Source: an uncultured Mycoplasmatota bacterium | Lineage (GTDB): Bacteria; Bacillota_I; Bacilli_A; RF39; UBA660 | Length of the DNA: 64,000 nucleotides | Assembly: GCA_900554315.1 (NCBI GenBank) | Contig: USGP01000001.1 | Span: forward strand, 36,902 to 100,901 | Reading direction: 5' to 3' | Shown here: positions 1-64,000 of the stretch, piece by piece | Layout: each line of letters opens with the position of its first letter | Numbering within the stretch: position 1 is the stretch's first letter | Position numbers and translations under genes: made by a program | The notes under the pieces: generated by a model | Databases searched by the model: none | The model's input: only the letters and a program-made list of their open reading frames with translations | Told to the model about the DNA's origin: nothing

Positions 1-417
1 TTTAAAACAGCCGGAAATTTATTATTAGGAGACATTTCTGCATATTTAAATAAAGAAGAAAAAAATATCAAAGATACAACATTAACAAAAGAAAGATTTA
101 TAGACTTAGTAAATAAAGTAAGTAACAATACCTTAACAAGTAAAAATGTAAAAGAAATATTAGAAGTTGTTATGACAAGTGAAAAAACAATCGATGAAAT
201 TATTAAAGATGCTGGAATTCAAAATATTACAGACGATTCTGCCATTACAGAAATGATTCAAAAAGTAATAGCAGAAAATCCTGATAGTGTAGCTGACTAT
301 AAAGCTGGAAAAGATAGAGCAATCAAATACTTGATGGGACAAGTAATGAAAGAAAGTAAAGGCTCACTAAACCCTAAAATGGCTATGGATATTTTGCAAC
401 AAGAGTTAAACAAGTAA
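1..417 (+). CDS. gatB: Asp/Glu-tRNA amidotransferase subunit B, C-terminal fragment (5' end upstream of window)
   Basis: Frame 1 is open from nt 1 (FKTAGNLLLGDISAYLN...). The tail AITEMIQKVIAENPDSVADYKAGKDRAIKYLMGQVMKESKGSLNPKMAMDILQQEL is the typical GatB/YqeY-like C-terminal domain. TAA at 415-417. Confidence 0.85.
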   Translation, partial: FKTAGNLLLGDISAYLNKEEKNIKDTTLTKERFIDLVNKVSNNTLTSKNVKEILEVVMTSEKTIDEIIKDAGIQNITDDSAITEMIQKVIAENPDSVADYKAGKDRAIKYLMGQVMKESKGSLNPKMAMDILQQELNK

Positions 418-446
418 TTGAAAAAGAGATATACATAGTGTATAAT
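418..446 (+). promoter_or_regulatory. sigma-A-type promoter candidate (TTGAAA-17 nt-TATAAT)
   Basis: TTGAAA at 418-423, a 17-nt spacer, TATAAT at 441-446. It lies 25 nt upstream of the ATG at 471, which is preceded by AGGATGTGA. Confidence 0.6.
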
Positions 447-470
447 TAAAATACTAGGATGTGATGATAA

Positions 471-932
471 ATGAGTTTTATAAGAAAAAATAAGTTTATA
501 ATTATAGCGATTGGAGTCTTTTTAATTTTAGTATTTTTAGCATTCCAAGTCGTAACAATGTTATTTCCAAAAGAAGGAACAGCTCTATATGGAGATCGTC
601 TAGATGGAATTGAAGAAGTAGAGCTTACAGACAAAAAATTAAGCAATATTGAATCTACTTTAAAAGAAGATTCAGCAACTAAAGAAGCAAAAGCCAGTGT
701 ACAAGGAAAAATAGTAGAAGTAATTATTACTGTACAAGATGAAACATCTGTTGATACAGCCAAAGCTTTAAGTAATAAAGTTTTAGATTGCTTAACAAAA
801 GATGAGAAAAAATTTTATGATGTACAAGTTTTTGTAAAAAAAGATAGTGATGCTACAGATTTTCCTATCATAGGTTATAGACACCATGCCAAAGATACAT
901 TCTCATGGACCAAAGATAGGGGAAGTGAATAA
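471..932 (+). CDS. hypothetical membrane-anchored protein (single N-terminal TM)
   Basis: 153-aa ORF with a hydrophobic N-terminus (FIIIAIGVFLILVFLAFQVV). Its stop overlaps the next ATG (TAATG at 930-934), suggesting translational coupling. Confidence 0.6.
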   Translation: MSFIRKNKFIIIAIGVFLILVFLAFQVVTMLFPKEGTALYGDRLDGIEEVELTDKKLSNIESTLKEDSATKEAKASVQGKIVEVIITVQDETSVDTAKALSNKVLDCLTKDEKKFYDVQVFVKKDSDATDFPIIGYRHHAKDTFSWTKDRGSE

Positions 933-2971
933 TGAAAAAAAAATTAATAATTATTATACCTATTATAATTGCAGTAGTGGCATTCATCTTTGTATACCGC
1001 TATTATAATAAAGAAGATGAAACCACAACACTAACTGTAAAAGAAAAACAATGGGTACAAGAAAATAAAGATCAAACATATGACTTTGAAGTTGTAAATG
1101 ATTATCCACTATATGGATTAAATGGAGAAGGAGTTGTTTTTAGCTTCTTATCTGACTTTGAAGAAAATATTGGATTGGAATTTAATAAAATTCCATACCT
1201 AAAAGAATCAGAAACATCAACAGATGGATTTCGAATCAGAATATTAGACAATGATAAAGAGATAGGGAAAAATGACTTACCATTATTTAATGATAATTAT
1301 GTAGCAGTAGGAAAAACGTATCAAAGAATTAACAATATTAAAGACTTTAAAAATGTAACATTTGGAGTTTTTAAAGAAGATTCTAGCGAAATTAGCTATT
1401 ATTTAAAAAGTGGAACAAACCTATCTTACAAAACTTATGATACAATTGAAGACATTTATAAAGCATTAGATGATGATGAAGTAGATATGGTAATCGTTCC
1501 AAACATTATGTATTTAAATTATACAATCGACAATGATAAATATTCTATTAACTATTTCTTTACAGAAATGCAAAAGAAGGTAGTATTAACACTAAGCAAA
1601 GATAATGACGAATTAAATAAGATTGTTACTAAATACTATAATAAATGGAAACAAACAAAATATGTCAGTGAATATAATGATGCTTATTTAGATTATTATC
1701 TTGATGCTAATGAGTTAGATGCAAAAACAAAAGCAGAATTGATTTCTAAGAACTATACATATGGATTTGTAGAAAACCCTCCATATGAAGAAATGGTAAA
1801 TGGAAAAGTTGCAGGTATTGCTGGAGAATATGTAGATAGAGTATCTAGATTATCTGGAATTAACTTTAAATACAAAGAATATAAAACAATTGATGAATTA
1901 GAAAAAGCAATTGATAAAGGAGAAGTAGATTTATATTTTGACTACTATAATTACAACAACAGTAAATATAAATCAACACTTTCAACATTCATTGAACAAT
2001 ATGTTGTCTTAGGAAAAGAAGAAGATGAACATATAGTAACTTCATTTGAAAGTATGAAAGGCCAAGAACTAGCAATGCTAAAGGGAGATTCCTTATATAA
2101 CTATTTCTCTAATAATGCTAGAGCAAAAATAAAAACATATGATAATATCAAGGATTTAATAAAAAATAGTGGTGATAGATTAATTATAGTAGATAGAGAA
2201 ATCTATACTTACTATCAAAATAAAGAGTTTAAAAAATTAAAATTACTTTATACTGATACAATGATGAATGATTATAAATTTATGGTTAAAACTAATAATG
2301 AAGCATTTTATGATTTATTTAACTACATAATCAACACCAATTCATATTACAATTATAGAAATAGTGGTATTAGTAATTTACATGCATCTATTCTAGAAGG
2401 TTCAACATTACAACAAGTATACACAATTGTCTTAACAATTATATTTGTACCATTAATTATACTTTTAATTGCTTATTTAATTATTAAAAAGAAAAAGCAA
2501 ATTAAGAAAGTAAAGGCTAGTGACAGACATAAATATACAGATATGTTAACTTCACTAAAAAATAGAAACTATTTAAATGCTAAAATGCCTGAATGGGAAG
2601 AATCAAAAGTTTACCCACAAGCAATTGTTATGGTTGACTTAAATAATGTTAAATATGTAAATGACAATTATGGTCATGAAGAAGGCGACGACTTAATTAT
2701 TAAAGCAGCCGGTATATTAGTAAATACACAATTAGAAAATAGTGAAATTATACGTACAGATGGTAATGAATTCCTAATTTATTTAGTTGGTTATAGTGAA
2801 AGACAAGTAGCAACTTACGTTAAAAAATTAGGAAAAGAAATGAAGAATTTACCTCATGAATTTGGAGCTGCTATCGGATACAGTATGATTACTGATGAGA
2901 TAAAAACACTAGATGATGCAATCAATGAAGCAACATTAGAAATGATAACAGCCAAAGAAGAAATGAAGTAA
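932..2971 (+). CDS. membrane sensor with extracytoplasmic solute-binding-protein-like region and C-terminal degenerate GGDEF domain
   Basis: N-terminal TM, about 480 aa extracytoplasmic, a second TM (VLTIIFVPLIILLIAYLII), then GGDEF-family motifs: DMLTSLKNRNYL, VDLNNVKYVNDNYGHEEGDDLI, and RTDGNEF in place of RxGGDEF. Confidence 0.8.
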   Translation: MKKKLIIIIPIIIAVVAFIFVYRYYNKEDETTTLTVKEKQWVQENKDQTYDFEVVNDYPLYGLNGEGVVFSFLSDFEENIGLEFNKIPYLKESETSTDGFRIRILDNDKEIGKNDLPLFNDNYVAVGKTYQRINNIKDFKNVTFGVFKEDSSEISYYLKSGTNLSYKTYDTIEDIYKALDDDEVDMVIVPNIMYLNYTIDNDKYSINYFFTEMQKKVVLTLSKDNDELNKIVTKYYNKWKQTKYVSEYNDAYLDYYLDANELDAKTKAELISKNYTYGFVENPPYEEMVNGKVAGIAGEYVDRVSRLSGINFKYKEYKTIDELEKAIDKGEVDLYFDYYNYNNSKYKSTLSTFIEQYVVLGKEEDEHIVTSFESMKGQELAMLKGDSLYNYFSNNARAKIKTYDNIKDLIKNSGDRLIIVDREIYTYYQNKEFKKLKLLYTDTMMNDYKFMVKTNNEAFYDLFNYIINTNSYYNYRNSGISNLHASILEGSTLQQVYTIVLTIIFVPLIILLIAYLIIKKKKQIKKVKASDRHKYTDMLTSLKNRNYLNAKMPEWEESKVYPQAIVMVDLNNVKYVNDNYGHEEGDDLIIKAAGILVNTQLENSEIIRTDGNEFLIYLVGYSERQVATYVKKLGKEMKNLPHEFGAAIGYSMITDEIKTLDDAINEATLEMITAKEEMK

Positions 2972-2976
2972 AAGGG

Positions 2977-3861
2977 ATGAGAAAAATGGAGCGAGTAACA
3001 GGATTTTTAAAAAAAGTCATTTCAATTATAGCAAAACCTGAAATGAGAGTTCTTCCTGGACAACTCGCTTTTTTCTTTGTTTTATCTATTATTCCCCTAA
3101 TTGCTTTAATTGGTGCTATTGCTTCTAGAATATCAATTCCAGTAGAAGCATTAAACGAATATTTATTATCTGCATTACCAGGATCAGTTGCAGATTTATT
3201 TGCAACATCCATCACAAGAGATAGTATGAACTTTAACATCTTTGTCTTTTTCTTCTCTGCTTTCTTATTAGCATCCAATGGTACCCATTCTATGATTATT
3301 ACTTCAAATGAGATATATAAAATAAAATCAGATAATATCTTAAGAAGAAGATTAAAAGCGATAGGAATGACATTTATTTTAGTAGGAATCTTTCTATTCT
3401 TAATTCTTGTCCCAGTATGTGGAGATACAATATTTGAAATTATTAAAGAAACATCCAACAATCAAGGAATAACAAATTTTATATACAGGGTATATCAAAT
3501 AGTAAAATATCCAATTTCTATCATAGTCGTATATTTAAATATAAAACTTCTATATGTACTTGCTCCTGATAAAAAAATCAGAAGTAACACGACAACAAAA
3601 GGTGCATTATTTACAACAATTAGTTGGATTTTAGCAACAGAAATTTATACATTCTATATTGGTACATTTTCAAAATACGACTTATTCTATGGTAGTATCT
3701 CTAATATTGTAATCCTTCTATTATGGATTTATATTTTATCCTATATATTTGTATTAGGAATGGCAATTAATGCTGGTAATACCACAGAAGAAGACATAGA
3801 AAGAACAGGAATGTTATTAACTAACACAAGTAGAATAGAAAAGCCTAAAAAAGAAAAATAA
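2977..3861 (+). CDS. YihY/BrkB-family membrane protein
   Basis: 294 aa and polytopic. The N-terminal LPGQLAFFFVLSIIPLIALIG motif is typical of the YihY/virulence factor BrkB family. An alternative start is ATG 2986. Confidence 0.75.
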   Translation: MRKMERVTGFLKKVISIIAKPEMRVLPGQLAFFFVLSIIPLIALIGAIASRISIPVEALNEYLLSALPGSVADLFATSITRDSMNFNIFVFFFSAFLLASNGTHSMIITSNEIYKIKSDNILRRRLKAIGMTFILVGIFLFLILVPVCGDTIFEIIKETSNNQGITNFIYRVYQIVKYPISIIVVYLNIKLLYVLAPDKKIRSNTTTKGALFTTISWILATEIYTFYIGTFSKYDLFYGSISNIVILLLWIYILSYIFVLGMAINAGNTTEEDIERTGMLLTNTSRIEKPKKEK

Positions 3862-3888
3862 AATACACAAGAAAGTGTATTTTTTTTA
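3862..3888 (+). terminator. intrinsic terminator
   Basis: ATACAC-AAGAAA-GTGTAT hairpin followed by a T7 run directly after the stop codon. Confidence 0.7.
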
Positions 3889-3910
3889 ATTTAAAAGATT
3901 TGTGAAGTAA

Positions 3911-3939
3911 TTGAAAAAGGGTTATAATAATGCTATAAT
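3911..3939 (+). promoter_or_regulatory. sigma-A-type promoter candidate with extended -10 (TTGAAA-17-TGcTATAAT)
   Basis: TTGAAA at 3911-3916, TGC at 3931-3933, TATAAT at 3934-3939. An overlapping second candidate is TTGTGA 3900-3905 / TATAAT 3923-3928. Confidence 0.6.
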
Positions 3940-3986
3940 ATAATAAGCAAAGTTCGAGATGATTGAATATAAAGCGAGGTTGAAAT

Positions 3987-6080
3987 ATGAAAAATATAAA
4001 AAATAGTTTAAATAGACTACTAGTCAAAGTAAAAAAAGGACTAAAACATATAAAAGAAGATCATTTAATTAGAGAATATGCTAAAAATAATGTATTGTTT
4101 TTAGTATTTGTTATTACTTGTGTAATCAACTCGACACTACTTAGATTTTTTTGTATTAATTCAACAGAAAACTATTTAGCTATAGCACCAATTTTAGCAG
4201 ATTTAGCAGTAGTAACAATAGTAGGAGGACTGGGATACTTATTAAAGCCTAAAAATAGATTTACCTATTATTTATGCTTTAGTATATTTTTTACAGCAAT
4301 ATGTTTGATTAACTCAATTTATTATACTTACTACACATCATTTGCATCTGTTTCAATGTTATCTTTAACACAATATGTTGGAGATGTTGGAGATGCTGTA
4401 GTAGAACAAGTAATTCAGTTTAAGGATTTCTTATATATTTTAGGCCCAATTATATTAATTGTTGTTAATTCTAGATTAAAAAAGAAAAACTATTATAAAA
4501 AAGTAGAAGTAAAATCAGAAAGAAAGAAAAGAACCATTCAAACAGTTGCTGTTGGTGCGGTTTTTGTAATTATTTTCTTATTTACTTTAACTCCAACTGA
4601 TATATCAAGATTAGTAAAACAATGGAACCGTGAATATATCGTTATGAAATATGGTATTTATATTTACCAAGCAAACGATGTAGTAGCATCTATTCAACCA
4701 AAGATTAATTCTTTATTTGGATATGATCAAGCAAAGAAAACATTTAAAGATTATTTTAAAGAACATCCATATGAACATGAAGATAATAAATATACTAATA
4801 TTTTCGAAGGAAAAAATGTAATTGTTATTCATGGAGAAAGTTTACAAACTAATTTAATGAGTTTATCATTTAATGGGGAAGAAGTAACACCAAATCTTAA
4901 TAAATTAGCAAGTGAAGGAATGTTCTTCTCAAACTTCTATTCTCCAGTAAGTGTTGGAACAAGTAGTGATGCAGAATTGATGTTTAATACATCTCTACTA
5001 CCAACAAGGAGTGGAACAGCATTTGTATCTTATTCAGATAGAACATACAATGCAACACCCAAATTATTAGCTGAAAAAGGATATTATACATTCAGTATGC
5101 ATGGTAATAATGCAGACTTCTGGAACAGAAGAAATATGCATAAGAGTTTAGGATACGATAGATTCTATAGTAAAGAAGACTACAATGTAACAAAAGAAAA
5201 TACAGTTGGTTTAGGAATTAACGACTATGCTTTCTTTGATCAATCTGTGGACAAATTAGTGAAGATTAATAAGAAATATGATAAATGGTATGGTATGATG
5301 ATGATGTTATCTAACCATACACCATTCTCAGAAGTAGATAAATATGGAGACTTCCCAGTAGATATAAAAGAAACAGTAACCAATCCAGATGGAACAACAG
5401 AAGAAGTAACATATCCATATATGGAAGGAACAAAATTAGGCAACTACTTTAAATCAGCACATTATGCAGATGGTGCAATTGGAGAATTGATTGACCGCTT
5501 GGATGAAGAAGGATTACTTGATAATACAGTAATTGTTATCTATGGAGACCATGATGCTAAACTACCAAGAGCCGATTATAATAGATTATATAATTATGAT
5601 AAAGAAACAGATTCAGTACTTGATGAAGACGATCCTAATTATAAAGAATATGATTCTTATCAATATGAACTAGGTAGAAAAGTTCCATTAATCATTTGGA
5701 CAAAAGATATGAAAGGAACAGACCTAAATAAAAAATATACAAATGTAATGAGTATGTATGATGTAGAACCAACATTAGGAAATATGTTTGGATATAAAAA
5801 TGAATATGCTTTAGGACACGACATATTTGATATCAAAGATAATAACATCGTAGTATTTCCAAATGGAAACTGGTTAACCAACGATGTATATTACAACAGT
5901 CAAAAAGGTGAATACTTATCATTAACAGATAAACCAGTAACAGAAGAAGAAATTAAAAAGAATAGTCAATATGCTAGTGATATGTTAGATGTATCAAATG
6001 ACATAATTGTATTTGATCTATTAAAGAAAGATCAAACAGATGAAAATAGAGTAATCGAAAAACAAGAGGAAGGAAATTAG
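3987..6080 (+). CDS. ltaS: lipoteichoic acid synthase family protein (N-terminal polytopic domain + extracellular sulfatase-type domain)
   Basis: 697 aa. About five N-terminal TM segments, then sulfatase-fold motifs (VIVIHGESLQ, MHGNNADFWNRRNMHKSLGYDRFYS, LSNHTPF, VIVIYGDHD). Confidence 0.8.
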   Translation: MKNIKNSLNRLLVKVKKGLKHIKEDHLIREYAKNNVLFLVFVITCVINSTLLRFFCINSTENYLAIAPILADLAVVTIVGGLGYLLKPKNRFTYYLCFSIFFTAICLINSIYYTYYTSFASVSMLSLTQYVGDVGDAVVEQVIQFKDFLYILGPIILIVVNSRLKKKNYYKKVEVKSERKKRTIQTVAVGAVFVIIFLFTLTPTDISRLVKQWNREYIVMKYGIYIYQANDVVASIQPKINSLFGYDQAKKTFKDYFKEHPYEHEDNKYTNIFEGKNVIVIHGESLQTNLMSLSFNGEEVTPNLNKLASEGMFFSNFYSPVSVGTSSDAELMFNTSLLPTRSGTAFVSYSDRTYNATPKLLAEKGYYTFSMHGNNADFWNRRNMHKSLGYDRFYSKEDYNVTKENTVGLGINDYAFFDQSVDKLVKINKKYDKWYGMMMMLSNHTPFSEVDKYGDFPVDIKETVTNPDGTTEEVTYPYMEGTKLGNYFKSAHYADGAIGELIDRLDEEGLLDNTVIVIYGDHDAKLPRADYNRLYNYDKETDSVLDEDDPNYKEYDSYQYELGRKVPLIIWTKDMKGTDLNKKYTNVMSMYDVEPTLGNMFGYKNEYALGHDIFDIKDNNIVVFPNGNWLTNDVYYNSQKGEYLSLTDKPVTEEEIKKNSQYASDMLDVSNDIIVFDLLKKDQTDENRVIEKQEEGN

Positions 6081-6083
6081 TCT

Positions 6084-6710
6084 ATGAAATTAAAGAAGAA
6101 GCCAAAAAAAATATTAATCACTGTCATTGCTCTAGCTGCCATCGCAGCAATTGCCTTTGTAGGATATAATGTATTCTTTGGAAAACAAGAAGTACAAGAA
6201 GCAAAGGTATTAAAAACAATAAAGAAATATGGATATACTTTAAAAGATAATAAAACAAAAAGATATCAAGAAATGTTTGGACAACTTGATAAAATATTAA
6301 AGAAAGATCCAGTAGATGAAGAAGAGTATGTAAAACAAATAACAGAAATGTTTATCTATGACTTTTATAGCTTATCTGATAAGAGTACCAAAACAGACGT
6401 TGGAGGAACAGATTTTGTTTATCAACCATCTCTATCAAATTTCTTAGATAATGCTGAGGATACTTATTATAAGTATGTAGAAAGTAATATTTATGGTAAT
6501 AGAAAACAAAAATTACCAGTAGTAGATAAAATAACAATAGACAGTGTAGAACAAACAGAATATGCCTATGGAGAAACATCAGATGATGAAGCATATGAAG
6601 TAACAGTTTCTTGGACATATACAGATAGTGATTTTGATGACTATCAAAAAGAAGCAACCTTAACATTCATTCATGATGATATTAAACTTTCTCTAGCTGA
6701 ATTAAAATAG
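6084..6710 (+). CDS. hypothetical membrane-anchored/exported protein
   Basis: 208-aa ORF, 3 nt after ltaS, with N-terminal KKKPKK plus a hydrophobic span. No family recognised. Confidence 0.6.
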   Translation: MKLKKKPKKILITVIALAAIAAIAFVGYNVFFGKQEVQEAKVLKTIKKYGYTLKDNKTKRYQEMFGQLDKILKKDPVDEEEYVKQITEMFIYDFYSLSDKSTKTDVGGTDFVYQPSLSNFLDNAEDTYYKYVESNIYGNRKQKLPVVDKITIDSVEQTEYAYGETSDDEAYEVTVSWTYTDSDFDDYQKEATLTFIHDDIKLSLAELK

Positions 6711-6735
6711 AAGCGTTGCTTCTATTTTCTTTTTG
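6709..6735 (+). terminator. intrinsic terminator
   Basis: AGAAGC-GTT-GCTTCT hairpin overlapping the stop codon, followed by ATTTTCTTTTT. Confidence 0.6.
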
Positions 6736-6744
6736 CTTTATAAT
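6716..6744 (+). promoter_or_regulatory. promoter candidate (TTGCTT-17-TATAAT) for the oxidative-stress operon
   Basis: TTGCTT at 6716-6721, a 17-nt spacer, TATAAT at 6739-6744. A 7-8-7 inverted repeat lies downstream at 6752-6773. Confidence 0.4.
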
Positions 6745-6793
6745 AAAATTAATGATGAAAATAATATCATCATAATAAATAAAGGGAGGAAAC

Positions 6794-7150
6794 ATGCTAT
6801 TTATTGAATATCCAAAATGTTCCACTTGTAAAAAAGCCAAAAAGTTTCTAGAAGATAATAATCAAAAGTTTACAGATAGAAATATTATTACAGAAACACC
6901 AACGAAAGAAGAGTTAGCCTCTTGGCTAGAAAAATATAAAATAACAATAGACAAATTATATAATACAAGTGGCATGAAATATAGAGAATTAAATTTAAAA
7001 GAAAAAAGAAAAACACTTTCAGAGAAAGAACAACTAGATTTGTTATCATCAGATGGAATGTTAATAAAAAGACCCATTCTAATTACAGAAAAGGCCATGC
7101 TAACGGGCTTTAGAGAACAAGAATGGAAGAAAGTATTAGAGGAGGAATAA
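6794..7150 (+). CDS. ArsC/Spx-family thioredoxin-fold protein (CxxC)
   Basis: 118 aa. N-terminal YPKCSTCKKAKKFLEDN and C-terminal LIKRPILI match the ArsC/Spx/YffB family layout. Strong SD (AAAGGGAGGAAAC). Confidence 0.75.
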   Translation: MLFIEYPKCSTCKKAKKFLEDNNQKFTDRNIITETPTKEELASWLEKYKITIDKLYNTSGMKYRELNLKEKRKTLSEKEQLDLLSSDGMLIKRPILITEKAMLTGFREQEWKKVLEEE

Positions 7151-7151
7151 A

Positions 7152-7520
7152 ATGAAAGAATTAGTATTAAAAAGATGTAAAAAATGTGGAGCATTAGTAA
7201 AAGTTTTAGAAGAAGGTGCAGGAAAATATATTTGCTGTGGAGAAGAAATGGAAATTGTAAAACCAAACAGTGTAGATGCAGCATTTGAAAAACATGTACC
7301 TACTTATGAAAAAGTTGGAGACAATATGCATATTCAAGTAAATCATGTAATGGAAGAAGACCATTATATTGAATGGATTTTAGTAAAAACAGAAAAAGAG
7401 AATAGAGAAGTAATTCTAAAACCAGGAGATACTCCAGAAATGACTGTTCCATATGAAAAAGGTGCAATCATATATGCTTATTGTAATAAACATGGATTAT
7501 GGCAAACGGTGGTTGAATAA
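7152..7520 (+). CDS. dfx: desulfoferrodoxin (2Fe superoxide reductase)
   Basis: 122 aa. Desulforedoxin-like CKKC...CC centre I, then the EKHVP, HxxxxH and CNKHGLW centre II ligand motifs. Confidence 0.85.
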
Positions 7521-8170
7521 TGGACTTAAGTGTTTTAAATAATCTATCTTATGGCATGTATATTATAACAACCAAAAATGGTAAAAAGAATGTAGGATGC
7601 TTTATAAATACTGCCATGCAAATAACTTCAAAAAATCCTATTATTGCAATAAGTTTAAATAAAGAAAACTACACAAACCAAATATTAAAAGAAACAAGAA
7701 AATGTGCAATTTCTATTTTAACAGAAAATGCTGAACAAGAATTAATATCAAAATTTGGATATTTTTCATCTAAAGAAGTTAATAAGTTTGAAAATATAAA
7801 CTATCAAAATATAGAAGAATTACCTGTAGTTTTACAAGATGTATGTGGATATATCATTGGAGAAGTAATAAGAGTAATTGATGTAGAGACACATGATATT
7901 TTCTTAATCAGAGTACAACAAGCCGCAAAAGTCTTAGAACAACCACCAATGACCTATAGATACTATCATGAAGTATTAAAAGGAAAATCTCCAAAGAAAG
8001 CTCCAACATATCAAGAAGAAGAACAAACAACAGGAAATAAATATCAATGCACAATTTGTGGATATATTTATGATGACAATAAAGAAAAAATAAAATTTGA
8101 AGACCTACCAGATGACTGGACATGTCCATTATGTGGGGTAGGAAAAGATAAATTTATAAAATTAAAATAG
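7520..8170 (+). CDS. flavin reductase-like domain fused to C-terminal rubredoxin (high-molecular-weight rubredoxin type)
   Basis: 216 aa. N-terminal flavin-reductase-like fold (YGMYIITT..., VGCFINTA). C-terminal [12 protein letters not shown]...[15 protein letters not shown] rubredoxin motif. Overlaps the dfx stop (ATAATG). Confidence 0.8.
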
Positions 8171-8192
8171 AAGATAAGTCTTCTATTTTTTT
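8168..8192 (+). terminator. intrinsic terminator of the dfx operon
   Basis: TAGAAGA-TAAG-TCTTCTA hairpin followed by T7. Confidence 0.75.
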
Positions 8193-8226
8193 GTCAAAAA
8201 AAGTAAGCTACATAAATAGCTTACTT
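8193..8226 (-). terminator. intrinsic terminator of the convergent LCP gene
   Basis: AAGTAAGCTA-CATAAA-TAGCTTACTT hairpin. On the minus strand it is followed by a T-run (complement of A-run 8195-8200). Confidence 0.7.
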
Positions 8227-8229
8227 AAA

Positions 8230-10266
8230 TTATTCAGTTGGAACAGACTGTCCAGTATTATCATCAGTTGGTGGTGTAGGTTCAATAGTAGGATCTTTTG
8301 GAGGATCAGTGGAAGGAGTTTTATCATCATCTGGAGGGGTAACGTCAGGTTCCTCATCCTTAGGAACAGTTGCTTCTGTATCGTTGTTTTCTGTTGGTTG
8401 CTGTTCTTCTTCCTCTTCCTCTTCCTCATCTTTAGTATTACCACCAAGAGTTAATGTCACACTTCCACGAATTTTGTCGATTCTTTTGCCGGCAGGATAC
8501 TCTTGATCAATAACATATCCATCTCCACCAACAAAAGTAACTGAAATACCTAAACGTCTAGCCGTTGCTCTAGCTTGTTCTTGACTATCACCAGTAAAGT
8601 CAGGAAGTAGAGCATAAGTATCAGTTGCTTTATAAGGACCATAACCAATAACTTCTTTTTCATATGGTTCATTAATTGAGAAGCTAAATTTCTTAATAGG
8701 TTTATGATCAGCAAGTTCAAGGTTCTCTTTCATGGCACGAATAATATCTTTTTTGCTTTGTTCATTAGGAACATAATTATATAATACCATTCTCATTCTC
8801 TCATCATAAATCATTTCACCAGTACCTTGTAAATATAATTGTTGAATATTAATAATATTAGAATCATCAGCAGAAGCACTACGTTTTAAAATATCTTTTA
8901 ATATATTATAGAATGATAAAATTTGTTTTGTTGTAAGGTTAGTATCTAAACTATTAGAAACAGTATTTAAAATATCCATAAAACTAGACACTTTCGTAAT
9001 GCCTTTCATTTTATCAAGTAAAGCCATAACAATTTCTTGTTGATGTTGGCCACGTCCAAAATCACCATTTGCAAGTTGTTTTCTATTTCTTGCATATACC
9101 AAAGCTTGTTCACCATTTAATGTCTGTGGTCCAGGGTTAATACATACTTCTCCACCACGAGAAGAATCATCAGTACATAATGTTTGACTTGCGTCTACAT
9201 TAACATCGACACCACCAACTGCATCAACTAATTTAACTAAACCTTTAAAGTTGATTTTTGCGTAGTAATCAATATTGATACCAAAATATTCTTCAATAGT
9301 ATTCATCATACAATCTGTTCCGTATCCTGCAGCATGAGTAATTTTATTTTCAGCTTTATCACTCCAACAAGCAATAGGAACATAACTATCTCTAGGAATA
9401 GAAAGCATAGTAGCATTTAAAGTTTTAGGATTAAATGTAATTAAAATTAATGTATCACCATTCGCAATCGCATTTTTTTCCAATACTTCGTCAGTAGAAT
9501 CAATTCCCATTAATAAAATAGTAAAAGGTTCCTCCAATGACTTACCACTAGAAGCTAATTCTTGATCAGAAGTATCAGCTTTCTTCATTTTTTTATCTTT
9601 AGAAAGAATAATTCTTGTATCTGTTTTAACATCCTCATAACCAGTGATACCAGAAAACATATCTACATAGTTATCAGTAATAAATATGGCATCTACTTCA
9701 CCAGCATATAAATCTACTAGCATAGTAGAGTAATCATCATATTTCTTTAATTCATTATCATCATCTAAATTATTCTCCTTAATTATTTCTTGTGGAATAA
9801 TATATCCATCAGGAGAATCTTTATCCTTTAAAATACCAATTGTATAATCTTTAACATCATCGACATCTTTTGCAGCATTGTCACTCATTACTACTAAATC
9901 AGAAGTATAAGTAACATATCCTTTATTAATATTATCAAGTCTACCATATACATAAGCAATAACTAAACCTACTGCAAAGCAAACTAGAGAATATATAATC
10001 ATAAAACTAATAAGTCCAATACGTTTCTTATGCTTCTTCTTTCTCTTTTTAGAAGCAACTCGAACTTTTATATATAAAACTACATCAATTAGAATTAAAA
10101 TTCCTATAATGATGTATCGAATTACAGTTTCAATCGAGCTAAGTAAAAATATCTCATAAATAGCAAAAGCACTTGTCAGTACTGCTATCACTAAGAATAT
10201 AGATAATATAATTTTTAATTTAGGTTTCTTTTCCATTGTTTCGTTTTCTGTATCTCTTTTTGCCAT
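8230..10266 (-). CDS. LytR-CpsA-Psr (LCP) family glycopolymer transferase with C-terminal PASTA domain and acidic Pro-rich tail
   Basis: 678 aa with N-terminal TMs. LCP motifs: FTILLMGIDS, DTLILITFNP...LSIPRDSYV, INIDYYAKINFKGLVKLVDAVGGVDV. PASTA-like segment LLPDFTGDSQEQARATARRLGISVTFVGG...VTLTLGG. Tail EEEEEEEEQQPTE...PPTDD. Confidence 0.85.
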   Translation of the reverse strand: MAKRDTENETMEKKPKLKIILSIFLVIAVLTSAFAIYEIFLLSSIETVIRYIIIGILILIDVVLYIKVRVASKKRKKKHKKRIGLISFMIIYSLVCFAVGLVIAYVYGRLDNINKGYVTYTSDLVVMSDNAAKDVDDVKDYTIGILKDKDSPDGYIIPQEIIKENNLDDDNELKKYDDYSTMLVDLYAGEVDAIFITDNYVDMFSGITGYEDVKTDTRIILSKDKKMKKADTSDQELASSGKSLEEPFTILLMGIDSTDEVLEKNAIANGDTLILITFNPKTLNATMLSIPRDSYVPIACWSDKAENKITHAAGYGTDCMMNTIEEYFGINIDYYAKINFKGLVKLVDAVGGVDVNVDASQTLCTDDSSRGGEVCINPGPQTLNGEQALVYARNRKQLANGDFGRGQHQQEIVMALLDKMKGITKVSSFMDILNTVSNSLDTNLTTKQILSFYNILKDILKRSASADDSNIINIQQLYLQGTGEMIYDERMRMVLYNYVPNEQSKKDIIRAMKENLELADHKPIKKFSFSINEPYEKEVIGYGPYKATDTYALLPDFTGDSQEQARATARRLGISVTFVGGDGYVIDQEYPAGKRIDKIRGSVTLTLGGNTKDEEEEEEEEQQPTENNDTEATVPKDEEPDVTPPDDDKTPSTDPPKDPTIEPTPPTDDNTGQSVPTE

Positions 10267-10469
10267 AATTACCTCCGAATAAATCTTATCATCTAGCTTT
10301 TATTATTATATCTAAAAAAGCAAACTTTATCAACCCATACCAAAGAATTATAGAAGAAAAAAATAAGATTGTAAAAAAGTGTAAAAAATGTAGAAAAAGC
10401 AAAAAAAGCAAAAGAGTGCAGTCTTAGATATTGTATAATATAATTGATAGACTATAAGGAGGGGATGAT

Positions 10470-13400
10470 ATGAAAAAGCTTTGGTTATTAACCAGTATAT
10501 TAATTGGTTGTTTTTTATTCTATCCAAAAGATACTTTAGCATTCTCTTCTAGTAATTATCAATATAAAAGTCTATGTGGAAATTATGAAGTAGCAGGTAT
10601 GCATTCAGATGGTGAAATTGATCCAGTTGCTTGCCTAAATACATTTGAAGAAGCACAAGCATGGATGAAAAATAATGGTGCTGATGATTTAGTAGTATTT
10701 GGAAAAGTGTCAGGAAAAACTAAGATATTAGATGCTAATGTTGCTTTAGTAGATTTAAGTGTAAATCCTGAAACGTTAACTTACTTTTATACAGATAAAG
10801 AAAAAACTTCATCTTATACTTATATGGATACCGGTTCTCTTTATGGAGGGGTAGATGGAGCTTTAATTGATGCAAGCTATTCGAATGCTCATGGTAGATT
10901 TATGATAAAAGTAAAGATTGGAAATTTTACTGGATGGATATTGGATAGTACTTATGAAATAGTTCCAATTACCTGGGTAAAATCATCAAGTAGTTATACT
11001 GTAACAAACGAAGATATTAAACACAATTATGTAAATAAAATTCAAGAAACGTATAATGGCAGTCGTGGTAGTGTAATAGGACCAAAACCAGATATGCTAT
11101 CTCCAGGAACTTATTACAGTTACGATGGAAAATACTTTTATAAAGATAGAAAAACCATGATTAAAGATTATAAAAATGGTAATTACAATAATGCAGTCAA
11201 CAAAAATAATGAATATTATAACTATTATATGTATTTGTCTAACCACACAAGAACAAGTTATTCTAGTCAAAATATAGACGAATATATTAGAAACAATATG
11301 GGAATTAGTATGGATGCTTATGGGAATAAAGCAGAAAGTGGAGCATCTAGATTATATGGAAAAGGAATCTTCTATTACTATGCCCAAGAAAAATATGGAG
11401 TAAACGCCTTATTATCATTAAGTTTAAGTAGAAATGAAAGTGGTAATGGAACTAGTAATTTAGCAGTTAATAAAAATAACGGATTTGGTCTAAATGCTGT
11501 AGACAGTAATCCTTATGGATCAGCAAGCCAATATGTAACATATGCTCATAGTATTTTAGGATATGCATCAGACTGGATTACTTATGGATATGCCCATCCA
11601 AGAGATTGGAGATATTTTGGTCCACAATTTGGTGATAAATGGATAGGTATGAATGTAAAATATGCATCAGATACTTATTGGTCAGAAAAAATGGCTTCTC
11701 ACTATTATGCTTTTGATAAAGCCAAAGGTTTACAAGATTATAACTATTATCAATTGGGTGTAATGACAAAAGGAGCAGTATGGGCAAGAAGCAATGCCAA
11801 AAATTCAGCAAAAGGAGTATACCAATATCCAGAAGCTGAAGATGGAGTTGTAATTGTTGGAGAAAAACAAGGTGACAGTGTAGAAGGAAATACAACATGG
11901 TATGAAGTAGTCAGTGATTTAAATATTGACAATAATTATAATGAAATTACATCTGGAGATTATAACTGGAATAAAACAGTATATGTTCCGGCTGCCTATG
12001 TAAAAAAGATTAATAAAGGAAAGAATGGATATATTTCACCAAATAATGTAACACAGTATCAAGATAGAGATTATGAATATGACTTATATGCAGAAGGTAC
12101 CAGTTATAAACCAAGAGTTGGAAAAAGTACCAAAGATACAGATTTCTATTATGATTCTTCATTAACTGCCAAAAAGAATCAAAAGTTAGTAAACAATCGT
12201 TATGTTATGGTATATGCTGCAGCTAAAAATAAAGATGGAGTTGTAACATCTTATTTAGTTACATCTGATTATAAATATGACCAAAAACACTGGGTATCAG
12301 CAGACAGCATTAATTTAGTAACAAGTGATTATGGTAAATTTTCAGTTACCGCCAGTGGTAACCAATACACCTGGGTAAATAGCGTACCAGAAGATACCAA
12401 AGCAACCCTAATTAGTGGTCATTATACGAACTCTTATGCACCAATATTAGAAGAAAAAACAGTAAATGGACAAAAATGGTATAAAGTACCAGTCGATATC
12501 AGTGGAAATACTAATGAATTTGGTTGGACACTAGCATCTGCACCAAACGTTTATGTAGAAAAAATGAATATTAAAGCAGATAATACTGCACCAGTAATCA
12601 TTGCTAGTGATAAACAGATTGTACAAGGTACAAAATTTGATTATAAAAAAGATGTAACTGCAACAGATACAGAAGATGGTAATTTAACAAATAAAATTGT
12701 AGTAGAAAAAGAAACAGTAGATATAGATAAAGTTGGAGAATATCAAGTAACCTATAAAGTAACGGACAATAATAACGTAACTACAACGAAAACAATTACA
12801 GTAACCGTTACAGAAAATAAAAAACCAGTAATTAATGCCGAAGATAAAGAAGTAATACAATACCGTGAACTAGATGAATTAAAAGATGTAACAGCAACGG
12901 ATGAAGAAGATGGAGAAATCAAGGTAAAAGTAAAAGAATCAACTGTTAAATTAGAGGAACCTGGCATATATGAAATTACTTATGAAGCTACGGATACCTA
13001 TAATCAAACTACTACAGAAACGATTAAAGTAACAGTAATAAAAGATGAAGCTCCAGTAATTGATGCCGAAGATAAGACAATAACACAGGGAACAAAATTT
13101 GACCCTCTTGAAGATGTAACTGCAACAGATAAAGAAGAAGGGGAAATCAAAAAGATTGAAGTTGTCAAAAATGAAGTAAAAGAAAATAAAACTGGTAAAT
13201 ATGAAGTTACTTATAAAGTAGTAGATAGTTATAAAAATGAAACAACAAAAACAATTACCGTAACAGTTGTAGAAAATCAAAAACCAGTAATCAATGTCGA
13301 AGACAAAACAATTTATTTAAATGAAAAATTTGATCCATTAGATGGAGTAACAGCAGAAGACCCAGAGGATGGAAAGATAAAGGATATTGAAGTAACAACG

Positions 13401-14450
13401 AATGAAGTAAATACTGAAGAGGTTGGAACTTATAAAGTGGTTTATAAAGTAGAAGATTCTTACGGAAATGTTGTTGAAAAAGAAATCACAGTAACAGTAA
13501 AAGAAAAGAAATTAGAAGAAAAAGATGGAACATTTTATTTTCATTATTTAAAAGAGTCCAATAATAAGTTATTAATGCAAGGATATCAAACGATAACAGG
13601 AATTGATAATAATCTAGATACAGAAATAAATTATAAAGTAATCCTTGAAAATATAGATACTGGAGAGACAACAGAAGTACCTGCAACAAGAATCATCAAA
13701 AAGGAAGATATTCCTAAAGCTGTTTATAGTCCTGATGGAAAAGATTATACATATTCTTGGTTTAATGCAGAAATAAACATAAACAATATTGAAAATGGAA
13801 ATTACAAAATGTATATGGAAGCATCAACGAATGAATATTATTCTAAATCAGTTATAAATAATAAAACATATAATGAGCAGGCTACAAAAGTAGAAGGAAA
13901 TAAACATTCTGCAATTATAAGCAATAATTTTAGTAGTCAGACAAGTTTTGTAGAATTAAAGGTTAGAGATGAATTACTAGCAAATAAAAATAGCTCATAT
14001 ATTTACAACCAATATGATAAATATATAGAGTTTAATTTTACAGAAGATAATAAACTACATTTAAGAGGAAATAGTTATTCTTACGGAGCTGATTTATCTA
14101 AAAATCAAAAAGTTACAAGAAAGATTCTGTTTGAAAATGTTGATAATTATAAATTATATACTAAGAATTTAGGAACTATTACAGATGGAAATTATACTGT
14201 GGTATTACCAGTAAATGATAACTTAGATAAATCACAAGCCTGGTATGATAATGACATTGATATGTCTGATATTGAAAAAGGTAGATATGTAATTTATATT
14301 ACAACTACATCTAATATAACAGATATAGCTGAAATGACAGAAAAATTAGGCAGAAGCTTAGAAAATGTAAAAACTACAATAAATGGTAAGAACTATCATT
14401 TTACAATTAACAAAACCCGTGGAAACAGAATAGAGATGATAGTGGAATAA
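10470..14450 (+). CDS. secreted multidomain peptidoglycan hydrolase (GH73 N-acetylglucosaminidase + SH3b-like segments + 4 Ig-like repeats + duplicated C-terminal module)
   Basis: 1326 aa with a signal peptide (MKKLWLLTSILIGCFLFYPKDTLA). GH73 motif YGVNALLSLSLSRNESGNGTSNLAVNKNNGFGLNAVD. Four repeats of about 77 aa of the xPVIxAEDK...DVTATDxEDG...Y.VTYKV.D type. Confidence 0.85.
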   Translation: MKKLWLLTSILIGCFLFYPKDTLAFSSSNYQYKSLCGNYEVAGMHSDGEIDPVACLNTFEEAQAWMKNNGADDLVVFGKVSGKTKILDANVALVDLSVNPETLTYFYTDKEKTSSYTYMDTGSLYGGVDGALIDASYSNAHGRFMIKVKIGNFTGWILDSTYEIVPITWVKSSSSYTVTNEDIKHNYVNKIQETYNGSRGSVIGPKPDMLSPGTYYSYDGKYFYKDRKTMIKDYKNGNYNNAVNKNNEYYNYYMYLSNHTRTSYSSQNIDEYIRNNMGISMDAYGNKAESGASRLYGKGIFYYYAQEKYGVNALLSLSLSRNESGNGTSNLAVNKNNGFGLNAVDSNPYGSASQYVTYAHSILGYASDWITYGYAHPRDWRYFGPQFGDKWIGMNVKYASDTYWSEKMASHYYAFDKAKGLQDYNYYQLGVMTKGAVWARSNAKNSAKGVYQYPEAEDGVVIVGEKQGDSVEGNTTWYEVVSDLNIDNNYNEITSGDYNWNKTVYVPAAYVKKINKGKNGYISPNNVTQYQDRDYEYDLYAEGTSYKPRVGKSTKDTDFYYDSSLTAKKNQKLVNNRYVMVYAAAKNKDGVVTSYLVTSDYKYDQKHWVSADSINLVTSDYGKFSVTASGNQYTWVNSVPEDTKATLISGHYTNSYAPILEEKTVNGQKWYKVPVDISGNTNEFGWTLASAPNVYVEKMNIKADNTAPVIIASDKQIVQGTKFDYKKDVTATDTEDGNLTNKIVVEKETVDIDKVGEYQVTYKVTDNNNVTTTKTITVTVTENKKPVINAEDKEVIQYRELDELKDVTATDEEDGEIKVKVKESTVKLEEPGIYEITYEATDTYNQTTTETIKVTVIKDEAPVIDAEDKTITQGTKFDPLEDVTATDKEEGEIKKIEVVKNEVKENKTGKYEVTYKVVDSYKNETTKTITVTVVENQKPVINVEDKTIYLNEKFDPLDGVTAEDPEDGKIKDIEVTTNEVNTEEVGTYKVVYKVEDSYGNVVEKEITVTVKEKKLEEKDGTFYFHYLKESNNKLLMQGYQTITGIDNNLDTEINYKVILENIDTGETTEVPATRIIKKEDIPKAVYSPDGKDYTYSWFNAEININNIENGNYKMYMEASTNEYYSKSVINNKTYNEQATKVEGNKHSAIISNNFSSQTSFVELKVRDELLANKNSSYIYNQYDKYIEFNFTEDNKLHLRGNSYSYGADLSKNQKVTRKILFENVDNYKLYTKNLGTITDGNYTVVLPVNDNLDKSQAWYDNDIDMSDIEKGRYVIYITTTSNITDIAEMTEKLGRSLENVKTTINGKNYHFTINKTRGNRIEMIVE
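12588..13511 (+). repeat. 4 tandem ~231-nt coding repeats (Ig-like / DUF5011-type domains) inside the autolysin gene
   Basis: Protein repeats start at APVIIASDKQ, PVINAEDKEV, PVIDAEDKTI and PVINVEDKTI. Each ends in TITVTV-like strands. They are divergent at DNA level. Confidence 0.8.
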
Positions 14451-14478
14451 AAAGTCAGATAAAATTCTGACTTTTTTT
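14451..14478 (+). terminator. intrinsic terminator
   Basis: AAAGTCAGA-TAAAAT-TCTGACTTT hairpin followed by a T-run directly after the stop codon. Confidence 0.75.
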
Positions 14479-14583
14479 ATGGAACAAACCTCTTTTTTTC
14501 GTATATAAAAAAATAAATACTAAGAAAGAGGTGTAAGCATTAAAACCATATACGTACAAAAAGTTTATATTAAAGTAGTAAAA

Positions 14584-15369
14584 ATGAATAATAAAGAGTA
14601 TATATCCTTAACGGATATTGCTAAAAAAGTAAATAGCACATCTCCAGCAGATATAATAAAAAATTGGTTAAGAAACAAAAATACAATATCTTTTTTAGGA
14701 CTATGGGAAAAGTTGCATAACCCTAATTTTAACCTAGTCGAATTCGACCAGATTAAAAATTTAGCAGGCTACCATTATTTTACCTTGTCCCCTAAAAAAT
14801 GGATAACAGCAGTCAATGCCATAGGAATGCTATCCAAATCTGGAAAGTATGATGGTGGAACCTATGCAATAAGTGATATAGCTTTTGAGTTTGCTAGTTG
14901 GATTAGTCCTGAGTTTAAATTATATTTAATAAAAGAGTTTGAAAGGTTAAAAAAGCAGGAATCTCAAAAGGAAATGATAACATGGGAATCTACACGTATC
15001 TTAGCAAAAATTAATTATGTTATTCATACAGATGCGATTAAAAACAACTTAATTCCAGAACTGACTTTTCAGCAACAAAACACAGTCTATAAGAATGAAG
15101 CGGATATTTTGAATGTTGCTGTATTTGGAATGACAGCTAGTGAATGGGAAAAGAGATATCCAGAGAAAGCCAAAAAGGGGAATATAAGAGATTATGCAAG
15201 TTTAATAGAATTAATAATATTAAGTAATTTAGAAGCAATGAACAGTTTATTAATAGAAAAAAATATTGTTGCTTCAAAACGCTTAGTTTTATTAAATAAA
15301 GCAGCAAAAAATCAGATGAATATACTAACAAAAGAAAAGCAAAAAAGATTAGAAGAGCAAAAAAAATAA
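14584..15369 (+). CDS. KilA-N domain DNA-binding protein (phage/mobile-element-associated family), orphan
   Basis: 261 aa. ISLTDIAKKVN...IKNWLRNKNTISFLGLWEKLHNPNF...GGTYAISDIAFEFASWISPEFKLYLIKEFERLK fits the KilA-N/Bro-N-like fold. Monocistronic between two terminators. Confidence 0.7.
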   Translation: MNNKEYISLTDIAKKVNSTSPADIIKNWLRNKNTISFLGLWEKLHNPNFNLVEFDQIKNLAGYHYFTLSPKKWITAVNAIGMLSKSGKYDGGTYAISDIAFEFASWISPEFKLYLIKEFERLKKQESQKEMITWESTRILAKINYVIHTDAIKNNLIPELTFQQQNTVYKNEADILNVAVFGMTASEWEKRYPEKAKKGNIRDYASLIELIILSNLEAMNSLLIEKNIVASKRLVLLNKAAKNQMNILTKEKQKRLEEQKK

Positions 15370-15390
15370 GCAAGATTACTTGCTTATTTT
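15368..15390. terminator. bidirectional intrinsic terminator
   Basis: AAGCAAG-ATTA-CTTGCTT hairpin flanked by an A-run (15361-15366) and ATTTT. It serves the convergent genes. Confidence 0.65.
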
Positions 15391-17412
15391 CTATTTAACA
15401 ATTGTAATGGTTATAGTATCACAAAAGTTTTTCCATTGTCCATCTACTGCATCACACACAGAACCAGAAGTAGTATCTCCGTTAGGACAAGAACTGACAA
15501 AATTAAAACTAAATTTATGATTAGGATTTAACTGAGAAATCATACTCTTTGTTTGAGAACCAGTATTTCCAGCTTGTATATTCAAGGCTGCACCTTTCGA
15601 TTTATCACAAGATGGTTTTTCGGGTACAGGATCGGGTTCTGGTTCTGGTGCTACTTCAGGTTTAGAAGTGTTATTAGAACTTCCAGAATTATGATTAGAA
15701 GAACTACTATTATTTGTTTTTTTATCATTTTCTTCACGAGCTTCTACTTTTTTACCGTTACTTATAGTAACAGTAATAGTAGTTCCATCACTAACTTTAC
15801 TACCAGCACTAATAGATTGTTTAATTACTGTATTCTTTGATTTATTACTATTTTGAGTAACAAAGTTATAATTCAATCCAACTTTTTCTAAGACCTCAAT
15901 TGCTTCTTTCTTTGTCATCCCAATCAAATCAGGAACTTTTCTTTCTTTTCCATCAGAAATAGTAACTATAATACTATCTCCATTTTTAATAGTTTCACCT
16001 TTTTTATAAGAATAAGAAATAACTTCACCTTGAGGAACATCTTCACTAAACTCATGTTTTTCTTCATAAGGAATATTATACTTATTAGCCCATTCTCTAA
16101 ACTCATCAAAACTATCAAAATCTTTCATAACTAAACTACCTTTAGATATTGTAATCTTAATAGTAGTACCTTGTTCAATTTTCTTACCTTTATCATAATT
16201 AACATCAATAACTTCATTTTCATCTACACTGTCATCATATTCATAAGAAAACTCTAATTTTAATTTGTTTTCAACAATCCAATTTGTAATTTCTACCATA
16301 CTCATTTTCTTTAGATTAGGTACTTTAATACTTTTACCTTTACTAATAGAAAGTACAACTTTTTCATCATCATTATTAACTTTTGCCATAGCTCCAGCTT
16401 TTACACTCTGATTAGCAACATTACCACGTTCAATCTTTTTAGAAAATACTTTCTTTGTCTCATATTTAATACGATGTTGTTTTAACCAAAATGTTGCTTC
16501 AAATTCACTCATATCAGTTAAATCAACCATTTTGACATCATCATCACTAACTTCTTCTCCCAAGGAGAAAGTTAGTTTTAATTCATCGCTTCGTCTCATC
16601 GTACCTGATTTGCTTTGATCCATAACAGTATATTGAGCATGATCAGATTCTTCAAATTCTATTTCTACGTTATTTAAATAATTATCTTCTACATATTGAA
16701 TAACTCTATCGCTATCCCATCCATCCATATCAGGAACGATAATCTCTTTATCTGGATTAGGACCTTCACTAATAGAAACTGTCAACTCATTAACATCTTT
16801 AATTTTTTTACCAGCATCTATATTTTGAGAAATGACAGAGTATTCTGGAACCATATCACTATATTCATAATCTTGATTTAAAGTCACTTTATTTTTTTCC
16901 GCCCAACGAACCACATCTGTCAAACTTTTACCAGTAAAGTCAGCAACTTGTCCAATTGCAGGAACGTGAATAATACCTAATGTAGTAAGTCCACCAAATA
17001 AATTAAATAAAAGTAAGAAAAAACTTCCTAAAAAAATAGTACCTTTTTTTCTACTAGGACTAGTAACACATATCGCAATAAATAAAATAGAAAAGACCAC
17101 TAAAAGTAAACTACTAACTAATAATCCAAAAAAATTACTACTATTTTGACCATTCCATAAAGTAATACCAAAATAAGCTAAACTACTAAGAAGAGTTAAG
17201 AACAAAAAGAAATTTACAATAGGATGTCTTTTTACCTTACGAGGTTTTTCTTTTGTCAACTCTCTAGAAGAGAAGTCTTTAGGAATCTCTCTACTAATAG
17301 TATCTTCTACTTTTCTTTTTTTCTCAAAATTTTGATTCTTATTTTGATTATAATTACGACTGTGATAATTATTTTTATTATAATGATTAGAAGATTTCTT
17401 CTTCTGACTCAT
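15391..17412 (-). CDS. membrane protein with six tandem extracellular PASTA domains and a Cys-containing C-terminal domain; no kinase or transpeptidase domain
   Basis: 673 aa. About 65 aa of basic Asn/Lys-rich cytoplasmic N-terminus, about 3 TMs, then six units of about 66 aa ending in ...V(S/T)ISxG (the last is VPDLIGMTKKEAIEVLEKVGLNYNF...ITVTISNG). A Ser/Asn/Pro linker leads to a 4-Cys terminal domain. Confidence 0.85.
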   Translation of the reverse strand: MSQKKKSSNHYNKNNYHSRNYNQNKNQNFEKKRKVEDTISREIPKDFSSRELTKEKPRKVKRHPIVNFFLFLTLLSSLAYFGITLWNGQNSSNFFGLLVSSLLLVVFSILFIAICVTSPSRKKGTIFLGSFFLLLFNLFGGLTTLGIIHVPAIGQVADFTGKSLTDVVRWAEKNKVTLNQDYEYSDMVPEYSVISQNIDAGKKIKDVNELTVSISEGPNPDKEIIVPDMDGWDSDRVIQYVEDNYLNNVEIEFEESDHAQYTVMDQSKSGTMRRSDELKLTFSLGEEVSDDDVKMVDLTDMSEFEATFWLKQHRIKYETKKVFSKKIERGNVANQSVKAGAMAKVNNDDEKVVLSISKGKSIKVPNLKKMSMVEITNWIVENKLKLEFSYEYDDSVDENEVIDVNYDKGKKIEQGTTIKITISKGSLVMKDFDSFDEFREWANKYNIPYEEKHEFSEDVPQGEVISYSYKKGETIKNGDSIIVTISDGKERKVPDLIGMTKKEAIEVLEKVGLNYNFVTQNSNKSKNTVIKQSISAGSKVSDGTTITVTISNGKKVEAREENDKKTNNSSSSNHNSGSSNNTSKPEVAPEPEPDPVPEKPSCDKSKGAALNIQAGNTGSQTKSMISQLNPNHKFSFNFVSSCPNGDTTSGSVCDAVDGQWKNFCDTITITIVK
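15754..16950 (-). repeat. array of six PASTA-domain coding repeats
   Basis: Residues ~155-553 of the 673-aa protein, with periodicity of about 66 aa. Boundaries are read from the recurrent ...ISxG / xVPD motifs. Confidence 0.75.
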
Positions 17413-17544
17413 ATTACCACCTCATTATCTTTATATATACATTATATAATAAGGCCCAAAAAATAGAAATATTTTACGAATATTAGACTGTAAAGTATAC
17501 AAAAAAATAAAGGTATGCTAAAATAAAATGGGAAAGGTGAAAAT

Positions 17545-19860
17545 ATGAATGCTTGGATAAAGAAGAATTTTAATGTACTTTTAATTATATTTATTTTATT
17601 GCAACCAATATTTGATTTAATTACAGGATTTGGCATACATGTATGGCATGCTAATGTAACAATAGGAATTATTGTTAGAATCTTATTTTTATTATTTATT
17701 TTTTACACGGTAATGTTTGTATACAAAAGGAAACAAAATTGGTTAATTTATGGATTATTACTGGCCTATGGTCTATTTTATATATCAGGAATGATTATGT
17801 ATAAAGATGGAGTAGGGTTATTTGAGGAAATACAAGGATTATGTAGAGTGTTTTATTTCCCAGTATTATTAATTGCTTTATATAGCATAAAAGATGAAAT
17901 AAAAATTAGTAAAATGACTTTAATGGTAGTATTAGTAACATATTTAGTATGTATACTAGTACCAAATTGTCTAAATATAGGATTTGAAACTTATGAAATA
18001 ACCAAAGCAGGTACATTAGGATTCTTTAATTCTGCAAATGAAATAAGTGGAATTATTTCTTTATTAACCCCAATTATGATTTTAATATTTGTAAGTACCA
18101 AAAAGATAATACCAACGATTATAATTTCGGTTTTATACCTATACATTATATTGACTATAGGTACCAAAACTCCACTATTATCATTAGGAATTACAATATT
18201 CTTTGCCTATATATGGTTCATTTATAAAGAAATAAAGCAAAAAAAATATAAGCCAATAGGAATTAGTTTAATAGCTTTAATAGTTTTTATAATAGGATTA
18301 GTTTTAATATTACCAAAGACAACTTTTTATAAAAACATTGAAACACACTTAAATTATTTAAAACTTGATAATGTTACAGAAGTATTTGAAAATGAACATT
18401 TAGTAGATCATTTCATATTTAGTTCAAGATTATCATTCTTAGAAGATAGGCAAACAGATTATATGAAAAGTAATATATATCAAAAACTATTTGGAATCGG
18501 TTACCTAAAGAATAATAAAGAAGCAAAAGCCGTAGAAATGGATTATTTTGATATATATTATAGTCATGGGATTATAGGATTTATCTTATTCTTTGGAATT
18601 TATGGATATATTTTCTATTTAATTATGAAAGATAGAAGAAAGTTAGATTTTGAACAATACATGTTATACGTAAGTGTTATATTAAGTATATTCTTATCTT
18701 TCTTTACAGGACATATTATAACAGCACCAGCAGTAAGTATATTAGTAACGGTATTATTATTAATGCTTGCAAAAACTAAAAAGAAAAAACTTCTATTTAC
18801 AGCTTACAGTTTAAATGTAGGCGGAATAGAGACTGCTCTTATAAACTTAGTAAATAGAATTAATTTAGATAAATATCAGGTTGAAATATTATTAGAGAAA
18901 AAAGAAGGTATTTTCCTAGATAAAGTAAAAGAAGAAATTACAGTAAAAGAATATAAAGTATATGATAATAGAAATATTATGATAAGGAAATTTTTAAATC
19001 TTACAAAAAGATTACTATTTACACTAACAAACTATCATACATATGACTTTAGTTGTTGCTATGCTACATATAGTTTAAGTGGAAGTAAGCTAGCAAAAAT
19101 AGCCTCAAAGAATAATGCCTTTTATGTTCATAATAATTATAAAGATTTATATAAAGATGAAAAGAAAGAAAAAGAATTCTTTGATAATAGAGGAATAGAA
19201 AATTTTGGACATATTATCTTTGTATCAAATGAATACCAAAAAGAGTTTTTAAGATTATATCCAAATTTAAAAAACAAAGTATTAGTATTAAACAATTTTA
19301 TAGATACAAAAAGTATTTTAGAAAAGAGCAAAGAAGAAGTAAAAGAAAAAAAACCAAAAGATAAAAAACTATTTGTCTTTGTAGGTAGATTAGATGATGA
19401 TGCCAAAAAAGTAGGAAGAGCTATATTACTAGCAAAAGAAATAAAAGAGATGGAATTATGGCTAGTAGGAGATGGACCAGATAGGGGAAAATATGAGGAA
19501 TTAGTAAAAAAAGAAAGAGTAGTATCTAGAGTTAAATTCTTAGGAAAGCAAAAAAATCCATATCCTTATATGAAAATGGCAGATTATGTTCTTATGACAT
19601 CAGACTATGAAGGCTTCCCAGTTATTTATTTAGAGGCAATCACTTTACAAAAACCATTAATCACAACAATAGATGTTAGTGATGATAAACTAAATATTGG
19701 AAAAGATTATGCTACAATTATTTCAAAAGATCAAAAAGAAATGACAAAACAAGTAAAAGAAATTCTAAAAAGGTCATCTAAAACAAAGAAAATAGATATC
19801 GAAAAATTACAAGCAACACGAATGGATGATTTTGAAAAATTATTTGATGGAGTGATATAA
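17545..19860 (+). CDS. fusion protein: O-antigen ligase/polymerase-like (Wzy_C-type) polytopic domain + C-terminal GT4 (GT-B) glycosyltransferase
   Basis: 771 aa. About 400 aa with >=10 TMs, including a large loop after LTIGTKTPLLSLGI. Then LLFTAYSLNVGGIETALINLV...FVFVGRLDDDAKK...LVGDGPDR...SDYEGFPVIYLEAITLQKPLITT. Confidence 0.75.
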   Translation: MNAWIKKNFNVLLIIFILLQPIFDLITGFGIHVWHANVTIGIIVRILFLLFIFYTVMFVYKRKQNWLIYGLLLAYGLFYISGMIMYKDGVGLFEEIQGLCRVFYFPVLLIALYSIKDEIKISKMTLMVVLVTYLVCILVPNCLNIGFETYEITKAGTLGFFNSANEISGIISLLTPIMILIFVSTKKIIPTIIISVLYLYIILTIGTKTPLLSLGITIFFAYIWFIYKEIKQKKYKPIGISLIALIVFIIGLVLILPKTTFYKNIETHLNYLKLDNVTEVFENEHLVDHFIFSSRLSFLEDRQTDYMKSNIYQKLFGIGYLKNNKEAKAVEMDYFDIYYSHGIIGFILFFGIYGYIFYLIMKDRRKLDFEQYMLYVSVILSIFLSFFTGHIITAPAVSILVTVLLLMLAKTKKKKLLFTAYSLNVGGIETALINLVNRINLDKYQVEILLEKKEGIFLDKVKEEITVKEYKVYDNRNIMIRKFLNLTKRLLFTLTNYHTYDFSCCYATYSLSGSKLAKIASKNNAFYVHNNYKDLYKDEKKEKEFFDNRGIENFGHIIFVSNEYQKEFLRLYPNLKNKVLVLNNFIDTKSILEKSKEEVKEKKPKDKKLFVFVGRLDDDAKKVGRAILLAKEIKEMELWLVGDGPDRGKYEELVKKERVVSRVKFLGKQKNPYPYMKMADYVLMTSDYEGFPVIYLEAITLQKPLITTIDVSDDKLNIGKDYATIISKDQKEMTKQVKEILKRSSKTKKIDIEKLQATRMDDFEKLFDGVI

Positions 19861-20768
19861 TGCCAAAGTTTAGTATTGTAATACCAGTCTATAACGTAGA
19901 AAGATATTTAAAAAGAACCCTAGATAGTGTGTTTAATCAAACATATCAAGACTTTGAAGTAATTGTAGTAAATGATGGATGTACAGATAAAAGTATGAAT
20001 ATTGCTAAAAAATATAAAGTTAAAATAATTGATAACCAACGAGTAGGAGTAAGTGAAGCAAGAAATATAGGTGCAAAACAAGCAATAGGAGAATACTTAC
20101 TCTTCCTAGATAGTGATGATTACTGGGATAAAGAATTATTAGAAAAGATAAATAAAAGTTTAGATAACAAACCAGATCTAGTAAGATTTCAAGTAAGAAC
20201 AGTCACCGATAAAAATGAAATTACAGACTATAACGAAGATGAGTTTACAGGATTAACAGGTGTTGAAGCTTTCAATAAAATAGTAAATTTTCATTTTATA
20301 GAAAGTATTTGGTGCTATGCTATAAAAAAAGAGTTTTATGAAAGAGAAAAGTTTAAATTTAAAAAAGATATGATTCATGAAGACTTTGGATTAACTCCAT
20401 TAATTATTATAAAAGCAAATAAAGTAAATTCTATTTCTTATATTGGGTATAACTATTACAGAAGAACAGGAAGTATTATGAACACAAATGATTATAGTTG
20501 GACACAAAGAAAAGTACATGATTTTTATTATCATTATCAATACTTAAAAAAAGAAATAGAAAAGGTAAAAGGAGACACATCCATATTTAAAAGTTACATT
20601 GCAAATAGTATGTTAAAAAAAATTTGTGAATTAGATAAAAAAGATTATCAAGAATACAAAAAAAGAATAAAAAAGGATAAAGTAGAAAAAGACTTACTAA
20701 CAAATACTTTACCAAGAAAAATCAAAAAAGTAATTGTTTCAATAAGTCCAAAATTGTATTATAGATAG
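19860..20768 (+). CDS. GT2 family glycosyltransferase
   Basis: FSIVIPVYNVERYLKRTLDSVFNQTYQDFEVIVVNDGCTD and FLDSDDYW motifs. Overlaps the upstream stop (ATAATG). Confidence 0.85.
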   Translation: MPKFSIVIPVYNVERYLKRTLDSVFNQTYQDFEVIVVNDGCTDKSMNIAKKYKVKIIDNQRVGVSEARNIGAKQAIGEYLLFLDSDDYWDKELLEKINKSLDNKPDLVRFQVRTVTDKNEITDYNEDEFTGLTGVEAFNKIVNFHFIESIWCYAIKKEFYEREKFKFKKDMIHEDFGLTPLIIIKANKVNSISYIGYNYYRRTGSIMNTNDYSWTQRKVHDFYYHYQYLKKEIEKVKGDTSIFKSYIANSMLKKICELDKKDYQEYKKRIKKDKVEKDLLTNTLPRKIKKVIVSISPKLYYR

Positions 20769-20783
20769 AAGTAGAGGTGTCTT

Positions 20784-21788
20784 ATGAAAAAGGAAAGTAA
20801 AAAAGAAGAAATAAATGTAAAGAAAGAGAAGATATCAGTTGTTGTTCCTTGCTACAATGAACAAGAATCATTACCAATTTTTTATGAGGAAATTACTAAA
20901 ATTGCAAAAGAGATGAAAAATCAAGATTTTGAATTTTTATTCATTAATGATGGTAGTAAAGATGATACATTAAAAATATTAAAAGAATTAGCCCAAAAAG
21001 ATGAAAGGGTAAGATTTATATCTTTCTCTAGAAACTTTGGTAAAGAAGGGGGCATGTATGCAGGACTAGAGAATGCTACTGGAGACTATGTTGCGATAAT
21101 GGATGCTGATATGCAAGATCCACCTGCTATGATTAAAACAATGTATCATGATATCAAAGAAGAAGGTTATGACTGTGTTGCTTTATGTAGCCCAAGCCAT
21201 AAAGGATATAGTCCTCTAAGAAAATTCTTTACAAATTGCTGGTACAAATTAATTGGAAAAATATCATCTACTCCTCAAGTACCAGGAGCAAGAGATTTTA
21301 GATTAATGAAAAGAAAAATGGTAGATGCCATTGTTAATATGAAAGAATATAATCGTTATTCCAAAGGAATCTTTAGTTTTGTAGGGTTTAATACCAAATG
21401 GATAGAATATGAAGCTCCAGATAGAGTAGCAGGAACATCCAAATTTAACTTCTGGAAGTTATTTAAATATGCACTAGAGGGAATATTAGCATTCTCAACT
21501 ACACCATTAGTAATATCTGCAATCATCGGTTTGATTTTCTGTTTAATCGCTTTTATCGCAATCATTGTAATTATTATAAAAACTTTAGCTTTTGGAGATC
21601 CCGTAGGAGGATGGCCATCACTTGCATGTATGATAATGTTTGTCAGTGGAGTACAATTATTCTTCCTAGGAGTATTTGGAATGTATATGTCAAAACTATA
21701 TCTAGAAGTAAAGAAAAGACCAATCTATATTCCATCTGAAACAGAAAAAGACTTAAAAGAAAAAGAAAGTAAGAAAGAAGAAAAATAA
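20784..21788 (+). CDS. polyprenyl-phosphate glycosyltransferase (GtrB/CsbB/ArnC-like GT2 with two C-terminal TMs)
   Basis: ISVVVPCYNEQESLPIFYEEI, FLFINDGSKDDT, RFISFSRNFGKEGGMYAGLENATGDYVAIMDADMQDPP, and two C-terminal TM helices. Confidence 0.85.
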   Translation: MKKESKKEEINVKKEKISVVVPCYNEQESLPIFYEEITKIAKEMKNQDFEFLFINDGSKDDTLKILKELAQKDERVRFISFSRNFGKEGGMYAGLENATGDYVAIMDADMQDPPAMIKTMYHDIKEEGYDCVALCSPSHKGYSPLRKFFTNCWYKLIGKISSTPQVPGARDFRLMKRKMVDAIVNMKEYNRYSKGIFSFVGFNTKWIEYEAPDRVAGTSKFNFWKLFKYALEGILAFSTTPLVISAIIGLIFCLIAFIAIIVIIIKTLAFGDPVGGWPSLACMIMFVSGVQLFFLGVFGMYMSKLYLEVKKRPIYIPSETEKDLKEKESKKEEK

Positions 21789-22754
21789 ATGACTGACATT
21801 AGTATTATTGTACCAATATACAATGCTGAAAAATATTTAAATAAATGTATTAAATCACTAATAAACCAAACGAAACAAGAATTAGAATTTGTTTTAGTAA
21901 ATGATGGTTCTACTGATACATCTGAAGATATTATAAAAAGCTATAAAGATAAAAGAATTAAATACTTTAAAAATAAAAATCAAGGGATTGGTAAAACAAG
22001 AAATTTTGGAATAGATAAAGCAACAGGGAAATATATTATGTTCCTAGACAGTGATGACTATCTAGCAACTCATGCCTGTGAAGAATTATTTAATAAAGCA
22101 GAAAAAGATAACTTAGACTTAGTAATAAATAATTTTTATAGAGTAGAGGAAGAAACAGACCAACAAGAAGAAATAAAAATACCAGAATTTAAAAACACAA
22201 CATTAAAAGAAAATAAAAATTTGTTACTAGATGTAAATTTAGCACCCTGGAATAAACTTTACAAAACAAGCCTTTTAAAGAAAAATAAAATTAAGTTTGT
22301 AGAAGACTTAAAATATGAAGATGCTCCATTTGTAGTAGAAACAATGGATAAAGCTAAAAAAATCGGACAAGTTTCAGAATGCTTAAATTATTATATCATT
22401 CATAAAAATAGTGAAACTACAGTAAGAGATAAAAAGATATTTGATATAATAGAAATCGTTGATAAAATAAGAAAGTATTTTTCTAAAAGAAAAGAGTTCA
22501 CAGAAACTGTGGATAAATTATCTGTAAGAATCTTAACCAATTATACAATTCAACAAAGAGTACAACAGGATAGAGAAGTAGGAAAAGAATTTATTGATAA
22601 AGCTTTTAAATACATGAAAGAAAATATTCCAGACTATAAAGATAATAAATATTATGAAAACAGAGGATTTTTAAGAAGAACAATAGAAAAAAATAAATTC
22701 TTAACAAAAACATATTGTAATTATTATAGGAAGAAGCACAAGATTGGAGACTGA
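21789..22754 (+). CDS. GT2 family glycosyltransferase
   Basis: ISIIVPIYNAEKYLNKCIKSLINQT...FVLVNDGSTD and FLDSDDYL motifs. Confidence 0.85.
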   Translation: MTDISIIVPIYNAEKYLNKCIKSLINQTKQELEFVLVNDGSTDTSEDIIKSYKDKRIKYFKNKNQGIGKTRNFGIDKATGKYIMFLDSDDYLATHACEELFNKAEKDNLDLVINNFYRVEEETDQQEEIKIPEFKNTTLKENKNLLLDVNLAPWNKLYKTSLLKKNKIKFVEDLKYEDAPFVVETMDKAKKIGQVSECLNYYIIHKNSETTVRDKKIFDIIEIVDKIRKYFSKRKEFTETVDKLSVRILTNYTIQQRVQQDREVGKEFIDKAFKYMKENIPDYKDNKYYENRGFLRRTIEKNKFLTKTYCNYYRKKHKIGD

Positions 22755-22759
22755 GAAAT

Positions 22760-24085
22760 ATGATAGAAAAAATAAAAAACATAAAACTATCAAAAAAACA
22801 ACAAACAATCATTATTCTAGCTAGTATCTTTATCATGATGTTAGTATTAAACTTGTTAACACCATTATTAGCAGATGATTATTCCTACTCTTTAAGTACA
22901 GATAATACTAAAATTAATAGCTTAATGGACATTATGAATTATCAAATACAACATTATTTACATTGGGGAGGAAGAACAGTTGCGCATACAATTGCACAAT
23001 GTTTTCTTATGTTTCCTAAATTCATTTTTAGTATTGTTAATTCGCTAATGTACATTATATTAATATATTTAATATATTTACATGCCAAAGATAATTCTAC
23101 AACTCAAAAACCAATATTACTATTATTAATTCATCTTGGGTTATGGTTTTTATTACCAGTATTTGGACAGACATGCCTATGGTTAGTTGGTTCGTGCAAT
23201 TATCTTTGGACAACAGTAATTATTTTACTTTTATTATTACAATATAGAAAAAGTAGCGGCAACAACGATACAATAAAACAAATAATAGGAACCTTTTTGT
23301 TAGGTATTATAGCAGGATGGACAAATGAAAATACTTCTGTCGGATTATTAGTTATAATTGTTGGATTGTTAATTATAAAGAAAGCTAGATATCAAAAAAT
23401 AAAGAAATGGGAAATTGGTGGATTAATTGGATCATTAGTAGGCTTCTTTACGTTAATATTAGCTCCAGGAAATTTTGTAAGATCAGAAAGTTTTGTAGAT
23501 AAAACATTTATACTAGTAAAGTGGCTAAAAAGAATACTAGATAATACAACGACAATGTTACAATATACCATGCCTATTTTAGTGTTAGGAATTATTTTAG
23601 TAACTATTTATGTATATAATAAAAAGAAAATAAAGCCAGAATTTTTTATATATGTAATAGCAGGATTTTCTGCAATTTATGCGATGGTTTTATCACCAAC
23701 CTTTCCAGCAAGAGCATGGTTTGGAGTAATAGTATTTTGGATAATTGCATGTACACAATTAATTTATAATTTAGAAGATATAAGTAAAAAATTTAAGCCT
23801 ATAATAATAGATGCAGTGATAATATTAGCAATTTTATGTATAAACCCAGTTTTAACTACAGCAAAGGAAACATTGAATCTACATAGAGTATGGGAGTATA
23901 GAATTGAGTATATTGAGAAAGAAAAAAAATTAGGAAACAAGAATATTGAACTTTCTGCTTATTATACCAATGATAACCATAGTCCTAATTATGGTATACC
24001 AGATATTGGAAGTTCAAAAAAAGGATGGCCTAATGTAGCTATTGCATATTATTATAAAATAAAATCTATAAAGTCTAACACCTAA
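22760..24085 (+). CDS. polytopic membrane protein, putative GT-C-type glycosyltransferase or polymerase
   Basis: 441 aa, >=10 predicted TMs, first-loop acidic motif LLADDYSYS. Sits inside the glycan locus. Family not confidently recognised. Confidence 0.6.
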   Translation: MIEKIKNIKLSKKQQTIIILASIFIMMLVLNLLTPLLADDYSYSLSTDNTKINSLMDIMNYQIQHYLHWGGRTVAHTIAQCFLMFPKFIFSIVNSLMYIILIYLIYLHAKDNSTTQKPILLLLIHLGLWFLLPVFGQTCLWLVGSCNYLWTTVIILLLLLQYRKSSGNNDTIKQIIGTFLLGIIAGWTNENTSVGLLVIIVGLLIIKKARYQKIKKWEIGGLIGSLVGFFTLILAPGNFVRSESFVDKTFILVKWLKRILDNTTTMLQYTMPILVLGIILVTIYVYNKKKIKPEFFIYVIAGFSAIYAMVLSPTFPARAWFGVIVFWIIACTQLIYNLEDISKKFKPIIIDAVIILAILCINPVLTTAKETLNLHRVWEYRIEYIEKEKKLGNKNIELSAYYTNDNHSPNYGIPDIGSSKKGWPNVAIAYYYKIKSIKSNT

Positions 24086-24144
24086 TAAAAATAATAAATA
24101 TAGAAAGGGAAAAATGTTGAAAAAGAACATTTTATAGTAAAAAT

Positions 24145-25893
24145 ATGATTAAAAAAAGTAAAAAGGAACAAATTTATAATACCCTACAACAATCTTCATT
24201 TTTTCTATTAATAGTAACTACACTAATACTAATTATAACGAACTTATTATTTGTATTTAATATAACAATAACACCATATCATCTACCAATTATATATATT
24301 TTTACAACAATAGGATATATGATTTGGAAAAAGAAAGAATGGAAGAAAGCAATTATTGCGATAGCAATTGCTTCAGTTGTATTTATTGGATGCGCTTATG
24401 CAGCTACAAAAACGTATGATGGAACACCAGATGGAAATACATATCATAAGTTGGCTGTAGGTGCACTAAAGAATGGATGGAACCCACTTTATGAAAGTGT
24501 AGGGGATTTTAATAAGAAAGAAGGTAATCCATTTGATGTTTATAAAGATAATGTAAATGTTAATTGGGTAGATCACTATGCAAGGGGAACTGAAACATTT
24601 GGTGCAGTAGTATACGCATTTAGTGGAAATATTGAAACAGGAAAAATGTTTAATTTATTGTGGATATACATAGGTTTATTCGTTATATTTGGGCTTTTAA
24701 AGCAAATGAATCTTAATAATTGGAAAAGCTTATTAATAGCAATTATTTTAGCATTTAATCCAATTATGTTAGTACAAATAGCAAATTACTATTTGGATGG
24801 AGTATTAGCAATTAGTTTATTTATTATCATACTATGTTGCTTATTGCAATTTAAAAAATTATCACCAGAAGAATCAAAAATGAACTATCTTATTTTAGGA
24901 ATGGCAATAATTTGGTGTTGTAATGCCAAATTTACTGGTCTAGCATTTGCAGCCGTATTCTGTGGAGTGTATTACCTTTACAAACATATTAAAAATTATA
25001 TTAAAGACAAAAATAATTTTAAAAAGATATTTATAAAAGATACAATATTTTATGTAGTTACTGTGTCAATTGCAGTGTTAATAGTAGGTGGTTCGACTTA
25101 CACCAAAAATATGATTGATCATGGAAATCCGTTATATCCATTATACGGAAAAGGGCACGTTGATAATATGGTAATGATGGAGATTCCTAAATCATTACAA
25201 GATAAAAATAGATTAACAATCTTCTTAACAAGTATATTTGCTAAAGGAGAAAATGTTTCTCCTAGTTATTCTGATGAAGGAAACGAGCCGGATTTAAAAG
25301 TTCCTCTAACTTTCACACAGGAAGAACTTGATAATTATTCAATACCAGATATTAGAATGGGAGGATTTGGTCCACTGTTTAGTGCAATTTTTATTCTAAG
25401 TATAATTGGTACAATATGTATTATTGTAGAGTATATAAGAAATAAAAATTGGAATCAATTAATTCCATATATAATTACTTTAGGATTAATTGCCTGCTTA
25501 ATTTTATTTTTAGATGGAGGGTATTGGTCCAGATATATACCATATTTCTATTTGGTACCAGCTTTCGTATTGATTCATTATTTACAAAAAGAATTTAAAG
25601 CACATAAAGTAGCAAATATTTTTGCCCTAGTAATAGTAATTATTTTTATAGTTAATTCTGGATTAATATTTAGAACACAATACCATAGTATTATTGGTAA
25701 TAATGAATATGTTCAAATTAGGATAGATAGATTCAAAACTTATGCAAATGAAAATAAAAACAAAAAAATCCTTATAAATCTACAACATCATGGCATTCAA
25801 GGAGTACAATATAATATTGATGATTTAGGAGTTAAAAACTATAAGTTGACAGATAAAAAACAGAAAAATGACGGATATATGTTTACGTATTAA
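24145..25893 (+). CDS. polytopic membrane protein, putative GT-C-type glycosyltransferase
   Basis: 582 aa, many TMs with soluble loops. No canonical SD before ATG 24145. Family not recognised. Confidence 0.55.
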   Translation: MIKKSKKEQIYNTLQQSSFFLLIVTTLILIITNLLFVFNITITPYHLPIIYIFTTIGYMIWKKKEWKKAIIAIAIASVVFIGCAYAATKTYDGTPDGNTYHKLAVGALKNGWNPLYESVGDFNKKEGNPFDVYKDNVNVNWVDHYARGTETFGAVVYAFSGNIETGKMFNLLWIYIGLFVIFGLLKQMNLNNWKSLLIAIILAFNPIMLVQIANYYLDGVLAISLFIIILCCLLQFKKLSPEESKMNYLILGMAIIWCCNAKFTGLAFAAVFCGVYYLYKHIKNYIKDKNNFKKIFIKDTIFYVVTVSIAVLIVGGSTYTKNMIDHGNPLYPLYGKGHVDNMVMMEIPKSLQDKNRLTIFLTSIFAKGENVSPSYSDEGNEPDLKVPLTFTQEELDNYSIPDIRMGGFGPLFSAIFILSIIGTICIIVEYIRNKNWNQLIPYIITLGLIACLILFLDGGYWSRYIPYFYLVPAFVLIHYLQKEFKAHKVANIFALVIVIIFIVNSGLIFRTQYHSIIGNNEYVQIRIDRFKTYANENKNKKILINLQHHGIQGVQYNIDDLGVKNYKLTDKKQKNDGYMFTY

Positions 25894-25912
25894 TAAGAGA
25901 GAAGGATTTGAT

Positions 25913-27478
25913 ATGAAGTATTTAAAATATATAGTTGCTATTATAGCTATATTAGTTTGTATAATAATATTTGGATTAAATATTATATATATGTCTGATG
26001 TATGTGATTCGTGGCAGGAAATTGTGAGTATTTCATATTTTGGAATAGGGAATTTATTAATTACAATTTTAATAGCAACAGGCCTTATTAAAATCATCAA
26101 TTGGATAGAACAAAAAAGAGAAAAGAATGAAAAAAAGATATCTTCTAAAAAGAAATATATAATAATCGGACTAGCATTATTAGTATATATAATAATTGGA
26201 ATTATATGGGTAGTATTAAGGGATTCTACTCCAATAGCTGACTCCATGAGAGTATATGAAGCAGCAACAGATATTTTTAAAGGAAGAAATTTAACAAGCG
26301 TGAGATATTTTGAATTAAATCCTCAAAATCTTTCTATATCATTTTTCTTTTCTTTATTATTTACCATTTTTCATTCTAATAGTTTATGGATAATTAAAAT
26401 AGCAAATATTATTGCTAATTGTTTTACTATAATAGGTTTATTTTTAATTACAAAACTATTAAAAAAAGACTATGATATAAATGAAACAAAAAGCTTAGTA
26501 TTATCATTAACCTATATACCTATTATTCTATTAGTAAATTTTATATATGGAGATATTATTAGTTTGCCATTTAGTGTATTTAGTATTTACTTTACGATGA
26601 AGTATGGAAAAGAAAATAAAGTTTATCACTTATTGATTTCGGCATTCTTAATGATGATAGCAGTAATATTAAGAATGAATAATCTGATATTAGTTATAGC
26701 TAGCATATTATACTTAATACTAAATCTACAAATAAAAGATAAAAGCCTAGATAAAAAAGAAAAAGCAAAAAAAATAGGAATAAAATTGACCTTGATGATA
26801 GTATTTATCATAATTTCATTAGTTCCTTCTAAAATAGCAACAGCAACTCTACAAAATCAATATGATTTAGATAAAAAAAGGGAAATACCAGCGACTAGAT
26901 ATATTGCAATGGGAATGCAAGAAGGGACAAGAGCAAATGGTTGGTATAATTCTGAAACAGGGGACATTGCACATACAGAGAAAAAGATCAACCATGAACA
27001 ATATAATGATATGATAAAAGAAAGATTAACATATTTTTCTAATCATATCCCATATACAATAAAGTTTTATATAAAAAAAGTAGCTTCAATGTGGACAGAG
27101 CCTCTACAAGAATCAATTTGGCAAAACTTAAGCTTTAATTTTGAAAGTTTAGGAAAAAATAAAACTTTCTCTAAAACCCAAATAGCTTCATTAGAAGAAA
27201 TGGATGCAAAAATATTAAATAATGAAAAAATAATACAACTTTATTTAAAAGCAATAATATTTATTATTTTTGGAACAGTTATATTATTTATGATTCAAAA
27301 TAGAAAGAGACTTTCCAATGAAACAATATTATTATTACTAGTATTTTTAGGTGGATTCTTTTTCCATATATTATGGGAAGGTAAATCTAGATATATAATT
27401 CCATATTTGATAATTTTGATTCCATTAGCAAGTATAAAAATAAAAGAGGTAAAAATAAAGAAAATTTTAGCTAAATAA
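25913..27478 (+). CDS. polytopic membrane protein, ArnT/PMT-like (GT-C) glycosyltransferase candidate
   Basis: The track ORF begins at 25868, overlapping the upstream gene. ATG 25913 follows GAAGGA with good spacing. >=11 TMs. The first loop DSTPIADSMRVYEAA resembles the GT-C acidic loop. Confidence 0.6.
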   Translation: MKYLKYIVAIIAILVCIIIFGLNIIYMSDVCDSWQEIVSISYFGIGNLLITILIATGLIKIINWIEQKREKNEKKISSKKKYIIIGLALLVYIIIGIIWVVLRDSTPIADSMRVYEAATDIFKGRNLTSVRYFELNPQNLSISFFFSLLFTIFHSNSLWIIKIANIIANCFTIIGLFLITKLLKKDYDINETKSLVLSLTYIPIILLVNFIYGDIISLPFSVFSIYFTMKYGKENKVYHLLISAFLMMIAVILRMNNLILVIASILYLILNLQIKDKSLDKKEKAKKIGIKLTLMIVFIIISLVPSKIATATLQNQYDLDKKREIPATRYIAMGMQEGTRANGWYNSETGDIAHTEKKINHEQYNDMIKERLTYFSNHIPYTIKFYIKKVASMWTEPLQESIWQNLSFNFESLGKNKTFSKTQIASLEEMDAKILNNEKIIQLYLKAIIFIIFGTVILFMIQNRKRLSNETILLLLVFLGGFFFHILWEGKSRYIIPYLIILIPLASIKIKEVKIKKILAK

Positions 27479-27494
27479 GTAGCTAAAATTTTTT
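27465..27494 (+). terminator. intrinsic terminator
   Basis: TTTTAGCT-AAATAAGT-AGCTAAAA hairpin spanning the stop codon, followed by T6. Confidence 0.65.
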
Positions 27495-27570
27495 GTTAAT
27501 AGACAAAAAATAAAAAATGATGTAATATGAAAGTATATAAAAATACATACTATGGGGATAAGGTGAATAT

Positions 27571-28707
27571 ATGAAAAAAATAAGAGAATCTAATTTTGAA
27601 TTAATGAGAATTATATCAATGCTGTTTATTGTTTTATTTCATACATTATCATATAGTGGATATTTAGGAAAAGCTACAGGTGGAATGTATTTATTAGTAA
27701 CATTTATTAAATCAATTACGTTAGTACATGTTAATTCTTTTATTTTACTGTGTGGCTATTTTCAATGTAAACAAAAGTTAAGGCTTGGAAAAGTAATATC
27801 TTTGATAAATGCAACATGGTTTTATAAAGCCGTAATATTGTTGATCTTTTTAGCTTGTGGGTGGTTAATAACTAACCCTCCAACAACAACTGAAATATTA
27901 AGAACAATACTTCCGTTAGATTATGGATTATACTGGTTTATTGGAAACTATATAGTTTTATATCTAATAAGTCCCATTTTAAATATTGTAATTAATAATA
28001 CAACTAAATAGCAATTAAGAAATGTAATAATTATATTACTTGTTATAGTTAGTGGTTTAAGTCTAGTAACAGTAGACAGTTTCTATAATAATAATTATGG
28101 AAGATCATTAAGTACGTTTATTTTATTGTATTTTGTAGGTGCATATTTAAGAAATTATCCAATTGATCAAAGCTATTTTATGAAACCGTTTACAATTACA
28201 GCAAAGAGAACTATATGGTTTTTAACAATGATTAGTTGTGCTGTAATAGGAACAATGTGTTGTTGCGTATCACAACAAATAATAGATCTTGGAAGTATTT
28301 CACAAGAAATTGGCCATATATTAGATTATTTATTTTCAAGCTATTCTAGTCCTTTTGTTTTATTGCAAACTCTTTGCTATTTTATGTTATTTGCATCTTT
28401 TACATTTAAAAATAAAATTATTAATGCTATTGCAGGTTGCACTATAGGAGTATATTTAATACACGAAAATAAATATATAAGAGAAAATTTTTATAATTTT
28501 ATTGGAATAACAGATATAACCAATATAAATTTAAAAGCTATAGCGATATTATTTATAATTGTAATTGGAATGTTTATAGTATGTACTATTATAGAATTTA
28601 TAAGAAAAAATATATTCAAATTAGTGTATAATTCAAAATGGACAATTAAAAATAGAGAAAAATACCAATCTTACTTCGAAAAACTAGGTCTAAATATAAA
28701 CTGGTAA
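27571..28707 (+). pseudogene. acyltransferase family 3 (OatA/WecH-like O-acyltransferase) interrupted by one in-frame TAG
   Basis: ORFs 27571-28011 and 28126-28707 are in the same frame. The only stop between them is TAG 28009-28011, and 28012-28125 is open (QLRNVIIILLVIVSGL...). The N-terminus NFELMRIISMLFIVLFH is typical of Acyl_transf_3. Confidence 0.7.
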
Positions 28708-28711
28708 AAAT

Positions 28712-28740
28712 TTGTAGAAATAAAATTTCTATGCTATAAT
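28712..28740 (+). promoter_or_regulatory. sigma-A-type promoter candidate with extended -10 (TTGTAG-17-TGcTATAAT)
   Basis: TTGTAG at 28712-28717, TGC at 28732-28734, TATAAT at 28735-28740. About 44 nt upstream of the exporter ATPase start. Confidence 0.6.
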
Positions 28741-28783
28741 GTAATAACGAATATATGTATCTTATGGATACAAGAAATGAGGT

Positions 28784-29533
28784 ATGAATGTGGAAAAGGA
28801 TGTTGCAATTAAGGTAACGCATGTTTCTAAAACATTTAAGCTTTATTATGACAAAGCAAATACTTTAAAAGAAAAATTATTATTCTTTTCAAAGAAAAAT
28901 AAAAGTAAAGATTCAATTTTACATGTACTAAATGATATAAATTTAACAATAAAAAAAGGTGAGAGTGTAGCTCTAATTGGTACAAATGGTAGCGGTAAAT
29001 CAACATTATTAAAATTAATGACTAAAATTATTTATCCTAATAAAGGTAGAATAACAACAAATGGAAAATTAACATCACTTTTAGAGTTAGGTGCAGGATT
29101 TCATGAGGATTTTACAGGAAGAGAAAACATTTATTTTAATGCATCTATTTTTGGATTGACTAGAAAACAAATAGATGAAAAAATAGATGAGATAATCGAA
29201 TTTTCAGAATTACATGACTTTATTGATAATCCAGTAAGAACTTATTCTTCTGGTATGTATATGAGACTTGCTTTTTCAGTTGCAATTAATGTACAAGCTG
29301 ATATTTTACTAATTGATGAAATCTTAGCAGTAGGTGACCAACATTTCCAAGAAAAATGTTTTAATAAATTAAAGGAATTAAAAAAAGAAGGAAAGACGAT
29401 TGTTATTGTTACCCATAGTATGAATCAAGTAAAACAATTCTGTGATCGTGCAGTTTGGTTATATAAAGGTGAAATTAGGATGGATGGAAAAGTAGATGAT
29501 GTATTAGAAGAATACTTGAAGGTGTGTGGATAA
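28784..29533 (+). CDS. teichoic acid/polysaccharide ABC exporter ATP-binding protein (TagH/Wzt-like)
   Basis: Walker A GTNGSGKST, signature SSGMYMRLAF, Walker B ILLIDEILAVGD. Short form without a C-terminal carbohydrate-binding domain. Confidence 0.85.
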   Translation: MNVEKDVAIKVTHVSKTFKLYYDKANTLKEKLLFFSKKNKSKDSILHVLNDINLTIKKGESVALIGTNGSGKSTLLKLMTKIIYPNKGRITTNGKLTSLLELGAGFHEDFTGRENIYFNASIFGLTRKQIDEKIDEIIEFSELHDFIDNPVRTYSSGMYMRLAFSVAINVQADILLIDEILAVGDQHFQEKCFNKLKELKKEGKTIVIVTHSMNQVKQFCDRAVWLYKGEIRMDGKVDDVLEEYLKVCG

Positions 29534-29534
29534 A

Positions 29535-30308
29535 ATGAAAGTATTTAAAGAATTATATAATTATAGAGAATTATTAAAGACAAATATTAAAAAAGAAATT
29601 CGTGGAAAATATAAAGGATCATGGCTAGGTGTAATATGGACATTCTTAAATCCATTATTAATGCTTGCAGTATATTCATTTGTTTTTCCATATATTTTGA
29701 GAGTAAATGTTGAAAATTATACTATTTTTATGATTGTAGCATTAATTCCATGGAATTTTTTTACAGCAGCTATTCAAATGGGAACAGGTAGTGTAGTTGC
29801 TAATGGTGCAATCTTAAAGAAAGTATACTTCCCAAGAGAAATTATTCCAATTTCAGTAACAACAAGTCAATTAGTAAACTTTTTAATTACATGTATTATC
29901 ATGTTTGCATTTATTATATTTAGTGGAGTAGGTTTTTCTATTCACTTACTATTATTTCCAGTATTAGTAATAATTCAATACTTAATTACATTAGCCTTAA
30001 CATTTATATTATCAGCTATTACAGTCTTTGTAAGAGATGTAGATCATTTTGTTAGTGTTATCTTAATGTTAGGATTTTATGGAACACCAATTGTTTATCA
30101 AGCTAATATGTTACCAGAAAAGTTTCAATGGGTATTAAGCTTAAATCCAATGGCACAGCTAGTAGAAGCATATAGATCTATTCTTTATTATCATCAAATG
30201 CCACATTGGTCAATATTAGGCATTTGGGGAATAGGAAGTATTTTCTTAGTTGTCATTGGATACTTAATTTTCAAAAAATTAGAAAAACGTTTTGTAGAAG
30301 AATTATAA
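29535..30308 (+). CDS. ABC-2 type exporter permease (TagG/Wzm-like)
   Basis: About 258 aa with six TMs. The N-terminal YRELLKTNIKKEIRGKYKGSWLGVIWTFLNPLL is typical of ABC-2 polysaccharide exporters. ATG 29535 follows the upstream TAA. GTG 29526 is an alternative start. Confidence 0.85.
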   Translation: MKVFKELYNYRELLKTNIKKEIRGKYKGSWLGVIWTFLNPLLMLAVYSFVFPYILRVNVENYTIFMIVALIPWNFFTAAIQMGTGSVVANGAILKKVYFPREIIPISVTTSQLVNFLITCIIMFAFIIFSGVGFSIHLLLFPVLVIIQYLITLALTFILSAITVFVRDVDHFVSVILMLGFYGTPIVYQANMLPEKFQWVLSLNPMAQLVEAYRSILYYHQMPHWSILGIWGIGSIFLVVIGYLIFKKLEKRFVEEL

Positions 30309-30330
30309 ACAACCCTTAGGTTGTTTTTTT
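30307..30330 (+). terminator. intrinsic terminator
   Basis: AAACAACC-CTTA-GGTTGTTT hairpin followed by a T-run. Confidence 0.75.
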
Positions 30331-30336
30331 ATGTCG

Positions 30337-30365
30337 TTGTATTAAATATTGATATTTGTTATAAT
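30337..30365 (+). promoter_or_regulatory. sigma-A-type promoter candidate with extended -10 (TTGTAT-17-TGtTATAAT)
   Basis: TTGTAT at 30337-30342, TGT at 30357-30359, TATAAT at 30360-30365. Confidence 0.6.
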
Positions 30366-30414
30366 AAAATTAGATATAAGAATAAAAAGGTAAAAAGACA
30401 GAAGGAGACAGACA

Positions 30415-32823
30415 ATGGTAAAAAAAATATTGTTATATGGAATTGGATCATTACAAAATCGTGGCTGCGAAGCCTTAGTAAATTCAACTATTGCACAAAT
30501 TAGTCCAAATATAGAGATTGTAGCTGCTACTTTTGATTATGAGCATGATAAAAATATGTATAAAGATAGAATCAATCGTTTCGTAAATCATCATAAACAA
30601 AACCCAGAAGAATTTACCGAAGAAGAACAGAAAGAATTTGAACATATTCAAAATATTCCTTTTGATTATTATAATTATGAATGCTTTTATGAGAGAGACG
30701 TAATTAAAGAAATGAAAGATGCAGATATATGCATACACATAGGCGGTGATAATTATTGCTATGGTGTAAATGAATGGATTTATACTATAAATCGAAAAGC
30801 AAAAGAATTAAACAAAAAAACTGTATTATGGGGTGCATCATTATATGATGAAATAAATGATTTAGAGTTGATAAACGATTTACAAAAATATGATTTATTA
30901 ATGATTAGAGAAAAAATCAGTTATAATGCTATTAAAAAATATATTGATAAAGATAGAATAATGCTTGTTCCAGACCCAGCATTTTCTTTAAAGCCAAAAA
31001 AGGTAACTTTATCAAAATGGTACAAAGGAAGAGACGTTATTGGTTTAAATTTAAGCCCATTAACAGTCAAAACCAAAGAAAATGAAGAAGCAGTAACAAG
31101 GTTTATTGATTATATTTTAAAAAATACAAAATATTCTATTACACTGTTACCCCATGTTGCAGTAGAAGAAGTAAGTGACTTAAGTGTTTTAAAAAAAATA
31201 AAAGAAAAATACAAGGACGAGGATAGAATCTTTTTAGACGACGGAGAGTATAATTGTCAAGAAATAAAATATATTATTTCAAAATGTGCCTTAGTAGTAG
31301 CAGCAAGAACCCATGCTTCCATAGCAGCATATTCTACAGAAATTCCGACGTTAGTTATTGGATATAGTGTAAAGTCACGTGGTATTGCAGAAGATTTATT
31401 TGGAAATTATCAAGACTATGTCTTGCCAACAGAAGAATTAGTAGGTGACCAATTAATTAATAAGTTTAAATATATCAATAAAAACAAGCAAAAAATAAAA
31501 GAAATCCTAAAAGAAAAAATGAAAATAGTAAGAGAAGAAGCAAAAAATCTATATAGCAACATGATAGAAAGATTAGATTATTTAGATAAAAAATATGTTT
31601 GTTCTAAAAATAAATGTACAGGATGCAGTGCTTGTCTAAATATCTGCCCGGTTAATGCTATAAAATTTGTAGAAAATAAAGAAGGCTTTTTATATCCGGA
31701 GATAGATTTAGATAAATGTATTCATTGTAATAAATGTAGAAACACATGTATAGCACTTCATCCTAAACTAACTTCTTCAAAAGCAGAAGAATGTTATGCT
31801 GTCAAAGCAATATCTGATGAAGTAAGAAAAACAAGTTCATCTGGTGGAGTATTTCATTATTTAGCAATGAAAATATTAGAAGATAATGGTGTTGTATATG
31901 GTGCAGAGCTAAAGAACTTCAAAGTAGAACATATTAGAATTACAGATGAAAAAGATTTGATAAAAATAAAAGGATCAAAATATGCTCAAAGTAACTTAAA
32001 AAATATATTTCAACAAGTACAAAAGGATTTAAAAGATAATAAAAAAGTACTATTTTCAGGAACTCCTTGTCAAATACAAGGCCTAAAAAAATATTTACTT
32101 CATGATTATGAAAAATTGTATACAGTTAGTGTAATTTGCCATGGAGTAATGAGCAATAAAGTATTGCAAAAAAGAATAAAAGAATTTGAACAACAATATG
32201 AAACAAAAATTACTGATATAAAATTTAGATCTAAAATAAATGGTTGGGATAAAGCCTCTATAGAATATATTTCACAAAGAATTAATAAAGCATATCCCTT
32301 TGCCAATGATACATTAATGAATCTATATAATAGCAATTTTATTTTAAGAGAAAGTTGTTATAATTGTTCAGCAAAAGGTTTGGAAAATAATATTGCTGAT
32401 ATTATACTAGGAGATTACTGGGGTATATACCATGTACATCGTGAAATGCTTGATAATCTTGGTGTATCTGCCGTAATTATAAAAACAAAAAAAGGACAAC
32501 AATTATATAATAAGATAAGGGAAAAAATTATAGCAACAGAAACAGATATTCAAAATATAATAAAATATAATCCGGCGATAATAGAGTCTGTTGAACGACC
32601 ATTAGAAAGAAGCAGAATTTTTAATGATATAGAAAACAATGAATTATCAATCGTATCTCAATTATATAATTCTAAAGTAGAATCAAATAAAGAAATTGAG
32701 ATAACTAATTTGTTAAATCAAAATGAAGAATTATTAAATAAATTAAATAAAGTTTATAATAGTAAAAGGTTCAAAATGATAGACAAATTAGGAAATATAT
32801 GGAATAAAATTCTACATAAATAA
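30415..32823 (+). CDS. fusion: polysaccharide pyruvyl transferase + 2x[4Fe-4S] ferredoxin + F420-hydrogenase/dehydrogenase beta-subunit-like (FrhB) domains
   Basis: 802 aa. N-terminal ILLYGIGSLQNRGCEALV...GGDNYCYG...LVPDPAF (PS_pyruv_trans-like). CTGCSACLNICPVNAI and CIHCNKCRNTC clusters. Then CYAVKA...SSSGGVFHYLA and GTPCQIQGL (FrhB N/C-like). Confidence 0.75.
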   Translation: MVKKILLYGIGSLQNRGCEALVNSTIAQISPNIEIVAATFDYEHDKNMYKDRINRFVNHHKQNPEEFTEEEQKEFEHIQNIPFDYYNYECFYERDVIKEMKDADICIHIGGDNYCYGVNEWIYTINRKAKELNKKTVLWGASLYDEINDLELINDLQKYDLLMIREKISYNAIKKYIDKDRIMLVPDPAFSLKPKKVTLSKWYKGRDVIGLNLSPLTVKTKENEEAVTRFIDYILKNTKYSITLLPHVAVEEVSDLSVLKKIKEKYKDEDRIFLDDGEYNCQEIKYIISKCALVVAARTHASIAAYSTEIPTLVIGYSVKSRGIAEDLFGNYQDYVLPTEELVGDQLINKFKYINKNKQKIKEILKEKMKIVREEAKNLYSNMIERLDYLDKKYVCSKNKCTGCSACLNICPVNAIKFVENKEGFLYPEIDLDKCIHCNKCRNTCIALHPKLTSSKAEECYAVKAISDEVRKTSSSGGVFHYLAMKILEDNGVVYGAELKNFKVEHIRITDEKDLIKIKGSKYAQSNLKNIFQQVQKDLKDNKKVLFSGTPCQIQGLKKYLLHDYEKLYTVSVICHGVMSNKVLQKRIKEFEQQYETKITDIKFRSKINGWDKASIEYISQRINKAYPFANDTLMNLYNSNFILRESCYNCSAKGLENNIADIILGDYWGIYHVHREMLDNLGVSAVIIKTKKGQQLYNKIREKIIATETDIQNIIKYNPAIIESVERPLERSRIFNDIENNELSIVSQLYNSKVESNKEIEITNLLNQNEELLNKLNKVYNSKRFKMIDKLGNIWNKILHK

Positions 32824-32837
32824 TTATAGGAGGAAAA

Positions 32838-34109
32838 ATGAAAAAAGCTTTAATCTGTTTGGAACAATTAGGAATAGGTGGGGTTGAAACATTTACTATC
32901 ACACAAGTGGAGGAATTTGCCAGAAGAAAGATAAAATGTTATGTACTTGCAAGAGACGGTTTGCTTGCTAAAAATTTAAAAGGGTTAAAAAATATAGAGT
33001 TTATAGAATTTGATTTCAAACTAGAAAACAAAATTGATGCAAAAAAAGTAGAATGGCTTATGAATTTTGTTGAACAAAAGAAGATAGATTTTATTTATGT
33101 GCACCAATTTCCATGTGTACCTTATATTTTGCCAGTTGTATTTAAATTAAAAATACCATACATAGCATATTTACATAATATTGTGCCCAAAACATGTGAG
33201 TGGTTTATGAATACCTATGACATTTATAAAGTATTATTTCCAATATATTTTGAATGTGCATCAAAAATTATTGCTATAACAGATAAAGTACAAAAAGAAC
33301 ATATTAATCTATTTCATATTCCACAAGAAAAATATATAATTATTAATAACAGTCTTGACTTTAGTAAATACCCAAATAAGAAGATAATAAAAATAGAACG
33401 ACCATATAATAACTTGATGTGGTTCGGACGAATTTCTGAACAAAAAAGAGTGTCAATAGATACAGCTGTTAAATTTTTTAGATACTATAAAGAAAAATAT
33501 AATAGCAAAGCAAAGTTAACGATTGTGGGGAATGGTGAATTATATGATGAAATGACAGAAAAATATAATGATCCATCTATTTTCTTTAGAGGTGCTGTGC
33601 CTGACATGATTCCAGAGATAGAAAAAGCAGATATTCTATTAGGTGTTGATAGATGTATGTTAGAAGCAGTAGCTTCAAAAAAACCAGCAATTGTTTGTGG
33701 ATATAAGGGAAATATAGTATTAATTACTCCACAAAATATTAAAGATGCAATAGAGGAAAACTTTACTGGAATCAATTTGAAAGATGATAAAGACGAATTA
33801 TGTAAATATAGTGAAAAAGAATTAATAGAAATTCTAAATAAAAATTATTCTTATGTAGCAGATAATTTAGCGATTAACAATAGTGTGTATTTAGACATAG
33901 AACCATTTCAAGGAAATAGTAGTTTACAAAGTGTATTTTGTGGATTAAATTATTATACAGAGAAAATTAACAATTTAGAAAAAGAGAATAAAGAATTGTA
34001 TTTAAAAACTCAAGAATTATATAAACAAATAGATAATCTTCAAAAGCAGTTAGATAGAACATTAACAAGGAAAATAAAAAACAAGTTAAATAGAATGAAG
34101 GTGAATTAA
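32838..34109 (+). CDS. GT4 (GT-B) glycosyltransferase with C-terminal coiled-coil
   Basis: CLEQLGIGGVETFTITQV N-terminus, GRISEQKRV, GNGELYDEM and EAVASKKPAIV motifs. C-terminal NNLEKENKELYLKTQELYKQIDNLQKQL. Confidence 0.75.
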   Translation: MKKALICLEQLGIGGVETFTITQVEEFARRKIKCYVLARDGLLAKNLKGLKNIEFIEFDFKLENKIDAKKVEWLMNFVEQKKIDFIYVHQFPCVPYILPVVFKLKIPYIAYLHNIVPKTCEWFMNTYDIYKVLFPIYFECASKIIAITDKVQKEHINLFHIPQEKYIIINNSLDFSKYPNKKIIKIERPYNNLMWFGRISEQKRVSIDTAVKFFRYYKEKYNSKAKLTIVGNGELYDEMTEKYNDPSIFFRGAVPDMIPEIEKADILLGVDRCMLEAVASKKPAIVCGYKGNIVLITPQNIKDAIEENFTGINLKDDKDELCKYSEKELIEILNKNYSYVADNLAINNSVYLDIEPFQGNSSLQSVFCGLNYYTEKINNLEKENKELYLKTQELYKQIDNLQKQLDRTLTRKIKNKLNRMKVN

Positions 34110-36431
34110 ATGGATTATAGTAAAATTCCAGGAAGAAAAATTGAATTAATAGGTGAAATTAAAAATAATGAAAAACCAACAATAAGTATTATTACACCAT
34201 TTTATAATGGTGGAAAAACTTTACAGGAGACAGCTAACACTGTTTTTAATCAAACGTATCCATATTTTGAGTGGATTATTGTTGATGATGGATCAAAAGA
34301 TGAAGAATCATTAAAAGAGTTAGATAGAGTAGCAAAACAAGATAAAAGAATAAAGGTATTCCATAAAGAAAATGGAGGACCATCAATTGCTAGAGATTAT
34401 GGAGTAGAAAAATCTAGTGAAGAAACAAAATATATTTTCTTCTTAGATTGTGATGACCTTTTAGATAAAACAATGTTAGAAGTTCTATATTGGACATTAG
34501 AAACTCATCCAGAAGGTTCATTTGCCTATACTACTATGGTAAACTTTGGAGATAGGGAATTTTTATGGGAAAAATATCTAACCGTTGATGATGAGAAAGA
34601 AGAAAACCTTATTTGTATTAGTAGTTTAGTTAGAAAAGATGACTTCAATGAAGTTGGTGGCTTTGGAATTAAAGAAAAAGCAATGTATGAAGATTGGAAT
34701 CTTTGGTTAAAATTAATTGAAAAAGGAAAGATTCCAGTTAGGGTAAATGCACCTCTATTTTGGTATAGAACAAGTAATTCTGGTGAATTATCTAGAGCAA
34801 GAACCAATCATGAAAATGCAATGAAATATGTAAATGAAACAGCTAGTAAGATTACAAAAGATGTAGATATAATCCAATTTCCTAGAGAAGGAAAAAGATT
34901 TGATGTCGTAAAAGATCATCCAGATATGGTATTGCCAAATTATAAAAGAAAAAAGAAAATTAATATATTATTTATAGTCCCTTGGACAGTAACAGGTGGA
35001 GCTGACTTCTTTAATATAGATTTAATTAAAAGATTAGACAAAGACAAATATGATGTAACATTATTAATGACTACACCAAATGAAAATCCTATTAGACAAC
35101 AATATGAAGAAATTTGTTCAACAGTATATGATATGTCAACTTTCTTAGAGAGAAGTGACTATATTAAATTTGCAGAGTATATTATGGAATCAAGAAATAT
35201 AGATTTAGTTTTTGTAACAAATACTCCATATGGTTATTATATGGTTCCATATTTAAAGAGAAAATATCCAAAAGTTCCATTTATTGATTATATTCATTCA
35301 GTAGATTTAAGAGACCCACGCGAAAGTTTTGGTAGATGTACGATGGATGTAAATGAATATTTAACACATACATATTGCTGTAATAACTTTACAAAAAAAC
35401 AACTTATGGAAAGATATCATAAAGAAAAAATTGATACAATTTATATTGGAACAGATTCTAATAAATTTGATCCAGAAAAATATGATAAAAAAGAAATGCG
35501 TGAAAAATATCATATTCCACAAGATAAAACTGTAATTTCTTTTATTGCGAGATTATCAGATGAAAAACGCCCTGAAATGTTTGTAGAAATAGGAAAGAGA
35601 CTAGTTGCTAACAATCCAAATTTATTCTTTGTAATAGCTGGAGATGGTTTCTTAGCTAATCCAGTAAGTAGTATAATTGATGATAACTTTATTATGCTTG
35701 GAATGGTAAAAAATACAGAAGAAATTTATGCTTTAAGCGATATGACTCTAAATTGTTCTTCACTAGAAGGATTAGCTTTAACTTCATATGAATCTTTATC
35801 AATGGGGGTACCAGTAGTATCAACGGATGTTGGTGGACAAACAGAATTAATAGATGAAAAAGTAGGCGGAATTGTTCACTATAATAAGGATGCTACTCCA
35901 GAACAATATGAAGAAGAGATTAATAACTACGTAAAAGAAACAGAAAGAGTAATTGATAATTTAGATAAGATAAAGAAAAATTGTCGTCAAAGAATACTTG
36001 ATGGATTCACTCTTGATTTAATGGCCAAAAAGTTTGATAAAATTTTCACAGAAGCTATTGAGAAAGAAAATAAAAATAAAATGACGTTCCCAGTTAATGA
36101 TTATATGGAATACAATCTTCTAACAGAAAGTATTTATATTGACTATTTCTTTACTGTTAAAAATTATCTTGAATCAAAATTTGATCTTTACTATGATCCG
36201 GATAGACCTCCAAGAAAAAAAGGAAGAGTATATTATTTAAAACGCCGTTTATCAAAAGTATTAATTAGAGCACACGCTAAGCAAGAAGCATTAAAAATTT
36301 TAAATGCCTTACGTTGCTTATATAAAGTATTTTACAATTTTGCATATTTTATTAAATTTTTTATTATGTCAATACCAGCTTTCTTCGTATTATTATATAA
36401 ACTATTAATGAGAAATAGAAATAAAGGTTAA
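34110..36431 (+). CDS. bifunctional GT2 + GT4 glycosyltransferase with C-terminal membrane anchor
   Basis: ISIITPFYNGGKTLQETANTVFNQTYPYFEWIIVDDGSKDE and FLDCDD (GT2). FIARLSDEKRPEMF...IAGDG...EGLALTSYESLSMGVPVVSTDVGGQTELI (GT4). Terminal hydrophobic FIKFFIMSIPAFFVLLYKLL. Confidence 0.8.
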   Translation: MDYSKIPGRKIELIGEIKNNEKPTISIITPFYNGGKTLQETANTVFNQTYPYFEWIIVDDGSKDEESLKELDRVAKQDKRIKVFHKENGGPSIARDYGVEKSSEETKYIFFLDCDDLLDKTMLEVLYWTLETHPEGSFAYTTMVNFGDREFLWEKYLTVDDEKEENLICISSLVRKDDFNEVGGFGIKEKAMYEDWNLWLKLIEKGKIPVRVNAPLFWYRTSNSGELSRARTNHENAMKYVNETASKITKDVDIIQFPREGKRFDVVKDHPDMVLPNYKRKKKINILFIVPWTVTGGADFFNIDLIKRLDKDKYDVTLLMTTPNENPIRQQYEEICSTVYDMSTFLERSDYIKFAEYIMESRNIDLVFVTNTPYGYYMVPYLKRKYPKVPFIDYIHSVDLRDPRESFGRCTMDVNEYLTHTYCCNNFTKKQLMERYHKEKIDTIYIGTDSNKFDPEKYDKKEMREKYHIPQDKTVISFIARLSDEKRPEMFVEIGKRLVANNPNLFFVIAGDGFLANPVSSIIDDNFIMLGMVKNTEEIYALSDMTLNCSSLEGLALTSYESLSMGVPVVSTDVGGQTELIDEKVGGIVHYNKDATPEQYEEEINNYVKETERVIDNLDKIKKNCRQRILDGFTLDLMAKKFDKIFTEAIEKENKNKMTFPVNDYMEYNLLTESIYIDYFFTVKNYLESKFDLYYDPDRPPRKKGRVYYLKRRLSKVLIRAHAKQEALKILNALRCLYKVFYNFAYFIKFFIMSIPAFFVLLYKLLMRNRNKG

Positions 36432-36454
36432 TTTATATCATAAATTAACCTTTT
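36424..36454 (+). terminator. hairpin/terminator candidate overlapping the stop codon
   Basis: 12-bp stem AAGGTTAATTTA / TAAATTAACCTT with a 5-nt loop and a short T tract. An extended -10-like TGATATAAT follows at 36456-36464. Confidence 0.5.
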
Positions 36455-36484
36455 ATGATATAATCGAAAGGTAGGAGGGTAAAG

Positions 36485-37729
36485 ATGAAAAAGAAGATAA
36501 TATATATATTGTTTTTAATAACCATTTTTTGCCTACCATTTTTAGTAACAAATGCAGAAACTAAGAATGGATGGGTAAAAGAAAACGGTAATACATATTA
36601 TTATGAAGAAGGAGTTAAAGTAACTAGATTTAAAGAAATTGATGGAGATCTATATTTCTTTAGTGGAATAGATGGAACGTTAACACCGGGCTGGAAATAT
36701 GCTTATAGCCAAGCATGGTATCAAGATAAAGAAGGAAAAGTATTAAAAGGTTTACAAGAAATTGATGGAAAAAAATACTTTTTTAATGAGGAAACAGGAT
36801 ATCGAGAAAGTGGATTTAAAGAAATTGATGGAGATTTATATTTCTTTAGTGGAATAGATGGAGCGTTAACACCGGGCTGGAAATATGCTTATGGTAAGAT
36901 ATGGTATCAAGATGGAAGTGGTATAGTTATACATGGAAACCAAACAATAGAAGGTAGAAATTATGTGTTTGGTGATGATGGGTTCTTAGATGGATTTAAA
37001 AATGTCGGAAATACATTTGTTTATTATAATCCAGACGGAACAATGGCAAAAGGAATTCAAAGAATGGCAGGAAGATATTATCAATTTAATGAATATACTG
37101 GAGCTTTTGAAAAATATGTAAACCAAAGAATTGTAATTGATGTATCTGCTCATCAATATGATATTGATTGGGAAGCTGTTAAAAATAGTGGAATGGTAGA
37201 TGCCGTTATATTACGAGCTGGATATGGTGTCAGTTGGACAGATACTTATTTCCAACGTAATGTACAAGAATTAAATAGATTAGGAATTCCATATTCTGTA
37301 TATTTATTTAGTTATGCAGAGAATGCTAATGAAGCAAGTATGGAAGCAGACAATTTAATTAACATTATTAAAAATAATGGAGCTCAAATAGCTTCAAATA
37401 TCTTCTCAATTTACTATGACTTAGAAGATTGGACAATTTCCTCTACTGGAGAAAGCGATGATGAAATTAGTCCACAAACATATCAAGAAATGTTTAATAG
37501 TTTTTCAAGTAAAGTAGAAGCTGCTATTGGAGCAGACGTTAAAATTTATGCTTCTAAAAAATTTATTGAAGATAGATTTCCGACTTCACTAAGGCCAGAA
37601 GTAGGATGGGTTGCTCAATGGGGACCACAACTTACTTATGAAGGCACATATGAAGGCTGGCAATATACAAGTAGTGGCAGTGTTCCAGGAATCAACGGAC
37701 GAGTAGACATGAGTATATTTTATTATTAA
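36485..37729 (+). CDS. secreted GH25 muramidase (lysozyme) with N-terminal cell-wall-binding (CW_binding_1/choline-binding-type) repeats
   Basis: Signal peptide. Repeats GWVKENGNTYYYEEG, IDGDLYFFSG..., IDGKKYFFNEETG. GH25 motifs VIDVSAHQYDIDWEAVKNSGMVDAVILRAGYG and YYDLEDW. Confidence 0.85.
   Translation: MKKKIIYILFLITIFCLPFLVTNAETKNGWVKENGNTYYYEEGVKVTRFKEIDGDLYFFSGIDGTLTPGWKYAYSQAWYQDKEGKVLKGLQEIDGKKYFFNEETGYRESGFKEIDGDLYFFSGIDGALTPGWKYAYGKIWYQDGSGIVIHGNQTIEGRNYVFGDDGFLDGFKNVGNTFVYYNPDGTMAKGIQRMAGRYYQFNEYTGAFEKYVNQRIVIDVSAHQYDIDWEAVKNSGMVDAVILRAGYGVSWTDTYFQRNVQELNRLGIPYSVYLFSYAENANEASMEADNLINIIKNNGAQIASNIFSIYYDLEDWTISSTGESDDEISPQTYQEMFNSFSSKVEAAIGADVKIYASKKFIEDRFPTSLRPEVGWVAQWGPQLTYEGTYEGWQYTSSGSVPGINGRVDMSIFYY
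36627..36892 (+). repeat. near-identical 80-nt direct repeat (two copies, 186 nt apart) within the cell-wall-binding repeat region
   Basis: 36627-36706 versus 36813-36892 differ at 2 positions. Each encodes FKEIDGDLYFFSGIDG(T/A)LTPGWKYAY. Confidence 0.85.
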
Positions 37730-37737
37730 AAAAAAAG

Positions 37738-37765
37738 AACTTCTCAAAAGTGAGAAGCCTTTTTA
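37738..37765. terminator. bidirectional intrinsic terminator
   Basis: CTTCTCA-AAAG-TGAGAAG hairpin flanked by an A-run (37728-37736) and CCTTTTTATTT, between convergent genes. Confidence 0.7.
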
Positions 37766-39361
37766 TTTACATTTTCCTAAGTTTATACAAGAGTCATAGT
37801 AAGTGGATTTTTTCTGTAATTCCTGATCAATATAATCATTACCATATTTTTCACTTAATGTTTGTTTATTACTAAATAAATTAGTACCAAGACCTAATCG
37901 ATTACCTTCTATTTTTACTCCTAAAGAAGCAAGCGTAGTAGGGTAATAATCAAAAGTAGTAAAATCTCTATTTTTATTATTATCTGTATCAACAGCAGAA
38001 TTTAAATAAACATTATAAACTCGACGTTCATATCCGCCTGGTAAGTTATCAAATGAAGTAGTATTCATACTAAGATGATCACCAGCTAAAATAACAGTCG
38101 TATTATCATAAAAATCTTGATCTTGAATCCATTCAATAAATTCACCAAGTTGCATATCAGAACAGTAAATAGCATTTAAATAAGGATTGCTTGAATAATT
38201 AGGACAGAAATCACTTTCATATCCCTCTGGCATATGAGTATCAACAGTAAGCATGGTAAAATTAAATGGTTCATCACCATCAGCCACGTTTTCGAGCTCT
38301 TGTTTTGCATATTCATATAAATATTCGTCTTCATATCCCCAGAAAACATAATAATCATCAGGGATAATTCCATCTTCTCTAGCAGTATACAAATCAAATA
38401 CTTGATAATCACCGTGACCTTCATAATACGTTCTTCTACCACCAAAAGACAAATCAGATCCAACCATGATAGATTGATGATATCCTTCATCTGCCAATAT
38501 GTCACCAATAGTCGTAGCACCATTTACAAGACCATTTTCATAATTTGCTTCTTGATTGGCATCAGCAGCAATAAAAGGAGTTTTTATTGGAATACCAGCA
38601 GTAGCAGCAACCATTCCTCCCATAGTCCAAGTAGCACCAAAAGGCATATGAGCTCCACCAACGTTATCTGTATTAGAAAAGTTAATATTATCTTCTGCTA
38701 ACTCTGTAAGATTAGGAATATAATTATAAGGATATCCACCACCATGTCTATAATCAGTATAAGTAGACTCCATAGACTCTAAATAAATATAAATCAGATT
38801 TCTCTTTTTCTTAGGGAATTCCAACTTTACATCCTTAGGATTCACATATTCTTTTTCAAAAAAATTAGAAGTTTTAGTATTTGCTTCAATATAGTCCTCA
38901 ATATATAATTTATCCATAGCATAAACAATAGAATCAGATAAATTAAATAAAGGAATACAAAAAGCAATTAAAAATATGATAACTGCAATATTAAACTTAA
39001 TATTGAAAGTCTTCTTAAATAAACGAATTTGTAATTGAATTTTACTATTTCTAAATAACACTTTATAAATAATATAAATAACAATAAAAATACCTAATGC
39101 AATCAAAGTTGTTTGTAGTGGAGGATAAATGTTAGACTGAAAAAAGTCTTCTAAAATATCCTTACTAGCAGTAGTAACAGAAGTACCTAAGGTATATAAA
39201 ATTTCATCAAATGATGTAAAACTATAATTTTCAACAGCCCAATCAGTACCTAGACGTAAAGCCATAGATAAAAAGATAGCTAAGAAAAATAGTATAACAA
39301 AAAGAAGACTAATGCTTCCTTTTATAATTTTCGCTAAAATTTTTAGTATCTTTTTTAGCAT
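37763..39361 (-). CDS. LTA synthase/phosphoglycerol-transferase family protein (sulfatase-type domain), possibly the 3' part of a frameshifted gene
   Basis: 532 aa. Three TMs, then LIYIYLESMES, GATWTMGGMVAATAG, VDTHMP and VILAGDHLSM sulfatase-fold motifs. Confidence 0.8.
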   Translation of the reverse strand: MLKKILKILAKIIKGSISLLFVILFFLAIFLSMALRLGTDWAVENYSFTSFDEILYTLGTSVTTASKDILEDFFQSNIYPPLQTTLIALGIFIVIYIIYKVLFRNSKIQLQIRLFKKTFNIKFNIAVIIFLIAFCIPLFNLSDSIVYAMDKLYIEDYIEANTKTSNFFEKEYVNPKDVKLEFPKKKRNLIYIYLESMESTYTDYRHGGGYPYNYIPNLTELAEDNINFSNTDNVGGAHMPFGATWTMGGMVAATAGIPIKTPFIAADANQEANYENGLVNGATTIGDILADEGYHQSIMVGSDLSFGGRRTYYEGHGDYQVFDLYTAREDGIIPDDYYVFWGYEDEYLYEYAKQELENVADGDEPFNFTMLTVDTHMPEGYESDFCPNYSSNPYLNAIYCSDMQLGEFIEWIQDQDFYDNTTVILAGDHLSMNTTSFDNLPGGYERRVYNVYLNSAVDTDNNKNRDFTTFDYYPTTLASLGVKIEGNRLGLGTNLFSNKQTLSEKYGNDYIDQELQKKSTYYDSCINLGKCK

Positions 39362-39680
39362 TTTTATTACGTTCCTTTACTAAAATATTAATCTGTACTA
39401 CTTTAGAAATAATATAAACCAAACATGGCAATGCAATGGCAATAATTAAACTCAACCATGTATACTCCATAGTAAATTGAAATGTAAAAATAGAAGTATC
39501 ATACCAAGGAGTATTAGATGTACTAGTAAAATGAACAATTACATTCATAATAGCAGCAATCATAAAAGTATAACTTAAATATGGTATTACTAATTCACTA
39601 AGAGTTCTTTTTTCTTTTCTTAATTTTTCACTTACCAAAATAGAAAAACTAGCGGGTAAGAACAAACATAAATATAACAT
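39309..39680 (-). CDS. small polytopic membrane protein; overlaps the LTA-synthase-family ORF by 53 nt (possible N-terminal part of the same gene)
   Basis: 123 aa, about 3 TMs. Ends in a Lys-rich stretch encoded by A-runs, in a different frame from the downstream ORF. Confidence 0.5.
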   Translation of the reverse strand: MLYLCLFLPASFSILVSEKLRKEKRTLSELVIPYLSYTFMIAAIMNVIVHFTSTSNTPWYDTSIFTFQFTMEYTWLSLIIAIALPCLVYIISKVVQINILVKERNKNAKKDTKNFSENYKRKH

Positions 39681-39857
39681 ACTACACCTTCCTTATTTAA
39701 TGCCTTATACATAATAAATAAAAGCACTAAAATTATATCAAATATAGCATAAAAAATCAATGAAAACTGTATGAAATTAATAATATATCAGAAAATATAA
39801 TAAAATGTACTAATATAAAAGATTATGTTATAATATACCTATCAAGGAGCGAATGCT

Positions 39858-40778
39858 ATGAAAAAATGTATCATTATAATGAATCCGGAAAGTGGAAAAG
39901 TAAAAAGTTTATCTAGTAAAAAAGAGTTTTATGATGTATTAAGAAAACATGGTTATGATGCAGAAATTAGATATACAACAGGTCCTAAAGATGCTATTAG
40001 AATTGTAGAAGAATTAGAAGATGATGTAGACTTAGTAATTAGTGCTGGCGGAGATGGAACCTTAAATGAAGTAGTAACAGGAGATATTCATAGAGATAAA
40101 AGACTAGTATTAGCTAATCTTCCAATGGGAACAACAAATGATGTTGCGAATATGTATGGATATACAAAAGATTATAAAAAGAACTTAGAATTATTATTGA
40201 ACGGAGTTAGAAAAAAAGTAGATGTTTGTTATATTGATGAAACTCCATTTGTCTATGTAGCATGTTTAGGAGATTATATTGATATGGCATATAATACACC
40301 GAGAGACTTAAAGAAAAAATACGGAAAAATTGCCTATATATTATATGGACTAAGACAATTAAGAAATAGTATTCATCGTTATCATGTAAAATATTCTGTC
40401 GATGGAGTAGAACATGAAGGGGAGTATTCCTTCTTCTTTATTACCAACTCTTCTCGTGTAGCAGGGGTAGACGATATTTATTATGATGTAAAAATGGATG
40501 ATAATATGTTTGAAGTAGCTTTAGCCAATCCCAAAACCAAACCCGATATTTTAAGAATGTTAGTTCAAGTAACGATGAAAGATGTAAAAGAAGTACCAGG
40601 TATTACATATTACCAAACAAGTGATTTTGAAATAGAATTTTTAGATAAACCAAAAACATCTTGGTGTATTGATGGAGAAGAATACCAATCATCTGGACCA
40701 AAATTTACATTTAAAGTAGATCAAAAAGTAAAAATGTTAATTCCTAAAACAAATGCCAAAAAACTTTTTGATGAGTAG
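39858..40778 (+). CDS. dagK: diacylglycerol/lipid kinase (DagK/YegS family)
   Basis: CIIIMNPESGK, ISAGGDGTLNEVV and PMGTTNDVA motifs. 306 aa. SD AAGGAG. Confidence 0.85.
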   Translation: MKKCIIIMNPESGKVKSLSSKKEFYDVLRKHGYDAEIRYTTGPKDAIRIVEELEDDVDLVISAGGDGTLNEVVTGDIHRDKRLVLANLPMGTTNDVANMYGYTKDYKKNLELLLNGVRKKVDVCYIDETPFVYVACLGDYIDMAYNTPRDLKKKYGKIAYILYGLRQLRNSIHRYHVKYSVDGVEHEGEYSFFFITNSSRVAGVDDIYYDVKMDDNMFEVALANPKTKPDILRMLVQVTMKDVKEVPGITYYQTSDFEIEFLDKPKTSWCIDGEEYQSSGPKFTFKVDQKVKMLIPKTNAKKLFDE

Positions 40779-40786
40779 GAGTACAA

Positions 40787-41605
40787 ATGAAGAAAAAAGA
40801 AGAAAAAAGAAAAGATCCAAAAAGAAAAGAAAAAAGACAATTAAAAATTAATATAATTGTATATTTAGTATTAAGATTTTTTGTCATTGTCTGTATGGTA
40901 GAGCAAGCATTAAAAGGAAACTGGCATAGTGTTGCTCTATGTTTTTTGACATTAATTTTATTTACATTACCAACAGTTGCTTCTAGAACTTTTAAAGTAA
41001 AATTGCCAGCAACTTTAGAAATTATTGTATACTTATTTATTTTCGCAGCTGAAATTTTAGGAGAAATTCAAAACTTTTACGGAATATTTAAACACTGGGA
41101 TACCATGCTCCATACATTGAATGGCTTTCTTTCTGCAGCAATTGGTTTTTCATTAATTGATATTTTAAACAGAACAGAACGCTTTCACATTACCTTATCT
41201 CCAGCCTTTGTAGCCCTAGTTGCTTTTTGTTTTTCTATGACGATAGGAGTATTATGGGAGTTTTGTGAATTTACAGCAGATCGTTATTTTAATTTAGATA
41301 TGCAAAAAGATAGAATTGTCGAAAAAATATCATCGGTTCAATTAAACGAAGAAAATAAAAATGATCCAGTTATCATTGATAATATAGATAAAACAGAAAT
41401 ATATAGTGATAATAATCAAAAAATGACTACAATTGAAGGTGGATATTTAGATATTGGAATTATTGATACAATGAAAGATTTAATAGTTAATTTCATTGGA
41501 GCAATTGTATTTTCTATATTAGGATTTTTATATATCAAAGACCGTGATGAATATAAATTTATTGAACGTTTTTTACCATCTTTAAAAAAATTTCAAGAAG
41601 AATAA
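40787..41605 (+). CDS. hypothetical polytopic membrane protein
   Basis: 272 aa. Basic N-terminus, about 5 TMs, conserved-looking HWDTMLHTLNGFLSAAIGF. Family not recognised. Confidence 0.6.
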   Translation: MKKKEEKRKDPKRKEKRQLKINIIVYLVLRFFVIVCMVEQALKGNWHSVALCFLTLILFTLPTVASRTFKVKLPATLEIIVYLFIFAAEILGEIQNFYGIFKHWDTMLHTLNGFLSAAIGFSLIDILNRTERFHITLSPAFVALVAFCFSMTIGVLWEFCEFTADRYFNLDMQKDRIVEKISSVQLNEENKNDPVIIDNIDKTEIYSDNNQKMTTIEGGYLDIGIIDTMKDLIVNFIGAIVFSILGFLYIKDRDEYKFIERFLPSLKKFQEE

Positions 41606-41624
41606 CCGAAAGGTTATTTTTTTT
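41602..41624 (+). terminator. intrinsic terminator
   Basis: ATAACC-GAAA-GGTTAT hairpin overlapping the stop codon, followed by T8. Confidence 0.75.
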
Positions 41625-41671
41625 AAGGAAAACTCCTGCTTTTATCGAATGATATAGTAGGAGGTGAGAGT

Positions 41672-42502
41672 ATTCAAAAGTTTTATACATGTCGTTATGA
41701 CAGAGCTTTTAAAGAAGTCTTTATGAATGAAAATAATAAAGACTTATTGATTTATTTATTAGAAGGAATATTAAAGGTAAAAATATCGCAGGTAGAATAT
41801 CTAAATTTAGAACAAAATGTAGGTAATGTTTATGTCAAAAGAAAACACTTTGATTTGTTCTTAAAAACAGATATTGGAAATATTCAAGTAGAAGTAAATG
41901 CATCTAACTTAAATTATGTAAAGCCAAGAAACATGTCTTATTTGTGTGCTATTTATTCTCATCATGTATTAAAAGGACAAAACTATGATCAAGAAACGAA
42001 AATAATACAGATTAATTTTAGTTATGGCTTAAAAGATAGTGAAGATATGAGAATATATTATGTACAAGATAAGAGTCAGAAGAAGTATGTGGAAAACTTT
42101 ACCATTTATGAAATCAATATGGAAAAATATATAAACTACTGGTATACTAAAGACAAAGAAAAGATAGAAGAAAATAAAGAAATCATAATGTTAGATTTAG
42201 AGCCAGAAGAATTAAAACTTCTATCCCAAAAAGATAGGATGGTGAAAAAATACATGAGTGAAATAGAAAAGATAAATAGCGATCCAGATTTTTTCGAATA
42301 CATGAGTGCCGAAGAAGATAATAGAAAGATAGAAAATTCTATTCGAAAAGAGATGACAGAAAAAGGATTAAAAGAAGGTAAAGAGCAAAGTCAAAAAGAA
42401 ATTATAATAACTATGTTTAAGCAAGGCTTAGATATAGAAACAATACAAAAATATACCAATATAAATCGTGATTTTATTTTAAATTGTATCAATAAAAAAT
42501 AA
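41672..42502 (+). CDS. Rpn-family recombination-promoting nuclease / PD-(D/E)XK putative transposase (start probably non-canonical ATT 41672; first ATG at 41723)
   Basis: The frame is open from 41660. AGGAGGTG at 41659-41666 sits 5 nt before ATT 41672. The upstream residues IQKFYTCRYDRAFKEVF match the conserved N-terminal YD.xFK.xF motif of this family. The C-terminal KEGKEQSQKEIIITMFKQGLDIETIQKYT is typical. Confidence 0.65.
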   Translation: MQKFYTCRYDRAFKEVFMNENNKDLLIYLLEGILKVKISQVEYLNLEQNVGNVYVKRKHFDLFLKTDIGNIQVEVNASNLNYVKPRNMSYLCAIYSHHVLKGQNYDQETKIIQINFSYGLKDSEDMRIYYVQDKSQKKYVENFTIYEINMEKYINYWYTKDKEKIEENKEIIMLDLEPEELKLLSQKDRMVKKYMSEIEKINSDPDFFEYMSAEEDNRKIENSIRKEMTEKGLKEGKEQSQKEIIITMFKQGLDIETIQKYTNINRDFILNCINKK

Positions 42503-42526
42503 AGCAAATGATGCTTTATTTTTTTT
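42501..42526 (+). terminator. intrinsic terminator
   Basis: AAAGCA-AATGA-TGCTTT hairpin followed by T8. Confidence 0.7.
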
Positions 42527-42618
42527 GTAAAGAATGTCGATGAAAACTTTTGACATCATTTGTCGAATCACTAGAAAGTATCTATAAAAAGTCTTATATT
42601 GATACCAGAGGTGATATC

Positions 42619-42954
42619 ATGCTAGATATTGATCAACAAATTACAAGAGGAATAACATTTATTAGATTGGAGGGAGAACTGACTACCACAAATTATTATC
42701 GATTTGCTGAAGAAGTTAATTATCTACTATATAGTCAAGGAATGTTGGCATATGTGTTTAACTTAGAAAATATAAAAAAGTTAGATAATAACTTACTAGG
42801 CAGTTTACAAAATAAATTGACAGAAATTTTTTTAAAATGTGGAACTGTAGCGTTTTGTGGTCTATCAGAAAAAGTAAAAAAGAAAATAGGGAAAAGAGAT
42901 GCACTTTATTTTATAAAAGAGGAAAGAGAAGTATTTCAATATATCAATATATAA
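42619..42954 (+). CDS. spoIIAA: STAS-domain protein, SpoIIAA-like anti-anti-sigma factor lacking the phosphorylatable serine
   Basis: ATG 42619 follows GAGGTGA. 111 aa. IRLEGELTTTNYYRFAEEV...FNLENIKKLDNNLLGSL aligns by eye with SpoIIAA IRLTGELDHH...LNLEDLSFMDSSGLGVI. Sits directly upstream of the SigF-like gene. Confidence 0.55.
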   Translation: MLDIDQQITRGITFIRLEGELTTTNYYRFAEEVNYLLYSQGMLAYVFNLENIKKLDNNLLGSLQNKLTEIFLKCGTVAFCGLSEKVKKKIGKRDALYFIKEEREVFQYINI

Positions 42955-42964
42955 AGGAGAGAAC

Positions 42965-43600
42965 ATGGAAAACATATTGGAATATGAAGATTTAATTTAT
43001 AAAATGATTGGAAGATACCATCATTTTGATAAAGAAGATTTATACCAAGTAGCAATGATTGGCTTAATGAATGCGAAAAAAAACTATAATCCAGATGAAA
43101 ATACTAAGTTTTCAACTTATGCTTACTACTATATTTTAGGAGAAATTAATAATTATATATCCTCCTGTAACCCAGTGAAGATAGGCAAGGATTTACTTCG
43201 ACTGAATAGTAGTCTAAATAAAGCCAAAGAAATAATGCGACAAAGATTGGAAAGGGAACCAACAACAGAAGAACTGTCTATCTTTTTAGAAGTACCACAG
43301 GAAAAAATAGAAGAAGCAGAACTTGCTACTAGACAAGTAGAAAGTCTAGATTATGCTTATGAAGAAGAACAATCTACACTATATAATAGTTTTGGAGAAC
43401 AAGATCAAAATATGACAGAAGAGGTATTAGACTTACGACAAGCTATTTCTTCACTACCACCTGAAGAACAACAACTTATTATTGCTAGATACTATGAAGG
43501 ACTAACACAGCAAGAAACTAGTAGGACATTAGGTATGAGCCAAGTACAAGTATCAAGAAAAGAAACAAAAATATTACAAAAATTAAAGACAACACTATAG
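42965..43600 (+). CDS. sigF: sporulation-type sigma-70 family sigma factor (SigF/SigG/SigB group), short form
   Basis: 211 aa. DLYQVAMIGLMNAKKNYNPDENTKFSTYAYYYILGEI (region 2) and LGMSQVQVSRKETKILQKLK (region 4.2), as in SigF. The gene order (STAS protein, sigma factor, spoVA) matches spoIIA-spoVA of B. subtilis. Confidence 0.7.
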   Translation: MENILEYEDLIYKMIGRYHHFDKEDLYQVAMIGLMNAKKNYNPDENTKFSTYAYYYILGEINNYISSCNPVKIGKDLLRLNSSLNKAKEIMRQRLEREPTTEELSIFLEVPQEKIEEAELATRQVESLDYAYEEEQSTLYNSFGEQDQNMTEEVLDLRQAISSLPPEEQQLIIARYYEGLTQQETSRTLGMSQVQVSRKETKILQKLKTTL

Positions 43601-43614
43601 TTGTCTATTTTTAT
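43587..43614 (+). terminator. intrinsic terminator
   Basis: AGACAAC-ACTATA-GTTGTCT hairpin spanning the stop codon, followed by ATTTTTATT. Confidence 0.6.
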
Positions 43615-43697
43615 TATTTGAAATCTTCTATAAAGAAATGAGAATAAAATATAAAATACTTTTTAGTATGAAAAAATAAAATTAGGAAACAATAAGA

Positions 43698-44153
43698 ATG
43701 GTGATAATAATGAAAAACGGAAGATATGAACGAATTGCGAAAGACCATCAAGCCCCAACCAATAAATTACAAAATGCTTGTATTGCTTTTATTATAGGTG
43801 GAATAATTGGATTAATTGGAGAAGGAATCATAGAGCTATTGTGCCAGTATATTCATATATCAAGAAATAATGCAGGAACTATTATGATAGTAATCATGAT
43901 ATTTATTTCCTCTCTTTCTACTGCTTTAGGATTTTTTGATAAATTAGTAACAAAATTTAAATGTGGTTTATTAATACCAATTACAGGATTTGCTCATTCC
44001 ATGACGAGTGCCGCCTTAGATTATAAAAAAGAAGGACCAATTTATGGAATAGGTGCTAATATTTTTAAACTAGCTGGTTCAGTAATCTTATATGGTATTA
44101 TTGCAGCATGGTTTTTTGGAATGATTCGATACTTGTTAGGAGGTAGAATATGA
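43698..44153 (+). CDS. spoVAC: stage V sporulation protein AC
   Basis: NACIAFIIGGIIGLIGEGI, PITGFAHSMTSAAL and GANIFKLAGSVILYGI motifs. Alternative start ATG 43710. Confidence 0.85.
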   Translation: MVIIMKNGRYERIAKDHQAPTNKLQNACIAFIIGGIIGLIGEGIIELLCQYIHISRNNAGTIMIVIMIFISSLSTALGFFDKLVTKFKCGLLIPITGFAHSMTSAALDYKKEGPIYGIGANIFKLAGSVILYGIIAAWFFGMIRYLLGGRI

Positions 44154-45142
44154 CTTTTACATACGATGATGTCTATGTTCAAGATACAGCAACTATAGCA
44201 GGGCCATATGAAAAAAAAGGACCATTAAAAAAGTATTTTGACAAAACTTTCAATGATTTATATTTTGATGAAGATTCTTGGGAAAAAGCAGAAATAAAAA
44301 CTGTCAAAGAAAGTTTAAAATTACTACATAAAAAAGTAGGCTTAAAGAGAAAAGAAGTAGATGTAATTTTAGGAGGAGATTTATTAAATCAAATAACAGC
44401 AACAACCTATGGTTCCTATAACTTTTCAAAATGTTTTTTAGGCTTATATGGAGCATGTTCTACATCTGTAGAAGCCATGATTTTAGGCAGTGTATTAATT
44501 GATTCACAAAAAGCAAAAAATGCCATTGTTACCGTTTCATCACATAACATGGCTGCTGAAAAACAATTTAGAAATCCTACAGAATATGGAGCACCAAAAC
44601 CTAAAAGTGCGACTTTTACTGCAACAGGAAGTGCCTCTTTATTGTTAACACATGAAAAGACAGATATAAAAGTAGAATCTTCTACCATAGGACGAATTAT
44701 AGACTTTTGTCAAAATGATCCTAATGACATGGGAAAAGTAATGGCTCCAGCAGCAATCGATACTATAAAAAGACATCTAAAAGATTTAAATAGAAAACCA
44801 GACTACTATGATTTGATTGTAACAGGAGATTTGGGACTATATGGAAAAGAAATTGTAAAAGACTATATGTTAGAAGAATATAATATTGACTTATCTAATA
44901 ACTACAATGACTGTGGGGTAATGTTATATGATTTAAAAGAACAAGAAGAGTGTCTAGCTGGAGGTAGTGGACCAGTATGTAGTGCACTAGTAGCATTTGG
45001 TTATATATTCCATGAAATGAAAAAGAAAAATCTAAAAAGAGTTCTAATTGTCGCAACTGGTGCCTTATTCTCTCCAACTATGGTCTATCAAAAAGAAAAT
45101 ATTTATTCTATTGCCAATGCAATTAGTTTGGAGGTAATCTAA
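44150..45142 (+). CDS. spoVAD: stage V sporulation protein AD (thiolase-like fold)
   Basis: 330 aa. IAGPYEKKGPLKKYFD, LGGDLLNQ, GLYGACST and SGPVCSA motifs. 4-nt overlap with spoVAC. Confidence 0.85.
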   Translation: MTFTYDDVYVQDTATIAGPYEKKGPLKKYFDKTFNDLYFDEDSWEKAEIKTVKESLKLLHKKVGLKRKEVDVILGGDLLNQITATTYGSYNFSKCFLGLYGACSTSVEAMILGSVLIDSQKAKNAIVTVSSHNMAAEKQFRNPTEYGAPKPKSATFTATGSASLLLTHEKTDIKVESSTIGRIIDFCQNDPNDMGKVMAPAAIDTIKRHLKDLNRKPDYYDLIVTGDLGLYGKEIVKDYMLEEYNIDLSNNYNDCGVMLYDLKEQEECLAGGSGPVCSALVAFGYIFHEMKKKNLKRVLIVATGALFSPTMVYQKENIYSIANAISLEVI

Positions 45143-45492
45143 TGTTACTTGTAAATTCTTTCTTATTTTGTGGATTTGTATGTATGATTGCCCAAATTAT
45201 TTTAGATAACACAAAATTAACACCAGGACATATTACTAGCATGTTTGTTGTAATAGGAGCATTTCTAGACTCTTTTAGTTTTTATGACAAAATCATTAAA
45301 GTAGTAGGTGGCGGAGCCTTATTACCGATTACTAGTTTTGGACACTCCCTAATTCATGGTGCTTTAGCCAAAGCAAACGAATATGGAATTTTAGGTATCC
45401 TAATGGGCATGTTTGACTTAACTGCAACAGGTATCACATCAGCAATTATCTTTGCTTTTCTATTTACTTTAGTATTCAAGCCCAAAAATTAA
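45142..45492 (+). CDS. spoVAE: stage V sporulation protein AE (SpoVAEb type)
   Basis: 116 aa. TPGHITSMFVVIGAFLD, GGGALLPITSFGHSLIHGA. 1-nt overlap with spoVAD. Confidence 0.85.
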   Translation: MLLVNSFLFCGFVCMIAQIILDNTKLTPGHITSMFVVIGAFLDSFSFYDKIIKVVGGGALLPITSFGHSLIHGALAKANEYGILGILMGMFDLTATGITSAIIFAFLFTLVFKPKN

Positions 45493-45550
45493 AAATACCT
45501 TATCGAAATAGTAAAAACGTGTTATAGTAAAACTAGAGTAGGAGGTATAT

Positions 45551-46354
45551 ATGAAAACATTAGTAATTACAGGTAGTGCCAGAGGATTCGGTTTGGAAAT
45601 GTTAAAGCTATTTAGAAAACAAGACTTTAATACCGTTATCTGTGATGTAAACGAGGAAGCTATTACAAAGGCAAAAAAAGAATTAGAAGAAATAAAAGGA
45701 AAAGGACAAGTACTTGCTTATCAGACAGATATTACAAAAGAAGAGGAAGTACAAACATTAATAGATAATGTAAGAAAAGAAGTTAAAGAAATTGATATTT
45801 GGATTAACAATGCAGGAGTAAATCAACCAAACCAACCAATTTGGGAAGTGGATAAGAAAACAATTGACCGTCTAATTGATATAGACTTAAAAGGAACGAT
45901 TCTTTGTTCTAAGTTAATTATGAAAGTAATGATCGAACAAAAACATGGTCAAATATTCAATGTAGAAGGACATGGAAGTAATGATGCTAAAATATTAGGA
46001 TTATCTCTATATGGAACTAGTAAAAGAGCAGTTACTTACTTTACAGAAGCACTAGCATATGAAGCTGAACAATTACATACCAATGTATTGGTAGGCAAAA
46101 TAACTCCAGGTATTATGATAACAAACTTTATCCATACAGCATTAGGAGATGGAGAGCATATAGAGTTAGATGAAAAGACAAAGAAAGTATATAACATACT
46201 AGGAGATTATCCAGAGACAATTGCAAATTTCATGGTCGATAAAATAATTCATAATGATAAGAATAATGTAAAATTTACTTGGTTAACCAATAGAAAAGCA
46301 GCATGGAGATTTATGACATCAGGTTTTAATAAAAGAGACTTTTTTAAAGACTAA
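45551..46354 (+). CDS. SDR-family oxidoreductase
   Basis: TLVITGSARGFGLEM (TGxxxGxG), NNAGV, and YGTSKRAV (YxxxK) motifs. Confidence 0.85.
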   Translation: MKTLVITGSARGFGLEMLKLFRKQDFNTVICDVNEEAITKAKKELEEIKGKGQVLAYQTDITKEEEVQTLIDNVRKEVKEIDIWINNAGVNQPNQPIWEVDKKTIDRLIDIDLKGTILCSKLIMKVMIEQKHGQIFNVEGHGSNDAKILGLSLYGTSKRAVTYFTEALAYEAEQLHTNVLVGKITPGIMITNFIHTALGDGEHIELDEKTKKVYNILGDYPETIANFMVDKIIHNDKNNVKFTWLTNRKAAWRFMTSGFNKRDFFKD

Positions 46355-46417
46355 ACTACTTTATAGTAGCTTTTTTCTTATTATAATGTTATAATATAGC
46401 CCAAAAGGCGTGATAAT

Positions 46418-47149
46418 ATGAATGGTTTAGAAAAATTAAAAAAGAGCGAGTTAGAAGAATTATCTAAATTATTAAAAGAAGACCCTAAAAAGTTACAAGA
46501 AGAAATCACTAATCGTTTAGCTTTTCTACAAAGCCAAAAAGCAAAAGCCACAAAAGAAAATTATTCTAGTGGTAGAAATCCATATTATGCTACAGAATTT
46601 GAATATCAAGTAAATTCCTTTTTGCAACAAATACAAATACAAGAAATTCCTTTCTTAAGGCAAACTTTTTCTAGCTATATTAATATTATGATAGAAAATT
46701 TTACAAGGAAAAATCCTAATAATCTTCCAACCTTATCCACTTTAGATGATGCTTTTCAAGGAATATTTAAAAGAAGTATTTATGAAGATGAATACAATAC
46801 ATTAAATTATATCAAAACATATTTTTACTATTTAAAAGGAATTGGACAAGACTTATCAAAAGAACAAATAATAGAAGGATGGGATAGAAAAAAGAAAATT
46901 GTAACACCTATGTTACCAGAAATAGCAGCTTATCTTTATGATATAACAGAAAAAACGCCATTGAAATCATCGGTATCTAATGCCTCTCTTCATAGGTTAA
47001 TGATAAAAACGCCAAGGGATATATTAACTAGAAATGAAAGAATGTTACTAGATGCAATTGCATTTGGAAGTGATGAAGATAAATTAAGAGAGGGAAACTT
47101 TGAAGATGCCAAAAGATTAATTTATTTACCCAAAACAAAAAGAAAATAA
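46418..47149 (+). CDS. hypothetical protein
   Basis: 243-aa ORF with an SD-like AAAAGGCGTGA upstream. No family recognised. Confidence 0.55.
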   Translation: MNGLEKLKKSELEELSKLLKEDPKKLQEEITNRLAFLQSQKAKATKENYSSGRNPYYATEFEYQVNSFLQQIQIQEIPFLRQTFSSYINIMIENFTRKNPNNLPTLSTLDDAFQGIFKRSIYEDEYNTLNYIKTYFYYLKGIGQDLSKEQIIEGWDRKKKIVTPMLPEIAAYLYDITEKTPLKSSVSNASLHRLMIKTPRDILTRNERMLLDAIAFGSDEDKLREGNFEDAKRLIYLPKTKRK

Positions 47150-47150
47150 A

Positions 47151-47173
47151 AAAACTGACCATCGTCAGTTTTT
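47151..47173. terminator. bidirectional intrinsic terminator
   Basis: AAAACTGAC-CATC-GTCAGTTTT hairpin between convergent genes, with A-run and T-run flanks. Confidence 0.75.
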
Positions 47174-47471
47174 ATTGTCTAGACAATTCAATAATCAAAT
47201 CCATATCATCATCTTTAGCCATAATATTTTTATGAGTTTCACCACATTTTTCACAACGATATAAAATTTTATAAGTATCTTTAAATTTTTCAATTCCAAT
47301 TGGTTTTAGTAACCCTTTACAAGTATTTTTTCTGTCTCCAGGCATAATATCTACATGCTTAGAATAAAGACAAAAAGGGCAATGATCACGAGCAGTATAA
47401 CCTAAAGGTAAAACCTTATTGCCACAATTTTCACAAATAAATTCTTCGTCTCTCATCGTAAAATTTTTCAT
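47172..47471 (-). CDS. RNHCP-domain zinc-ribbon protein
   Basis: Start taken at MKNFTMRDEEFICENCGNKV. RDHCPFCLYSKHVD...GDRKNTCKGLLKP...YRCEKCG matches the RNHCP domain pattern. The longer track ORF adds an implausible hydrophobic leader running through the scpA promoter. Confidence 0.7.
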   Translation of the reverse strand: MKNFTMRDEEFICENCGNKVLPLGYTARDHCPFCLYSKHVDIMPGDRKNTCKGLLKPIGIEKFKDTYKILYRCEKCGETHKNIMAKDDDMDLIIELSRQ

Positions 47472-47508
47472 AATATCACCAACTGTCCTTATTATAACAG
47501 GAAACAAA

Positions 47509-47537
47509 TTGAAAAAAAAGAAGCTTTTTGCTATAAT
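47509..47537 (+). promoter_or_regulatory. sigma-A-type promoter with extended -10 (TTGAAA-17-TGcTATAAT)
   Basis: TTGAAA at 47509-47514, TGC at 47529-47531, TATAAT at 47532-47537. Consensus-quality, about 30 nt upstream of the scpA start. Confidence 0.7.
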
Positions 47538-47568
47538 GGAAAAGAAAATGGTAGACGGAAGTGATAGT

Positions 47569-48291
47569 ATGAACATAAAAATTAATGAGTTTGAAGGTCC
47601 ACTAGATTTATTACTTCACTTAATAAAAGAAAATAAAATGGACATCATGAATATAGAAGTAGAGAAAATAACAGAACAATATATTAATTATTTGAATGAA
47701 CAAGAAAAGATGAATCTAGAAATAGCTAGTGAATACTTAGTAATGGCTTCTGAATTATTAGAATTAAAATCAAAATTATTACTTCCAAATTCAAAACAAG
47801 AAGAAGATTCTACGGAAGAGGAAGCGGATCCAAGGGAAGAATTAGTAAATAGATTATTAGAATATCAAGCTTATAAAGAAATAACAAAAGTATTAAAAGA
47901 AAAAGAAGAGTTACGAAAAGAAATTTATACAAAATCTCCAGAAAATATTAAACAATATGTAGAAGAAGATACCAAATTATCCTCTGATATCACTTTGGAT
48001 GATTTAGTAGAAGCATTTAAAAAATATTTGGAGAGAAAAAAAGAATCAAAACCATTAAAAACAAAAGTAACAACCAATGAAATTAGTGTTTCATCTAGAA
48101 GATTAGAAATTAAAAGTATTTTAAAAGAAAAACCAAGAGTATCTTTCTTTGAATTGTTTCCAGTATTTAATAAGGAATATATAGTCGCAACATTTCTAGC
48201 TATTTTAGAAATGGCCAAAAATAAAGAATTAGAAATTACTCAGGAAAGAAACTTCGATGATATTATATGTGAGGTGCGGGATGAAAAATAA
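47569..48291 (+). CDS. scpA: segregation and condensation protein A
   Basis: MNIKINEFEGPLDLLLHLIKENKMDI... is a typical ScpA N-terminus. The start at 47569 lies downstream of the predicted promoter and an SD (GGAAGTGA). Confidence 0.85.
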   Translation: MNIKINEFEGPLDLLLHLIKENKMDIMNIEVEKITEQYINYLNEQEKMNLEIASEYLVMASELLELKSKLLLPNSKQEEDSTEEEADPREELVNRLLEYQAYKEITKVLKEKEELRKEIYTKSPENIKQYVEEDTKLSSDITLDDLVEAFKKYLERKKESKPLKTKVTTNEISVSSRRLEIKSILKEKPRVSFFELFPVFNKEYIVATFLAILEMAKNKELEITQERNFDDIICEVRDEK

Positions 48292-48856
48292 AGCAGTATT
48301 AGAAGGATTATTATTTGTAGTAGGAGAAGACGGATTAACGTTAGATCAAATAGAAGAAGTATTAGAAATAACAGAAGAAGAAGTAAAAGCTTTAGTAAAT
48401 GATTTAAAACAAAGTTATGAAGCAGAAGATAGAGGCCTAAGAATAGATTTTTTAGGAAATAGATTAAAATTAACAACAAAATTTGAACATAGAGAATATT
48501 ATCAAAAACTATTAGAAAATCCAGAAACCAATATTTTAAGCCAAGCTGCTTTAGAAACACTAGCAATCATCGCATATAATGAACCTGTTACCAGAATGCA
48601 AGTAGATAAAATAAGAGGAGTAAGTAGTAGTCAAATGATTCGAAAATTAGTTGCGAAAGGATTAATAAAAGAATCGGGTAGAAGTGATTTACCAGGAAGA
48701 CCTATTCTCTATGAAACAACAAATGATTTCCTAGATTATTTTGGATTAAAAAATATCGAAGAATTACCAGATATGGAAAAATATATTGAAGAGGCCGAAG
48801 AAGAGGTAGATGAAGAAAAAGATTTATACACATCAAAATATAAAGAAGAACAATAA
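48281..48856 (+). CDS. scpB: segregation and condensation protein B
   Basis: MKNKAVLEGLLFVVGEDGLTLDQI..., AALETLAIIAYNEPVTRMQVDKIRGV, GRPILYETT. Overlaps the scpA end. Confidence 0.85.
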   Translation: MKNKAVLEGLLFVVGEDGLTLDQIEEVLEITEEEVKALVNDLKQSYEAEDRGLRIDFLGNRLKLTTKFEHREYYQKLLENPETNILSQAALETLAIIAYNEPVTRMQVDKIRGVSSSQMIRKLVAKGLIKESGRSDLPGRPILYETTNDFLDYFGLKNIEELPDMEKYIEEAEEEVDEEKDLYTSKYKEEQ

Positions 48857-48861
48857 AAGAC

Positions 48862-49326
48862 CTAATGCGTTTTACCAGCACTAGGTCTTTTTAATATCTC
48901 TTCATAAACTTCCCCTAAACTTACTTCTTCTTCTTCCTCATTAAAGTTTTTAGGATTAACTTTTAAAATATGCATCGTGTATTGAGAAGAAACAATAGAA
49001 TATAAATCAATAACAGAAGAAAGTTGTGCATCTGTTAACTGTTCCAAAGAGTTAATAAACAAATGCCCATCTAAAAACTTTCTGTCTCCAGAAGTGCATC
49101 CTTGATAAGGAAGAATTTGAAAATCATCCAACAAAATTCCACACAAGACTGCAAGATTTGTCTCTTGACGAATACCATCTGCATTCATTCCTATTTTTTG
49201 ATATTCTTCCTGTATAATTCTTTGATAAAAAGGAGCATGATTTTCTTCATCCTCTTTCATAACTGAAATTGTTCCATCTGGTCTAATAACAAGTCCAGGA
49301 GTAAAAGGATTAATTTCTTGTTTCAT
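48862..49326 (-). CDS. hypothetical protein
   Basis: 154-aa ORF, convergent with scpB. No family recognised. Confidence 0.5.
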   Translation of the reverse strand: MKQEINPFTPGLVIRPDGTISVMKEDEENHAPFYQRIIQEEYQKIGMNADGIRQETNLAVLCGILLDDFQILPYQGCTSGDRKFLDGHLFINSLEQLTDAQLSSVIDLYSIVSSQYTMHILKVNPKNFNEEEEEVSLGEVYEEILKRPSAGKTH

Positions 49327-49392
49327 ATTATCACCAAAACAATTATATCAAAAAAATAAAAAATAAGATATACTATAAGTGTAGGTGATAAT

Positions 49393-50340
49393 ATGGAAGA
49401 ACAACAAATAAAAAAATATAGAAACAAATTAATTGTATATGAATCTATAGCAAAAAACTTCAGTATAGCATCAATTTTTATATTATGTACAATGATTACT
49501 TCTAACTTAATTCCAGTAGTGATGATGAACGGATGGCAAGGACCACTAAGTGATAAATTCACGATGTCATCATGCATTGCAGCAATTGCATTCATGATTT
49601 TATTCTTATTTCTATGCCTTCTATTTAACTTAATTTTTGATCATTCAAAATACTGGGATAAGATTCCAAAAGAAGAAAAGAGAAAAGTAGAATTATACAA
49701 CTATTCCCAACTAAGTAACTTTCAAAAAATAATTACCAAAATCCCATTTATTTTTACAATAATATTTGCTATTGTAACAGCATACATTGGAATTGAAATA
49801 ACAAAGTTAGATAAAAGTAATATAATACATAGAAGATATGAAATCGTAAACAAAACTTTAAAAATATATCAAGAATATCATCCAGAGTTAAAAAATATTT
49901 ATAGTTTAGACAACCAAAATAAAACATATGAACCATCTTATGCTAATATTTTATTGGATAATAATATAGAAGTTTCATTAGACTTTAACAAGACTAAAAA
50001 AATGATAGAAGACGTAGAATATAGTATGACAACAGAAAATCTTACCGAAGAAAATTTAGGAGAAGTAATAGATTTAATGATAGATCAATTACCAATAATA
50101 CATAATGATATAAAAAATTTAAAAAACTATTTAAAAACACCAAATATCACAAAAGTAAATATTGTATTTACAGACCAAGAAAAAAATGACTTGATAGAAA
50201 TAATTAAAAAAATAATAAATAAAGAAACAGAATACGAATCAATAGAAATACCAATAAACAATATTCCTAATTTGTATTGTCAAAGAACATTTGTTGAAAT
50301 AGACAATAATAAAATAACATTTACAACTTCAATAGAATAA
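49393..50340 (+). CDS. hypothetical membrane protein
   Basis: 315 aa. Three hydrophobic spans in the N-terminal half and an Asn/Ile/Lys-rich soluble C-terminal half. Confidence 0.5.
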   Translation: MEEQQIKKYRNKLIVYESIAKNFSIASIFILCTMITSNLIPVVMMNGWQGPLSDKFTMSSCIAAIAFMILFLFLCLLFNLIFDHSKYWDKIPKEEKRKVELYNYSQLSNFQKIITKIPFIFTIIFAIVTAYIGIEITKLDKSNIIHRRYEIVNKTLKIYQEYHPELKNIYSLDNQNKTYEPSYANILLDNNIEVSLDFNKTKKMIEDVEYSMTTENLTEENLGEVIDLMIDQLPIIHNDIKNLKNYLKTPNITKVNIVFTDQEKNDLIEIIKKIINKETEYESIEIPINNIPNLYCQRTFVEIDNNKITFTTSIE

Positions 50341-50423
50341 AAGCACGTTTGTGTTTTTTTTCTTTGAAAAAATAAAAAAAATATAGAAATTATAAAAATC
50401 TATGTTATAATCTTATATGTAAT

Positions 50424-50510
50424 GCCTGTGTGGCGGAATTGGTAGACGCGCTGGACTCAAAATCCAGTGTTAGCGATAACGTGTCGGTTCGAGTCCGACC
50501 ACAGGCACCA
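50424..50510 (+). tRNA. tRNA-Leu (anticodon CAA), class II with long variable arm, encoded CCA
   Basis: Acceptor GCCTGTG/CACAGGC. Anticodon stem CTGGA/TCCAG with loop CTCAAAA. Long variable arm TGTTAGCGATAACGT. T-arm GTCGG-TTCGAGT-CCGAC. Discriminator A plus CCA. Confidence 0.9.
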
Positions 50511-50521
50511 TATTTAGAAAT

Positions 50522-50547
50522 AAAACTACTTTTTAAGTAGTTTTTTA
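50522..50547 (+). terminator. intrinsic terminator after tRNA-Leu
   Basis: 9-bp stem AAAACTACT / AGTAGTTTT with loop TTTTA, followed by a T-run. Confidence 0.75.
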
Positions 50548-50599
50548 TTTTGTATAAAAAGAAAGAATGATAAGATAATAACAAGAAAGGAAGAATAAT

Positions 50600-51436
50600 A
50601 TGCTACTTTATAAAAATACATTTGATAATATAAAGACAGAAAATCATAACTTTCCTGTAGAAGACCAATATTATGCTACTGATACAATGGCAATTGTTGC
50701 AGATGGTATTACAAGAGATCCAGTAGGAGTTTTTGATTTATCAAGTATTAGCAACGAAGAATTTATTAAAAAATACCCACGCCCTAGTGGAGCAGAGCTA
50801 GCAGCAAAAACAATTTGTGACACGTATAAAAAATCTTCAGGCACTCCAAAAGAACGATTAATTCGATGCAATCAAGCGGTAAAAGCATTAAATGACAGAT
50901 ATATTGCCACATGTGATTATTTACAAAATGATTATTATGGAGCTGTTGCTGCTGCAGTAATCATACAAGAAAACACTCTATATTATGCCTATATCTGTGA
51001 TTGTGGGGTTATTATTTATGACAAAGAAGGAAATATAAAATTTCAAACAGAAGATGATAAAACAAAATATAGTGATTCCTATATCAACAAAATAGGCATT
51101 CCTTGGGATTTACCAGAATCAAGAGTGATTGTAAGAAGAGATTATAGAAACAATCCAGAAAACATCCAAGATGGTCATTGCGTATCTTATGGAGCCCTAA
51201 CAGGAGAAGACACCGCAATTCAGTTTATTCAAAGTGGAACACAACCATTATCCTCAGGAGACCTAGTGGTCGTATATAGTGATGGTATCAGTAACTTTCT
51301 TCATGAACCAAATTTTATTAATAAACTTTTAAATTTCAATAGCCAAGAATTAGAAGAATATATGAATACTCAAGCATCAACCGACTATAGTAAATATGGA
51401 AAAGAGAAAACTTTAGTATTACTAAAAAAAGAATAG
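50600..51436 (+). CDS. PP2C-like (PP2C_2-type) putative protein phosphatase
   Basis: 278 aa. MAIVADGITRDP, GAVAAAVII..NTLYYAYICDCG and VVVYSDGISNF resemble the PP2C-fold motif order. A candidate promoter TTGTAT-18-GATAAT lies at 50550-50579. Confidence 0.5.
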   Translation: MLLYKNTFDNIKTENHNFPVEDQYYATDTMAIVADGITRDPVGVFDLSSISNEEFIKKYPRPSGAELAAKTICDTYKKSSGTPKERLIRCNQAVKALNDRYIATCDYLQNDYYGAVAAAVIIQENTLYYAYICDCGVIIYDKEGNIKFQTEDDKTKYSDSYINKIGIPWDLPESRVIVRRDYRNNPENIQDGHCVSYGALTGEDTAIQFIQSGTQPLSSGDLVVVYSDGISNFLHEPNFINKLLNFNSQELEEYMNTQASTDYSKYGKEKTLVLLKKE

Positions 51437-51445
51437 GAAATAACA

Positions 51446-51925
51446 ATGTCAAAGATAAGCAATGTATTAACCATGATAGAATACCTAAGTACAGGAAGAA
51501 AATATACAATAAAAGAACTGTCTGAAAAGCTAGAAGTATCACCCAGAATGATTAGAGTATATAAAGATGAAATAGAAAAAGCAGGAATTTATATTGATAC
51601 CATAAAAGGGCCATATGGAGGTTATGTACTAAATCAGAATGTAAGAGTACCAAAAAGGTTTATTACTCCTAATGAAATTAATATTGAAAATAAAGAGTTT
51701 TTTAATCAAATCAACCGAGCTATCAAAGAAAAAAGAAAATGTTGGATTGAATATTATTCAAAAAATAGAAAAGGAATATCAGATAGAATTATTCATCCCT
51801 ATGATTTAATATTATTAGGAAATGAATGGGGAGTAGCAGCATATTGTGAATCTAAAGAAGAAATAAGACATTTTTATATCAACAGAATAAAACAAATAAA
51901 AATATTAGAAGAAAAATATAACTGA
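51446..51925 (+). CDS. compact HTH (HTH_11/DeoR-type) + WYL-domain transcriptional regulator
   Basis: 159 aa. ISNVLTMIEYLSTGRKYTIKELSEKLEVSPRMIRVYKDEIEKAGIYIDTIKGPYGGYVL (wHTH), then CWIEYYSKNRKGISDRIIHPYDLILLGNEWGVAAYC (WYL-like). No C-terminal extension domain. Confidence 0.65.
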   Translation: MSKISNVLTMIEYLSTGRKYTIKELSEKLEVSPRMIRVYKDEIEKAGIYIDTIKGPYGGYVLNQNVRVPKRFITPNEINIENKEFFNQINRAIKEKRKCWIEYYSKNRKGISDRIIHPYDLILLGNEWGVAAYCESKEEIRHFYINRIKQIKILEEKYN

Positions 51926-51937
51926 CAGTTATATTAC

Positions 51938-51980
51938 CTCTTCTTTTGCTAACATCAAGTTAGAAAAGGAGAGTTTTTTT
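51938..51980 (+). terminator. strong intrinsic terminator whose 3' arm contains the SD of the next gene
   Basis: 15-bp stem (51938-51953 pairs with 51959-51973, one bulged G48, one G-U) and loop ATCAA, followed by T7 (51974-51980) and then ATG 51981. AAAGGAGAG of the 3' arm is the only SD for the downstream gene. Confidence 0.65.
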
Positions 51981-52985
51981 ATGACAGAATCAATGAATGT
52001 AAATTTTTCAAAATTAAAAGAAAGATTATTAGCCGTAAATCATCCAGAATTAGGGCATTATCAAGAAATGAAAGACTTACTTTGCAAATTAGTAGAGTTA
52101 GATACTCCCACTTTACTTCTCGCAACAGGAGGATCTAAAGTAGTAGCCTATTATCTAGAATATATATTAGAAAGGATAGGAAAAGATAATTTAATCTGTA
52201 CAGTAATAGAGCCAAGAGATTTCTTTTATCAACCAAATATAAAAAACTATAAAAACTTAGTAGCAATATCTGCGAGTGGCAAGACAAATGGAATCAAAGA
52301 AGCCTTAGAACAATTTTCAGGAAACTGTTTTCTAATTTGCGAACATGAACAAAACGCCCCATATTCAGTTGTTTCCTGGAGTACAGAAAAAACAGAAAAA
52401 GAGCACAGCTTTACGTCACTTTTAACATCTCTTGCTCCAATGACATTAATGCTAGATGCCACAACTTCATTAGACAAAATTTTAACCAGGGAGGAGATAG
52501 AAAAAATAAATGATACTATTTCTTCTTTATTAGAGAAAAGTGAAAAAAGAAGTACAGAAGAAGACTTTAGCCATACAAGGTTAGTCCAAATTATGAGTGG
52601 AATAGATACCAAACCATCTAGTTCTATACTAGAATCTAATTTAACAGAAACAGGAATAGCTATTCCTATTGTTCACGATAAAGGCTCTTTCTGCCACGGA
52701 AGAAGTAATTTACTATATCAATATCCTGATAGTAAAATGATATATTTATCTCATAAAAACAGTGAATTTGATAATCTATTAATCGATATTTTAACAGAAC
52801 AATATCACAATGTATCCATCTTTTCTCCAACTACAGATGAACCTTATTGGCAGGAATATGAACTAATGCTACAGATGTATTATTTATCTAAAAAGATTGC
52901 TAGTGATAAAAATATGGATGTTACAAAACCCGCCTATAATAAAAAATTAGTAAAAACACTATACCAATATAGAGGTAGATTATAA
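51981..52985 (+). CDS. double SIS-domain protein (sugar-phosphate isomerase/deglycase-like)
   Basis: 334 aa. LLLATGGSKVVAYYLEYIL and LVAISASGKTNGIKEAL (SIS 1). The second half has SFCHGRSNLL, resembling the (E/K)F.HGP motif of C-terminal SIS domains. Confidence 0.55.
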   Translation: MTESMNVNFSKLKERLLAVNHPELGHYQEMKDLLCKLVELDTPTLLLATGGSKVVAYYLEYILERIGKDNLICTVIEPRDFFYQPNIKNYKNLVAISASGKTNGIKEALEQFSGNCFLICEHEQNAPYSVVSWSTEKTEKEHSFTSLLTSLAPMTLMLDATTSLDKILTREEIEKINDTISSLLEKSEKRSTEEDFSHTRLVQIMSGIDTKPSSSILESNLTETGIAIPIVHDKGSFCHGRSNLLYQYPDSKMIYLSHKNSEFDNLLIDILTEQYHNVSIFSPTTDEPYWQEYELMLQMYYLSKKIASDKNMDVTKPAYNKKLVKTLYQYRGRL

Positions 52986-53038
52986 AGAAATTAGACACAT
53001 AAATAAAATGATGATATACTAACAGCTGAGGTGTAACT

Positions 53039-54082
53039 ATGACAAAGAAAAAACTAGAAGAATTAAAAGAAAAACTAATAAAAAAAGATAAAAAGGATCA
53101 AAAAGTTACCGATTTAAATCAAAAAATAAATGACTTTATTTTAAACTACAGACAAGTAACAAAAAGTAATCCTCAAATGTTTGCTTCTCCCAAAGCTATT
53201 AGACATTTAATTGATAAAGTCGCAATATGGTATGAATTAAGATATCCAGATTATGATGTCAACAGAATCATTCCAATGGGATTAATAGACGGTACTCAAA
53301 GTAGCCAAGAAATGTTTGAACATAATCCAATGTATCAAGGAGAAGAAAATAATTGGCAAGATTTTTATAACTATGAAACTTTTATAAATGCTTTACCAGT
53401 ATTAGAAAGATTATATTTAAAAGACTTAAATTATCCACAGATTGTATATTTAGATGTAGAAGAAAAAGGAATCAATCCAGAAACGGGTAGACCAATTGTT
53501 GTAAAAGTACCACAAGCCCATCTTCATTTAACAAAAGATGGACATGTAGAGCAAGCAGAATTTCTTGAAACAATAAACGGAACAAAACCAGAAGACCTTG
53601 TATTAAAAGGAAAAAGTCTAAAAGAAGCAGTAGAAGAATTAGAACATCACGGAATCATAATCCCAAAAAAATCAGAAGCTAAAAATGTGATAAGAATTCA
53701 TCAAATAATGGAAAAGACAAAAGAAGGAATCCTAGACTGTGCAATGTATGAAATCATTGAACGGGGAGGATCTAAATTAGGACCTAGACGAGGCTTATTA
53801 TTTGCGAGTGAACTAGAAAGAGACATAGATATTCCTATGAAATATGGAATAGATTATAGTAATACAGATGCCTTGATGAATTTAATAGAAACATATATAG
53901 AATTAGGTGGAAAAAAAGATTTAGAATGTTATGAAGGGTATTTCTACCATCCTAAAAATACAGAACTAAATACCCAATCATTACAAAATATTGTTTCAGT
54001 AATAGATAATTCTAGAGTACCTAACCAACCTAATGAACAGCCTAAAATATATACAAGAACAAGTACTGTTCCAAAAGAATAG
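53039..54082 (+). CDS. hypothetical protein
   Basis: 347-aa ORF with SD GAGGTG. No signal peptide or TM. No family recognised. Confidence 0.55.
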   Translation: MTKKKLEELKEKLIKKDKKDQKVTDLNQKINDFILNYRQVTKSNPQMFASPKAIRHLIDKVAIWYELRYPDYDVNRIIPMGLIDGTQSSQEMFEHNPMYQGEENNWQDFYNYETFINALPVLERLYLKDLNYPQIVYLDVEEKGINPETGRPIVVKVPQAHLHLTKDGHVEQAEFLETINGTKPEDLVLKGKSLKEAVEELEHHGIIIPKKSEAKNVIRIHQIMEKTKEGILDCAMYEIIERGGSKLGPRRGLLFASELERDIDIPMKYGIDYSNTDALMNLIETYIELGGKKDLECYEGYFYHPKNTELNTQSLQNIVSVIDNSRVPNQPNEQPKIYTRTSTVPKE

Positions 54083-54154
54083 TACTTTTTTCTTGCAAAA
54101 ATAAAATGAAACTATGATATAATGAAAAAAGATAGAGTGGTAGGAAGTGTAAAT

Positions 54155-57100
54155 ATGAGAGAAGAAAGAATGACTTATATTGAAAACTATATTAATGACT
54201 TGAGTAATCAATTAGAAAAAATGGGTATAGTGGTTCCTACAGACCAATTAAATAGGCTAATAAATAGATATAAATATAGTACGAGTCCTATAAATGAAAT
54301 AATAGAGGAAATTAATCAGGTAGCAGAAGAATATGTATCCCGTATTCGTCAAATACAACAGGCAAGAGAAAAATTAAAAGATTCCCAAAATAGAAAAGAA
54401 CTATCAACTTTACCAGTTCAATATCAAGGAATTACCCTAAATCAACAAGACATTGAATTAATGAAAATTGTAGATGCGAAATCCTTGGAACAACTTCGTC
54501 AAGTAGTAAAACAAATTCCAATATTAAAAGGAAAAGACATAGATTTCTCTCAAGACCTAGAATCTGCAATCGAAAGTGCGTTTCATACTTACCAAGATAG
54601 TCTTATTTCGATAGAAGATACATTAGAAGATCCTATGTTAGTATTAAGAAAGAAATTAGAACTTTTCCTTTCTTCAGAGGATGTATCACCAGAAATAAAA
54701 GAAAAAGTAAGACCAATAGTAGATACATCAGAATCAAGAGAAGAGGTCGCAAAAAAACTAGAACAAGTATTAACAGAAGAAGAACAACATGAAGCCTATG
54801 GAATCATCAATAACTTGACAGTAGTAGAAAAAGAAGGAATAAAGCAAACAAAAATAGAAGCAGTTAGGAATTTATTAGAACAAGTAAGAAGTAGAAATTC
54901 CATTACATTAGATGAAGTAGGAAAATATGGTAATATCGTTCTACCAGATGGCAGTTTTAATTTTACCAAGTTACAAGAATGTCTTGATTTTGCTAAACAA
55001 GAAGGAAAAAAAGTAAGAATTAATACGTTGATATTTTATATGGATTGTCCTAAAGAATTATATGACTTAGAAAAAACAGAAGAAAATAAAGAACTAGTAA
55101 AACAAAAATTAATGGATTATGTAGATGCTACTACGAAATTTATAAGAGATAACGGATATAGTGAGACTGTTAGAAGTATCGATGTCATGAATGAAGTACT
55201 AAATAGATTTCCTATGACCGGAAACCAACCATATCAATATCGAGGAGATATTACTTCAAGCTCTTTGGATGACAATATAATGGCAGGTTGGCTAAAACAT
55301 TTAACAATAGAAGATTTATGCGATGTATTAACAGTAGCGAGAAAAAATCTACCAAGTACAGATTTCATGTATAATGAGGATAACTTAGTAGACCCTAATA
55401 AACTACCACTAACTTTTGAAATGCTAAATAGAATTCAACAATATGAAAAAACTCACAATATAAGATTGATAGATAGTATAGGAACACAAATGCATATCAA
55501 CAGCAATGTAAAAAATCAAGACGTAAAAAATATGTTTCATCAATTACAAAAGTTACGATTACCAATTGAAATTACAGAATTTGATTTAAAAATGGTAGAT
55601 GGAAAGTCTGGAGATTTACAAACCGAAATTGCAAGACAACTAAAAATAAATGACCTATACAGTATCTTTCAAGAAGAACCCAATCTAAGAGGCTTTACCA
55701 TCTGGAGTAAAACAGATAGCCAAAGTTTTTTAGTAGCATTAGAAAATAGAGAAAGAAAAAAACATAAACAACCATTCATAAAAAGTCAAAATGCCGGGTA
55801 TTTTACCGAGAAAATGACAGAAAAAAGTGAAGCTTTAGGTAGAGAGTTAACACCACAAAAATATAACTATCATACACATACCAATCGTTGTGGACACGCT
55901 AGTATCGCAACAGATAAAGAATATGTAGCTCTAGCCAAAGAAAGTGGTATCCAAACATTAGGGTTTTCCGACCATATTCCAAATCCTAGTATAGAATTTC
56001 CACAAGATAAAAATAGAATGACTCCTGAAAGTTTTGGAGAATATCTGTTTTCAATCAGAAGTCTTGCTAAAGAAAATCCAGATATGACCATTCTCTGTGG
56101 ATTAGAAGCCGAATATGATTCAAGAAAAATTACGTATTTAAATGAATTAAAAAATAAATTAGATTATCTAATTTTAGGACAACATTTTGTAATAGAAAAT
56201 GCTAAAAAGGTAAAAAAAGATTCTCCAGATTATCCGTTAAAATACGCAAAAAGTGTCTGTGAAGCAATGGATACAGGATTATTTGACATTGTAGCTCATC
56301 CTGATATTTTTATGGAAACTAGAGATTTAATTTCTGAACAAGAACGACCTCTGTTTGATAAAAATGCTCAAATAGCTAGTAAAATGATATGTGAAAAATC
56401 CAAAGACTTAGGAATACCCCTAGAAATCAACTTAAAAAATTTAGAAGGAAATAAAACTTCTATTCCATATCCTAATCCTATGTTTTGGAGTGAAGCCGCT
56501 AAAGTACAAGCTCCTGTCTTATATGGAGCAGACGCTCACACTCCAGCAAGCTTATTGAATATGACAGAAAACAGAAATAAGGTATCTTCTATCATACCAA
56601 CATCCAAACTAAACTTTGTAAAGAGTGACTATAACCCTGTAAAAGATAGGCCAAAAGAGTTAATAGAAAGACGAAAGAATGTAGAAAAGGAAAGCAAAAC
56701 ATATGAAACCCAGCTAGTTACTTACTTAATTTCATCAGCAACAGAAGAAAATAAAAAAGAATCAATAGAGTCACAAATCCACAGTGTGCTTCAAAAAGGT
56801 GCTCAAAAGACAGTGGAGGATGGTCAAAAGAAGCTAGCAAAAAGAAAAGAACAAATTATGCAGATTGGTAATAATCCTAACTTATCAAATAGAGAAAAAG
56901 CATTTTTACTAACAAGAACAAAAAATACAATCAAATCCATTAGAGAGACCATGAAGAAAAGAGAAAATGTATTATCCTCTGCTATGGAAGATGTAAGAAC
57001 AGCAACCACATTAGGATGTACAACAAAAAAAGAATACATAAAAACAGTAGGAGAGTTGACAGAACAACGAACAAATAAGAAAAAAGGAAATACAGAAGAA

Positions 57101-57277
57101 CTAGCTTCTATGTTTCATCAGCCTAAGCAACAAGAAGCACCAAAAGCAATAGAAAAACCAAAGACATATTCTAAAAGAGAAAATAAAAATACTACAGGAA
57201 TGATTACTCCAGCAGGAATATTATTGTTAACTGGCTTTCTTCTATTGACAATGGCTATTCTTATGAATTTAGTATAA
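54155..57277 (+). CDS. multidomain protein: helical N-terminal region + GH10-like (beta/alpha)8 domain + PHP (HisJ-type) phosphoesterase domain + coiled-coil + C-terminal TM anchor
   Basis: GH10-like order FAKQEGKKVRINTL, IDVMNEVLN, DSIGTQMHI, PIEITEFDL, FTIWSKTDSQSF. PHP motifs YHTHTNRCGHAS, GFSDHIP, GLEAEY, VAHPD, GADAHTP. Terminal ITPAGILLLTGFLLLTMAILMNLV. ATG 54122 overlaps a TGATATAAT box, so 54155 is preferred. Confidence 0.65.
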   Translation: MREERMTYIENYINDLSNQLEKMGIVVPTDQLNRLINRYKYSTSPINEIIEEINQVAEEYVSRIRQIQQAREKLKDSQNRKELSTLPVQYQGITLNQQDIELMKIVDAKSLEQLRQVVKQIPILKGKDIDFSQDLESAIESAFHTYQDSLISIEDTLEDPMLVLRKKLELFLSSEDVSPEIKEKVRPIVDTSESREEVAKKLEQVLTEEEQHEAYGIINNLTVVEKEGIKQTKIEAVRNLLEQVRSRNSITLDEVGKYGNIVLPDGSFNFTKLQECLDFAKQEGKKVRINTLIFYMDCPKELYDLEKTEENKELVKQKLMDYVDATTKFIRDNGYSETVRSIDVMNEVLNRFPMTGNQPYQYRGDITSSSLDDNIMAGWLKHLTIEDLCDVLTVARKNLPSTDFMYNEDNLVDPNKLPLTFEMLNRIQQYEKTHNIRLIDSIGTQMHINSNVKNQDVKNMFHQLQKLRLPIEITEFDLKMVDGKSGDLQTEIARQLKINDLYSIFQEEPNLRGFTIWSKTDSQSFLVALENRERKKHKQPFIKSQNAGYFTEKMTEKSEALGRELTPQKYNYHTHTNRCGHASIATDKEYVALAKESGIQTLGFSDHIPNPSIEFPQDKNRMTPESFGEYLFSIRSLAKENPDMTILCGLEAEYDSRKITYLNELKNKLDYLILGQHFVIENAKKVKKDSPDYPLKYAKSVCEAMDTGLFDIVAHPDIFMETRDLISEQERPLFDKNAQIASKMICEKSKDLGIPLEINLKNLEGNKTSIPYPNPMFWSEAAKVQAPVLYGADAHTPASLLNMTENRNKVSSIIPTSKLNFVKSDYNPVKDRPKELIERRKNVEKESKTYETQLVTYLISSATEENKKESIESQIHSVLQKGAQKTVEDGQKKLAKRKEQIMQIGNNPNLSNREKAFLLTRTKNTIKSIRETMKKRENVLSSAMEDVRTATTLGCTTKKEYIKTVGELTEQRTNKKKGNTEELASMFHQPKQQEAPKAIEKPKTYSKRENKNTTGMITPAGILLLTGFLLLTMAILMNLV

Positions 57278-57344
57278 TAAAGAAAAAAATGTAAAAACTA
57301 TAAACAAAATATACGTAAAGAAATGTAAACTGTAAAAATACCTC

Positions 57345-57373
57345 TTGTCAATAAAAAAAAAACACGATAAAAT
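57345..57373 (+). promoter_or_regulatory. sigma-A-type promoter candidate (TTGTCA-17-TAAAAT)
   Basis: TTGTCA at 57345-57350, a 17-nt spacer, TAAAAT at 57368-57373. About 70 nt upstream of the first gene of the SipW locus. Confidence 0.5.
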
Positions 57374-57441
57374 AAATTTGACATAGTAGGAAAGGGAGCA
57401 TTGTGATGTACTAGTAAATAAGAAAACAAGTGGTGATTGAA

Positions 57442-58140
57442 ATGGCAATAAATACAGTAAATGTAGAAGCGGAAAAGGTATATAAGAAGAAACTTCGATC
57501 CCGTATAATTAAAATAGCCTTTCTACTATTGATCATTATTATATCCATCGTTTATTTGTTTCTCTATATTGTCTACGATGGAGGAAGATTTACTGTTAGC
57601 TTAGATAGAAATATGTCGAATAGAAAGAATGTATTTTTATCAGAGGATGGTAAATTAAAATCCAAAACTAGACAATTATCAGCAGATACAATTGACTATA
57701 TGGATAACATTTCTATTAAATGGCTTCCTGCTGATATTGATACAGAAGCAACAGGAGCTCATAATGGAGATAACTACATTGCTTATACATTCTACGTTGT
57801 GAATGCAGGAAAAGAAAAAGTCCACTATTGGTATGAAGTGGACGTAGATGACACAATAAAAAATGTAGATGAGGCAATTAGAATAATGATTTATAGAAAT
57901 GGCAAACCTACAGTCTACGCCAAGAAAAATAAGGTGACGAAGAAAAAAGAACCTGGTACTAAAAAATTTGTTTCTAAAGATATAGCAGTGTTAGAACAAA
58001 GAAAAAATATGAAACCAGGAACCAAGGATCGATTTACAGTAGTAATCTGGATTGAAGGCGACGATCCAGAATGTAAAAATGATTTACTTGGAGGAGAAAT
58101 TAAAATGCATATGGATATTACAGAAGAACATATTGCATAA
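57442..58140 (+). CDS. signal-anchored protein with TasA/camelysin-like C-terminal motif (possible fibre accessory/anchor protein)
   Basis: ATG 57442 follows GGTGAT. Basic N-terminus plus a TM (IIKIAFLLLIIIISIVYLFLYIV), then GGRFTVSLD. The C-terminal VVIWIEGDDPECKNDLLGGEIKMHMDI is paralogous to the end of the next protein. Confidence 0.55.
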   Translation: MAINTVNVEAEKVYKKKLRSRIIKIAFLLLIIIISIVYLFLYIVYDGGRFTVSLDRNMSNRKNVFLSEDGKLKSKTRQLSADTIDYMDNISIKWLPADIDTEATGAHNGDNYIAYTFYVVNAGKEKVHYWYEVDVDDTIKNVDEAIRIMIYRNGKPTVYAKKNKVTKKKEPGTKKFVSKDIAVLEQRKNMKPGTKDRFTVVIWIEGDDPECKNDLLGGEIKMHMDITEEHIA

Positions 58141-58160
58141 AAAGAATAAGGAGTGAAAAA

Positions 58161-59201
58161 ATGAAAAGTCAAGAACAAAACAAAAAGAAAAAAAGAAAAG
58201 TATTATTATCATTACTTATGATTCTATTTGTAGGAGTAATCTTAACTGCATCAACTTATACATGGTTCACTGCTAACAAAACTGTAACAGTTGATTCATT
58301 AGATGTTAATGTATCTACTTCTACAGGTCTACAAATCTCAACAGATGCAATTAACTGGAAAACAATCGTTACAAGAGATGATATTGTAAATGCCAAAACT
58401 ACTGGATATGGTGCAGCTGTTAACCAAGTACCATCAGGACAAACTAACCCTGTTTCAACTGCTGGAGAAGTTGATGGTGGAACTGGTTATATCAACATGT
58501 ATCGTGGATTATTATCAGATGAGGGTGGTTTAGGAAGCTTAAAATTAACTGCTGCTAAATCAACAGAAGAAAATGGTACTGAAGGTGACTTTATTGCATT
58601 TGATTTATTCTTCAATACTAATGAAGCACAAGATATTTATTTAACTTCAGGTTCTAACGTTATCGGTGGAAAATCTGATGGTGGTGGAACTGATACATCA
58701 ATTCAAAATGCTGCACGTGTTGCTTTCTTACCACAGGGTAATAACCCAGCAGCAAGTAACTCAAGTGCTAGTCAAGCTTTAAAAGCAACAGATGCAACTG
58801 GATTGAAGATTTGGGAGCCAAATGCTGATGCACATACTGCAAACGGTGTTAACAACGCTCAATCAAATTATGGAAAAGGTGGGTTACAAGAAGGAACTGG
58901 AAATGCTCCGGTCTCATATTACGGAGTAAAAGCTGCGATTGCAAGTGGACAAGCACAAGATATTAATTCAACTGATGGTACTTATTTTGCTGAAGTCAAT
59001 GCAAGCCAAGGTTTATTCACGACTAACCAATCTGGTATTCCTACGTCAGCTTATCAGCAAATTTTACACTTAGACAAAGGTGTAACAAAAGTAAGAATTT
59101 ATATGTGGGTTGAAGGACAAGATGTTGACTGTGAAGATTATGCTTCAGGTGGAGATTTAACTTTCAACTTACAATTTAGTTCATTATCAGCTCAAGCATA
59201 A
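58161..59201 (+). CDS. secreted TasA/camelysin-like putative fibre subunit with SipW-type signal peptide
   Basis: 346 aa. KKKKRK plus a hydrophobic span, then TYTWFTANKTVTVDSLDVNV (compare TasA GGGTWAAFNDIK...GTLDLS, recalled from memory). Gly/Ala/Thr/Ser/Asn-rich. Ends IYMWVEGQDVDCEDYASGGDLTFNLQFSSLSAQA. Visibly higher GC than its neighbours. Confidence 0.6.
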   Translation: MKSQEQNKKKKRKVLLSLLMILFVGVILTASTYTWFTANKTVTVDSLDVNVSTSTGLQISTDAINWKTIVTRDDIVNAKTTGYGAAVNQVPSGQTNPVSTAGEVDGGTGYINMYRGLLSDEGGLGSLKLTAAKSTEENGTEGDFIAFDLFFNTNEAQDIYLTSGSNVIGGKSDGGGTDTSIQNAARVAFLPQGNNPAASNSSASQALKATDATGLKIWEPNADAHTANGVNNAQSNYGKGGLQEGTGNAPVSYYGVKAAIASGQAQDINSTDGTYFAEVNASQGLFTTNQSGIPTSAYQQILHLDKGVTKVRIYMWVEGQDVDCEDYASGGDLTFNLQFSSLSAQA

Positions 59202-59233
59202 AAATGATCAGTAAGTTGGTCATGTAAATAAAG

Positions 59234-59258
59234 AAAGGCCTTCAATGAAGGCCTTTTT
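59234..59258 (+). terminator. strong intrinsic terminator
   Basis: GC-rich stem AAAGGCCTTC-AAT-GAAGGCCTTT followed by a T-run. Confidence 0.85.
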
Positions 59259-59275
59259 GTATAATAGGAGGGTTT

Positions 59276-59377
59276 ATGGAACAAGTAGAAGAATTATTAA
59301 AATTATATCAAAAAATAGAAAAGCATATTCGTTATTTAGAGGATAATATGATAAGTGAGGAACAAGAAAATGAATAA
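59276..59377 (+). CDS. 33-codon micro-ORF (MEQVEELLKLYQKIEKHIRYLEDNMISEEQENE)
   Basis: Not in the ORF track (<60 aa). AGGAGGG lies 4 nt upstream of ATG 59276. Its stop overlaps the ATG 59370 of the next gene by 8 nt. Confidence 0.45.
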   Translation: MEQVEELLKLYQKIEKHIRYLEDNMISEEQENE

Positions 59378-61025
59378 AGATCAACAAGAAAAAATATTAC
59401 AAGAAATTGAAGTAAATGAAAATCATATAGCCAATTATCCTTTAGAAACTGAAACTGGTACTAAAAAAATGAAAGAAAAATTTCATGAAAAAGCTGTTTC
59501 AGAGAGAAATGCTTATATAACAAAAGAACTAAGTAAGTTTAAAGAATATCAAAGAACAGTATATATAGAGCTAGATAAGTATGTAAAATCAATCTTTCCA
59601 CAAGATAAAGAAGAAGTCTATCAAACTTCAGATGAAAATTTAAATAAATTAGTTAAAGTTTTGCCATTTGCTGATGACAAAGTATCATTAGAAATTAAAT
59701 TAGGATTTGCACATATTTTTTATCAATTATCAGAAGACACAGAATCATCTCTTAATACCATAAATGAAGGTATTGAAGATTTTATAAAAATCATGAAAGA
59801 TGCTAAGATTGAATTGACAGAGGTGGATTTTAATTATAGTCCATTTGTAAATGACTATATGAAGAAATTTTTAGAAAATATTAATGATCAAAATTTTGAA
59901 GATATTATGCAAGAAACGTTTAAAAGCATTTACTGGGAATGTCCAGAATTAATTATGCACATCAAACGTAATTTATTGATGCTTGTAAAAAAATATCATC
60001 AAAAATTAAAAGAATATTGTGAGCAAATGGTAGCTAAAAAACTAGAAGAACAAGGAGTTACAAAAGAAAATGCAGTAACAACTTATCAACAAAAAGCAAT
60101 AGAATTAGAAAACGAAGAAGATAAAGATGAATTTAGAAATCTTCAAAAATTCTTAGGAAAAAGTAGAAACATAGATGATTATACAGAAGGGGCTCCACTT
60201 AGAAGTAAAAGTTTTAATCAGCTAGTAATCAAAGAAACTTATGGTGAATTGAAAGAAGAAGAAAAGAAAGATTTTGATGAAGAAAGCATTGCCCTACATA
60301 GACATTTAGTAGTCTTAAAAGAGTATTATAATTATGAAAGTATTATTAAAGACTTAGTAAGTCGTTATAAGAAAAAAGATGAATCTAAGACAAAATATGA
60401 AGCTAAACAAAAAGAGATAGAAGCAGCAGAAAAGATAAGAGAAAAATTATATAAAGATTACGAAAGAGCTTGTGGAATTGGTTTCTTGGCAAGAAAAAAT
60501 GACACTAAGATTGCTGAAATCAAAGTGAAAATGAAAGAAGAAATTAATAAATTATCTAATTTATACCAAGAGTTAGAAGAGTTAGAAATAGACGTAAATA
60601 TTGGAAAATATTTAACAGATGGAAGTACTGTATTTGATGTATTAGTAACAAGCTTAAGTTCTTATAACTATATTGAAAAAACATTAGTAGAAAAGTTCCA
60701 AGATGTTGATGTGGATTTTAATTTAGCAAACTATGTAGAAAGATATGTTAGATTTATTTATAATCCTAATGCCGATTTTCTACATAAAATAACAGCCCTA
60801 CTAGATTATGATATTGCTGAAGTGATTTCAGAAAAATATGCTTTATTAGGAATAAACATAGCCAAAGAAGAAATAAGCCAAGACAGTATCGATAGTGCAA
60901 TATCTTCTGTCGGAATCGTTGCTTTAATTAACAACATTAAAAGATCAAATATGACATTAGAAGAAATGAAACTTATATGTGATATTGATAAAATAGATTA
61001 TCATCTAGAAGAAGAAGTATTATAA
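59370..61025 (+). CDS. hypothetical cytoplasmic Lys/Glu-rich protein (coiled-coil segments)
   Basis: The track ORF starts at GTG 59355. ATG 59370 is preceded by AGGA. 551 aa, with no signal peptide or TM. No family recognised. Confidence 0.6.
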   Translation: MNKDQQEKILQEIEVNENHIANYPLETETGTKKMKEKFHEKAVSERNAYITKELSKFKEYQRTVYIELDKYVKSIFPQDKEEVYQTSDENLNKLVKVLPFADDKVSLEIKLGFAHIFYQLSEDTESSLNTINEGIEDFIKIMKDAKIELTEVDFNYSPFVNDYMKKFLENINDQNFEDIMQETFKSIYWECPELIMHIKRNLLMLVKKYHQKLKEYCEQMVAKKLEEQGVTKENAVTTYQQKAIELENEEDKDEFRNLQKFLGKSRNIDDYTEGAPLRSKSFNQLVIKETYGELKEEEKKDFDEESIALHRHLVVLKEYYNYESIIKDLVSRYKKKDESKTKYEAKQKEIEAAEKIREKLYKDYERACGIGFLARKNDTKIAEIKVKMKEEINKLSNLYQELEELEIDVNIGKYLTDGSTVFDVLVTSLSSYNYIEKTLVEKFQDVDVDFNLANYVERYVRFIYNPNADFLHKITALLDYDIAEVISEKYALLGINIAKEEISQDSIDSAISSVGIVALINNIKRSNMTLEEMKLICDIDKIDYHLEEEVL

Positions 61026-61116
61026 AACTATTTATGAAATTTTTTCAAAGAATAGTTTTTTTTTCTGTAATATGATATAATAAATTGTAAAAGAATAAAG
61101 ATGGCGTGGTGAAAAG

Positions 61117-62373
61117 ATGAGTACAGCAAAAAAAATAGTAAAATCAATTGGATATTTATTCGTCGGTATGCTAGTAGCGTTATGTATTTATACATTTATC
61201 ATGACGGACGTATTAAAAAGAGATTATGCCAATGTATTTGGCTATACATACTTTGTAGTAGCCACTGGATCAATGTCTGGAACCATTGAAGTAAATGATG
61301 TAGTAATTGTAAAGATTGGAGAAGAAGCCAATATTAATGATATTATTACTTATCAGACAGACAATGGAGAATTTATTACTCATAGAGTAATTAAAAAGAT
61401 TGGCAATCAAATTATTACTCAAGGAGATGTAAATAATACAGAAGATGATCCAATTACTAAAGATCAAATTGTAGGTACTGTAAAAATGGTGATTTCTCCA
61501 AGCTTTGTATTAAAGTTAATTGCTGTTTTACTAATTGTGTTTATTTTATTAGCATTCTTAAACTTTGATAAAATCTTTAAACGCTTTATTTTTGCAGATG
61601 TGAAAGAACAAAAGAAAAAAACACAAGGAACTGTTCCAGAAGAACTATTCACAACAACACCAGCAAAGAAAGAAGAAAAATCAACTGGAAATACAGTAAA
61701 TATACCAATTAATGAAGTATTAAAGATTCAAAAAGATCAACAAGAAGCAGAGGATGAAGATGAAATTGAGGTATTAGAAGTAGAAGATATTATTGATATT
61801 GATGATAATAATATTGTTAGAAAAGAAAAAAATAGTGCCAAAGAAAAGCAAAGAGAACTTTTAGAACAGATTGTAAATCTATTACGAATTAAAAATGATA
61901 CTTTAACCATTACAAAAATGAACAAAAAATGGTTAACAAAATATCAATACGTTTATAAATTAGCTCAAATACTAACAGTAGGAGATACCAAAGAATTAGA
62001 AGAAACAATTATGCATCCAACATTTAAAGAAATATATGATTATGACTTAGACAAAGCAGGACTATATGAAAATTTAAGAAATAAAATTTATGAAATGCCA
62101 ATTTATGTAGTGCTTAGAATATTGACTTTCGCAATTATATATAATGATGATACATTCTTTGATGGAGTATATAAAATTCTAAAATACAAAGTACAAATAG
62201 ATCAAGAAAACCATTTCAAAACGATTAAGAAGAATGATGGTTATGCAAAAAAACAATTAAAATCATTAATTACATTTATGCAAAAGATTTCAATTAAATA
62301 TGACAATAAAAAAGTATTCGAATTAGACAGAATAGAGCGTTATGTAAAATTAAAAAATTATGTAAATCATTAA
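61117..62373 (+). CDS. sipW: SipW-like (ER/archaeal-type, S26B) signal peptidase I with ~270-aa C-terminal extension
   Basis: N-terminal TM. VVATGSMSGTIEVNDVVIV (catalytic Ser), FITHRVIKK (His), TQGDVNNTEDDP. A second TM (LIAVLLIVFILLAFL), then an acidic linker and an uncharacterised domain of about 190 aa. Confidence 0.8.
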   Translation: MSTAKKIVKSIGYLFVGMLVALCIYTFIMTDVLKRDYANVFGYTYFVVATGSMSGTIEVNDVVIVKIGEEANINDIITYQTDNGEFITHRVIKKIGNQIITQGDVNNTEDDPITKDQIVGTVKMVISPSFVLKLIAVLLIVFILLAFLNFDKIFKRFIFADVKEQKKKTQGTVPEELFTTTPAKKEEKSTGNTVNIPINEVLKIQKDQQEAEDEDEIEVLEVEDIIDIDDNNIVRKEKNSAKEKQRELLEQIVNLLRIKNDTLTITKMNKKWLTKYQYVYKLAQILTVGDTKELEETIMHPTFKEIYDYDLDKAGLYENLRNKIYEMPIYVVLRILTFAIIYNDDTFFDGVYKILKYKVQIDQENHFKTIKKNDGYAKKQLKSLITFMQKISIKYDNKKVFELDRIERYVKLKNYVNH

Positions 62374-62389
62374 AAAGGAGGGACTTGCG

Positions 62390-64000
62390 GTGAGAAAACA
62401 AGAAGTACGAAATAAAGCAATCTTAATAACCTTTTGCACTTTTCTTGTCTTAATTGCAGCTTTTAGTGTAATTAATTTGTTCACCGCAAAAACTACTTAT
62501 GGTAATATTGAACAGGTCTGGGATGGAGTAGAAGTAGCTACTTCTTTTTCTGCTGGTAATGGAACAGAAGAAAATCCCTATCAAATTACAAAAGGAAGCG
62601 AACTAGCTTATCTAAGGCAAATTGTAAATGAAAATTTATTACCAGACTTAGAAAATAAATATTTTGTTTTAAGCAATGATATTGATTTAGGAGGACATTC
62701 TTGGACCGGTATTGGAACGATGATTGGAGAAGAAGAAAGAGCCTTCTCTGGACATTTTGATGGTGCAGGCTACACGGTTAAAAATTTTAAAATAGATCAA
62801 CCTACTATTATAGATAATACTGATTATTATGGTTTATTTATAAATGTTAATAATGCAGAAATTAAAAACTTAAATATTAGTCAAGCATCTCTAACAACTC
62901 AAAATACAGCTAATCAAACAATAGCAGGTATCATAACTGCCAAAGTAGAAGGAACAACTTCTATTAGTAACATTGCTGTATATGATACAGAAATGGACTT
63001 AACTAATACACTAGGAACAGCAAATAATACCATAGGCGGTCTAATTGCAACAACTAATGAAGAAACTACTCTTCAAAATATTTATAACCAAATAACAATA
63101 ACAGACGTAAATGGAAACAGTTTTGGGAATACGATAGGAGTATTAAATGGTGCAGCGAAAAACATCGTAACGCAAATATCATATACCAATTTAGTATCTA
63201 CATATATACAAGAAGTAAAAGAGACAGGTGAAAAATCAAAATTAGAAAATGTTTATAAACTTGAAAATAATAATAACACATTAACAGTAACTTCTCCTGA
63301 AAATACTACTTTAGAGCAAGTATTAGATAGTTTAAATAAAGAAATTGCAGAAGAATATATTTGGACAGTAGATTCTATAAATTTAAAAATAATAAAAAGG
63401 GCAGATCAACCACAAGTCCAAAATGATATTCAAGCCCCAACAAATTTCAACTTTGGTAAAAGTGCAGCTATTCCGCTTCATGATACAGGAATAGATGGGG
63501 AAACTGCTTATATTAACGATTTAGAAAGTGACTATAATTATTACCTAGGATTAAATTATACAGAGTCAACGGATAGACAACTTCCAAGTGGAAACAATCA
63601 AAATATTTATAATGACAGTAATTTAGTAAAAGTATATATAAAATACAGCGGTGCTAATATTTCAGACGAGTCTGAAAAAGGGTATATCAGTTTAGAAGAA
63701 CAACAAAGTGCACTTGTATATTATAAATACTATCCAGTAAGCAATAATCAAGTAACGATAGAGTTAATTGATAATCCATTTGCCGACAGACCAAATGATA
63801 AAGCATTTAATGGATGGATTACAGATTACAATGGAGCAACGATAAGTTTTGATAAAGATACATATACTAGAACTGTAACCATTCCTGTTACTTATACAAA
63901 TGGAATACCAGATATGATTAATATCACATTTAATGCATCATGGATTAACGCATCAACAGCAGAAATAACAAGCGATAATAATAGTACTTGGAGTAATGCT
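62390..64000 (+). CDS. large surface protein, GLUG-motif / parallel beta-helix adhesin-like, 5' part (continues beyond window)
   Basis: Not in the track because no stop occurs in the window. AAAGGAGGGA is followed by GTG 62390, and the frame stays open for 537 codons to nt 64000. Signal anchor ILITFCTFLVLIAAFSVINLFTAKTT. GNGTEENPYQITKGSELAYL, FSGHFDGAGYTVKNFKI, YGLFINV...IKNLNI, IAGIITA, IGGLIAT. Confidence 0.7.
   Translation, partial: MRKQEVRNKAILITFCTFLVLIAAFSVINLFTAKTTYGNIEQVWDGVEVATSFSAGNGTEENPYQITKGSELAYLRQIVNENLLPDLENKYFVLSNDIDLGGHSWTGIGTMIGEEERAFSGHFDGAGYTVKNFKIDQPTIIDNTDYYGLFINVNNAEIKNLNISQASLTTQNTANQTIAGIITAKVEGTTSISNIAVYDTEMDLTNTLGTANNTIGGLIATTNEETTLQNIYNQITITDVNGNSFGNTIGVLNGAAKNIVTQISYTNLVSTYIQEVKETGEKSKLENVYKLENNNNTLTVTSPENTTLEQVLDSLNKEIAEEYIWTVDSINLKIIKRADQPQVQNDIQAPTNFNFGKSAAIPLHDTGIDGETAYINDLESDYNYYLGLNYTESTDRQLPSGNNQNIYNDSNLVKVYIKYSGANISDESEKGYISLEEQQSALVYYKYYPVSNNQVTIELIDNPFADRPNDKAFNGWITDYNGATISFDKDTYTRTVTIPVTYTNGIPDMINITFNASWINASTAEITSDNNSTWSNA

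What the first reader, a model, noticed from the sequence alone, without database searches (positions are those of the whole stretch)
42619..43600. spoIIA-like operon without an anti-sigma kinase; the STAS protein lacks the phospho-serine
Established knowledge: endospore formers encode spoIIAA-spoIIAB-sigF, and in B. subtilis the spoVA operon lies directly downstream.

Seen in sequence: the same neighbourhood occurs here (STAS protein, SigF-like sigma factor, terminator, spoVAC/AD/AE). However, only 10 nt separate the STAS gene from the sigma gene, so no SpoIIAB-like GHKL kinase is encoded between them. Where SpoIIAA has ...FMDSSGLG (Ser58 is the phosphorylated residue), this protein reads ...KLDNNLLG. 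The sigma factor is also short (211 aa).

Inference: the partner-switch that controls forespore sigma activity may be rewired here, or the kinase may be encoded elsewhere.
Basis: partly seen in the sequence, partly recalled or inferred. Interest (0 to 1): 0.6.

Follow-up and report, generated by a model that had tools for sequence, protein, structure and literature searches.

The report
Sigma-F operon without its kinase switch
This uncultured gut bacterium, like its whole order, keeps the first spore-specific sigma factor and a small SpoIIAA-like partner but lacks the kinase, the phosphatase and the phospho-serine of the textbook switch, so sigma-F must be controlled another way.

Summary
A 111-aa STAS gene (42619-42954) lies 10 nt upstream of a 211-aa SigF-type sigma gene (42965-43600). 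A terminator and spoVAC/AD/AE follow.

No SpoIIAB, SpoIIE, Fin or CsfB was found in this 93%-complete, 1.28-Mb genome. The gap is not an assembly artefact:
- SpoIIAB and SpoIIE each scored 0 of 201 genomes (99 genera) of the same order.
- All 56 SpoIIR-positive genomes of other families in the class carry SpoIIAB.

The STAS protein descends from SpoIIAA by profile, fold and synteny. Asn57 sits where B. subtilis has Ser58, and that column varies among relatives. The gene is under purifying selection (dN/dS about 0.2). It has nevertheless been deleted in several sigF-keeping genera.

Spo0A boxes upstream are conserved order-wide. Spo0A, SpoIIR, SpoIIGA-SigE, SigG, SigK, SpoIVA and SASP persist.

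My best reading is that sigma-F is set by Spo0A-driven transcription without a phospho-switch, and that the orphan STAS is a dispensable modulator whose partner is unknown.

A 2024 paper lists spoIIAB and spoIIE as missing in order RF39. This scan has reported the same module at least nine times on other genomes. I class it as a new variant of a known system.

The parts
42535..42567 (+). Spo0A-box cluster. Exact TGTCGAA at 42561-42567 (-58 from the ATG), 6/7 box TGTCGAT at 42535-42541, TTTGACA at 42549-42555.
   Evidence: Boxes at these positions recur in the genus (up to 3 exact copies), in other genera of the order and before canonical spoIIAA of outgroups. TGTCGAA occurs only 49 times in the 1.28-Mb genome.
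42572..42600 (+). Sigma-A-type promoter-like site: TAGAAA, 17 nt, TATATT.
   Evidence: Both elements lie in columns conserved across 20 genus genomes (cTAGaAA ... TTTATAgTG).
42619..42954 (+). Orphan SpoIIAA-like STAS gene (111 aa). Asn57 replaces the phospho-serine.
   Evidence: Pfam STAS 28.2 bits; TIGR02886 only 30.7 bits against a cut-off of 114.75. The family profile hits SpoIIAA 1AUZ/1TH8 at E about 2e-15. AF2 pLDDT 84; Foldseek top hits are SpoIIAA chains, TM 0.83. dN/dS median 0.21.
42955..42964 (+). 10-nt spacer carrying the sigma gene's Shine-Dalgarno (AGGAG). There is no room for a spoIIAB gene.
   Evidence: The spacer is 8-15 nt in 21 genus genomes, 9-28 nt in other genera, and 389-448 nt (holding spoIIAB) in three of the four outgroups; the fourth also carries spoIIAB between the two genes.
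42965..43600 (+). Divergent SigF orthologue (211 aa).
   Evidence: Regions 2, 3 and 4 present; SigF model 146.5 bits against a cut-off of 321. Best BLAST hit is outgroup SigF (119-128 bits), above its own SigG (79 bits). Synteny dacF-STAS-(IIAB)-sigma-spoVAC. dN/dS 0.13.
43587..43606 (+). Intrinsic terminator hairpin overlapping the sigF stop, followed by a T-run.
43698..45492 (+). spoVAC (43698-44153), spoVAD (44150-45142) and spoVAE (45142-45492).
   Evidence: SpoVAD 418-426 bits and SpoVAE 137.9 bits exceed their cut-offs. SpoVAC scores 145.9 bits.

Best explanation
This is what remains of the spoIIA partner-switch operon after an ancient loss, across the whole order, of the anti-sigma kinase SpoIIAB and the phosphatase SpoIIE. 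What is left is a two-gene, Spo0A-controlled operon.

Proposed sequence of events:
1. Spo0A~P binds the conserved 0A boxes and activates a weak sigma-A-type promoter (inferred from conserved motifs).
2. One mRNA encodes the STAS protein and, 10 nt downstream, sigma-F, and ends at the hairpin (read from the sequence).
3. No known anti-sigma factor is encoded (SpoIIAB, Fin or CsfB). Sigma-F is therefore presumably active as soon as it is made, and its timing is set mainly by transcription (inferred from absence).
4. Sigma-F then drives the retained forespore-to-mother-cell cascade: spoIIR, then SpoIIGA/SigE, then SigG and SigK (inferred by homology and a conserved forespore-type promoter on spoIIR).

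The STAS protein is a SpoIIAA descendant that can no longer be a phospho-switch. It is still under selection, with a newly fixed helix-alpha2 motif (QNKLTEIFLxCG), yet it is dispensable. I read it as an accessory, stoichiometric modulator whose partner is not identified.
For: Absence of the switch components:
- In this genome: SpoIIAB, SpoIIE, Fin and CsfB.
- Across the order: SpoIIAB 0/201 and SpoIIE 0/201 genomes, 99 genera, all at least 90% complete.
- Control: all 56 SpoIIR-positive genomes of 8 other families carry SpoIIAB, against 0 of 43 SpoIIR-positive genomes in this family.

Descent from a canonical operon: the outgroups carry spoIIAA(FMDSSG[IL]G)-spoIIAB-sigF-spoVAC, with dacF upstream in one of them.

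Phospho-site: Asn in this genome. Across 36 orthologues the column holds N/K/Q/E/I/L/M/F/H, with one Ser and one Thr.

Conserved promoter: the 0A-box promoter is kept in the genus, the order and the outgroups, and sits directly before sigF where STAS is gone.

Selection and retention: STAS dN/dS is 0.21 and sigF 0.13. STAS was found in 151/201 genomes and sigF in 178/201.

Dispensability of STAS: it is absent next to an intact sigF in 13 further loci from 10 genera that I read directly, plus the four loci L070/L071 and L073/L074. L070/L071 look like a clean deletion of the ORF when compared with L069.

The rest of the cascade is present: Spo0A 288 bits, SpoIIGA next to sigE, SpoIVA 696 bits, SigE/K/G, SpoIIR 25/25, SASP 67 bits. 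The spoIIR promoter TGAATA-N18-CAYTATA is conserved in 21 genomes.
Against: - Nothing was tested experimentally. The organisms are uncultured and spore formation has never been observed. A machine-learning predictor gave RF39 MAGs 0% sporulation probability (PMC12536801).
- In B. subtilis, unrestrained sigma-F is harmful and not compartment-specific, so some unseen control is likely.
- Purifying selection on STAS, and the conserved exposed residues on helix alpha2, point to a specific partner that this explanation does not name.
- A non-GHKL anti-sigma factor, or phosphorylation by a Hanks-type kinase at another residue, was not excluded.
- Absence calls rest on HMM searches of MAGs.
Confidence: 0.6

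Rival explanations
1. The STAS protein has itself become the sigma-F regulator. It would bind sigma-F (or RNA polymerase) directly through its re-modelled helix-alpha2 face and hold or chaperone it, giving a two-protein switch without a kinase.
For: - The two genes are tightly coupled (8-28 nt) in every STAS-bearing locus I read except one, where metK sits between them.
- STAS is under purifying selection.
- The most conserved stretch, QNKLTEIFLxCG, lies on alpha2/beta4, the face that contacts SpoIIAB in canonical SpoIIAA. The structural role of that face is recalled from PDB 1TH8, not tested here.
Against: - STAS was deleted repeatedly while sigF stayed about 90% identical (L069 against L070), and no sigF residue change tracks the loss.
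- One genome (G061) keeps STAS but has no sigF, sigG or spoIIR.
- No STAS protein is known to bind a sigma factor directly (my own knowledge).
- No complex model could be made with the tools on hand.
Confidence: 0.2
2. An unrecognised, non-GHKL anti-sigma-F factor exists elsewhere in the genome. The STAS protein would antagonise it without phosphorylation, as M. tuberculosis RsfA does with the kinase-dead UsfX.
For: - Phosphorylation-independent anti-anti-sigma factors are known (from memory). UsfX-RsfB (8IH8) is among the fold matches.
- Selection on STAS implies a partner.
Against: - No candidate was found. The only GHKL hits are four long histidine kinases, and Fin and Gin are absent.
- No conserved extra gene sits next to the pair.
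- Lineages that lost STAS would then be left with an unopposed anti-sigma factor.
Confidence: 0.12
3. Sporulation is defunct in this order, and the STAS-sigF pair is a slowly decaying relic with no current function.
For: - The genomes are small and host-associated.
- Some members are clearly decaying: G063 has an internally deleted sigF, and G061 and G071 have lost sigF and sigG.
- STAS has been lost repeatedly.
- SpoIIIAE was not found.
- SpoMAG gives RF39 a 0% sporulation probability (PMC12536801).
Against: - dN/dS is 0.13-0.21.
- Promoters are conserved at the base level for the operon and for spoIIR.
- sigF is in 178/201 genomes and SpoIIR in 42/51 sampled genomes of the family. Spo0A, SpoIVA (696 bits), SpoVAD, SASP and SigE/G/K are intact.
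Confidence: 0.07
4. The missing kinase is an artefact: spoIIAB lies in the unassembled 7% of this MAG.
For: The genome is 93% complete and in 51 contigs.
Against: - The 10-nt spacer leaves no room at the locus.
- SpoIIAB scored 0/201 genomes of the order, several of them in 3-10 contigs.
- The phospho-site is lost in step with the kinase.
Confidence: 0.01

Closest known systems
Canonical spoIIA operon and partner switch (SpoIIAA-SpoIIAB-sigma-F with SpoIIE) of Bacillus subtilis, Geobacillus and the clostridia (PDB 1AUZ, 1TH8, 1L0O)
   Same: - Same ancestry and position: (dacF)-STAS-sigF-spoVA synteny, and Spo0A boxes upstream.
- Same STAS fold (TM 0.83 to SpoIIAA in 1TH8).
- SigF-type sigma factor with regions 2-4.
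- Downstream spoIIR/SpoIIGA/SigE logic is retained.
   Different: - No SpoIIAB and no SpoIIE.
- Ser58 is replaced (Asn here) and the column is not conserved.
- The DSSGLG motif is replaced, and a new motif, QNKLTEIFLxCG, is fixed on helix alpha2.
- STAS is dispensable in several genera.
- Both proteins score far below the equivalog cut-offs.
Mycobacterium tuberculosis UsfX with RsfA/RsfB (anti-sigma-F that is not an active kinase; RsfA regulated without phosphorylation; PDB 8IH8)
   Same: An anti-anti-sigma STAS protein that acts without being phosphorylated by its partner. This shows that STAS modules can work by stoichiometric binding.
   Different: UsfX, a GHKL-fold anti-sigma factor, is still present there, whereas no GHKL anti-sigma factor exists here. 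It is not a sporulation system. The resemblance is recalled from memory plus a fold match, not tested.
KO-level report that order RF39 lacks spoIIAB and spoIIE (Microb Genom 2024, PMC10868615)
   Same: The same two genes are reported as reduced or absent. [quoted passage not shown]
   Different: That paper is a gene-presence table. It does not describe the retained non-phosphorylatable SpoIIAA, its selection, its repeated loss, or the conserved Spo0A promoter. That this genome belongs to RF39 is inferred, not shown.

Membership tests
SpoIIAA (anti-sigma-F antagonist, TIGR02886) | STAS fold (beta-beta-alpha-beta-alpha-beta-alpha-beta-alpha) | tested here: met
   AF2 pLDDT 84, pTM 0.76. Foldseek top five hits are SpoIIAA chains, TM 0.82-0.83.
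SpoIIAA (anti-sigma-F antagonist, TIGR02886) | Score above the equivalog cut-off | tested here: not met
   30.7 bits against 114.75.
SpoIIAA (anti-sigma-F antagonist, TIGR02886) | Phosphorylatable Ser (B. subtilis Ser58) in the D-S-S-G-L-G motif | tested here: not met
   Asn57 in a gapless profile alignment to 1AUZ. The column is variable among 36 orthologues.
SpoIIAA (anti-sigma-F antagonist, TIGR02886) | First gene of the spoIIA operon, upstream of sigF, under Spo0A control | tested here: met
   Synteny with canonical outgroups. Conserved 0A boxes.
SpoIIAA (anti-sigma-F antagonist, TIGR02886) | Partner kinase/anti-sigma factor SpoIIAB encoded in the genome | tested here: not met
   for this genome. 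0/201 in the order.
SpoIIAA (anti-sigma-F antagonist, TIGR02886) | Activating phosphatase SpoIIE encoded in the genome | tested here: not met
   for this genome. 0/201 in the order. Present in the four SpoIIAB-positive outgroups.
Sporulation sigma factor SigF (TIGR02885) | Sigma-70 regions 2, 3 and 4, with SigB/F/G as the best subfamily | tested here: met
Sporulation sigma factor SigF (TIGR02885) | Score above the equivalog cut-off | tested here: not met
   146.5 bits against 321.45. The genome's own SigG scores 272 bits on the SigF model.
Sporulation sigma factor SigF (TIGR02885) | Orthology by position and by best match | tested here: met
   Same slot as sigF of canonical outgroups. 119-128 bits to outgroup SigF against 79 bits to its own SigG.
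Sporulation sigma factor SigF (TIGR02885) | Drives the forespore regulon (spoIIR, sigG) | tested here: inconclusive
   A forespore-type promoter TGAATA-N18-CAYTATA is conserved upstream of spoIIR in 21 genomes. SigG could read the same motif, and there are no expression data.
Partner-switching module (STAS + GHKL anti-sigma kinase + PP2C phosphatase) | All three components present | tested here: not met
   Only the STAS component is present. A soluble PP2C_2 protein exists at 50600-51433, but there is no kinase and no phospho-site.

The most novel reading that the evidence does not exclude
An entire order of gut Bacilli runs an endospore-type developmental cascade in which the first forespore sigma factor has no anti-sigma factor at all. 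Cell-specific activation would then be achieved by a mechanism not yet described. One option is that the orphan SpoIIAA descendant acts directly on sigma-F or RNA polymerase. Another is that Spo0A threshold and gene position alone suffice. Either way, the SpoIIAA/AB/E switch would not be essential for endospore formation.
Probability: 0.3. Interest if true: 0.8.

Novelty: new variant of a known kind. Interest (0 to 1): 0.55.

Why it matters
The SpoIIAA-SpoIIAB-SpoIIE switch is the textbook example of how asymmetric division is turned into cell-specific transcription. [quoted passage not shown]

Here a large, widespread gut order keeps sigF, spoIIR, sigE, sigG, sigK, spoIVA, spoVA and SASP under selection but has none of the switch's enzymes. 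It therefore offers a natural experiment. Either sigma-F can be compartmentalised without the switch, or a new regulator awaits discovery.

There is also a practical point. Gene-content predictors of sporulation that rely on spoIIAB will score these abundant gut bacteria as non-sporulating, perhaps wrongly.

Tried and rejected
- No multimer predictor is available, and structure prediction returns no coordinates or PAE. A STAS-sigma-F complex could therefore not be modelled. I considered a read-through fusion and dropped it because the interface could not be inspected.
- I looked for sigma-F residues that change when STAS is lost and found none.
- I looked for alternative anti-sigma factors and found none:
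  - Fin gave only sub-threshold hits inside ORFs of 343-497 aa.
  - Gin/CsfB gave nothing.
  - An HMM built from the four nearest SpoIIAB proteins, run against all 5343 frames with filters off, hit only four histidine kinases.
- A second spoIIA-like locus near sigG was ruled out.
- The supplement of PMC10868615 held neither genome names nor gene rows that would fix the taxonomy. The name RF39 therefore stays inferred, from that paper's description and from earlier scan notes.
- A redox disulfide between the two conserved cysteines (C74 and C80) seems unlikely from their places in the model (end of alpha2, end of beta4). I did not measure the distance.
- I did not run a mirror-tree or co-evolution test. 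I judged it too weak to decide anything.

Full report
**The locus.** The window is C1:36902-100901 of a 1.28-Mb, 51-contig, 29.7% G+C genome estimated 93% complete. The 111-aa ORF at 42619-42954 has a good Shine-Dalgarno sequence, and its orthologues all begin at the same Met-Leu. Its stop is followed by 10 nt (AGGAGAGAAC) and then the ATG of a 211-aa ORF at 42965-43600. A hairpin with a T-run lies at 43587-43606. spoVAC, spoVAD and spoVAE follow. The first ORF is a STAS domain: Pfam scores 28.2 bits, but the SpoIIAA equivalog model scores only 30.7 bits against a cut-off of 114.75. The second ORF has sigma regions 2, 3 and 4. It scores best on the SigB/F/G and SigF models, at less than half of the equivalog cut-off.

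**Is the kinase elsewhere?** No.
- TIGR01925 (SpoIIAB) and HATPase_c_2 match only four long frames of 421-762 aa, which are histidine kinases.
- An HMM built from the four nearest true SpoIIAB proteins, run with filters off over all 5343 frames of the genome, found the same four and nothing small.
- There is only one STAS gene and no SpoIIE. The only weak hit is a soluble 278-aa PP2C_2 protein at 50600-51433.
- Fin and CsfB/Gin, the other known anti-sigma-F/G factors, are also not found.
- The genome does hold SigA, SigE (next to SpoIIGA), SigK and a canonical SigG. No STAS or kinase gene lies beside sigG.

**Is this an assembly gap?** No.
- SpoIIAB scored 0 of 201 and SpoIIE 0 of 201 genomes of the same order (99 genera, all at least 90% complete).
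- In a 400-genome sample of the class, all 56 SpoIIR-positive genomes outside this family also have SpoIIAB. None of the 43 SpoIIR-positive genomes inside the family does.
- Four outgroup genomes that I read directly carry the canonical spoIIAA (FMDSSG[IL]G)-spoIIAB-sigF-spoVAC arrangement, one of them with dacF upstream. All four also have SpoIIE.
- The loss is therefore old, clean and confined to this order within the sample.

**What are the two proteins?** The STAS protein is a SpoIIAA descendant.
- A profile of 26 orthologues hits SpoIIAA of B. subtilis and Geobacillus best (E about 2e-15, no gaps over residues 2-92).
- The AlphaFold model (pLDDT 84, pTM 0.76) has the STAS topology. Its five best PDB neighbours are SpoIIAA chains from SpoIIAB complexes, at TM 0.82-0.83.
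- Synteny agrees.
- Asn57 falls on Ser58, at the N-cap of helix alpha2. Among 36 orthologues this column holds N, K, Q, E, I, L, M, F or H, with one Ser and one Thr. It is not a conserved site.
- The helix behind it has instead acquired a strongly conserved motif, QNKLTEIFLxCG.

The sigma factor is the SigF orthologue by position and by best match: 119-128 bits to outgroup SigF against 79 bits to its own SigG. Its N-terminal shortening is shared with kinase-bearing outgroups, whose SigF is about 207-241 aa.

**Is the STAS gene alive?** Yes, but it is dispensable.
- Within the genus (21 genomes) protein identity is 57-72% for STAS and 69-82% for SigF. Median dN/dS is 0.21 and 0.13 respectively, and close pairs give 0.03-0.24.
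- Order-wide, the STAS profile is found in 151/201 genomes (80/99 genera) and SigF in 178/201.
- In every STAS-bearing locus I read, the STAS gene lies 8-28 nt upstream of sigF. The exceptions are G021, where metK is inserted between the two genes, and G025, where they overlap.
- Thirteen further sigF loci from ten genera, and the four loci L070/L071 and L073/L074, have no STAS ORF at all. There sigF follows the 0A-box promoter directly, with unrelated genes upstream.
- L069 (with STAS) and L070 (without) share nearly the same promoter, ribosome-binding site and about 90% identical SigF. This points to a clean recent deletion.
- Losses that are polymorphic within genera g32, g34, g36 and g45 imply several independent events.
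- Conversely, G061 has lost sigF, sigG and spoIIR but keeps a STAS gene.

**Regulatory DNA.** Upstream of the STAS gene the window has an exact Spo0A box (TGTCGAA, 42561-42567), two near-boxes, a weak -35 (TAGAAA) and a good -10 (TATATT). The heptamer occurs only 49 times in the whole genome. In the genus these elements are conserved at the base level although the flanking genes differ, with up to three exact boxes. The same box at the same distance is found in other genera and before canonical spoIIAA in outgroups. spoIIR, the key sigma-F output in B. subtilis, is present in 25/25 sampled genomes of the order. In the genus it carries a conserved forespore-type promoter, TGAATA-N18-CAYTATA. 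The sigG upstream region looks similar. Spo0A (288 bits), SpoIVA (696 bits) and an alpha/beta SASP (67 bits) are intact.

**Interpretation.** Three things are shown. The phospho-switch cannot exist here. The operon is still wired to Spo0A-type control. The rest of the sigma cascade is kept under selection. From these I infer that sigma-F is governed chiefly by when and how much it is transcribed. I also infer that the orphan SpoIIAA is a non-essential modulator acting by binding rather than by phosphorylation. Its partner is unknown. Direct action on sigma-F is attractive, but the repeated loss of STAS without any change in SigF weakens that idea. A decaying-relic reading is contradicted by dN/dS and by promoter conservation. 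Individual small-genome members, such as G063, G061 and G071, are nevertheless clearly losing sporulation.

**Prior knowledge.**
- A 2024 gene-content study lists spoIIAB and spoIIE among genes reduced or absent in the uncultured order RF39 and predicts different regulation.
- A 2025 predictor treats spoIIAB as universal among predicted spore-formers and gives RF39 zero sporulation probability.
- The relatives of this genome are deposited as uncultured Bacilli or 'Tenericutes' gut MAGs, which fits RF39. I could not verify the GTDB name.
- This scan has already reported the same kinase-less module at least nine times on other genomes.

**Limits.** All absences are HMM-based and come from MAGs. 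No complex model was possible. Whether these bacteria form spores is unknown.

Noticed in passing
window 50600-51433 (+): Soluble 278-aa PP2C_2-family phosphatase (Pfam 29.4 bits, cut-off 24) with no membrane domain. It is the only frame in the genome that the SpoIIE model touches, and only weakly. Its substrate is unknown. The STAS protein has no phospho-site for it.
   Followed up: partly
window 41723-42502 (+): PD-(D/E)XK transposase-family (PDDEXK_2) ORF lies directly upstream of the STAS promoter. The upstream neighbour differs in almost every relative, while the promoter itself is conserved.
   Followed up: partly
G000 whole genome; relatives G001-G040: SpoIIIAE (TIGR02829) was found in only one of the 41 genomes searched, the SpoIIAB-bearing outgroup G038. 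It was missing from this genome, from all 25 genomes of the order and from the other three SpoIIAB-bearing outgroups. The SpoIIIA channel may be absent or very divergent in these lineages.
   Followed up: partly
L092 (G061:C24) 1010-1357: A 0.7-Mb relative with no sigF, sigG or spoIIR still encodes a 115-aa STAS orthologue, with Thr-Ser at the old phospho-site (LIDTSGII). A pilin-like gene follows it. This hints at a sigma-F-independent role or a very recent loss.
   Followed up: partly
L090 (G063:C52) 1339-2266: SigF with an internal deletion (135 aa, region 2 joined to region 4), followed by what looks like a fused spoVAC/spoVAE gene. Sporulation appears to be decaying in this genome.
   Followed up: no
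L059/L086 (G021:C28): A metK gene is inserted between the STAS gene and sigF, which breaks the otherwise tight pair.
   Followed up: no
L070, L071 (sheep and other gut MAGs): The diacylglycerol-kinase-like gene, which in the window lies at 39858-40778, directly precedes sigF. The STAS ORF is precisely deleted, while its promoter and ribosome-binding site now serve sigF.
   Followed up: yes
G000:C24 upstream of 10436; L094-L113: spoIIR carries a conserved TGAATA-N18-CAYTATA forespore-type promoter in 21 genus genomes. The sigG upstream region (C7, about 50230-50270) has a similar TGAATA ... CATAAC arrangement.
   Followed up: partly
window 42838-42858 (STAS residues 74-80): Two cysteines in a CGxVxxCG motif. 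C80 is ancestral. C74 is fixed only in the clade that has the QNKLTEIFL motif. Its meaning is unknown.
   Followed up: no

What the first reader, a model, noticed from the sequence alone, without database searches (positions are those of the whole stretch)
54155..57277. Unusual tail-anchored fusion of a GH10-like glycosidase fold and a PHP phosphoesterase
Seen in sequence: the full GH10 motif order is present, with acid/base NE in IDVMNEVLN, nucleophile E in PIEITEFDL, GTQMHI and TIWSKTDSQSF. Next come the complete His/Asp ligand series of a HisJ-type PHP domain (YHTHTNRCGH, SDH, EAEY, AHPD, DAH). Then follows a coiled-coil and a single TM at the extreme C-terminus. There is no N-terminal signal peptide.

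Inference: both catalytic domains would face the cytoplasm, anchored to the membrane by the tail. I know of no described GH10-PHP architecture. The combination hints at processing of a phosphorylated glycan or lipid-linked intermediate.
Basis: partly seen in the sequence, partly recalled or inferred. Interest (0 to 1): 0.6.

Follow-up and report, generated by a model that had tools for sequence, protein, structure and literature searches.

The report
Tail-anchored GH10-like/PHP two-enzyme protein
This gene encodes a real, conserved but unstudied protein of small-genome gut bacteria that joins a xylanase-like sugar-cutting domain to a phosphate-removing domain and probably holds both on the inner side of the cell membrane; its substrate is unknown.

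Summary
ORF 54155-57277 (+) encodes a 1040-aa protein with significant Pfam matches to GH10 (E 1.7e-27) and PHP (E 1.2e-11). There is one hydrophobic segment, at the extreme C-terminus, and no N-terminal signal.

It is not a fusion artefact. At least 315 clusters of full-length homologues carry the same two Pfam domains, all from uncultured, small-genome gut Bacilli. In 62 aligned homologues both GH10 glutamates and nine of the ten PHP metal ligands are invariant; His726 is at least 90% conserved. AlphaFold gives a confident model (pLDDT 87.6).

Topology signals favour a cytoplasm-facing tail anchor.

New points:
- The core module is PHP + helical stalk + tail anchor, and it is common on its own.
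- The GH10-like part, with a novel helical N-domain, also occurs alone, sometimes with its own tail anchor.
- Some relatives have degenerate active sites.
- The genome shows no xylose isomerase, GH43 or histidinol dehydrogenase, so xylan use and histidine synthesis are unlikely roles.
- Synteny with the SIS-like and 347-aa genes is not conserved, and the gene has its own promoter.

The substrate is undetermined. A membrane-proximal phospho-glycoconjugate is a guess. This is a new variant of known enzyme kinds, of moderate interest.

The parts
54061..54087 (+). Terminator-like hairpin followed by a T-run, ending the upstream 347-aa gene
   Evidence: 11-pair stem, T-rich tail. It separates this gene from its upstream neighbour.
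54093..54123 (+). Sigma-A-type promoter: TTGCAA, a 19-nt spacer (16 nt, then TGa), then TATAAT (extended -10)
   Evidence: Read from the sequence. A TGnTATAAT box recurs upstream of the gene in at least 11 of 20 homologue loci. The scan tool missed it because the spacer exceeds 18 nt.
54155..57277 (+). Coding sequence of the GH10-like/PHP tail-anchored protein (1040 aa from the ATG at 54155; residue numbers in this report count from the upstream ATG at 54122)
54155..54892 (+). Novel all-helical N-domain (residues 12-257) with the invariant motif GITLN-Q-DI (103-111)
   Evidence: No Pfam match in 20 homologues. No PDB fold match at E<1. The motif forms a strand with pLDDT 96-98 only in the full-length model, which suggests (inference, no coordinates) that it packs on the rest of the protein. 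It always accompanies the GH10-like domain.
54893..55801 (+). GH10-like (beta/alpha)8 barrel (residues 258-560). Acid/base Asn357-Glu358 (Glu codon 55193-55195); nucleophile Glu486 (codon 55577-55579)
   Evidence: Pfam E 1.7e-27. Foldseek top hits are all GH10 xylanases, E about 1e-12, TM 0.70-0.77. N357, E358, Q456, H458, E486, D488 and W528 are invariant in 62 homologues. The canonical GH10 His, Trp and His of the 'GHTLxWH' motif are Asn301, Phe305 and Tyr306 (alignments).
55859..56626 (+). HisJ-type PHP phosphoesterase domain (residues 580-835) with ligands H584, H586, H592, D617, H618, E662, H688, H726, D804, H806
   Evidence: Pfam E 1.2e-11. NCBIfam histidinol-phosphatase models match below cut-off. 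PDB 2yxo E 3.9e-10. Ligand conservation.
56627..57076 (+). Helical stalk (residues 836-985) with the conserved YNP..R, YET and GC-TK motifs
   Evidence: AlphaFold helices 845-857, 861-873, 882-916, 923-963 and 969-984, pLDDT about 90. No Pfam match. It travels with PHP and the TM as one module.
57077..57205 (+). Disordered, Lys/Gln-rich linker (residues 986-1028)
   Evidence: pLDDT below 50 for 987-1028. Lowest conservation of all segments.
57206..57274 (+). C-terminal transmembrane tail anchor (residues 1029-1051)
   Evidence: The only hydrophobic segment in all 62 homologues. AlphaFold helix 1030-1050.

Best explanation
The gene encodes a single-pass, tail-anchored membrane protein whose whole folded part faces the cytoplasm. 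That part is a novel helical N-domain, a GH10-like retaining beta-glycosidase barrel, a HisJ-type metal-dependent PHP phosphoesterase and a helical stalk.

Both enzyme domains are probably active. A roughly 40-residue flexible linker tethers them to the inner face of the membrane.

It is not a plant-xylan xylanase and not the histidinol phosphatase of histidine synthesis.

The evolutionary core is the PHP-stalk-tail-anchor module. The N-domain/GH10-like unit is an add-on that can also be tail-anchored by itself. This argues that both activities are needed at the membrane.

Inferred and not shown: the pair acts in sequence on a membrane-proximal glycoconjugate that carries phosphate. Candidates are a glycolipid or phosphoglycolipid head group, the lipoteichoic-acid anchor, or an undecaprenyl-phosphate-linked intermediate. 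One domain would cut a beta-glycosidic bond and the other a phosphoester.

Confidence by part:
- Architecture: about 0.95.
- Cytoplasmic tail-anchored topology: about 0.8.
- Catalytic competence: about 0.75.
- Substrate class: about 0.25.
For: **Domains and fold**
- The full-length AlphaFold model is confident (pLDDT 87.6, pTM 0.73).
- Foldseek places the barrel in GH10.

**Family and conservation**
- At least 315 full-length clusters carry the same two Pfam domains.
- The catalytic residues and nine of ten PHP ligands are invariant in 62 sequences (H726 at least 90%).
- They are intact in 12 of the 14 full-length representatives (clusters at 50% identity) among the 150 best hits.

**Topology**
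- There is one C-terminal hydrophobic segment and no N-terminal one. Charge before the TM is positive in 57 of 62.
- C400 and C757 are invariant. C309, C590, C713 and C966 are at least 90% conserved. By established knowledge, exported proteins of Firmicutes are cysteine-poor.

**Modularity**
- Among the 150 best representatives there are 37 PHP-stalk-TM proteins, 6 N-GH10-TM proteins and 8 N-GH10 proteins. Split forms also occur in the same order.

**Evidence against the default roles in this genome**
- No HisD, no xylose isomerase and no GH43 were found in the 93%-complete genome.
- The GH10 His/Trp/His of GHTLxWH are replaced by Asn301/Phe305/Tyr306.

**Compatible with the substrate guess**
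- The genome has a UgtP-like glycolipid synthase and two LtaS-like proteins but no TagB/F.

**Expression**
- The gene has its own sigma-A-type promoter, with an equivalent box upstream in most homologue loci.
Against: - No experiment and no transcript data support any of this.
- Gene neighbourhood gives no glycan, lipid or envelope partner. The flanks are housekeeping genes and vary between lineages: scpA/scpB, tsaEBD, FIST, NUDIX, mfd/spoVT.
- The distribution is patchy. Only 2 of 201 sampled genomes of the order have the full-length form, which is odd for a core envelope function.
- Several relatives have lost catalytic residues in one or both domains but keep the stalk and TM. Part of the function may therefore be non-enzymatic.
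- Topology is predicted only.
- Active-site geometry could not be inspected because no model coordinates were available.
Confidence: 0.55

Rival explanations
1. It is an intracellular xylo-oligosaccharide hydrolase, like the signal-less GH10 enzymes IXT6 and XynB, that happens to be fused to an unrelated phosphatase. The membrane tether places it next to an oligosaccharide importer.
For: - The best sequence and fold matches are GH10 xylanases, including the intracellular IXT6 and XynB.
- The catalytic pair and the Gln, His and Trp of the -1 subsite are intact.
Against: - No xylose isomerase or GH43 was found in the 93%-complete genome.
- The canonical GH10 His/Trp/His are replaced by Asn301/Phe305/Tyr306, invariantly.
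- No transporter or xylose genes lie nearby in any lineage.
- This reading does not explain the conserved PHP partner or the separate tail-anchoring of both modules.
Confidence: 0.12
2. It is mainly a structural or scaffolding membrane protein, built around the stalk and anchor, in which the enzyme folds serve as binding modules and not as catalysts.
For: - About a dozen PHP-stalk-TM representatives and a few full-length ones have degenerate ligands or catalytic residues yet keep the stalk and TM.
- The protein evolves fast compared with its neighbours: about 50% identity against 63-92% for flanking genes in L001 and L006.
Against: - In the main family, the glycosidase residues and nine of the ten metal ligands are invariant across 62 sequences that are otherwise only about 40% identical.
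- The two catalytic domains are the best conserved parts.
Confidence: 0.1
3. It is a surface-exposed enzyme, with the N-terminus outside and a C-terminal anchor or sorting signal, that degrades dietary or host glycans after export by a non-classical route.
For: - GH10 enzymes are typically secreted.
- A Gly (G1026) is conserved just before the hydrophobic tail, and some homologues end in Gly-Gly, which loosely recalls C-terminal sorting signals.
- The gene lies next to a SipW-linked surface-protein locus.
Against: - No N-terminal signal or hydrophobic segment is seen in 62 of 62 homologues, the charge before the TM is positive, and at most 4 residues follow it.
- Six cysteines are conserved.
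- There is no LXG/WXG or other export-domain match.
- The neighbouring SipW locus is linked only in the closest relatives.
Confidence: 0.07
4. The PHP domain is the organism's histidinol-phosphate phosphatase (HisJ), here fused to other domains.
For: - The best NCBIfam hits are histidinol-phosphatase models.
- PDB hit 2yxo is a histidinol phosphatase.
- The only database name found is 'histidinol-phosphatase (PHP family)'.
Against: - All NCBIfam scores are far below the curated cut-offs (93 against 202 bits, 61 against 90).
- No histidinol dehydrogenase was found in the genome.
Confidence: 0.03
5. It is an assembly or gene-calling artefact that joins two separate genes.
For: Split forms (N-GH10 alone, PHP-stalk-TM alone) exist in related genomes.
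Against: - The frame is uninterrupted here.
- At least 315 independent full-length clusters from many assemblies share the architecture, as do 23 species-level genomes.
- The single-chain model is confident, with pTM 0.73.
Confidence: 0.01

Closest known systems
Glycoside hydrolase family 10 endo-beta-1,4-xylanases, especially the signal-less intracellular ones (IXT6 of Geobacillus stearothermophilus, XynB of Paenibacillus barcinonensis)
   Same: - (beta/alpha)8 fold: Foldseek E about 1e-12, TM 0.70-0.77.
- A Pfam GH10 match above the cut-off.
- Asn-Glu acid/base, Glu nucleophile in TEFD, Gln-x-His and the Trp of the -1 subsite are all kept.
- No signal peptide.
   Different: - Only 15-20% identity to solved GH10 structures.
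- The His/Trp/His of GHTLxWH become Asn301/Phe305/Tyr306, and the distal Trp becomes Phe536.
- A 250-residue novel helical domain precedes the barrel.
- The domain is fused to PHP and tail-anchored.
- The host genome lacks detectable xylose-utilisation genes.
HisJ-type PHP histidinol-phosphate phosphatases (COG1387; for example T. thermophilus 2yxo and B. subtilis/L. lactis HisJ)
   Same: - PHP fold with the full His/Asp/Glu ligand set for a trinuclear metal site.
- The best family-level matches are HisJ models.
   Different: - Scores lie well below the equivalog and subfamily cut-offs.
- No histidine pathway marker was found in the genome.
- The domain is followed by a 150-residue helical stalk and a tail anchor that known HisJ enzymes lack.
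Bacterial tail-anchored membrane proteins; by analogy, membrane-tethered cytoplasmic phosphoesterases such as RNase Y
   Same: A single terminal TM tethers a coiled or helical segment and a metal-dependent phosphoesterase to the cytoplasmic face of the membrane.
   Different: - RNase Y is N-terminally anchored and uses an HD domain on RNA.
- There is no homology. The comparison concerns layout only (from general knowledge, not tested).

Membership tests
Glycoside hydrolase family 10 (Pfam PF00331; clan GH-A) | Sequence match to the family model above the curated threshold | tested here: met
   96.9 bits against a cut-off of 22.1, E 1.7e-27. All 20 aligned homologues match.
Glycoside hydrolase family 10 (Pfam PF00331; clan GH-A) | (beta/alpha)8 barrel most similar to GH10 structures | tested here: met
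   The top 50 Foldseek PDB hits are all GH10, TM (target) 0.52-0.77 (0.66 or more for single-domain chains).
Glycoside hydrolase family 10 (Pfam PF00331; clan GH-A) | Acid/base Glu in an Asn-Glu motif on strand 4 and nucleophile Glu on strand 7 | tested here: met
   N357-E358 aligns with WDVVNE, and E486 with the (I/V)(T/S)ELD Glu, in the 3rdk and 3w24 alignments. Both are invariant in 62 sequences.
Glycoside hydrolase family 10 (Pfam PF00331; clan GH-A) | Canonical -1/-2 subsite residues (His and Trp of GHTLxWH, distal Trp), which are family-wide conserved by my recollection of the GH10 literature | tested here: not met
   His becomes Asn301, Trp becomes Phe305, His becomes Tyr306 and the distal Trp becomes Phe536, invariantly. 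Lys268, Gln456, His458 and Trp528 are retained.
Glycoside hydrolase family 10 (Pfam PF00331; clan GH-A) | Endo-beta-1,4-xylanase activity | not testable with these tools
   This needs an enzyme assay. The genome context argues against xylan use.
PHP superfamily, HisJ subfamily (PF02811; TIGR01856) | Pfam PHP match above threshold | tested here: met
   45.7 bits against a cut-off of 26.4.
PHP superfamily, HisJ subfamily (PF02811; TIGR01856) | Complete His/Asp/Glu metal-ligand set | tested here: met
   H584, H586, H592, D617, H618, E662, H688, H726, D804 and H806 are conserved.
PHP superfamily, HisJ subfamily (PF02811; TIGR01856) | Score above the HisJ-family or histidinol-phosphatase curated cut-offs | tested here: not met
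   TIGR01856 scores 61.2 against 90.2; NF005596 scores 93.3 against 202; NF005996 scores 59.8 against 133.
PHP superfamily, HisJ subfamily (PF02811; TIGR01856) | Presence of the histidine biosynthesis pathway in the genome | tested here: not met
   No histidinol dehydrogenase was found in the 93%-complete genome, while the control matched in 14 of 14 reference genomes.
Tail-anchored membrane proteins | A single TM within about 30 residues of the C-terminus, no signal peptide, and the bulk of the protein cytoplasmic | tested here: inconclusive
   The sequence features are met in 62 of 62 homologues. The orientation is inferred from charge bias and conserved cysteines, not measured.

The most novel reading that the evidence does not exclude
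The PHP-stalk-tail-anchor module, with its exchangeable N-terminal partners (GH10-like here, an unknown roughly 290-residue domain in a large 792-aa group), defines an unrecognised class of membrane-tethered cytoplasmic enzymes. These would edit or recycle phosphate-bearing glycolipids or lipid-linked glycan intermediates (for example the LTA glycolipid anchor or stalled undecaprenyl-phosphate intermediates) in reduced-genome, spore-forming gut Bacilli. The GH10 fold would be repurposed for a non-xylan, membrane-associated beta-glycoside.
Probability: 0.17. Interest if true: 0.75.

Novelty: new variant of a known kind. Interest (0 to 1): 0.5.

Why it matters
GH10 is treated almost everywhere as a secreted xylanase family, and HisJ-type PHP proteins as histidinol phosphatases. 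Automatic annotation will therefore mislabel this protein.

Both folds sit here in one conserved, membrane-tethered cytoplasmic protein. The host organisms appear to have neither xylose catabolism nor histidine synthesis. This points to an unknown substrate and a new use of the GH10 active site.

The hosts are abundant, uncultured, genome-reduced gut Bacilli whose envelope biology is essentially unknown. A retained 3-kb gene with its own promoter in a 1.3-Mb genome is likely to matter to them.

The family also offers a natural series of split, re-fused and catalytically dead variants. These are useful for studying how two-enzyme proteins and pseudoenzymes evolve.

Tried and rejected
- **Fusion artefact.** Rejected.
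- **Functional operon with the SIS-like and 347-aa genes.** Rejected. They are conserved only in L006, with a terminator and promoter in between. The 334-aa and 347-aa proteins have no Pfam or PADLOC match.
- **Conserved gene neighbourhood as a clue.** I clustered the ORFs of 23 loci and annotated the recurrent neighbours: ScpA/ScpB, TsaD, FIST, ABC permease, AI-2E transporter, NUDIX, mfd/spoVT. None relates to glycans or lipids.
- **Split halves as adjacent genes.** Not so. RNase Y, a T4SS coupling protein and FolD lie next to them.
- **Sporulation link.** 20 of 23 holder genomes have SpoIVA, but so do 177 of 201 genomes of the order, so the result is uninformative. The promoter looks sigma-A-like.
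- **N-domain identity.** No Pfam hit and no PDB fold match. No LXG/WXG secretion domain.
- **Defence-system role.** No PADLOC hit for the protein.
- **Literature.** No paper combines 'GH10' and 'PHP domain'. Searches on tail-anchored glycosidases gave nothing relevant. The histidinol-phosphatase fingerprint paper I opened deals with HAD-type enzymes and did not help.
- **First genome-contig scan with the single protein.** It found nothing. The alignment-based scan worked.
- **Active-site geometry and domain packing.** I could not inspect them because model coordinates and PAE are not exposed.
Full report
**1. What is in the sequence**

The region holds one long ORF on the + strand, 54122..57277, 1051 aa. 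The first ATG (54122) overlaps a perfect extended -10 box: TGaTATAAT at 54115-54123, preceded by TTGCAA at 54093-54098. The ATG at 54155 has an AGGAAG ribosome-binding site 7 nt upstream. It also coincides with the N-terminus of homologues and of the database copy of this protein (1040 aa).

A terminator-like hairpin (54061-54087) closes the upstream gene. The gene thus looks monocistronic with its own sigma-A-type promoter. A TGnTATAAT box also stands upstream of the gene in at least 11 of 20 homologue loci, and a TATAAT without the TG in several more.

**2. Domain assignments**

- Pfam gives Glyco_hydro_10 (E 1.7e-27, residues 250-539) and PHP (E 1.2e-11, residues 583-751), both well above the curated cut-offs.
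- NCBIfam places the PHP part nearest to HisJ-type histidinol phosphatases. All scores are far below cut-off: 93 against 202, 61 against 90, 60 against 133.
- The best PDB sequence hits are GH10 xylanases (3rdk, 2.9e-10) and the T. thermophilus histidinol phosphatase 2yxo (3.9e-10).
- In those alignments N357-E358 aligns with the GH10 acid/base motif WDVVNE. E486 aligns with the nucleophile Glu of the (I/V)(T/S)ELD motif, Q456/H458 with GxQxH, and W528 with the -1 subsite Trp.
- The GH10 motif GHTLxWH reads INTLIFY here, so His becomes Asn301, Trp becomes Phe305 and His becomes Tyr306. The distal Trp is Phe536.

**3. A real, conserved family**

A search of 5.8 billion proteins found at least 315 clusters with E below 0.001. 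The 120 best all carry GH10+PHP, and nearly all are 980-1100 aa long. No source gives them a name.

In an alignment of 62 homologues (about 40-50% identical to the query) the following are invariant: N357, E358, Q456, H458, E486, D488, W528, N301, F305, Y306 and the PHP ligands H584, H586, H592, H618, E662, H688, D804. D617, H726 and H806 are at least 90% conserved. The two catalytic domains are the best conserved parts (55-60% and 45-59% identity). The N-domain and stalk are at 25-40%.

A scan of one genome per GTDB species found 23 loci. All are in uncultured gut Bacilli MAGs, variously labelled 'Bacilli bacterium', 'Mycoplasma sp. CAG:877' and 'Erysipelotrichaceae', from human, ruminant, rabbit and other guts. 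The fusion is therefore not an artefact.

**4. Structure**

AlphaFold2 with the 62-sequence alignment gives mean pLDDT 87.6 and pTM 0.73. The model has these parts:
- a helical N-domain (9-257);
- a (beta/alpha)8 barrel (260-547);
- a PHP barrel (about 580-830);
- a helical stalk (845-984, with two long helices, 882-916 and 923-963);
- a disordered linker (987-1028);
- a terminal helix (1030-1050).

Foldseek against the PDB returns GH10 xylanases only among the top 50 (E about 1e-12, TM 0.52-0.77).

The N-domain modelled alone (pLDDT 83) has no PDB match with E below 1 and no Pfam match in any of 20 homologues. The invariant GITLN-Q-DI motif (103-111) is a high-confidence strand only in the full-length model. 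In isolation it is poorly predicted. I infer that the N-domain packs onto the catalytic body, most likely the GH10 barrel it always accompanies.

**5. Topology**

- All 62 homologues have exactly one hydrophobic segment, at the extreme C-terminus, with 0-4 residues after it.
- None has a hydrophobic N-terminus.
- The 25 residues before the TM carry net positive charge in 57 of 62.
- Six cysteines are invariant or nearly so. By established knowledge, exported proteins of Firmicutes are depleted in cysteine.
- No secretion-related domain was detected.

The best reading is a tail-anchored protein with everything but the last few residues in the cytoplasm. This is a prediction, not a measurement.

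**6. Modular evolution (new)**

A full HMMER search of 1.84 billion representatives with the family profile gave 4553 hits, 595 of them at E up to 1e-30. I aligned the best 150 to the family model. They break down as follows:
- 14 full-length N-GH10-PHP-stalk-TM proteins, 12 with both catalytic sets intact;
- 37 PHP-stalk-TM proteins of about 470-510 aa;
- 6 N-GH10 proteins with their own C-terminal TM, plus 8 N-GH10 proteins without one;
- 5 N-GH10-PHP proteins without stalk or TM;
- 48 stand-alone PHP proteins of about 260 aa.

A large group of about 792 aa joins a different, unidentified N-terminal part of about 290 aa to PHP-stalk-TM.

Within the window's own order only 25 of 201 sampled genomes have any piece and 2 have the full-length form. 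Split forms there are not encoded side by side.

About a dozen PHP-stalk-TM proteins and three long forms have lost metal ligands or catalytic residues while keeping the stalk and anchor.

Two conclusions follow:
- PHP-stalk-anchor is the ancestral chassis, and the GH10-like unit is one of several partners.
- Both enzymatic units have independently been tied to the membrane. This argues that the membrane surface is where they work.

**7. What it is not**

The genome is 1.28 Mb and 93% complete, and the window is about 28% G+C. It has MraY, three SEDS proteins, Spo0A and SpoIVA, so the organism is a walled, probably spore-forming bacterium. This matches published descriptions of the reduced Bacilli orders RF39, RFN20 and ML615J-28 (PMC10868615).

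No histidinol dehydrogenase, xylose isomerase or GH43 was found, while the controls matched in reference genomes. Together with the altered -1 subsite and the sub-threshold HisJ scores, this makes xylan or xylo-oligosaccharide catabolism and histidine biosynthesis unlikely roles.

There is no other copy of the gene in the genome and no defence-system match.

**8. Likely mechanism**

*Shown:*
- two enzyme folds with complete catalytic inventories;
- conserved fusion;
- conserved tail anchor.

*Inferred:*
- cytoplasmic orientation;
- activity of both domains;
- action at the inner membrane face.

*Speculative:*
- The substrate is a glycoconjugate that carries both a beta-glycosidic bond and a phosphoester. 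Examples are a glycolipid or phosphoglycolipid head group, the LTA glycolipid anchor, or an undecaprenyl-phosphate-linked intermediate.
- The genome does encode a UgtP-like glycolipid synthase and two LtaS-like proteins, but no TagB/F. Such substrates are therefore plausible, but this is compatibility and not evidence.
- Gene neighbourhoods are housekeeping and variable and give no help.

**9. Novelty and verdict**

No paper in the searchable library combines GH10 with a PHP domain. Where databases name relatives at all, they call them 'histidinol-phosphatase (PHP family)'.

The finding is a genuine, uncharacterised architecture that combines two well-known enzyme families with a novel N-domain and a tail anchor. 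I class it as a new variant of known kinds. Interest is moderate: the biology is probably new, but nothing here shows what it is.

Noticed in passing
window 54122-54157: The longest-ORF start (ATG 54122) lies inside the -10 box of the gene's own promoter. The same trap, 'tataATG', occurs in L001, so automatic longest-ORF calls over-extend this gene by 11 codons.
   Followed up: yes
window 50600-54082 compared with L001 and L006: The PP2C-like, mini HTH-WYL, 334-aa and 347-aa genes form a variable island between scpB and this gene. L006 has three of them, while L001 has an unrelated 329-aa gene instead. Only the WYL protein hits PADLOC (WYL models). The 334-aa 'SIS' protein has no Pfam match.
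   Followed up: partly
window 54155-57277 compared with its flanks in L001 and L006: This protein is only 49-52% identical to its positional orthologues, whereas flanking genes are 63-92% identical. This suggests unusually fast divergence or allelic replacement at a fixed locus.
   Followed up: partly
L004 3988-7017 and 9969-13229: One MAG carries two paralogues of the family (1009 and 1086 aa) within 10 kb.
   Followed up: no
L025 6471-7895, L029 5223-6698, L027 5247-6824, L028 5149-7728; P0154, P0158, P0166, P0177, P0231: Relatives with degenerate PHP ligands or GH10 catalytic residues keep the stalk and tail anchor. They are candidate pseudoenzymes.
   Followed up: partly
window 3987-6080 (+) and 37763-39361 (-); G000:C13:29583-30074: The genome has two LtaS-like sulfatase-domain proteins, both inside the window, and one UgtP-like MGDG synthase. 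No TagB/F-type teichoic-acid polymerase was detected.
   Followed up: partly
Genomes G012, G015, G027, G034, G038, G048, G211, G219 and others: In about 17 of the 201 sampled genomes of the order (and in holder genomes G211 and G219), the SpoIVA ATPase domain matches as two pieces (positions about 1-124 and 120-237), sometimes on different contigs. This could be a split gene, an insertion or an assembly break.
   Followed up: no
P0235 (511 aa): A TruA pseudouridine synthase domain is fused to a HisJ-like PHP domain. It may be a real fusion or a gene-call merge.
   Followed up: no
P0274-P0299 (about 792 aa): A large group has an unidentified N-terminal part of about 290 residues in front of PHP-stalk-TM. 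In these the PHP motif reads HTHTYRSGHS (Cys replaced by Ser).
   Followed up: partly

Follow-up and report, generated by a model that had tools for sequence, protein, structure and literature searches.

A conserved but unannotated gene cluster in uncultured gut Bacilli may build a SipW-dependent cell-surface fibre or matrix

In the tapA-sipW-tasA locus of Bacillus subtilis and the sipW-tasA-calY locus of the B. cereus group, a dedicated peptidase of the ER/archaeal type is encoded beside its exported substrates. In these TasA loci, the signal peptide of the substrate ends in the motif T-[YW]-A-x-F, the gene of the major subunit follows that of a minor or anchor protein, and the system is independent of sortase. 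A second, non-peptidase role has been reported for B. subtilis SipW (Terra et al., 2012, as cited in PMC4551309). The sipW-bsaA locus of Clostridium perfringens, a Bacillota anaerobe, yields a SipW-dependent extracellular matrix protein polymer (PMC7395162; PMC11580942), in which BsaA molecules are joined by isopeptide bonds and are secreted in association with the type IV pilus (PMC11580942). Loci of the TasA superfamily encode a subunit and an SPase I dedicated to it, and often also an anchor and an adhesin for the tip (bioRxiv 10.64898/2026.01.04.697558; PMC11821415). In the same two sources, the archaeal Tafi (TafA/C/E/F and TafD), AbpX, AbpA and Saci_0406 thread systems follow the logic of a major subunit, a dedicated SPase I, an anchor and a tip or adhesin.

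The locus described here lies at the end of the window, by which is meant the whole 64,000-nucleotide stretch of DNA that was analysed. With one exported protein (B346) as the predicted substrate and major subunit and another (A232) as the predicted anchor, it resembles the TasA loci in the four traits listed above and the archaeal systems in their four-part logic. A predicted SipW-dependent extracellular structure recalls sipW-bsaA, but no type IV pilus genes were seen in the locus. Unlike in the TasA loci, no homology to TasA, CalY or TapA could be detected in A232 and B346, and the gene order is different. The locus also encodes a micro-protein (s33), a further protein (C551) and a surface protein of 2,700 aa, and its relatives have a dead SipW paralogue in addition. 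The features are as follows.

57345..57373, + strand: candidate for a sigma-70-like promoter, TTGTCA-17-TAAAAT, 5' of the A232 gene (consensus scan, 10/12 match)
57442..58140, + strand: A232 gene, 232 aa (ORF call)
58161..59201, + strand: B346 gene, 346 aa (ORF call)
59234..59262, + strand: intrinsic terminator/attenuator hairpin AAAGGCCTTC-AAT-GAAGGCCTTT, with TTGTAT as its T-rich tail, separating the B346 gene from those that follow
59276..59377, + strand: s33 micro-ORF, 33 aa (ORF call, AGGAGG, coupling to C551)
59370..61025, + strand: C551 gene, 551 aa (ORF call)
61117..62373, + strand: long SipW-type signal peptidase gene, 418 aa (ORF call, HMM, catalytic residues)
62390..64000 (window end), + strand: giant surface protein gene, 5' part, 536 codons, GTG start (ORF call)

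The six ORFs were all found on the single strand and at the positions that an earlier note on this DNA had assigned to them. The best reading that we infer is a dedicated SipW with its cognate exported structural proteins, to which cytoplasmic parts were added. A cell-surface fibre or matrix that depends on SipW is the most likely product of this operon-like module, a reading in which our confidence is evenly balanced. The gene cluster, which belongs to uncultured gut Bacilli, is conserved yet entirely unannotated.

Conservation was evaluated in 42 related loci from MAGs of uncultured gut Bacilli, which were labelled Bacilli, Mycoplasmatota or Tenericutes, two of them being Erysipelotrichaceae. 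The order A232–B346–terminator–s33–C551–long SipW–giant was found in 34 of the 42, and four loci were truncated at contig ends. This arrangement was far beyond chance; a chance neighbourhood was ruled out, and the conserved functional module that had been proposed was supported. The co-occurrence of the 551-aa gene with the long SipW had been set beforehand as a test, and the two were found together in 34 loci, all of which were gathered starting from C551. Four variant loci kept most components in the order [A232–B346–]giant–C551–pseudoSipW–SipW–B346'. Their C551 homologue was full-length (hhalign 99.9%), the SipW C-domain was present in none, and A232 and the first B346 were within reach in only two. 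Moreover, a short SipW, A232 and B346 were retained in remote loci, either alone or together with a giant protein of 3144 aa. Hence, SipW, A232 and B346, often with the giant protein, are a broadly conserved core. Identity across loci decreased from A232 (60–92% in main-type loci and 49–54% in remote loci), the best-conserved gene of the locus, to B346 (40–84%) and the giant protein (34–58%), as expected for an anchor or machine part compared with an exposed subunit and an adhesin.

B346 had been described as TasA/camelysin-like, and this description was not supported. No match to PF12389 (Peptidase_M73) was obtained at E<=0.1 for B346 or A232, nor in 35 diverse B346-family members, whereas TasA itself was found by the same library at E=2.4e-37. 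In hhalign comparisons, the B346 family reached a probability of 3.9% against the TasA-family profile, where only the signal peptide was aligned, and of 0.4% against TasA alone. The AF2 model of B346 was confident (pLDDT 86.5) and consisted of a helix (residues 2–29), a low-confidence linker (30–40) and a beta-sandwich, the first strand of which lay at 44–53. A Foldseek search with this model gave no PDB structure at E<=1e-3; of 240 matches, 50 were listed, and TasA was absent from these. [quoted passage not shown] The B346 family, which at E<=1e-3 numbered 4089 clusters defined at 50% identity, had no annotation and matched no filament family by HMM. Three weak, unrelated matches were all that NCBIfam gave for B346 at E<=0.1, and TIGR04090, the BsaA model, was not among them. 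On these tests, the locus therefore cannot be classed as a TasA/camelysin system.

The parallel with TasA that remains in B346 is a matter of its N-terminus, as judged by sequence comparison. A basic N-terminus was followed by a single TM-like hydrophobic segment (residues 14–32, hydropathy) and by the motif S-T-Y-T-W-F-T-A-N, for which the family consensus was STYAWFT. Within the family, W35, F36 and N39 were invariant and T32, Y33, A34 and T37 nearly so, with T, Y and A of T-Y-(A/T)-W-F each present in at least 90% of members. The consensus STYAWFT was aligned by hhalign in register with GGGTYAYFS of the TasA family. In a search with TIGR04088 (SipW-cognate signal), which the earlier note had suggested, window B346 was not matched at E<=0.1, whereas weak matches appeared in 5 of 35 family members (best E=0.0023). 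B346 would be the major structural subunit, exported by Sec and cut by the dedicated peptidase within T-Y-(A/T)|W-F. The analogy is with cleavage of TasA behind GGGTWA; the mature TasA chain in 8AUR begins at residue 28, directly after the cleavage motif. The conserved alternating-hydrophobic strand VTVDSLDVNV, directly after the predicted cleavage site, would thereby be exposed as the N-terminal strand, and polymerisation by donor-strand complementation may follow.

Directly 3' of the B346 gene, at 59234–59256, lay a GC-rich hairpin, which was accompanied by a T tract and occupied the same position in all 24 related loci examined; the stems differed among these loci yet stayed mutually complementary (compensatory changes). 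The hairpin had been called the strongest terminator in the window; its presence was confirmed, but it ranked in the top five rather than first in a crude scan. With such a terminator, the products of the A232 and B346 genes would greatly outnumber those of the genes behind it, as expected of a major subunit. The upstream promoter was less secure. The "one promoter candidate" of the earlier note was a 10/12 match, and 39 such matches were found in the region compared with 40.6 expected from shuffles. Since matches of equal quality were no commoner than in shuffled sequence, TTGTCA-17-TAAAAT is regarded as a candidate.

A232 contained a single N-terminal TM-like segment at residues 25–43 by hydropathy, in agreement with its proposed nature as a signal-anchored protein, and a beta-rich domain after the anchor, which would be extracellular if the N-terminus is inside. 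Its family had 2618 matches and no Pfam or NCBIfam annotation. The C-terminal motif W-x-E-G-x-D-x-x-C...G-G was common to A232 and B346 (hhalign E=4e-5), whereas T-Y-A-x-F was absent from A232. Because it has no cleavage motif, A232 is predicted to stay uncleaved in the membrane. A strand similar to that of B346, RFTVSLD, follows the anchor immediately, and A232 may form the base of the structure or nucleate it; it would then be a counterpart of TapA or TafF. The AF2 model of A232 was poor (pLDDT 57), and its family gave an hhalign probability of 13.5% against the TasA family, over the last two strands only.

The absence of significant similarity between B346 and TasA or any solved filament subunit weakens the fibre reading, and the accessory beta-sandwich matches mean that a non-polymeric binding protein would fit equally. 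In this alternative, B346 would be an abundant secreted or wall-associated beta-sandwich protein processed by SipW and forming no strand-exchange polymer, such as a glycan-binding coat or an S-layer-like protein; A232 would act as a paralogue-like receptor in the membrane, and the giant protein would be an independent adhesin. The listed Foldseek matches of B346 (50 of 240) included N-terminal or accessory domains of GH123 enzymes, CBM6 and cupins, those of the A232 model were generic jelly-roll and CBM domains, and a GH10-PHP protein and a polysaccharide cluster were located nearby; the lack of a filament family by HMM points the same way. However, all of these fold matches were insignificant (E>0.009, TM<=0.3). 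Moreover, the T-Y-A-W-F motif, the dedicated SipW, the B346 excess that the terminator would set, and the combination of an anchor with a giant adhesin parallel known SipW/SPase-I fibre loci (PMC11821415), and the invariant polar clusters fit Ca-mediated polymerisation too. We consider such a non-filamentous surface system possible but rather unlikely.

The peptidase of the module showed two clear TM-like segments (residues 11–29 and 130–148) by hydropathy. Ser52 (GSM), His89 (THR), Asp104, Asn106/107 and Asp110 were invariant in 16 orthologues. The window peptidase matched NF046067 at E=4.5e-11, and the same model matched 16 of 16 orthologues; the score of 42.7 bits was well under the equivalog cut-off of 190, and assignment as a SipW equivalog was rejected. 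The suggested search with TIGR02228 gave no match for the window peptidase and matched 8 of the 16 orthologues (best E=5e-18). Furthermore, the family profile matched human SEC11A/C. By these sequence features, the peptidase is a diverged member of the ER/archaeal (S26B, SipW) type, as had been claimed, and its extra residues form a conserved extension of about 250 residues, compared with the short tail of Bacillus SipW (about 190 aa; NF046067 model length 189). The protein was divided into TM1, the catalytic domain, TM2, an acidic linker T-V-x-I-P-[IL]-x-E-[IV] and a C-domain of about 170 residues (about 245–418). The C-terminal extension is probably cytoplasmic, as suggested by the topology of TM2 and by the orthologue of locus L038, which ends in a CPHC...CPHC zinc ribbon; a marginal hydrophobic segment inside the C-domain (324–342, hydropathy) leaves the topology not fully certain. 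The reported non-peptidase role of B. subtilis SipW maps to the C-terminal region of that protein. Peptidases with atypical extra domains or TM helices are also a trait of the archaeal TasA-superfamily systems, but the extra parts there are TM helices or an outside domain, whereas the one here is taken as cytoplasmic and the hosts are bacterial gut Bacilli. The accessible portions of the archaeal papers describe no counterpart of C551 or s33 (PMC11821415; bioRxiv 10.64898/2026.01.04.697558).

The s33 ORF, previously noted for its perfect Shine-Dalgarno sequence, indeed had AGGAGG six bases before its ATG, and its stop overlapped the C551 start. An s33 orthologue of 33–71 aa with the core ..ELL.LY..I.KHI.YL...I..EE.. 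was present in all 24 loci examined. From the spacing of its hydrophobic and polar residues, s33 is likely to form an amphipathic helix, behind which lies an acidic tail. C551 was confirmed as Lys/Glu-rich (25% Lys+Glu) and free of an export signal, and hydropathy revealed no TM segment in s33 or C551; by sequence, C551 is taken to be cytoplasmic. It contained no Walker A motif and had no match in Pfam, NCBIfam, PHROGs or PDB sequences, and its 90 homologues were near-constant in length. In the fibre or matrix reading, C551 would be the cytoplasmic partner of the peptidase tail. Given co-occurrence and predicted topology, s33, C551 and the peptidase C-domain may form a cytoplasmic complex that couples processing or assembly to cell state. 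A catalytically dead SipW paralogue, encoded in relatives at the position just beyond the window end, may join this complex.

It is improbable that only SipW, A232 and B346 cooperate and that s33, C551 and the SipW C-domain are chance neighbours of theirs, fixed in one lineage. The three were seen only in gut-Bacilli loci; the exported core occurs with a short SipW in the remote loci, two of which had no C551 nearby and likewise lacked the micro-protein and the C-domain, and an accessory insert of 0.5–2.3 kb can part C551 from SipW. However, C551 adjoined SipW in 38 of 38 loci with the region visible, at 23–70% identity and in rearranged orders as well, translation of s33 was coupled to that of C551 in each of the 24 loci examined, and the C-domain (32–89% identity across loci) was better conserved than C551. 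Still less probable is a sporulation-associated module building a spore-surface or appendage structure instead of a vegetative biofilm fibre: genes for a sigma factor, spoVAC/AD/AEB and scpAB are found only a short distance (a few genes) upstream of locus L001, and TasA, at first named CotN, was originally described as spore-associated (PMC4551309), but the L001 flank is not conserved, a GH10-PHP protein lies upstream in the window, L004, L005 and L008, no sporulation promoter or regulator was identified, and the window surroundings are those of a cell envelope or matrix (EPS biosynthesis cluster, GGDEF protein, surface glucosaminidase).

In the fibre or matrix reading, the giant protein would be a tip or partner adhesin. 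The gene has a GTG start with the Shine-Dalgarno sequence AAAGGAGGG. A GLUG/beta-helix protein running off the window end had been claimed; the ORF does run out, at a length of at least 536 aa, but no Pfam match was obtained for the 536 window residues (E<=0.1) or for the complete sequences of two orthologues (2703 and 2835 aa; E<=0.01), and the GLUG (PF07581)/beta-helix label was not supported on the same parts. Sortase-assembled Gram-positive pili were also rejected: B346 ends in ...LQFSSLSAQA, neither this end nor the giant orthologues had LPXTG, the latter had no C-terminal TM, and no sortase was present among the locus genes scanned. The giant protein was rich in Gly/Asn/Thr/Ser and contained an N-terminal TM/signal segment at residues 10–28 by hydropathy. 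Its orthologues were 2660–2882 aa long, with the conserved C-terminal motif SGTYR.VF.LYD.NQLID.

All six open reading frames that the earlier note had called at the 3' end of the window were recovered on the + strand at the same positions. They are listed here with two candidate signals.

Features of the study locus
57345-57373, promoter candidate, 10/12 consensus match
57442-58140, +, A232 (exported or membrane-anchored protein), 232 aa
58161-59201, +, B346 (exported or membrane-anchored protein), 346 aa
59234-59256, hairpin AAAGGCCTTC-AAT-GAAGGCCTTT, then a T-rich tail
59276-59377, +, s33 (micro-protein), 33 aa
59370-61025, +, C551 (Lys/Glu-rich protein, taken as cytoplasmic), 551 aa
61117-62373, +, long SipW (signal peptidase with a C-terminal extension), 418 aa
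62390 to window end, +, giant surface protein, at least 536 aa, GTG start

According to hydropathy, a single N-terminal TM-like segment was present in each of A232 (residues 25-43), B346 (14-32) and the giant protein (10-28). The peptidase had TM-like segments at 11-29 and 130-148 and a marginal hydrophobic stretch at 324-342, and no such segment was detected in C551 or s33. Lys and Glu made up 25% of C551, which contained no Walker A motif. The ATG of s33 had AGGAGG six bases 5', and its stop overlapped the start of C551. The hairpin after B346 had been described as the strongest terminator in the window; in a crude window-wide scan it was only among the top five. A strong bidirectional terminator hairpin between convergent genes (48858-48888, approximately -17 kcal/mol) outranked it. 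The 10/12 promoter match exists as proposed, but the frequency of such matches in the region was no higher than in shuffles. No cis-regulatory RNA was found in 56800-64000 with Rfam. A second 33-codon ORF (59245-59346, +) overlapped the terminator hairpin and is probably not a gene; similar ORFs appeared in two related loci (L003 and L015) because they span the conserved hairpin.

The conservation of the module was explored via a C551 profile scan of one genome per species (GTDB), which returned 40 loci, and two more were added by exact-protein look-up. All 40 scan loci came from uncultured gut or rumen MAGs. Their titles were mostly Bacilli, Mycoplasmatota, Tenericutes or 'Mycoplasma sp. CAG:877'; two were Erysipelotrichaceae, and a few read Muribaculaceae, Acidaminococcus, Clostridia or Firmicutes. 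The order A232-B346-(s33)-C551-SipW (N- and C-terminal parts)-giant was observed in 34 of the 42 loci by tblastn with the window proteins, and four loci ended early at contig ends. Four others (L039-L042) were rearranged to giant-C551-like-small SipW-like gene-SipW-second B346, preceded by A232 and a first B346 within reach in L039 and L041 only. The peptidases of this variant had no C-terminal domain, and its 512-aa protein was a full-length C551 homologue (hhalign 99.9%). Identities to the window proteins in the related loci (tblastn) were 60-92% for A232, 40-84% for B346, 29-70% for C551, 32-89% for the SipW C-domain and 34-58% for the giant protein. A chance neighbourhood was ruled out by this synteny, and the extended SipW-centred module suggested from the sequence stands as a conserved unit.

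Orthologues of s33 were present in 24/24 loci examined (33-71 aa), with the core ..ELL.LY..I.KHI.YL...I..EE.. and an acidic tail. In nearly all of these loci, a Shine-Dalgarno-like purine run lay 5' of the ATG and the stop fell at or just before the start of C551. The hairpin and T tract 3' of B346 were likewise found in 24/24 loci, and the stem sequences differed yet stayed self-complementary, which denotes compensatory change. Remote metagenomic loci reached through B346 relatives kept a short SipW (222-241 aa, with an acidic tail), A232 and one or two B346 paralogues, with a 3144-aa protein in one case; hence, the exported core is broadly conserved. Only the gut-Bacilli loci showed C551, s33 and the SipW C-domain, which were missing near two such remote core loci. 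An optional insert between C551 and SipW (L001:11774-13368; equivalent gaps in L018-L022, L024, L026 and L029) coded for two proteins: one helical and 109 aa long, the other of 417 aa, whose central part is acidic and of low complexity and whose C-terminal end carries a hydrophobic segment. The window has a gap of 91 nt there and no insert.

The SipW-type assignment of the peptidase was borne out. The NCBIfam SipW model NF046067 matched the window protein with E = 4.5e-11 and a score well under the equivalog cut-off. It also matched 16/16 orthologues, and the archaeal/ER-type model TIGR02228 matched 8/16 (best E = 5e-18). Among solved structures, the family profile matched human SEC11A and SEC11C. 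Ser52 (GSM), His89 (THR), Asp104, Asn106/107 and Asp110 were invariant. The second TM segment was followed by an acidic linker bearing the conserved motif sGxTVxIP[IL]xE[IV] and then by a domain of approximately 170 residues in which numerous aromatic positions were invariant and which no database names. The long SipW of L038 terminated in a CPHC...CPHC zinc ribbon, which argues that the C-terminal end of the peptidase is located in the cytoplasm. In L040 (12385-13125) and L042 (12422-13159), a short SipW found together with a C551-like gene carried two tandem tail motifs KKVLDATQ[VI]IDI[TN]EIK. This tail motif resembled the T-V-x-I-P-[IL]-x-E-[IV] of the long-SipW linker and is therefore a possible docking motif for C551. 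The SipW-type peptidases at L041:12422-13585 and L039:12401-13579 (TIGR02228, 75.9 bits) had a third TM segment and an extra beta-rich domain of approximately 190 residues, predicted to lie outside the cell.

Every locus gene except that of the peptidase was without annotation; A232, B346, s33, C551 and the giant protein matched nothing in Pfam, NCBIfam or PHROGs, and the C551 profile matched nothing among PDB sequences. The two exported families were large all the same. A word-indexed search gave about 2,000 matches for B346, and the family comprised at least 4,089 representative clusters (50% identity) at E<=1e-3, 456 of them at E<=1e-30, with neither a Pfam or NCBIfam model nor an informative source name. 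For A232, clustering of the family at 90% identity gave at least 2,618 clusters. A tblastn plasmid search with B346 returned nothing. The confident AlphaFold model of B346 (pLDDT 86.5, pTM 0.83) opened with a helix at residues 2-29, which a linker of low confidence (30-40) joined to a mainly beta remainder with its first strand at 44-53. The model of A232 was poor (pLDDT 57), and its Foldseek matches, which were generic jelly rolls, were given no weight because of this low confidence. At the end of the B346 signal anchor stood the motif T-Y-(A/T)-W-F, in which W and F were invariant and T, Y and A occurred in at least 90% of members. A232 was extremely conserved and lacked this motif, and the C-terminal motif W.EG.D..C...GG... 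was common to both proteins (hhalign E = 4e-5). Each had only one cysteine, which did not vary among the aligned family members and lay in an acidic loop that was likewise invariant (EGQDVDCE for B346, EGDDPEC for A232). The site could bind Ca2+ or cross-link one molecule to another; the loop was of low confidence in the B346 model (pLDDT ~62).

Both proteins were compared with TasA, whose sequence was verified against 8AUR and 5OF1 and combined with five 'TasA family' proteins from Bacillus plasmids into a six-member profile. The Pfam model PF12389 (Peptidase_M73) detected TasA (E = 2e-37) and neither B346 nor A232. Only sub-threshold local matches were obtained when the two families were aligned with TasA alone and with the profile (hhalign). 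For B346, the match covered the signal peptide only (KK.L...STYAWFT on KKKLG...GGGTYAYFS, E = 0.011, 3.9%), and for A232 the last two strands matched the TasA C-terminus (13.5% probability). Foldseek with the B346 model found nothing in the PDB at E<=1e-3, TasA did not appear in the 50 listed of its 240 matches, and PDB sequence searches with B346 and its profile found nothing. TIGR04088, the SipW-dependent signal model, weakly matched 5/35 B346-family members and not the window protein. These comparisons did not establish B346 or A232 as members of the TasA/camelysin family, and the 'TasA/camelysin-like' label was dropped. The TasA profile likewise bore no similarity to the extra domain fused to SipW in L041 or to small secreted proteins encoded in L040 and L041. 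The TasA signal peptide has 27 residues (PMC4551309), and the 8AUR chain begins at residue 28; the T-Y-(A/T)-W-F motif of B346 stands where TasA is cut.

Full-length orthologues of the giant protein had 2660-2882 aa, were rich in Gly, Asn, Thr and Ser, and ended in a conserved C-terminal motif with neither LPXTG nor a C-terminal TM segment. The 'GLUG' label was unsupported because the protein contained no Pfam domain. When metagenomes were searched with the C-terminal end of the giant protein, only one contig, of 1.4 kb, was returned. In relatives, the gene after the giant one, which would lie beyond the window end, encoded a two-TM protein (L003:21228-21653; L014:21236-, L015:21232-, L023:21161-, L032:21059-) that shares homology with the 181/186-aa proteins encoded in L040 and L041 (blastp down to 5e-20). 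These proteins aligned with the SipW core (hhalign E = 7e-5), had no GSM (G-D-[MYT] was aligned there in main-type copies) and no conserved His. The gene probably encodes a catalytically dead paralogue of SipW and adds a seventh conserved component to the module. The 215-aa protein of L041 showed no similarity to the SipW profile.

The best-supported reading, with about even confidence, is that the locus encodes a SipW-dependent surface fibre or matrix system. It builds on the synteny, peptidase type, motifs, terminator and predicted topology observed in these loci, and its analogues are tapA-sipW-tasA (PMC4551309) and the archaeal TasA-superfamily loci, in which a subunit, a dedicated SPase I, an anchor and a tip are combined (PMC11821415; bioRxiv 10.64898/2026.01.04.697558). 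B346 would be the abundant, cleaved major subunit that polymerises, A232 may be an uncleaved membrane base or nucleator, and the giant protein would be an adhesin. We infer that s33, C551 and the SipW C-domain, perhaps with the pseudo-SipW, form a cytoplasmic complex coupling assembly to the cell. The earlier interpretation survives in its SipW-centred extended module and loses its TasA/camelysin and GLUG labels. The chief rival, a set of non-polymeric surface or glycan-binding proteins processed by SipW, is rather unlikely. A type IV pilin was rejected since there the hydrophobic segment would come after a G|F cleavage site, whereas here it stands in front of the conserved motif. A sortase pilus was rejected since LPXTG was absent.

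A fibre with a giant adhesin, if the locus builds one, would be a prime candidate for attachment to mucus, food particles or other cells in these Bacilli, which are uncultured, have small genomes and abound in human and animal guts. The 'dedicated signal peptidase plus donor-strand fibre' of Bacillus and archaea would be extended to a new protein family, and the peptidase's cytoplasmic extension, together with the partners conserved alongside it, may offer a handle on the regulation and positioning of sortase-independent fibres. A bolder and quite doubtful proposal is that A232 and B346 form a structurally distinct, widespread class of SipW-processed extracellular polymer, with no solved relative and not homologous to TasA. 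In gut Bacilli, a new complex of the peptidase C-domain, C551, s33 and the dead SipW paralogue would control its assembly from the cytoplasmic side. If true, this would be the first case in which a signal peptidase is the hub of a fibre-plus-giant-adhesin machine regulated from the inside out.

The upstream genes of the window are a cell-envelope and matrix neighbourhood and include a sulfatase-family (PF00884) protein besides the following.

Upstream features of the window
932-2968, +, GGDEF protein (diguanylate cyclase)
10470-14447, +, glucosaminidase, 1326 aa, with surface Ig-like domains
17545-37729, +, large surface-polysaccharide (exopolysaccharide) cluster with unusual fusions
17545-19857, fusion of an O-antigen-ligase-like domain and a GT4/GT1 glycosyltransferase
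30415-32820, fusion of polysaccharide pyruvyl transferase, 4Fe-4S and FrhB/FdhB-like parts
34110-36428, GT2+GT1 fusion
50600-51922, +, PP2C phosphatase next to an HTH-WYL regulator
54122-57277, +, GH10-PHP fusion, 1051 aa (GH10 xylanase-like, PHP/histidinol-phosphatase-like, C-terminal TM)

The glucosaminidase with its surface Ig-like domains points to a peptidoglycan cell wall in this organism. The GH10-PHP gene lies directly upstream of the locus and was kept there only in the close relatives L004, L005 and L008.
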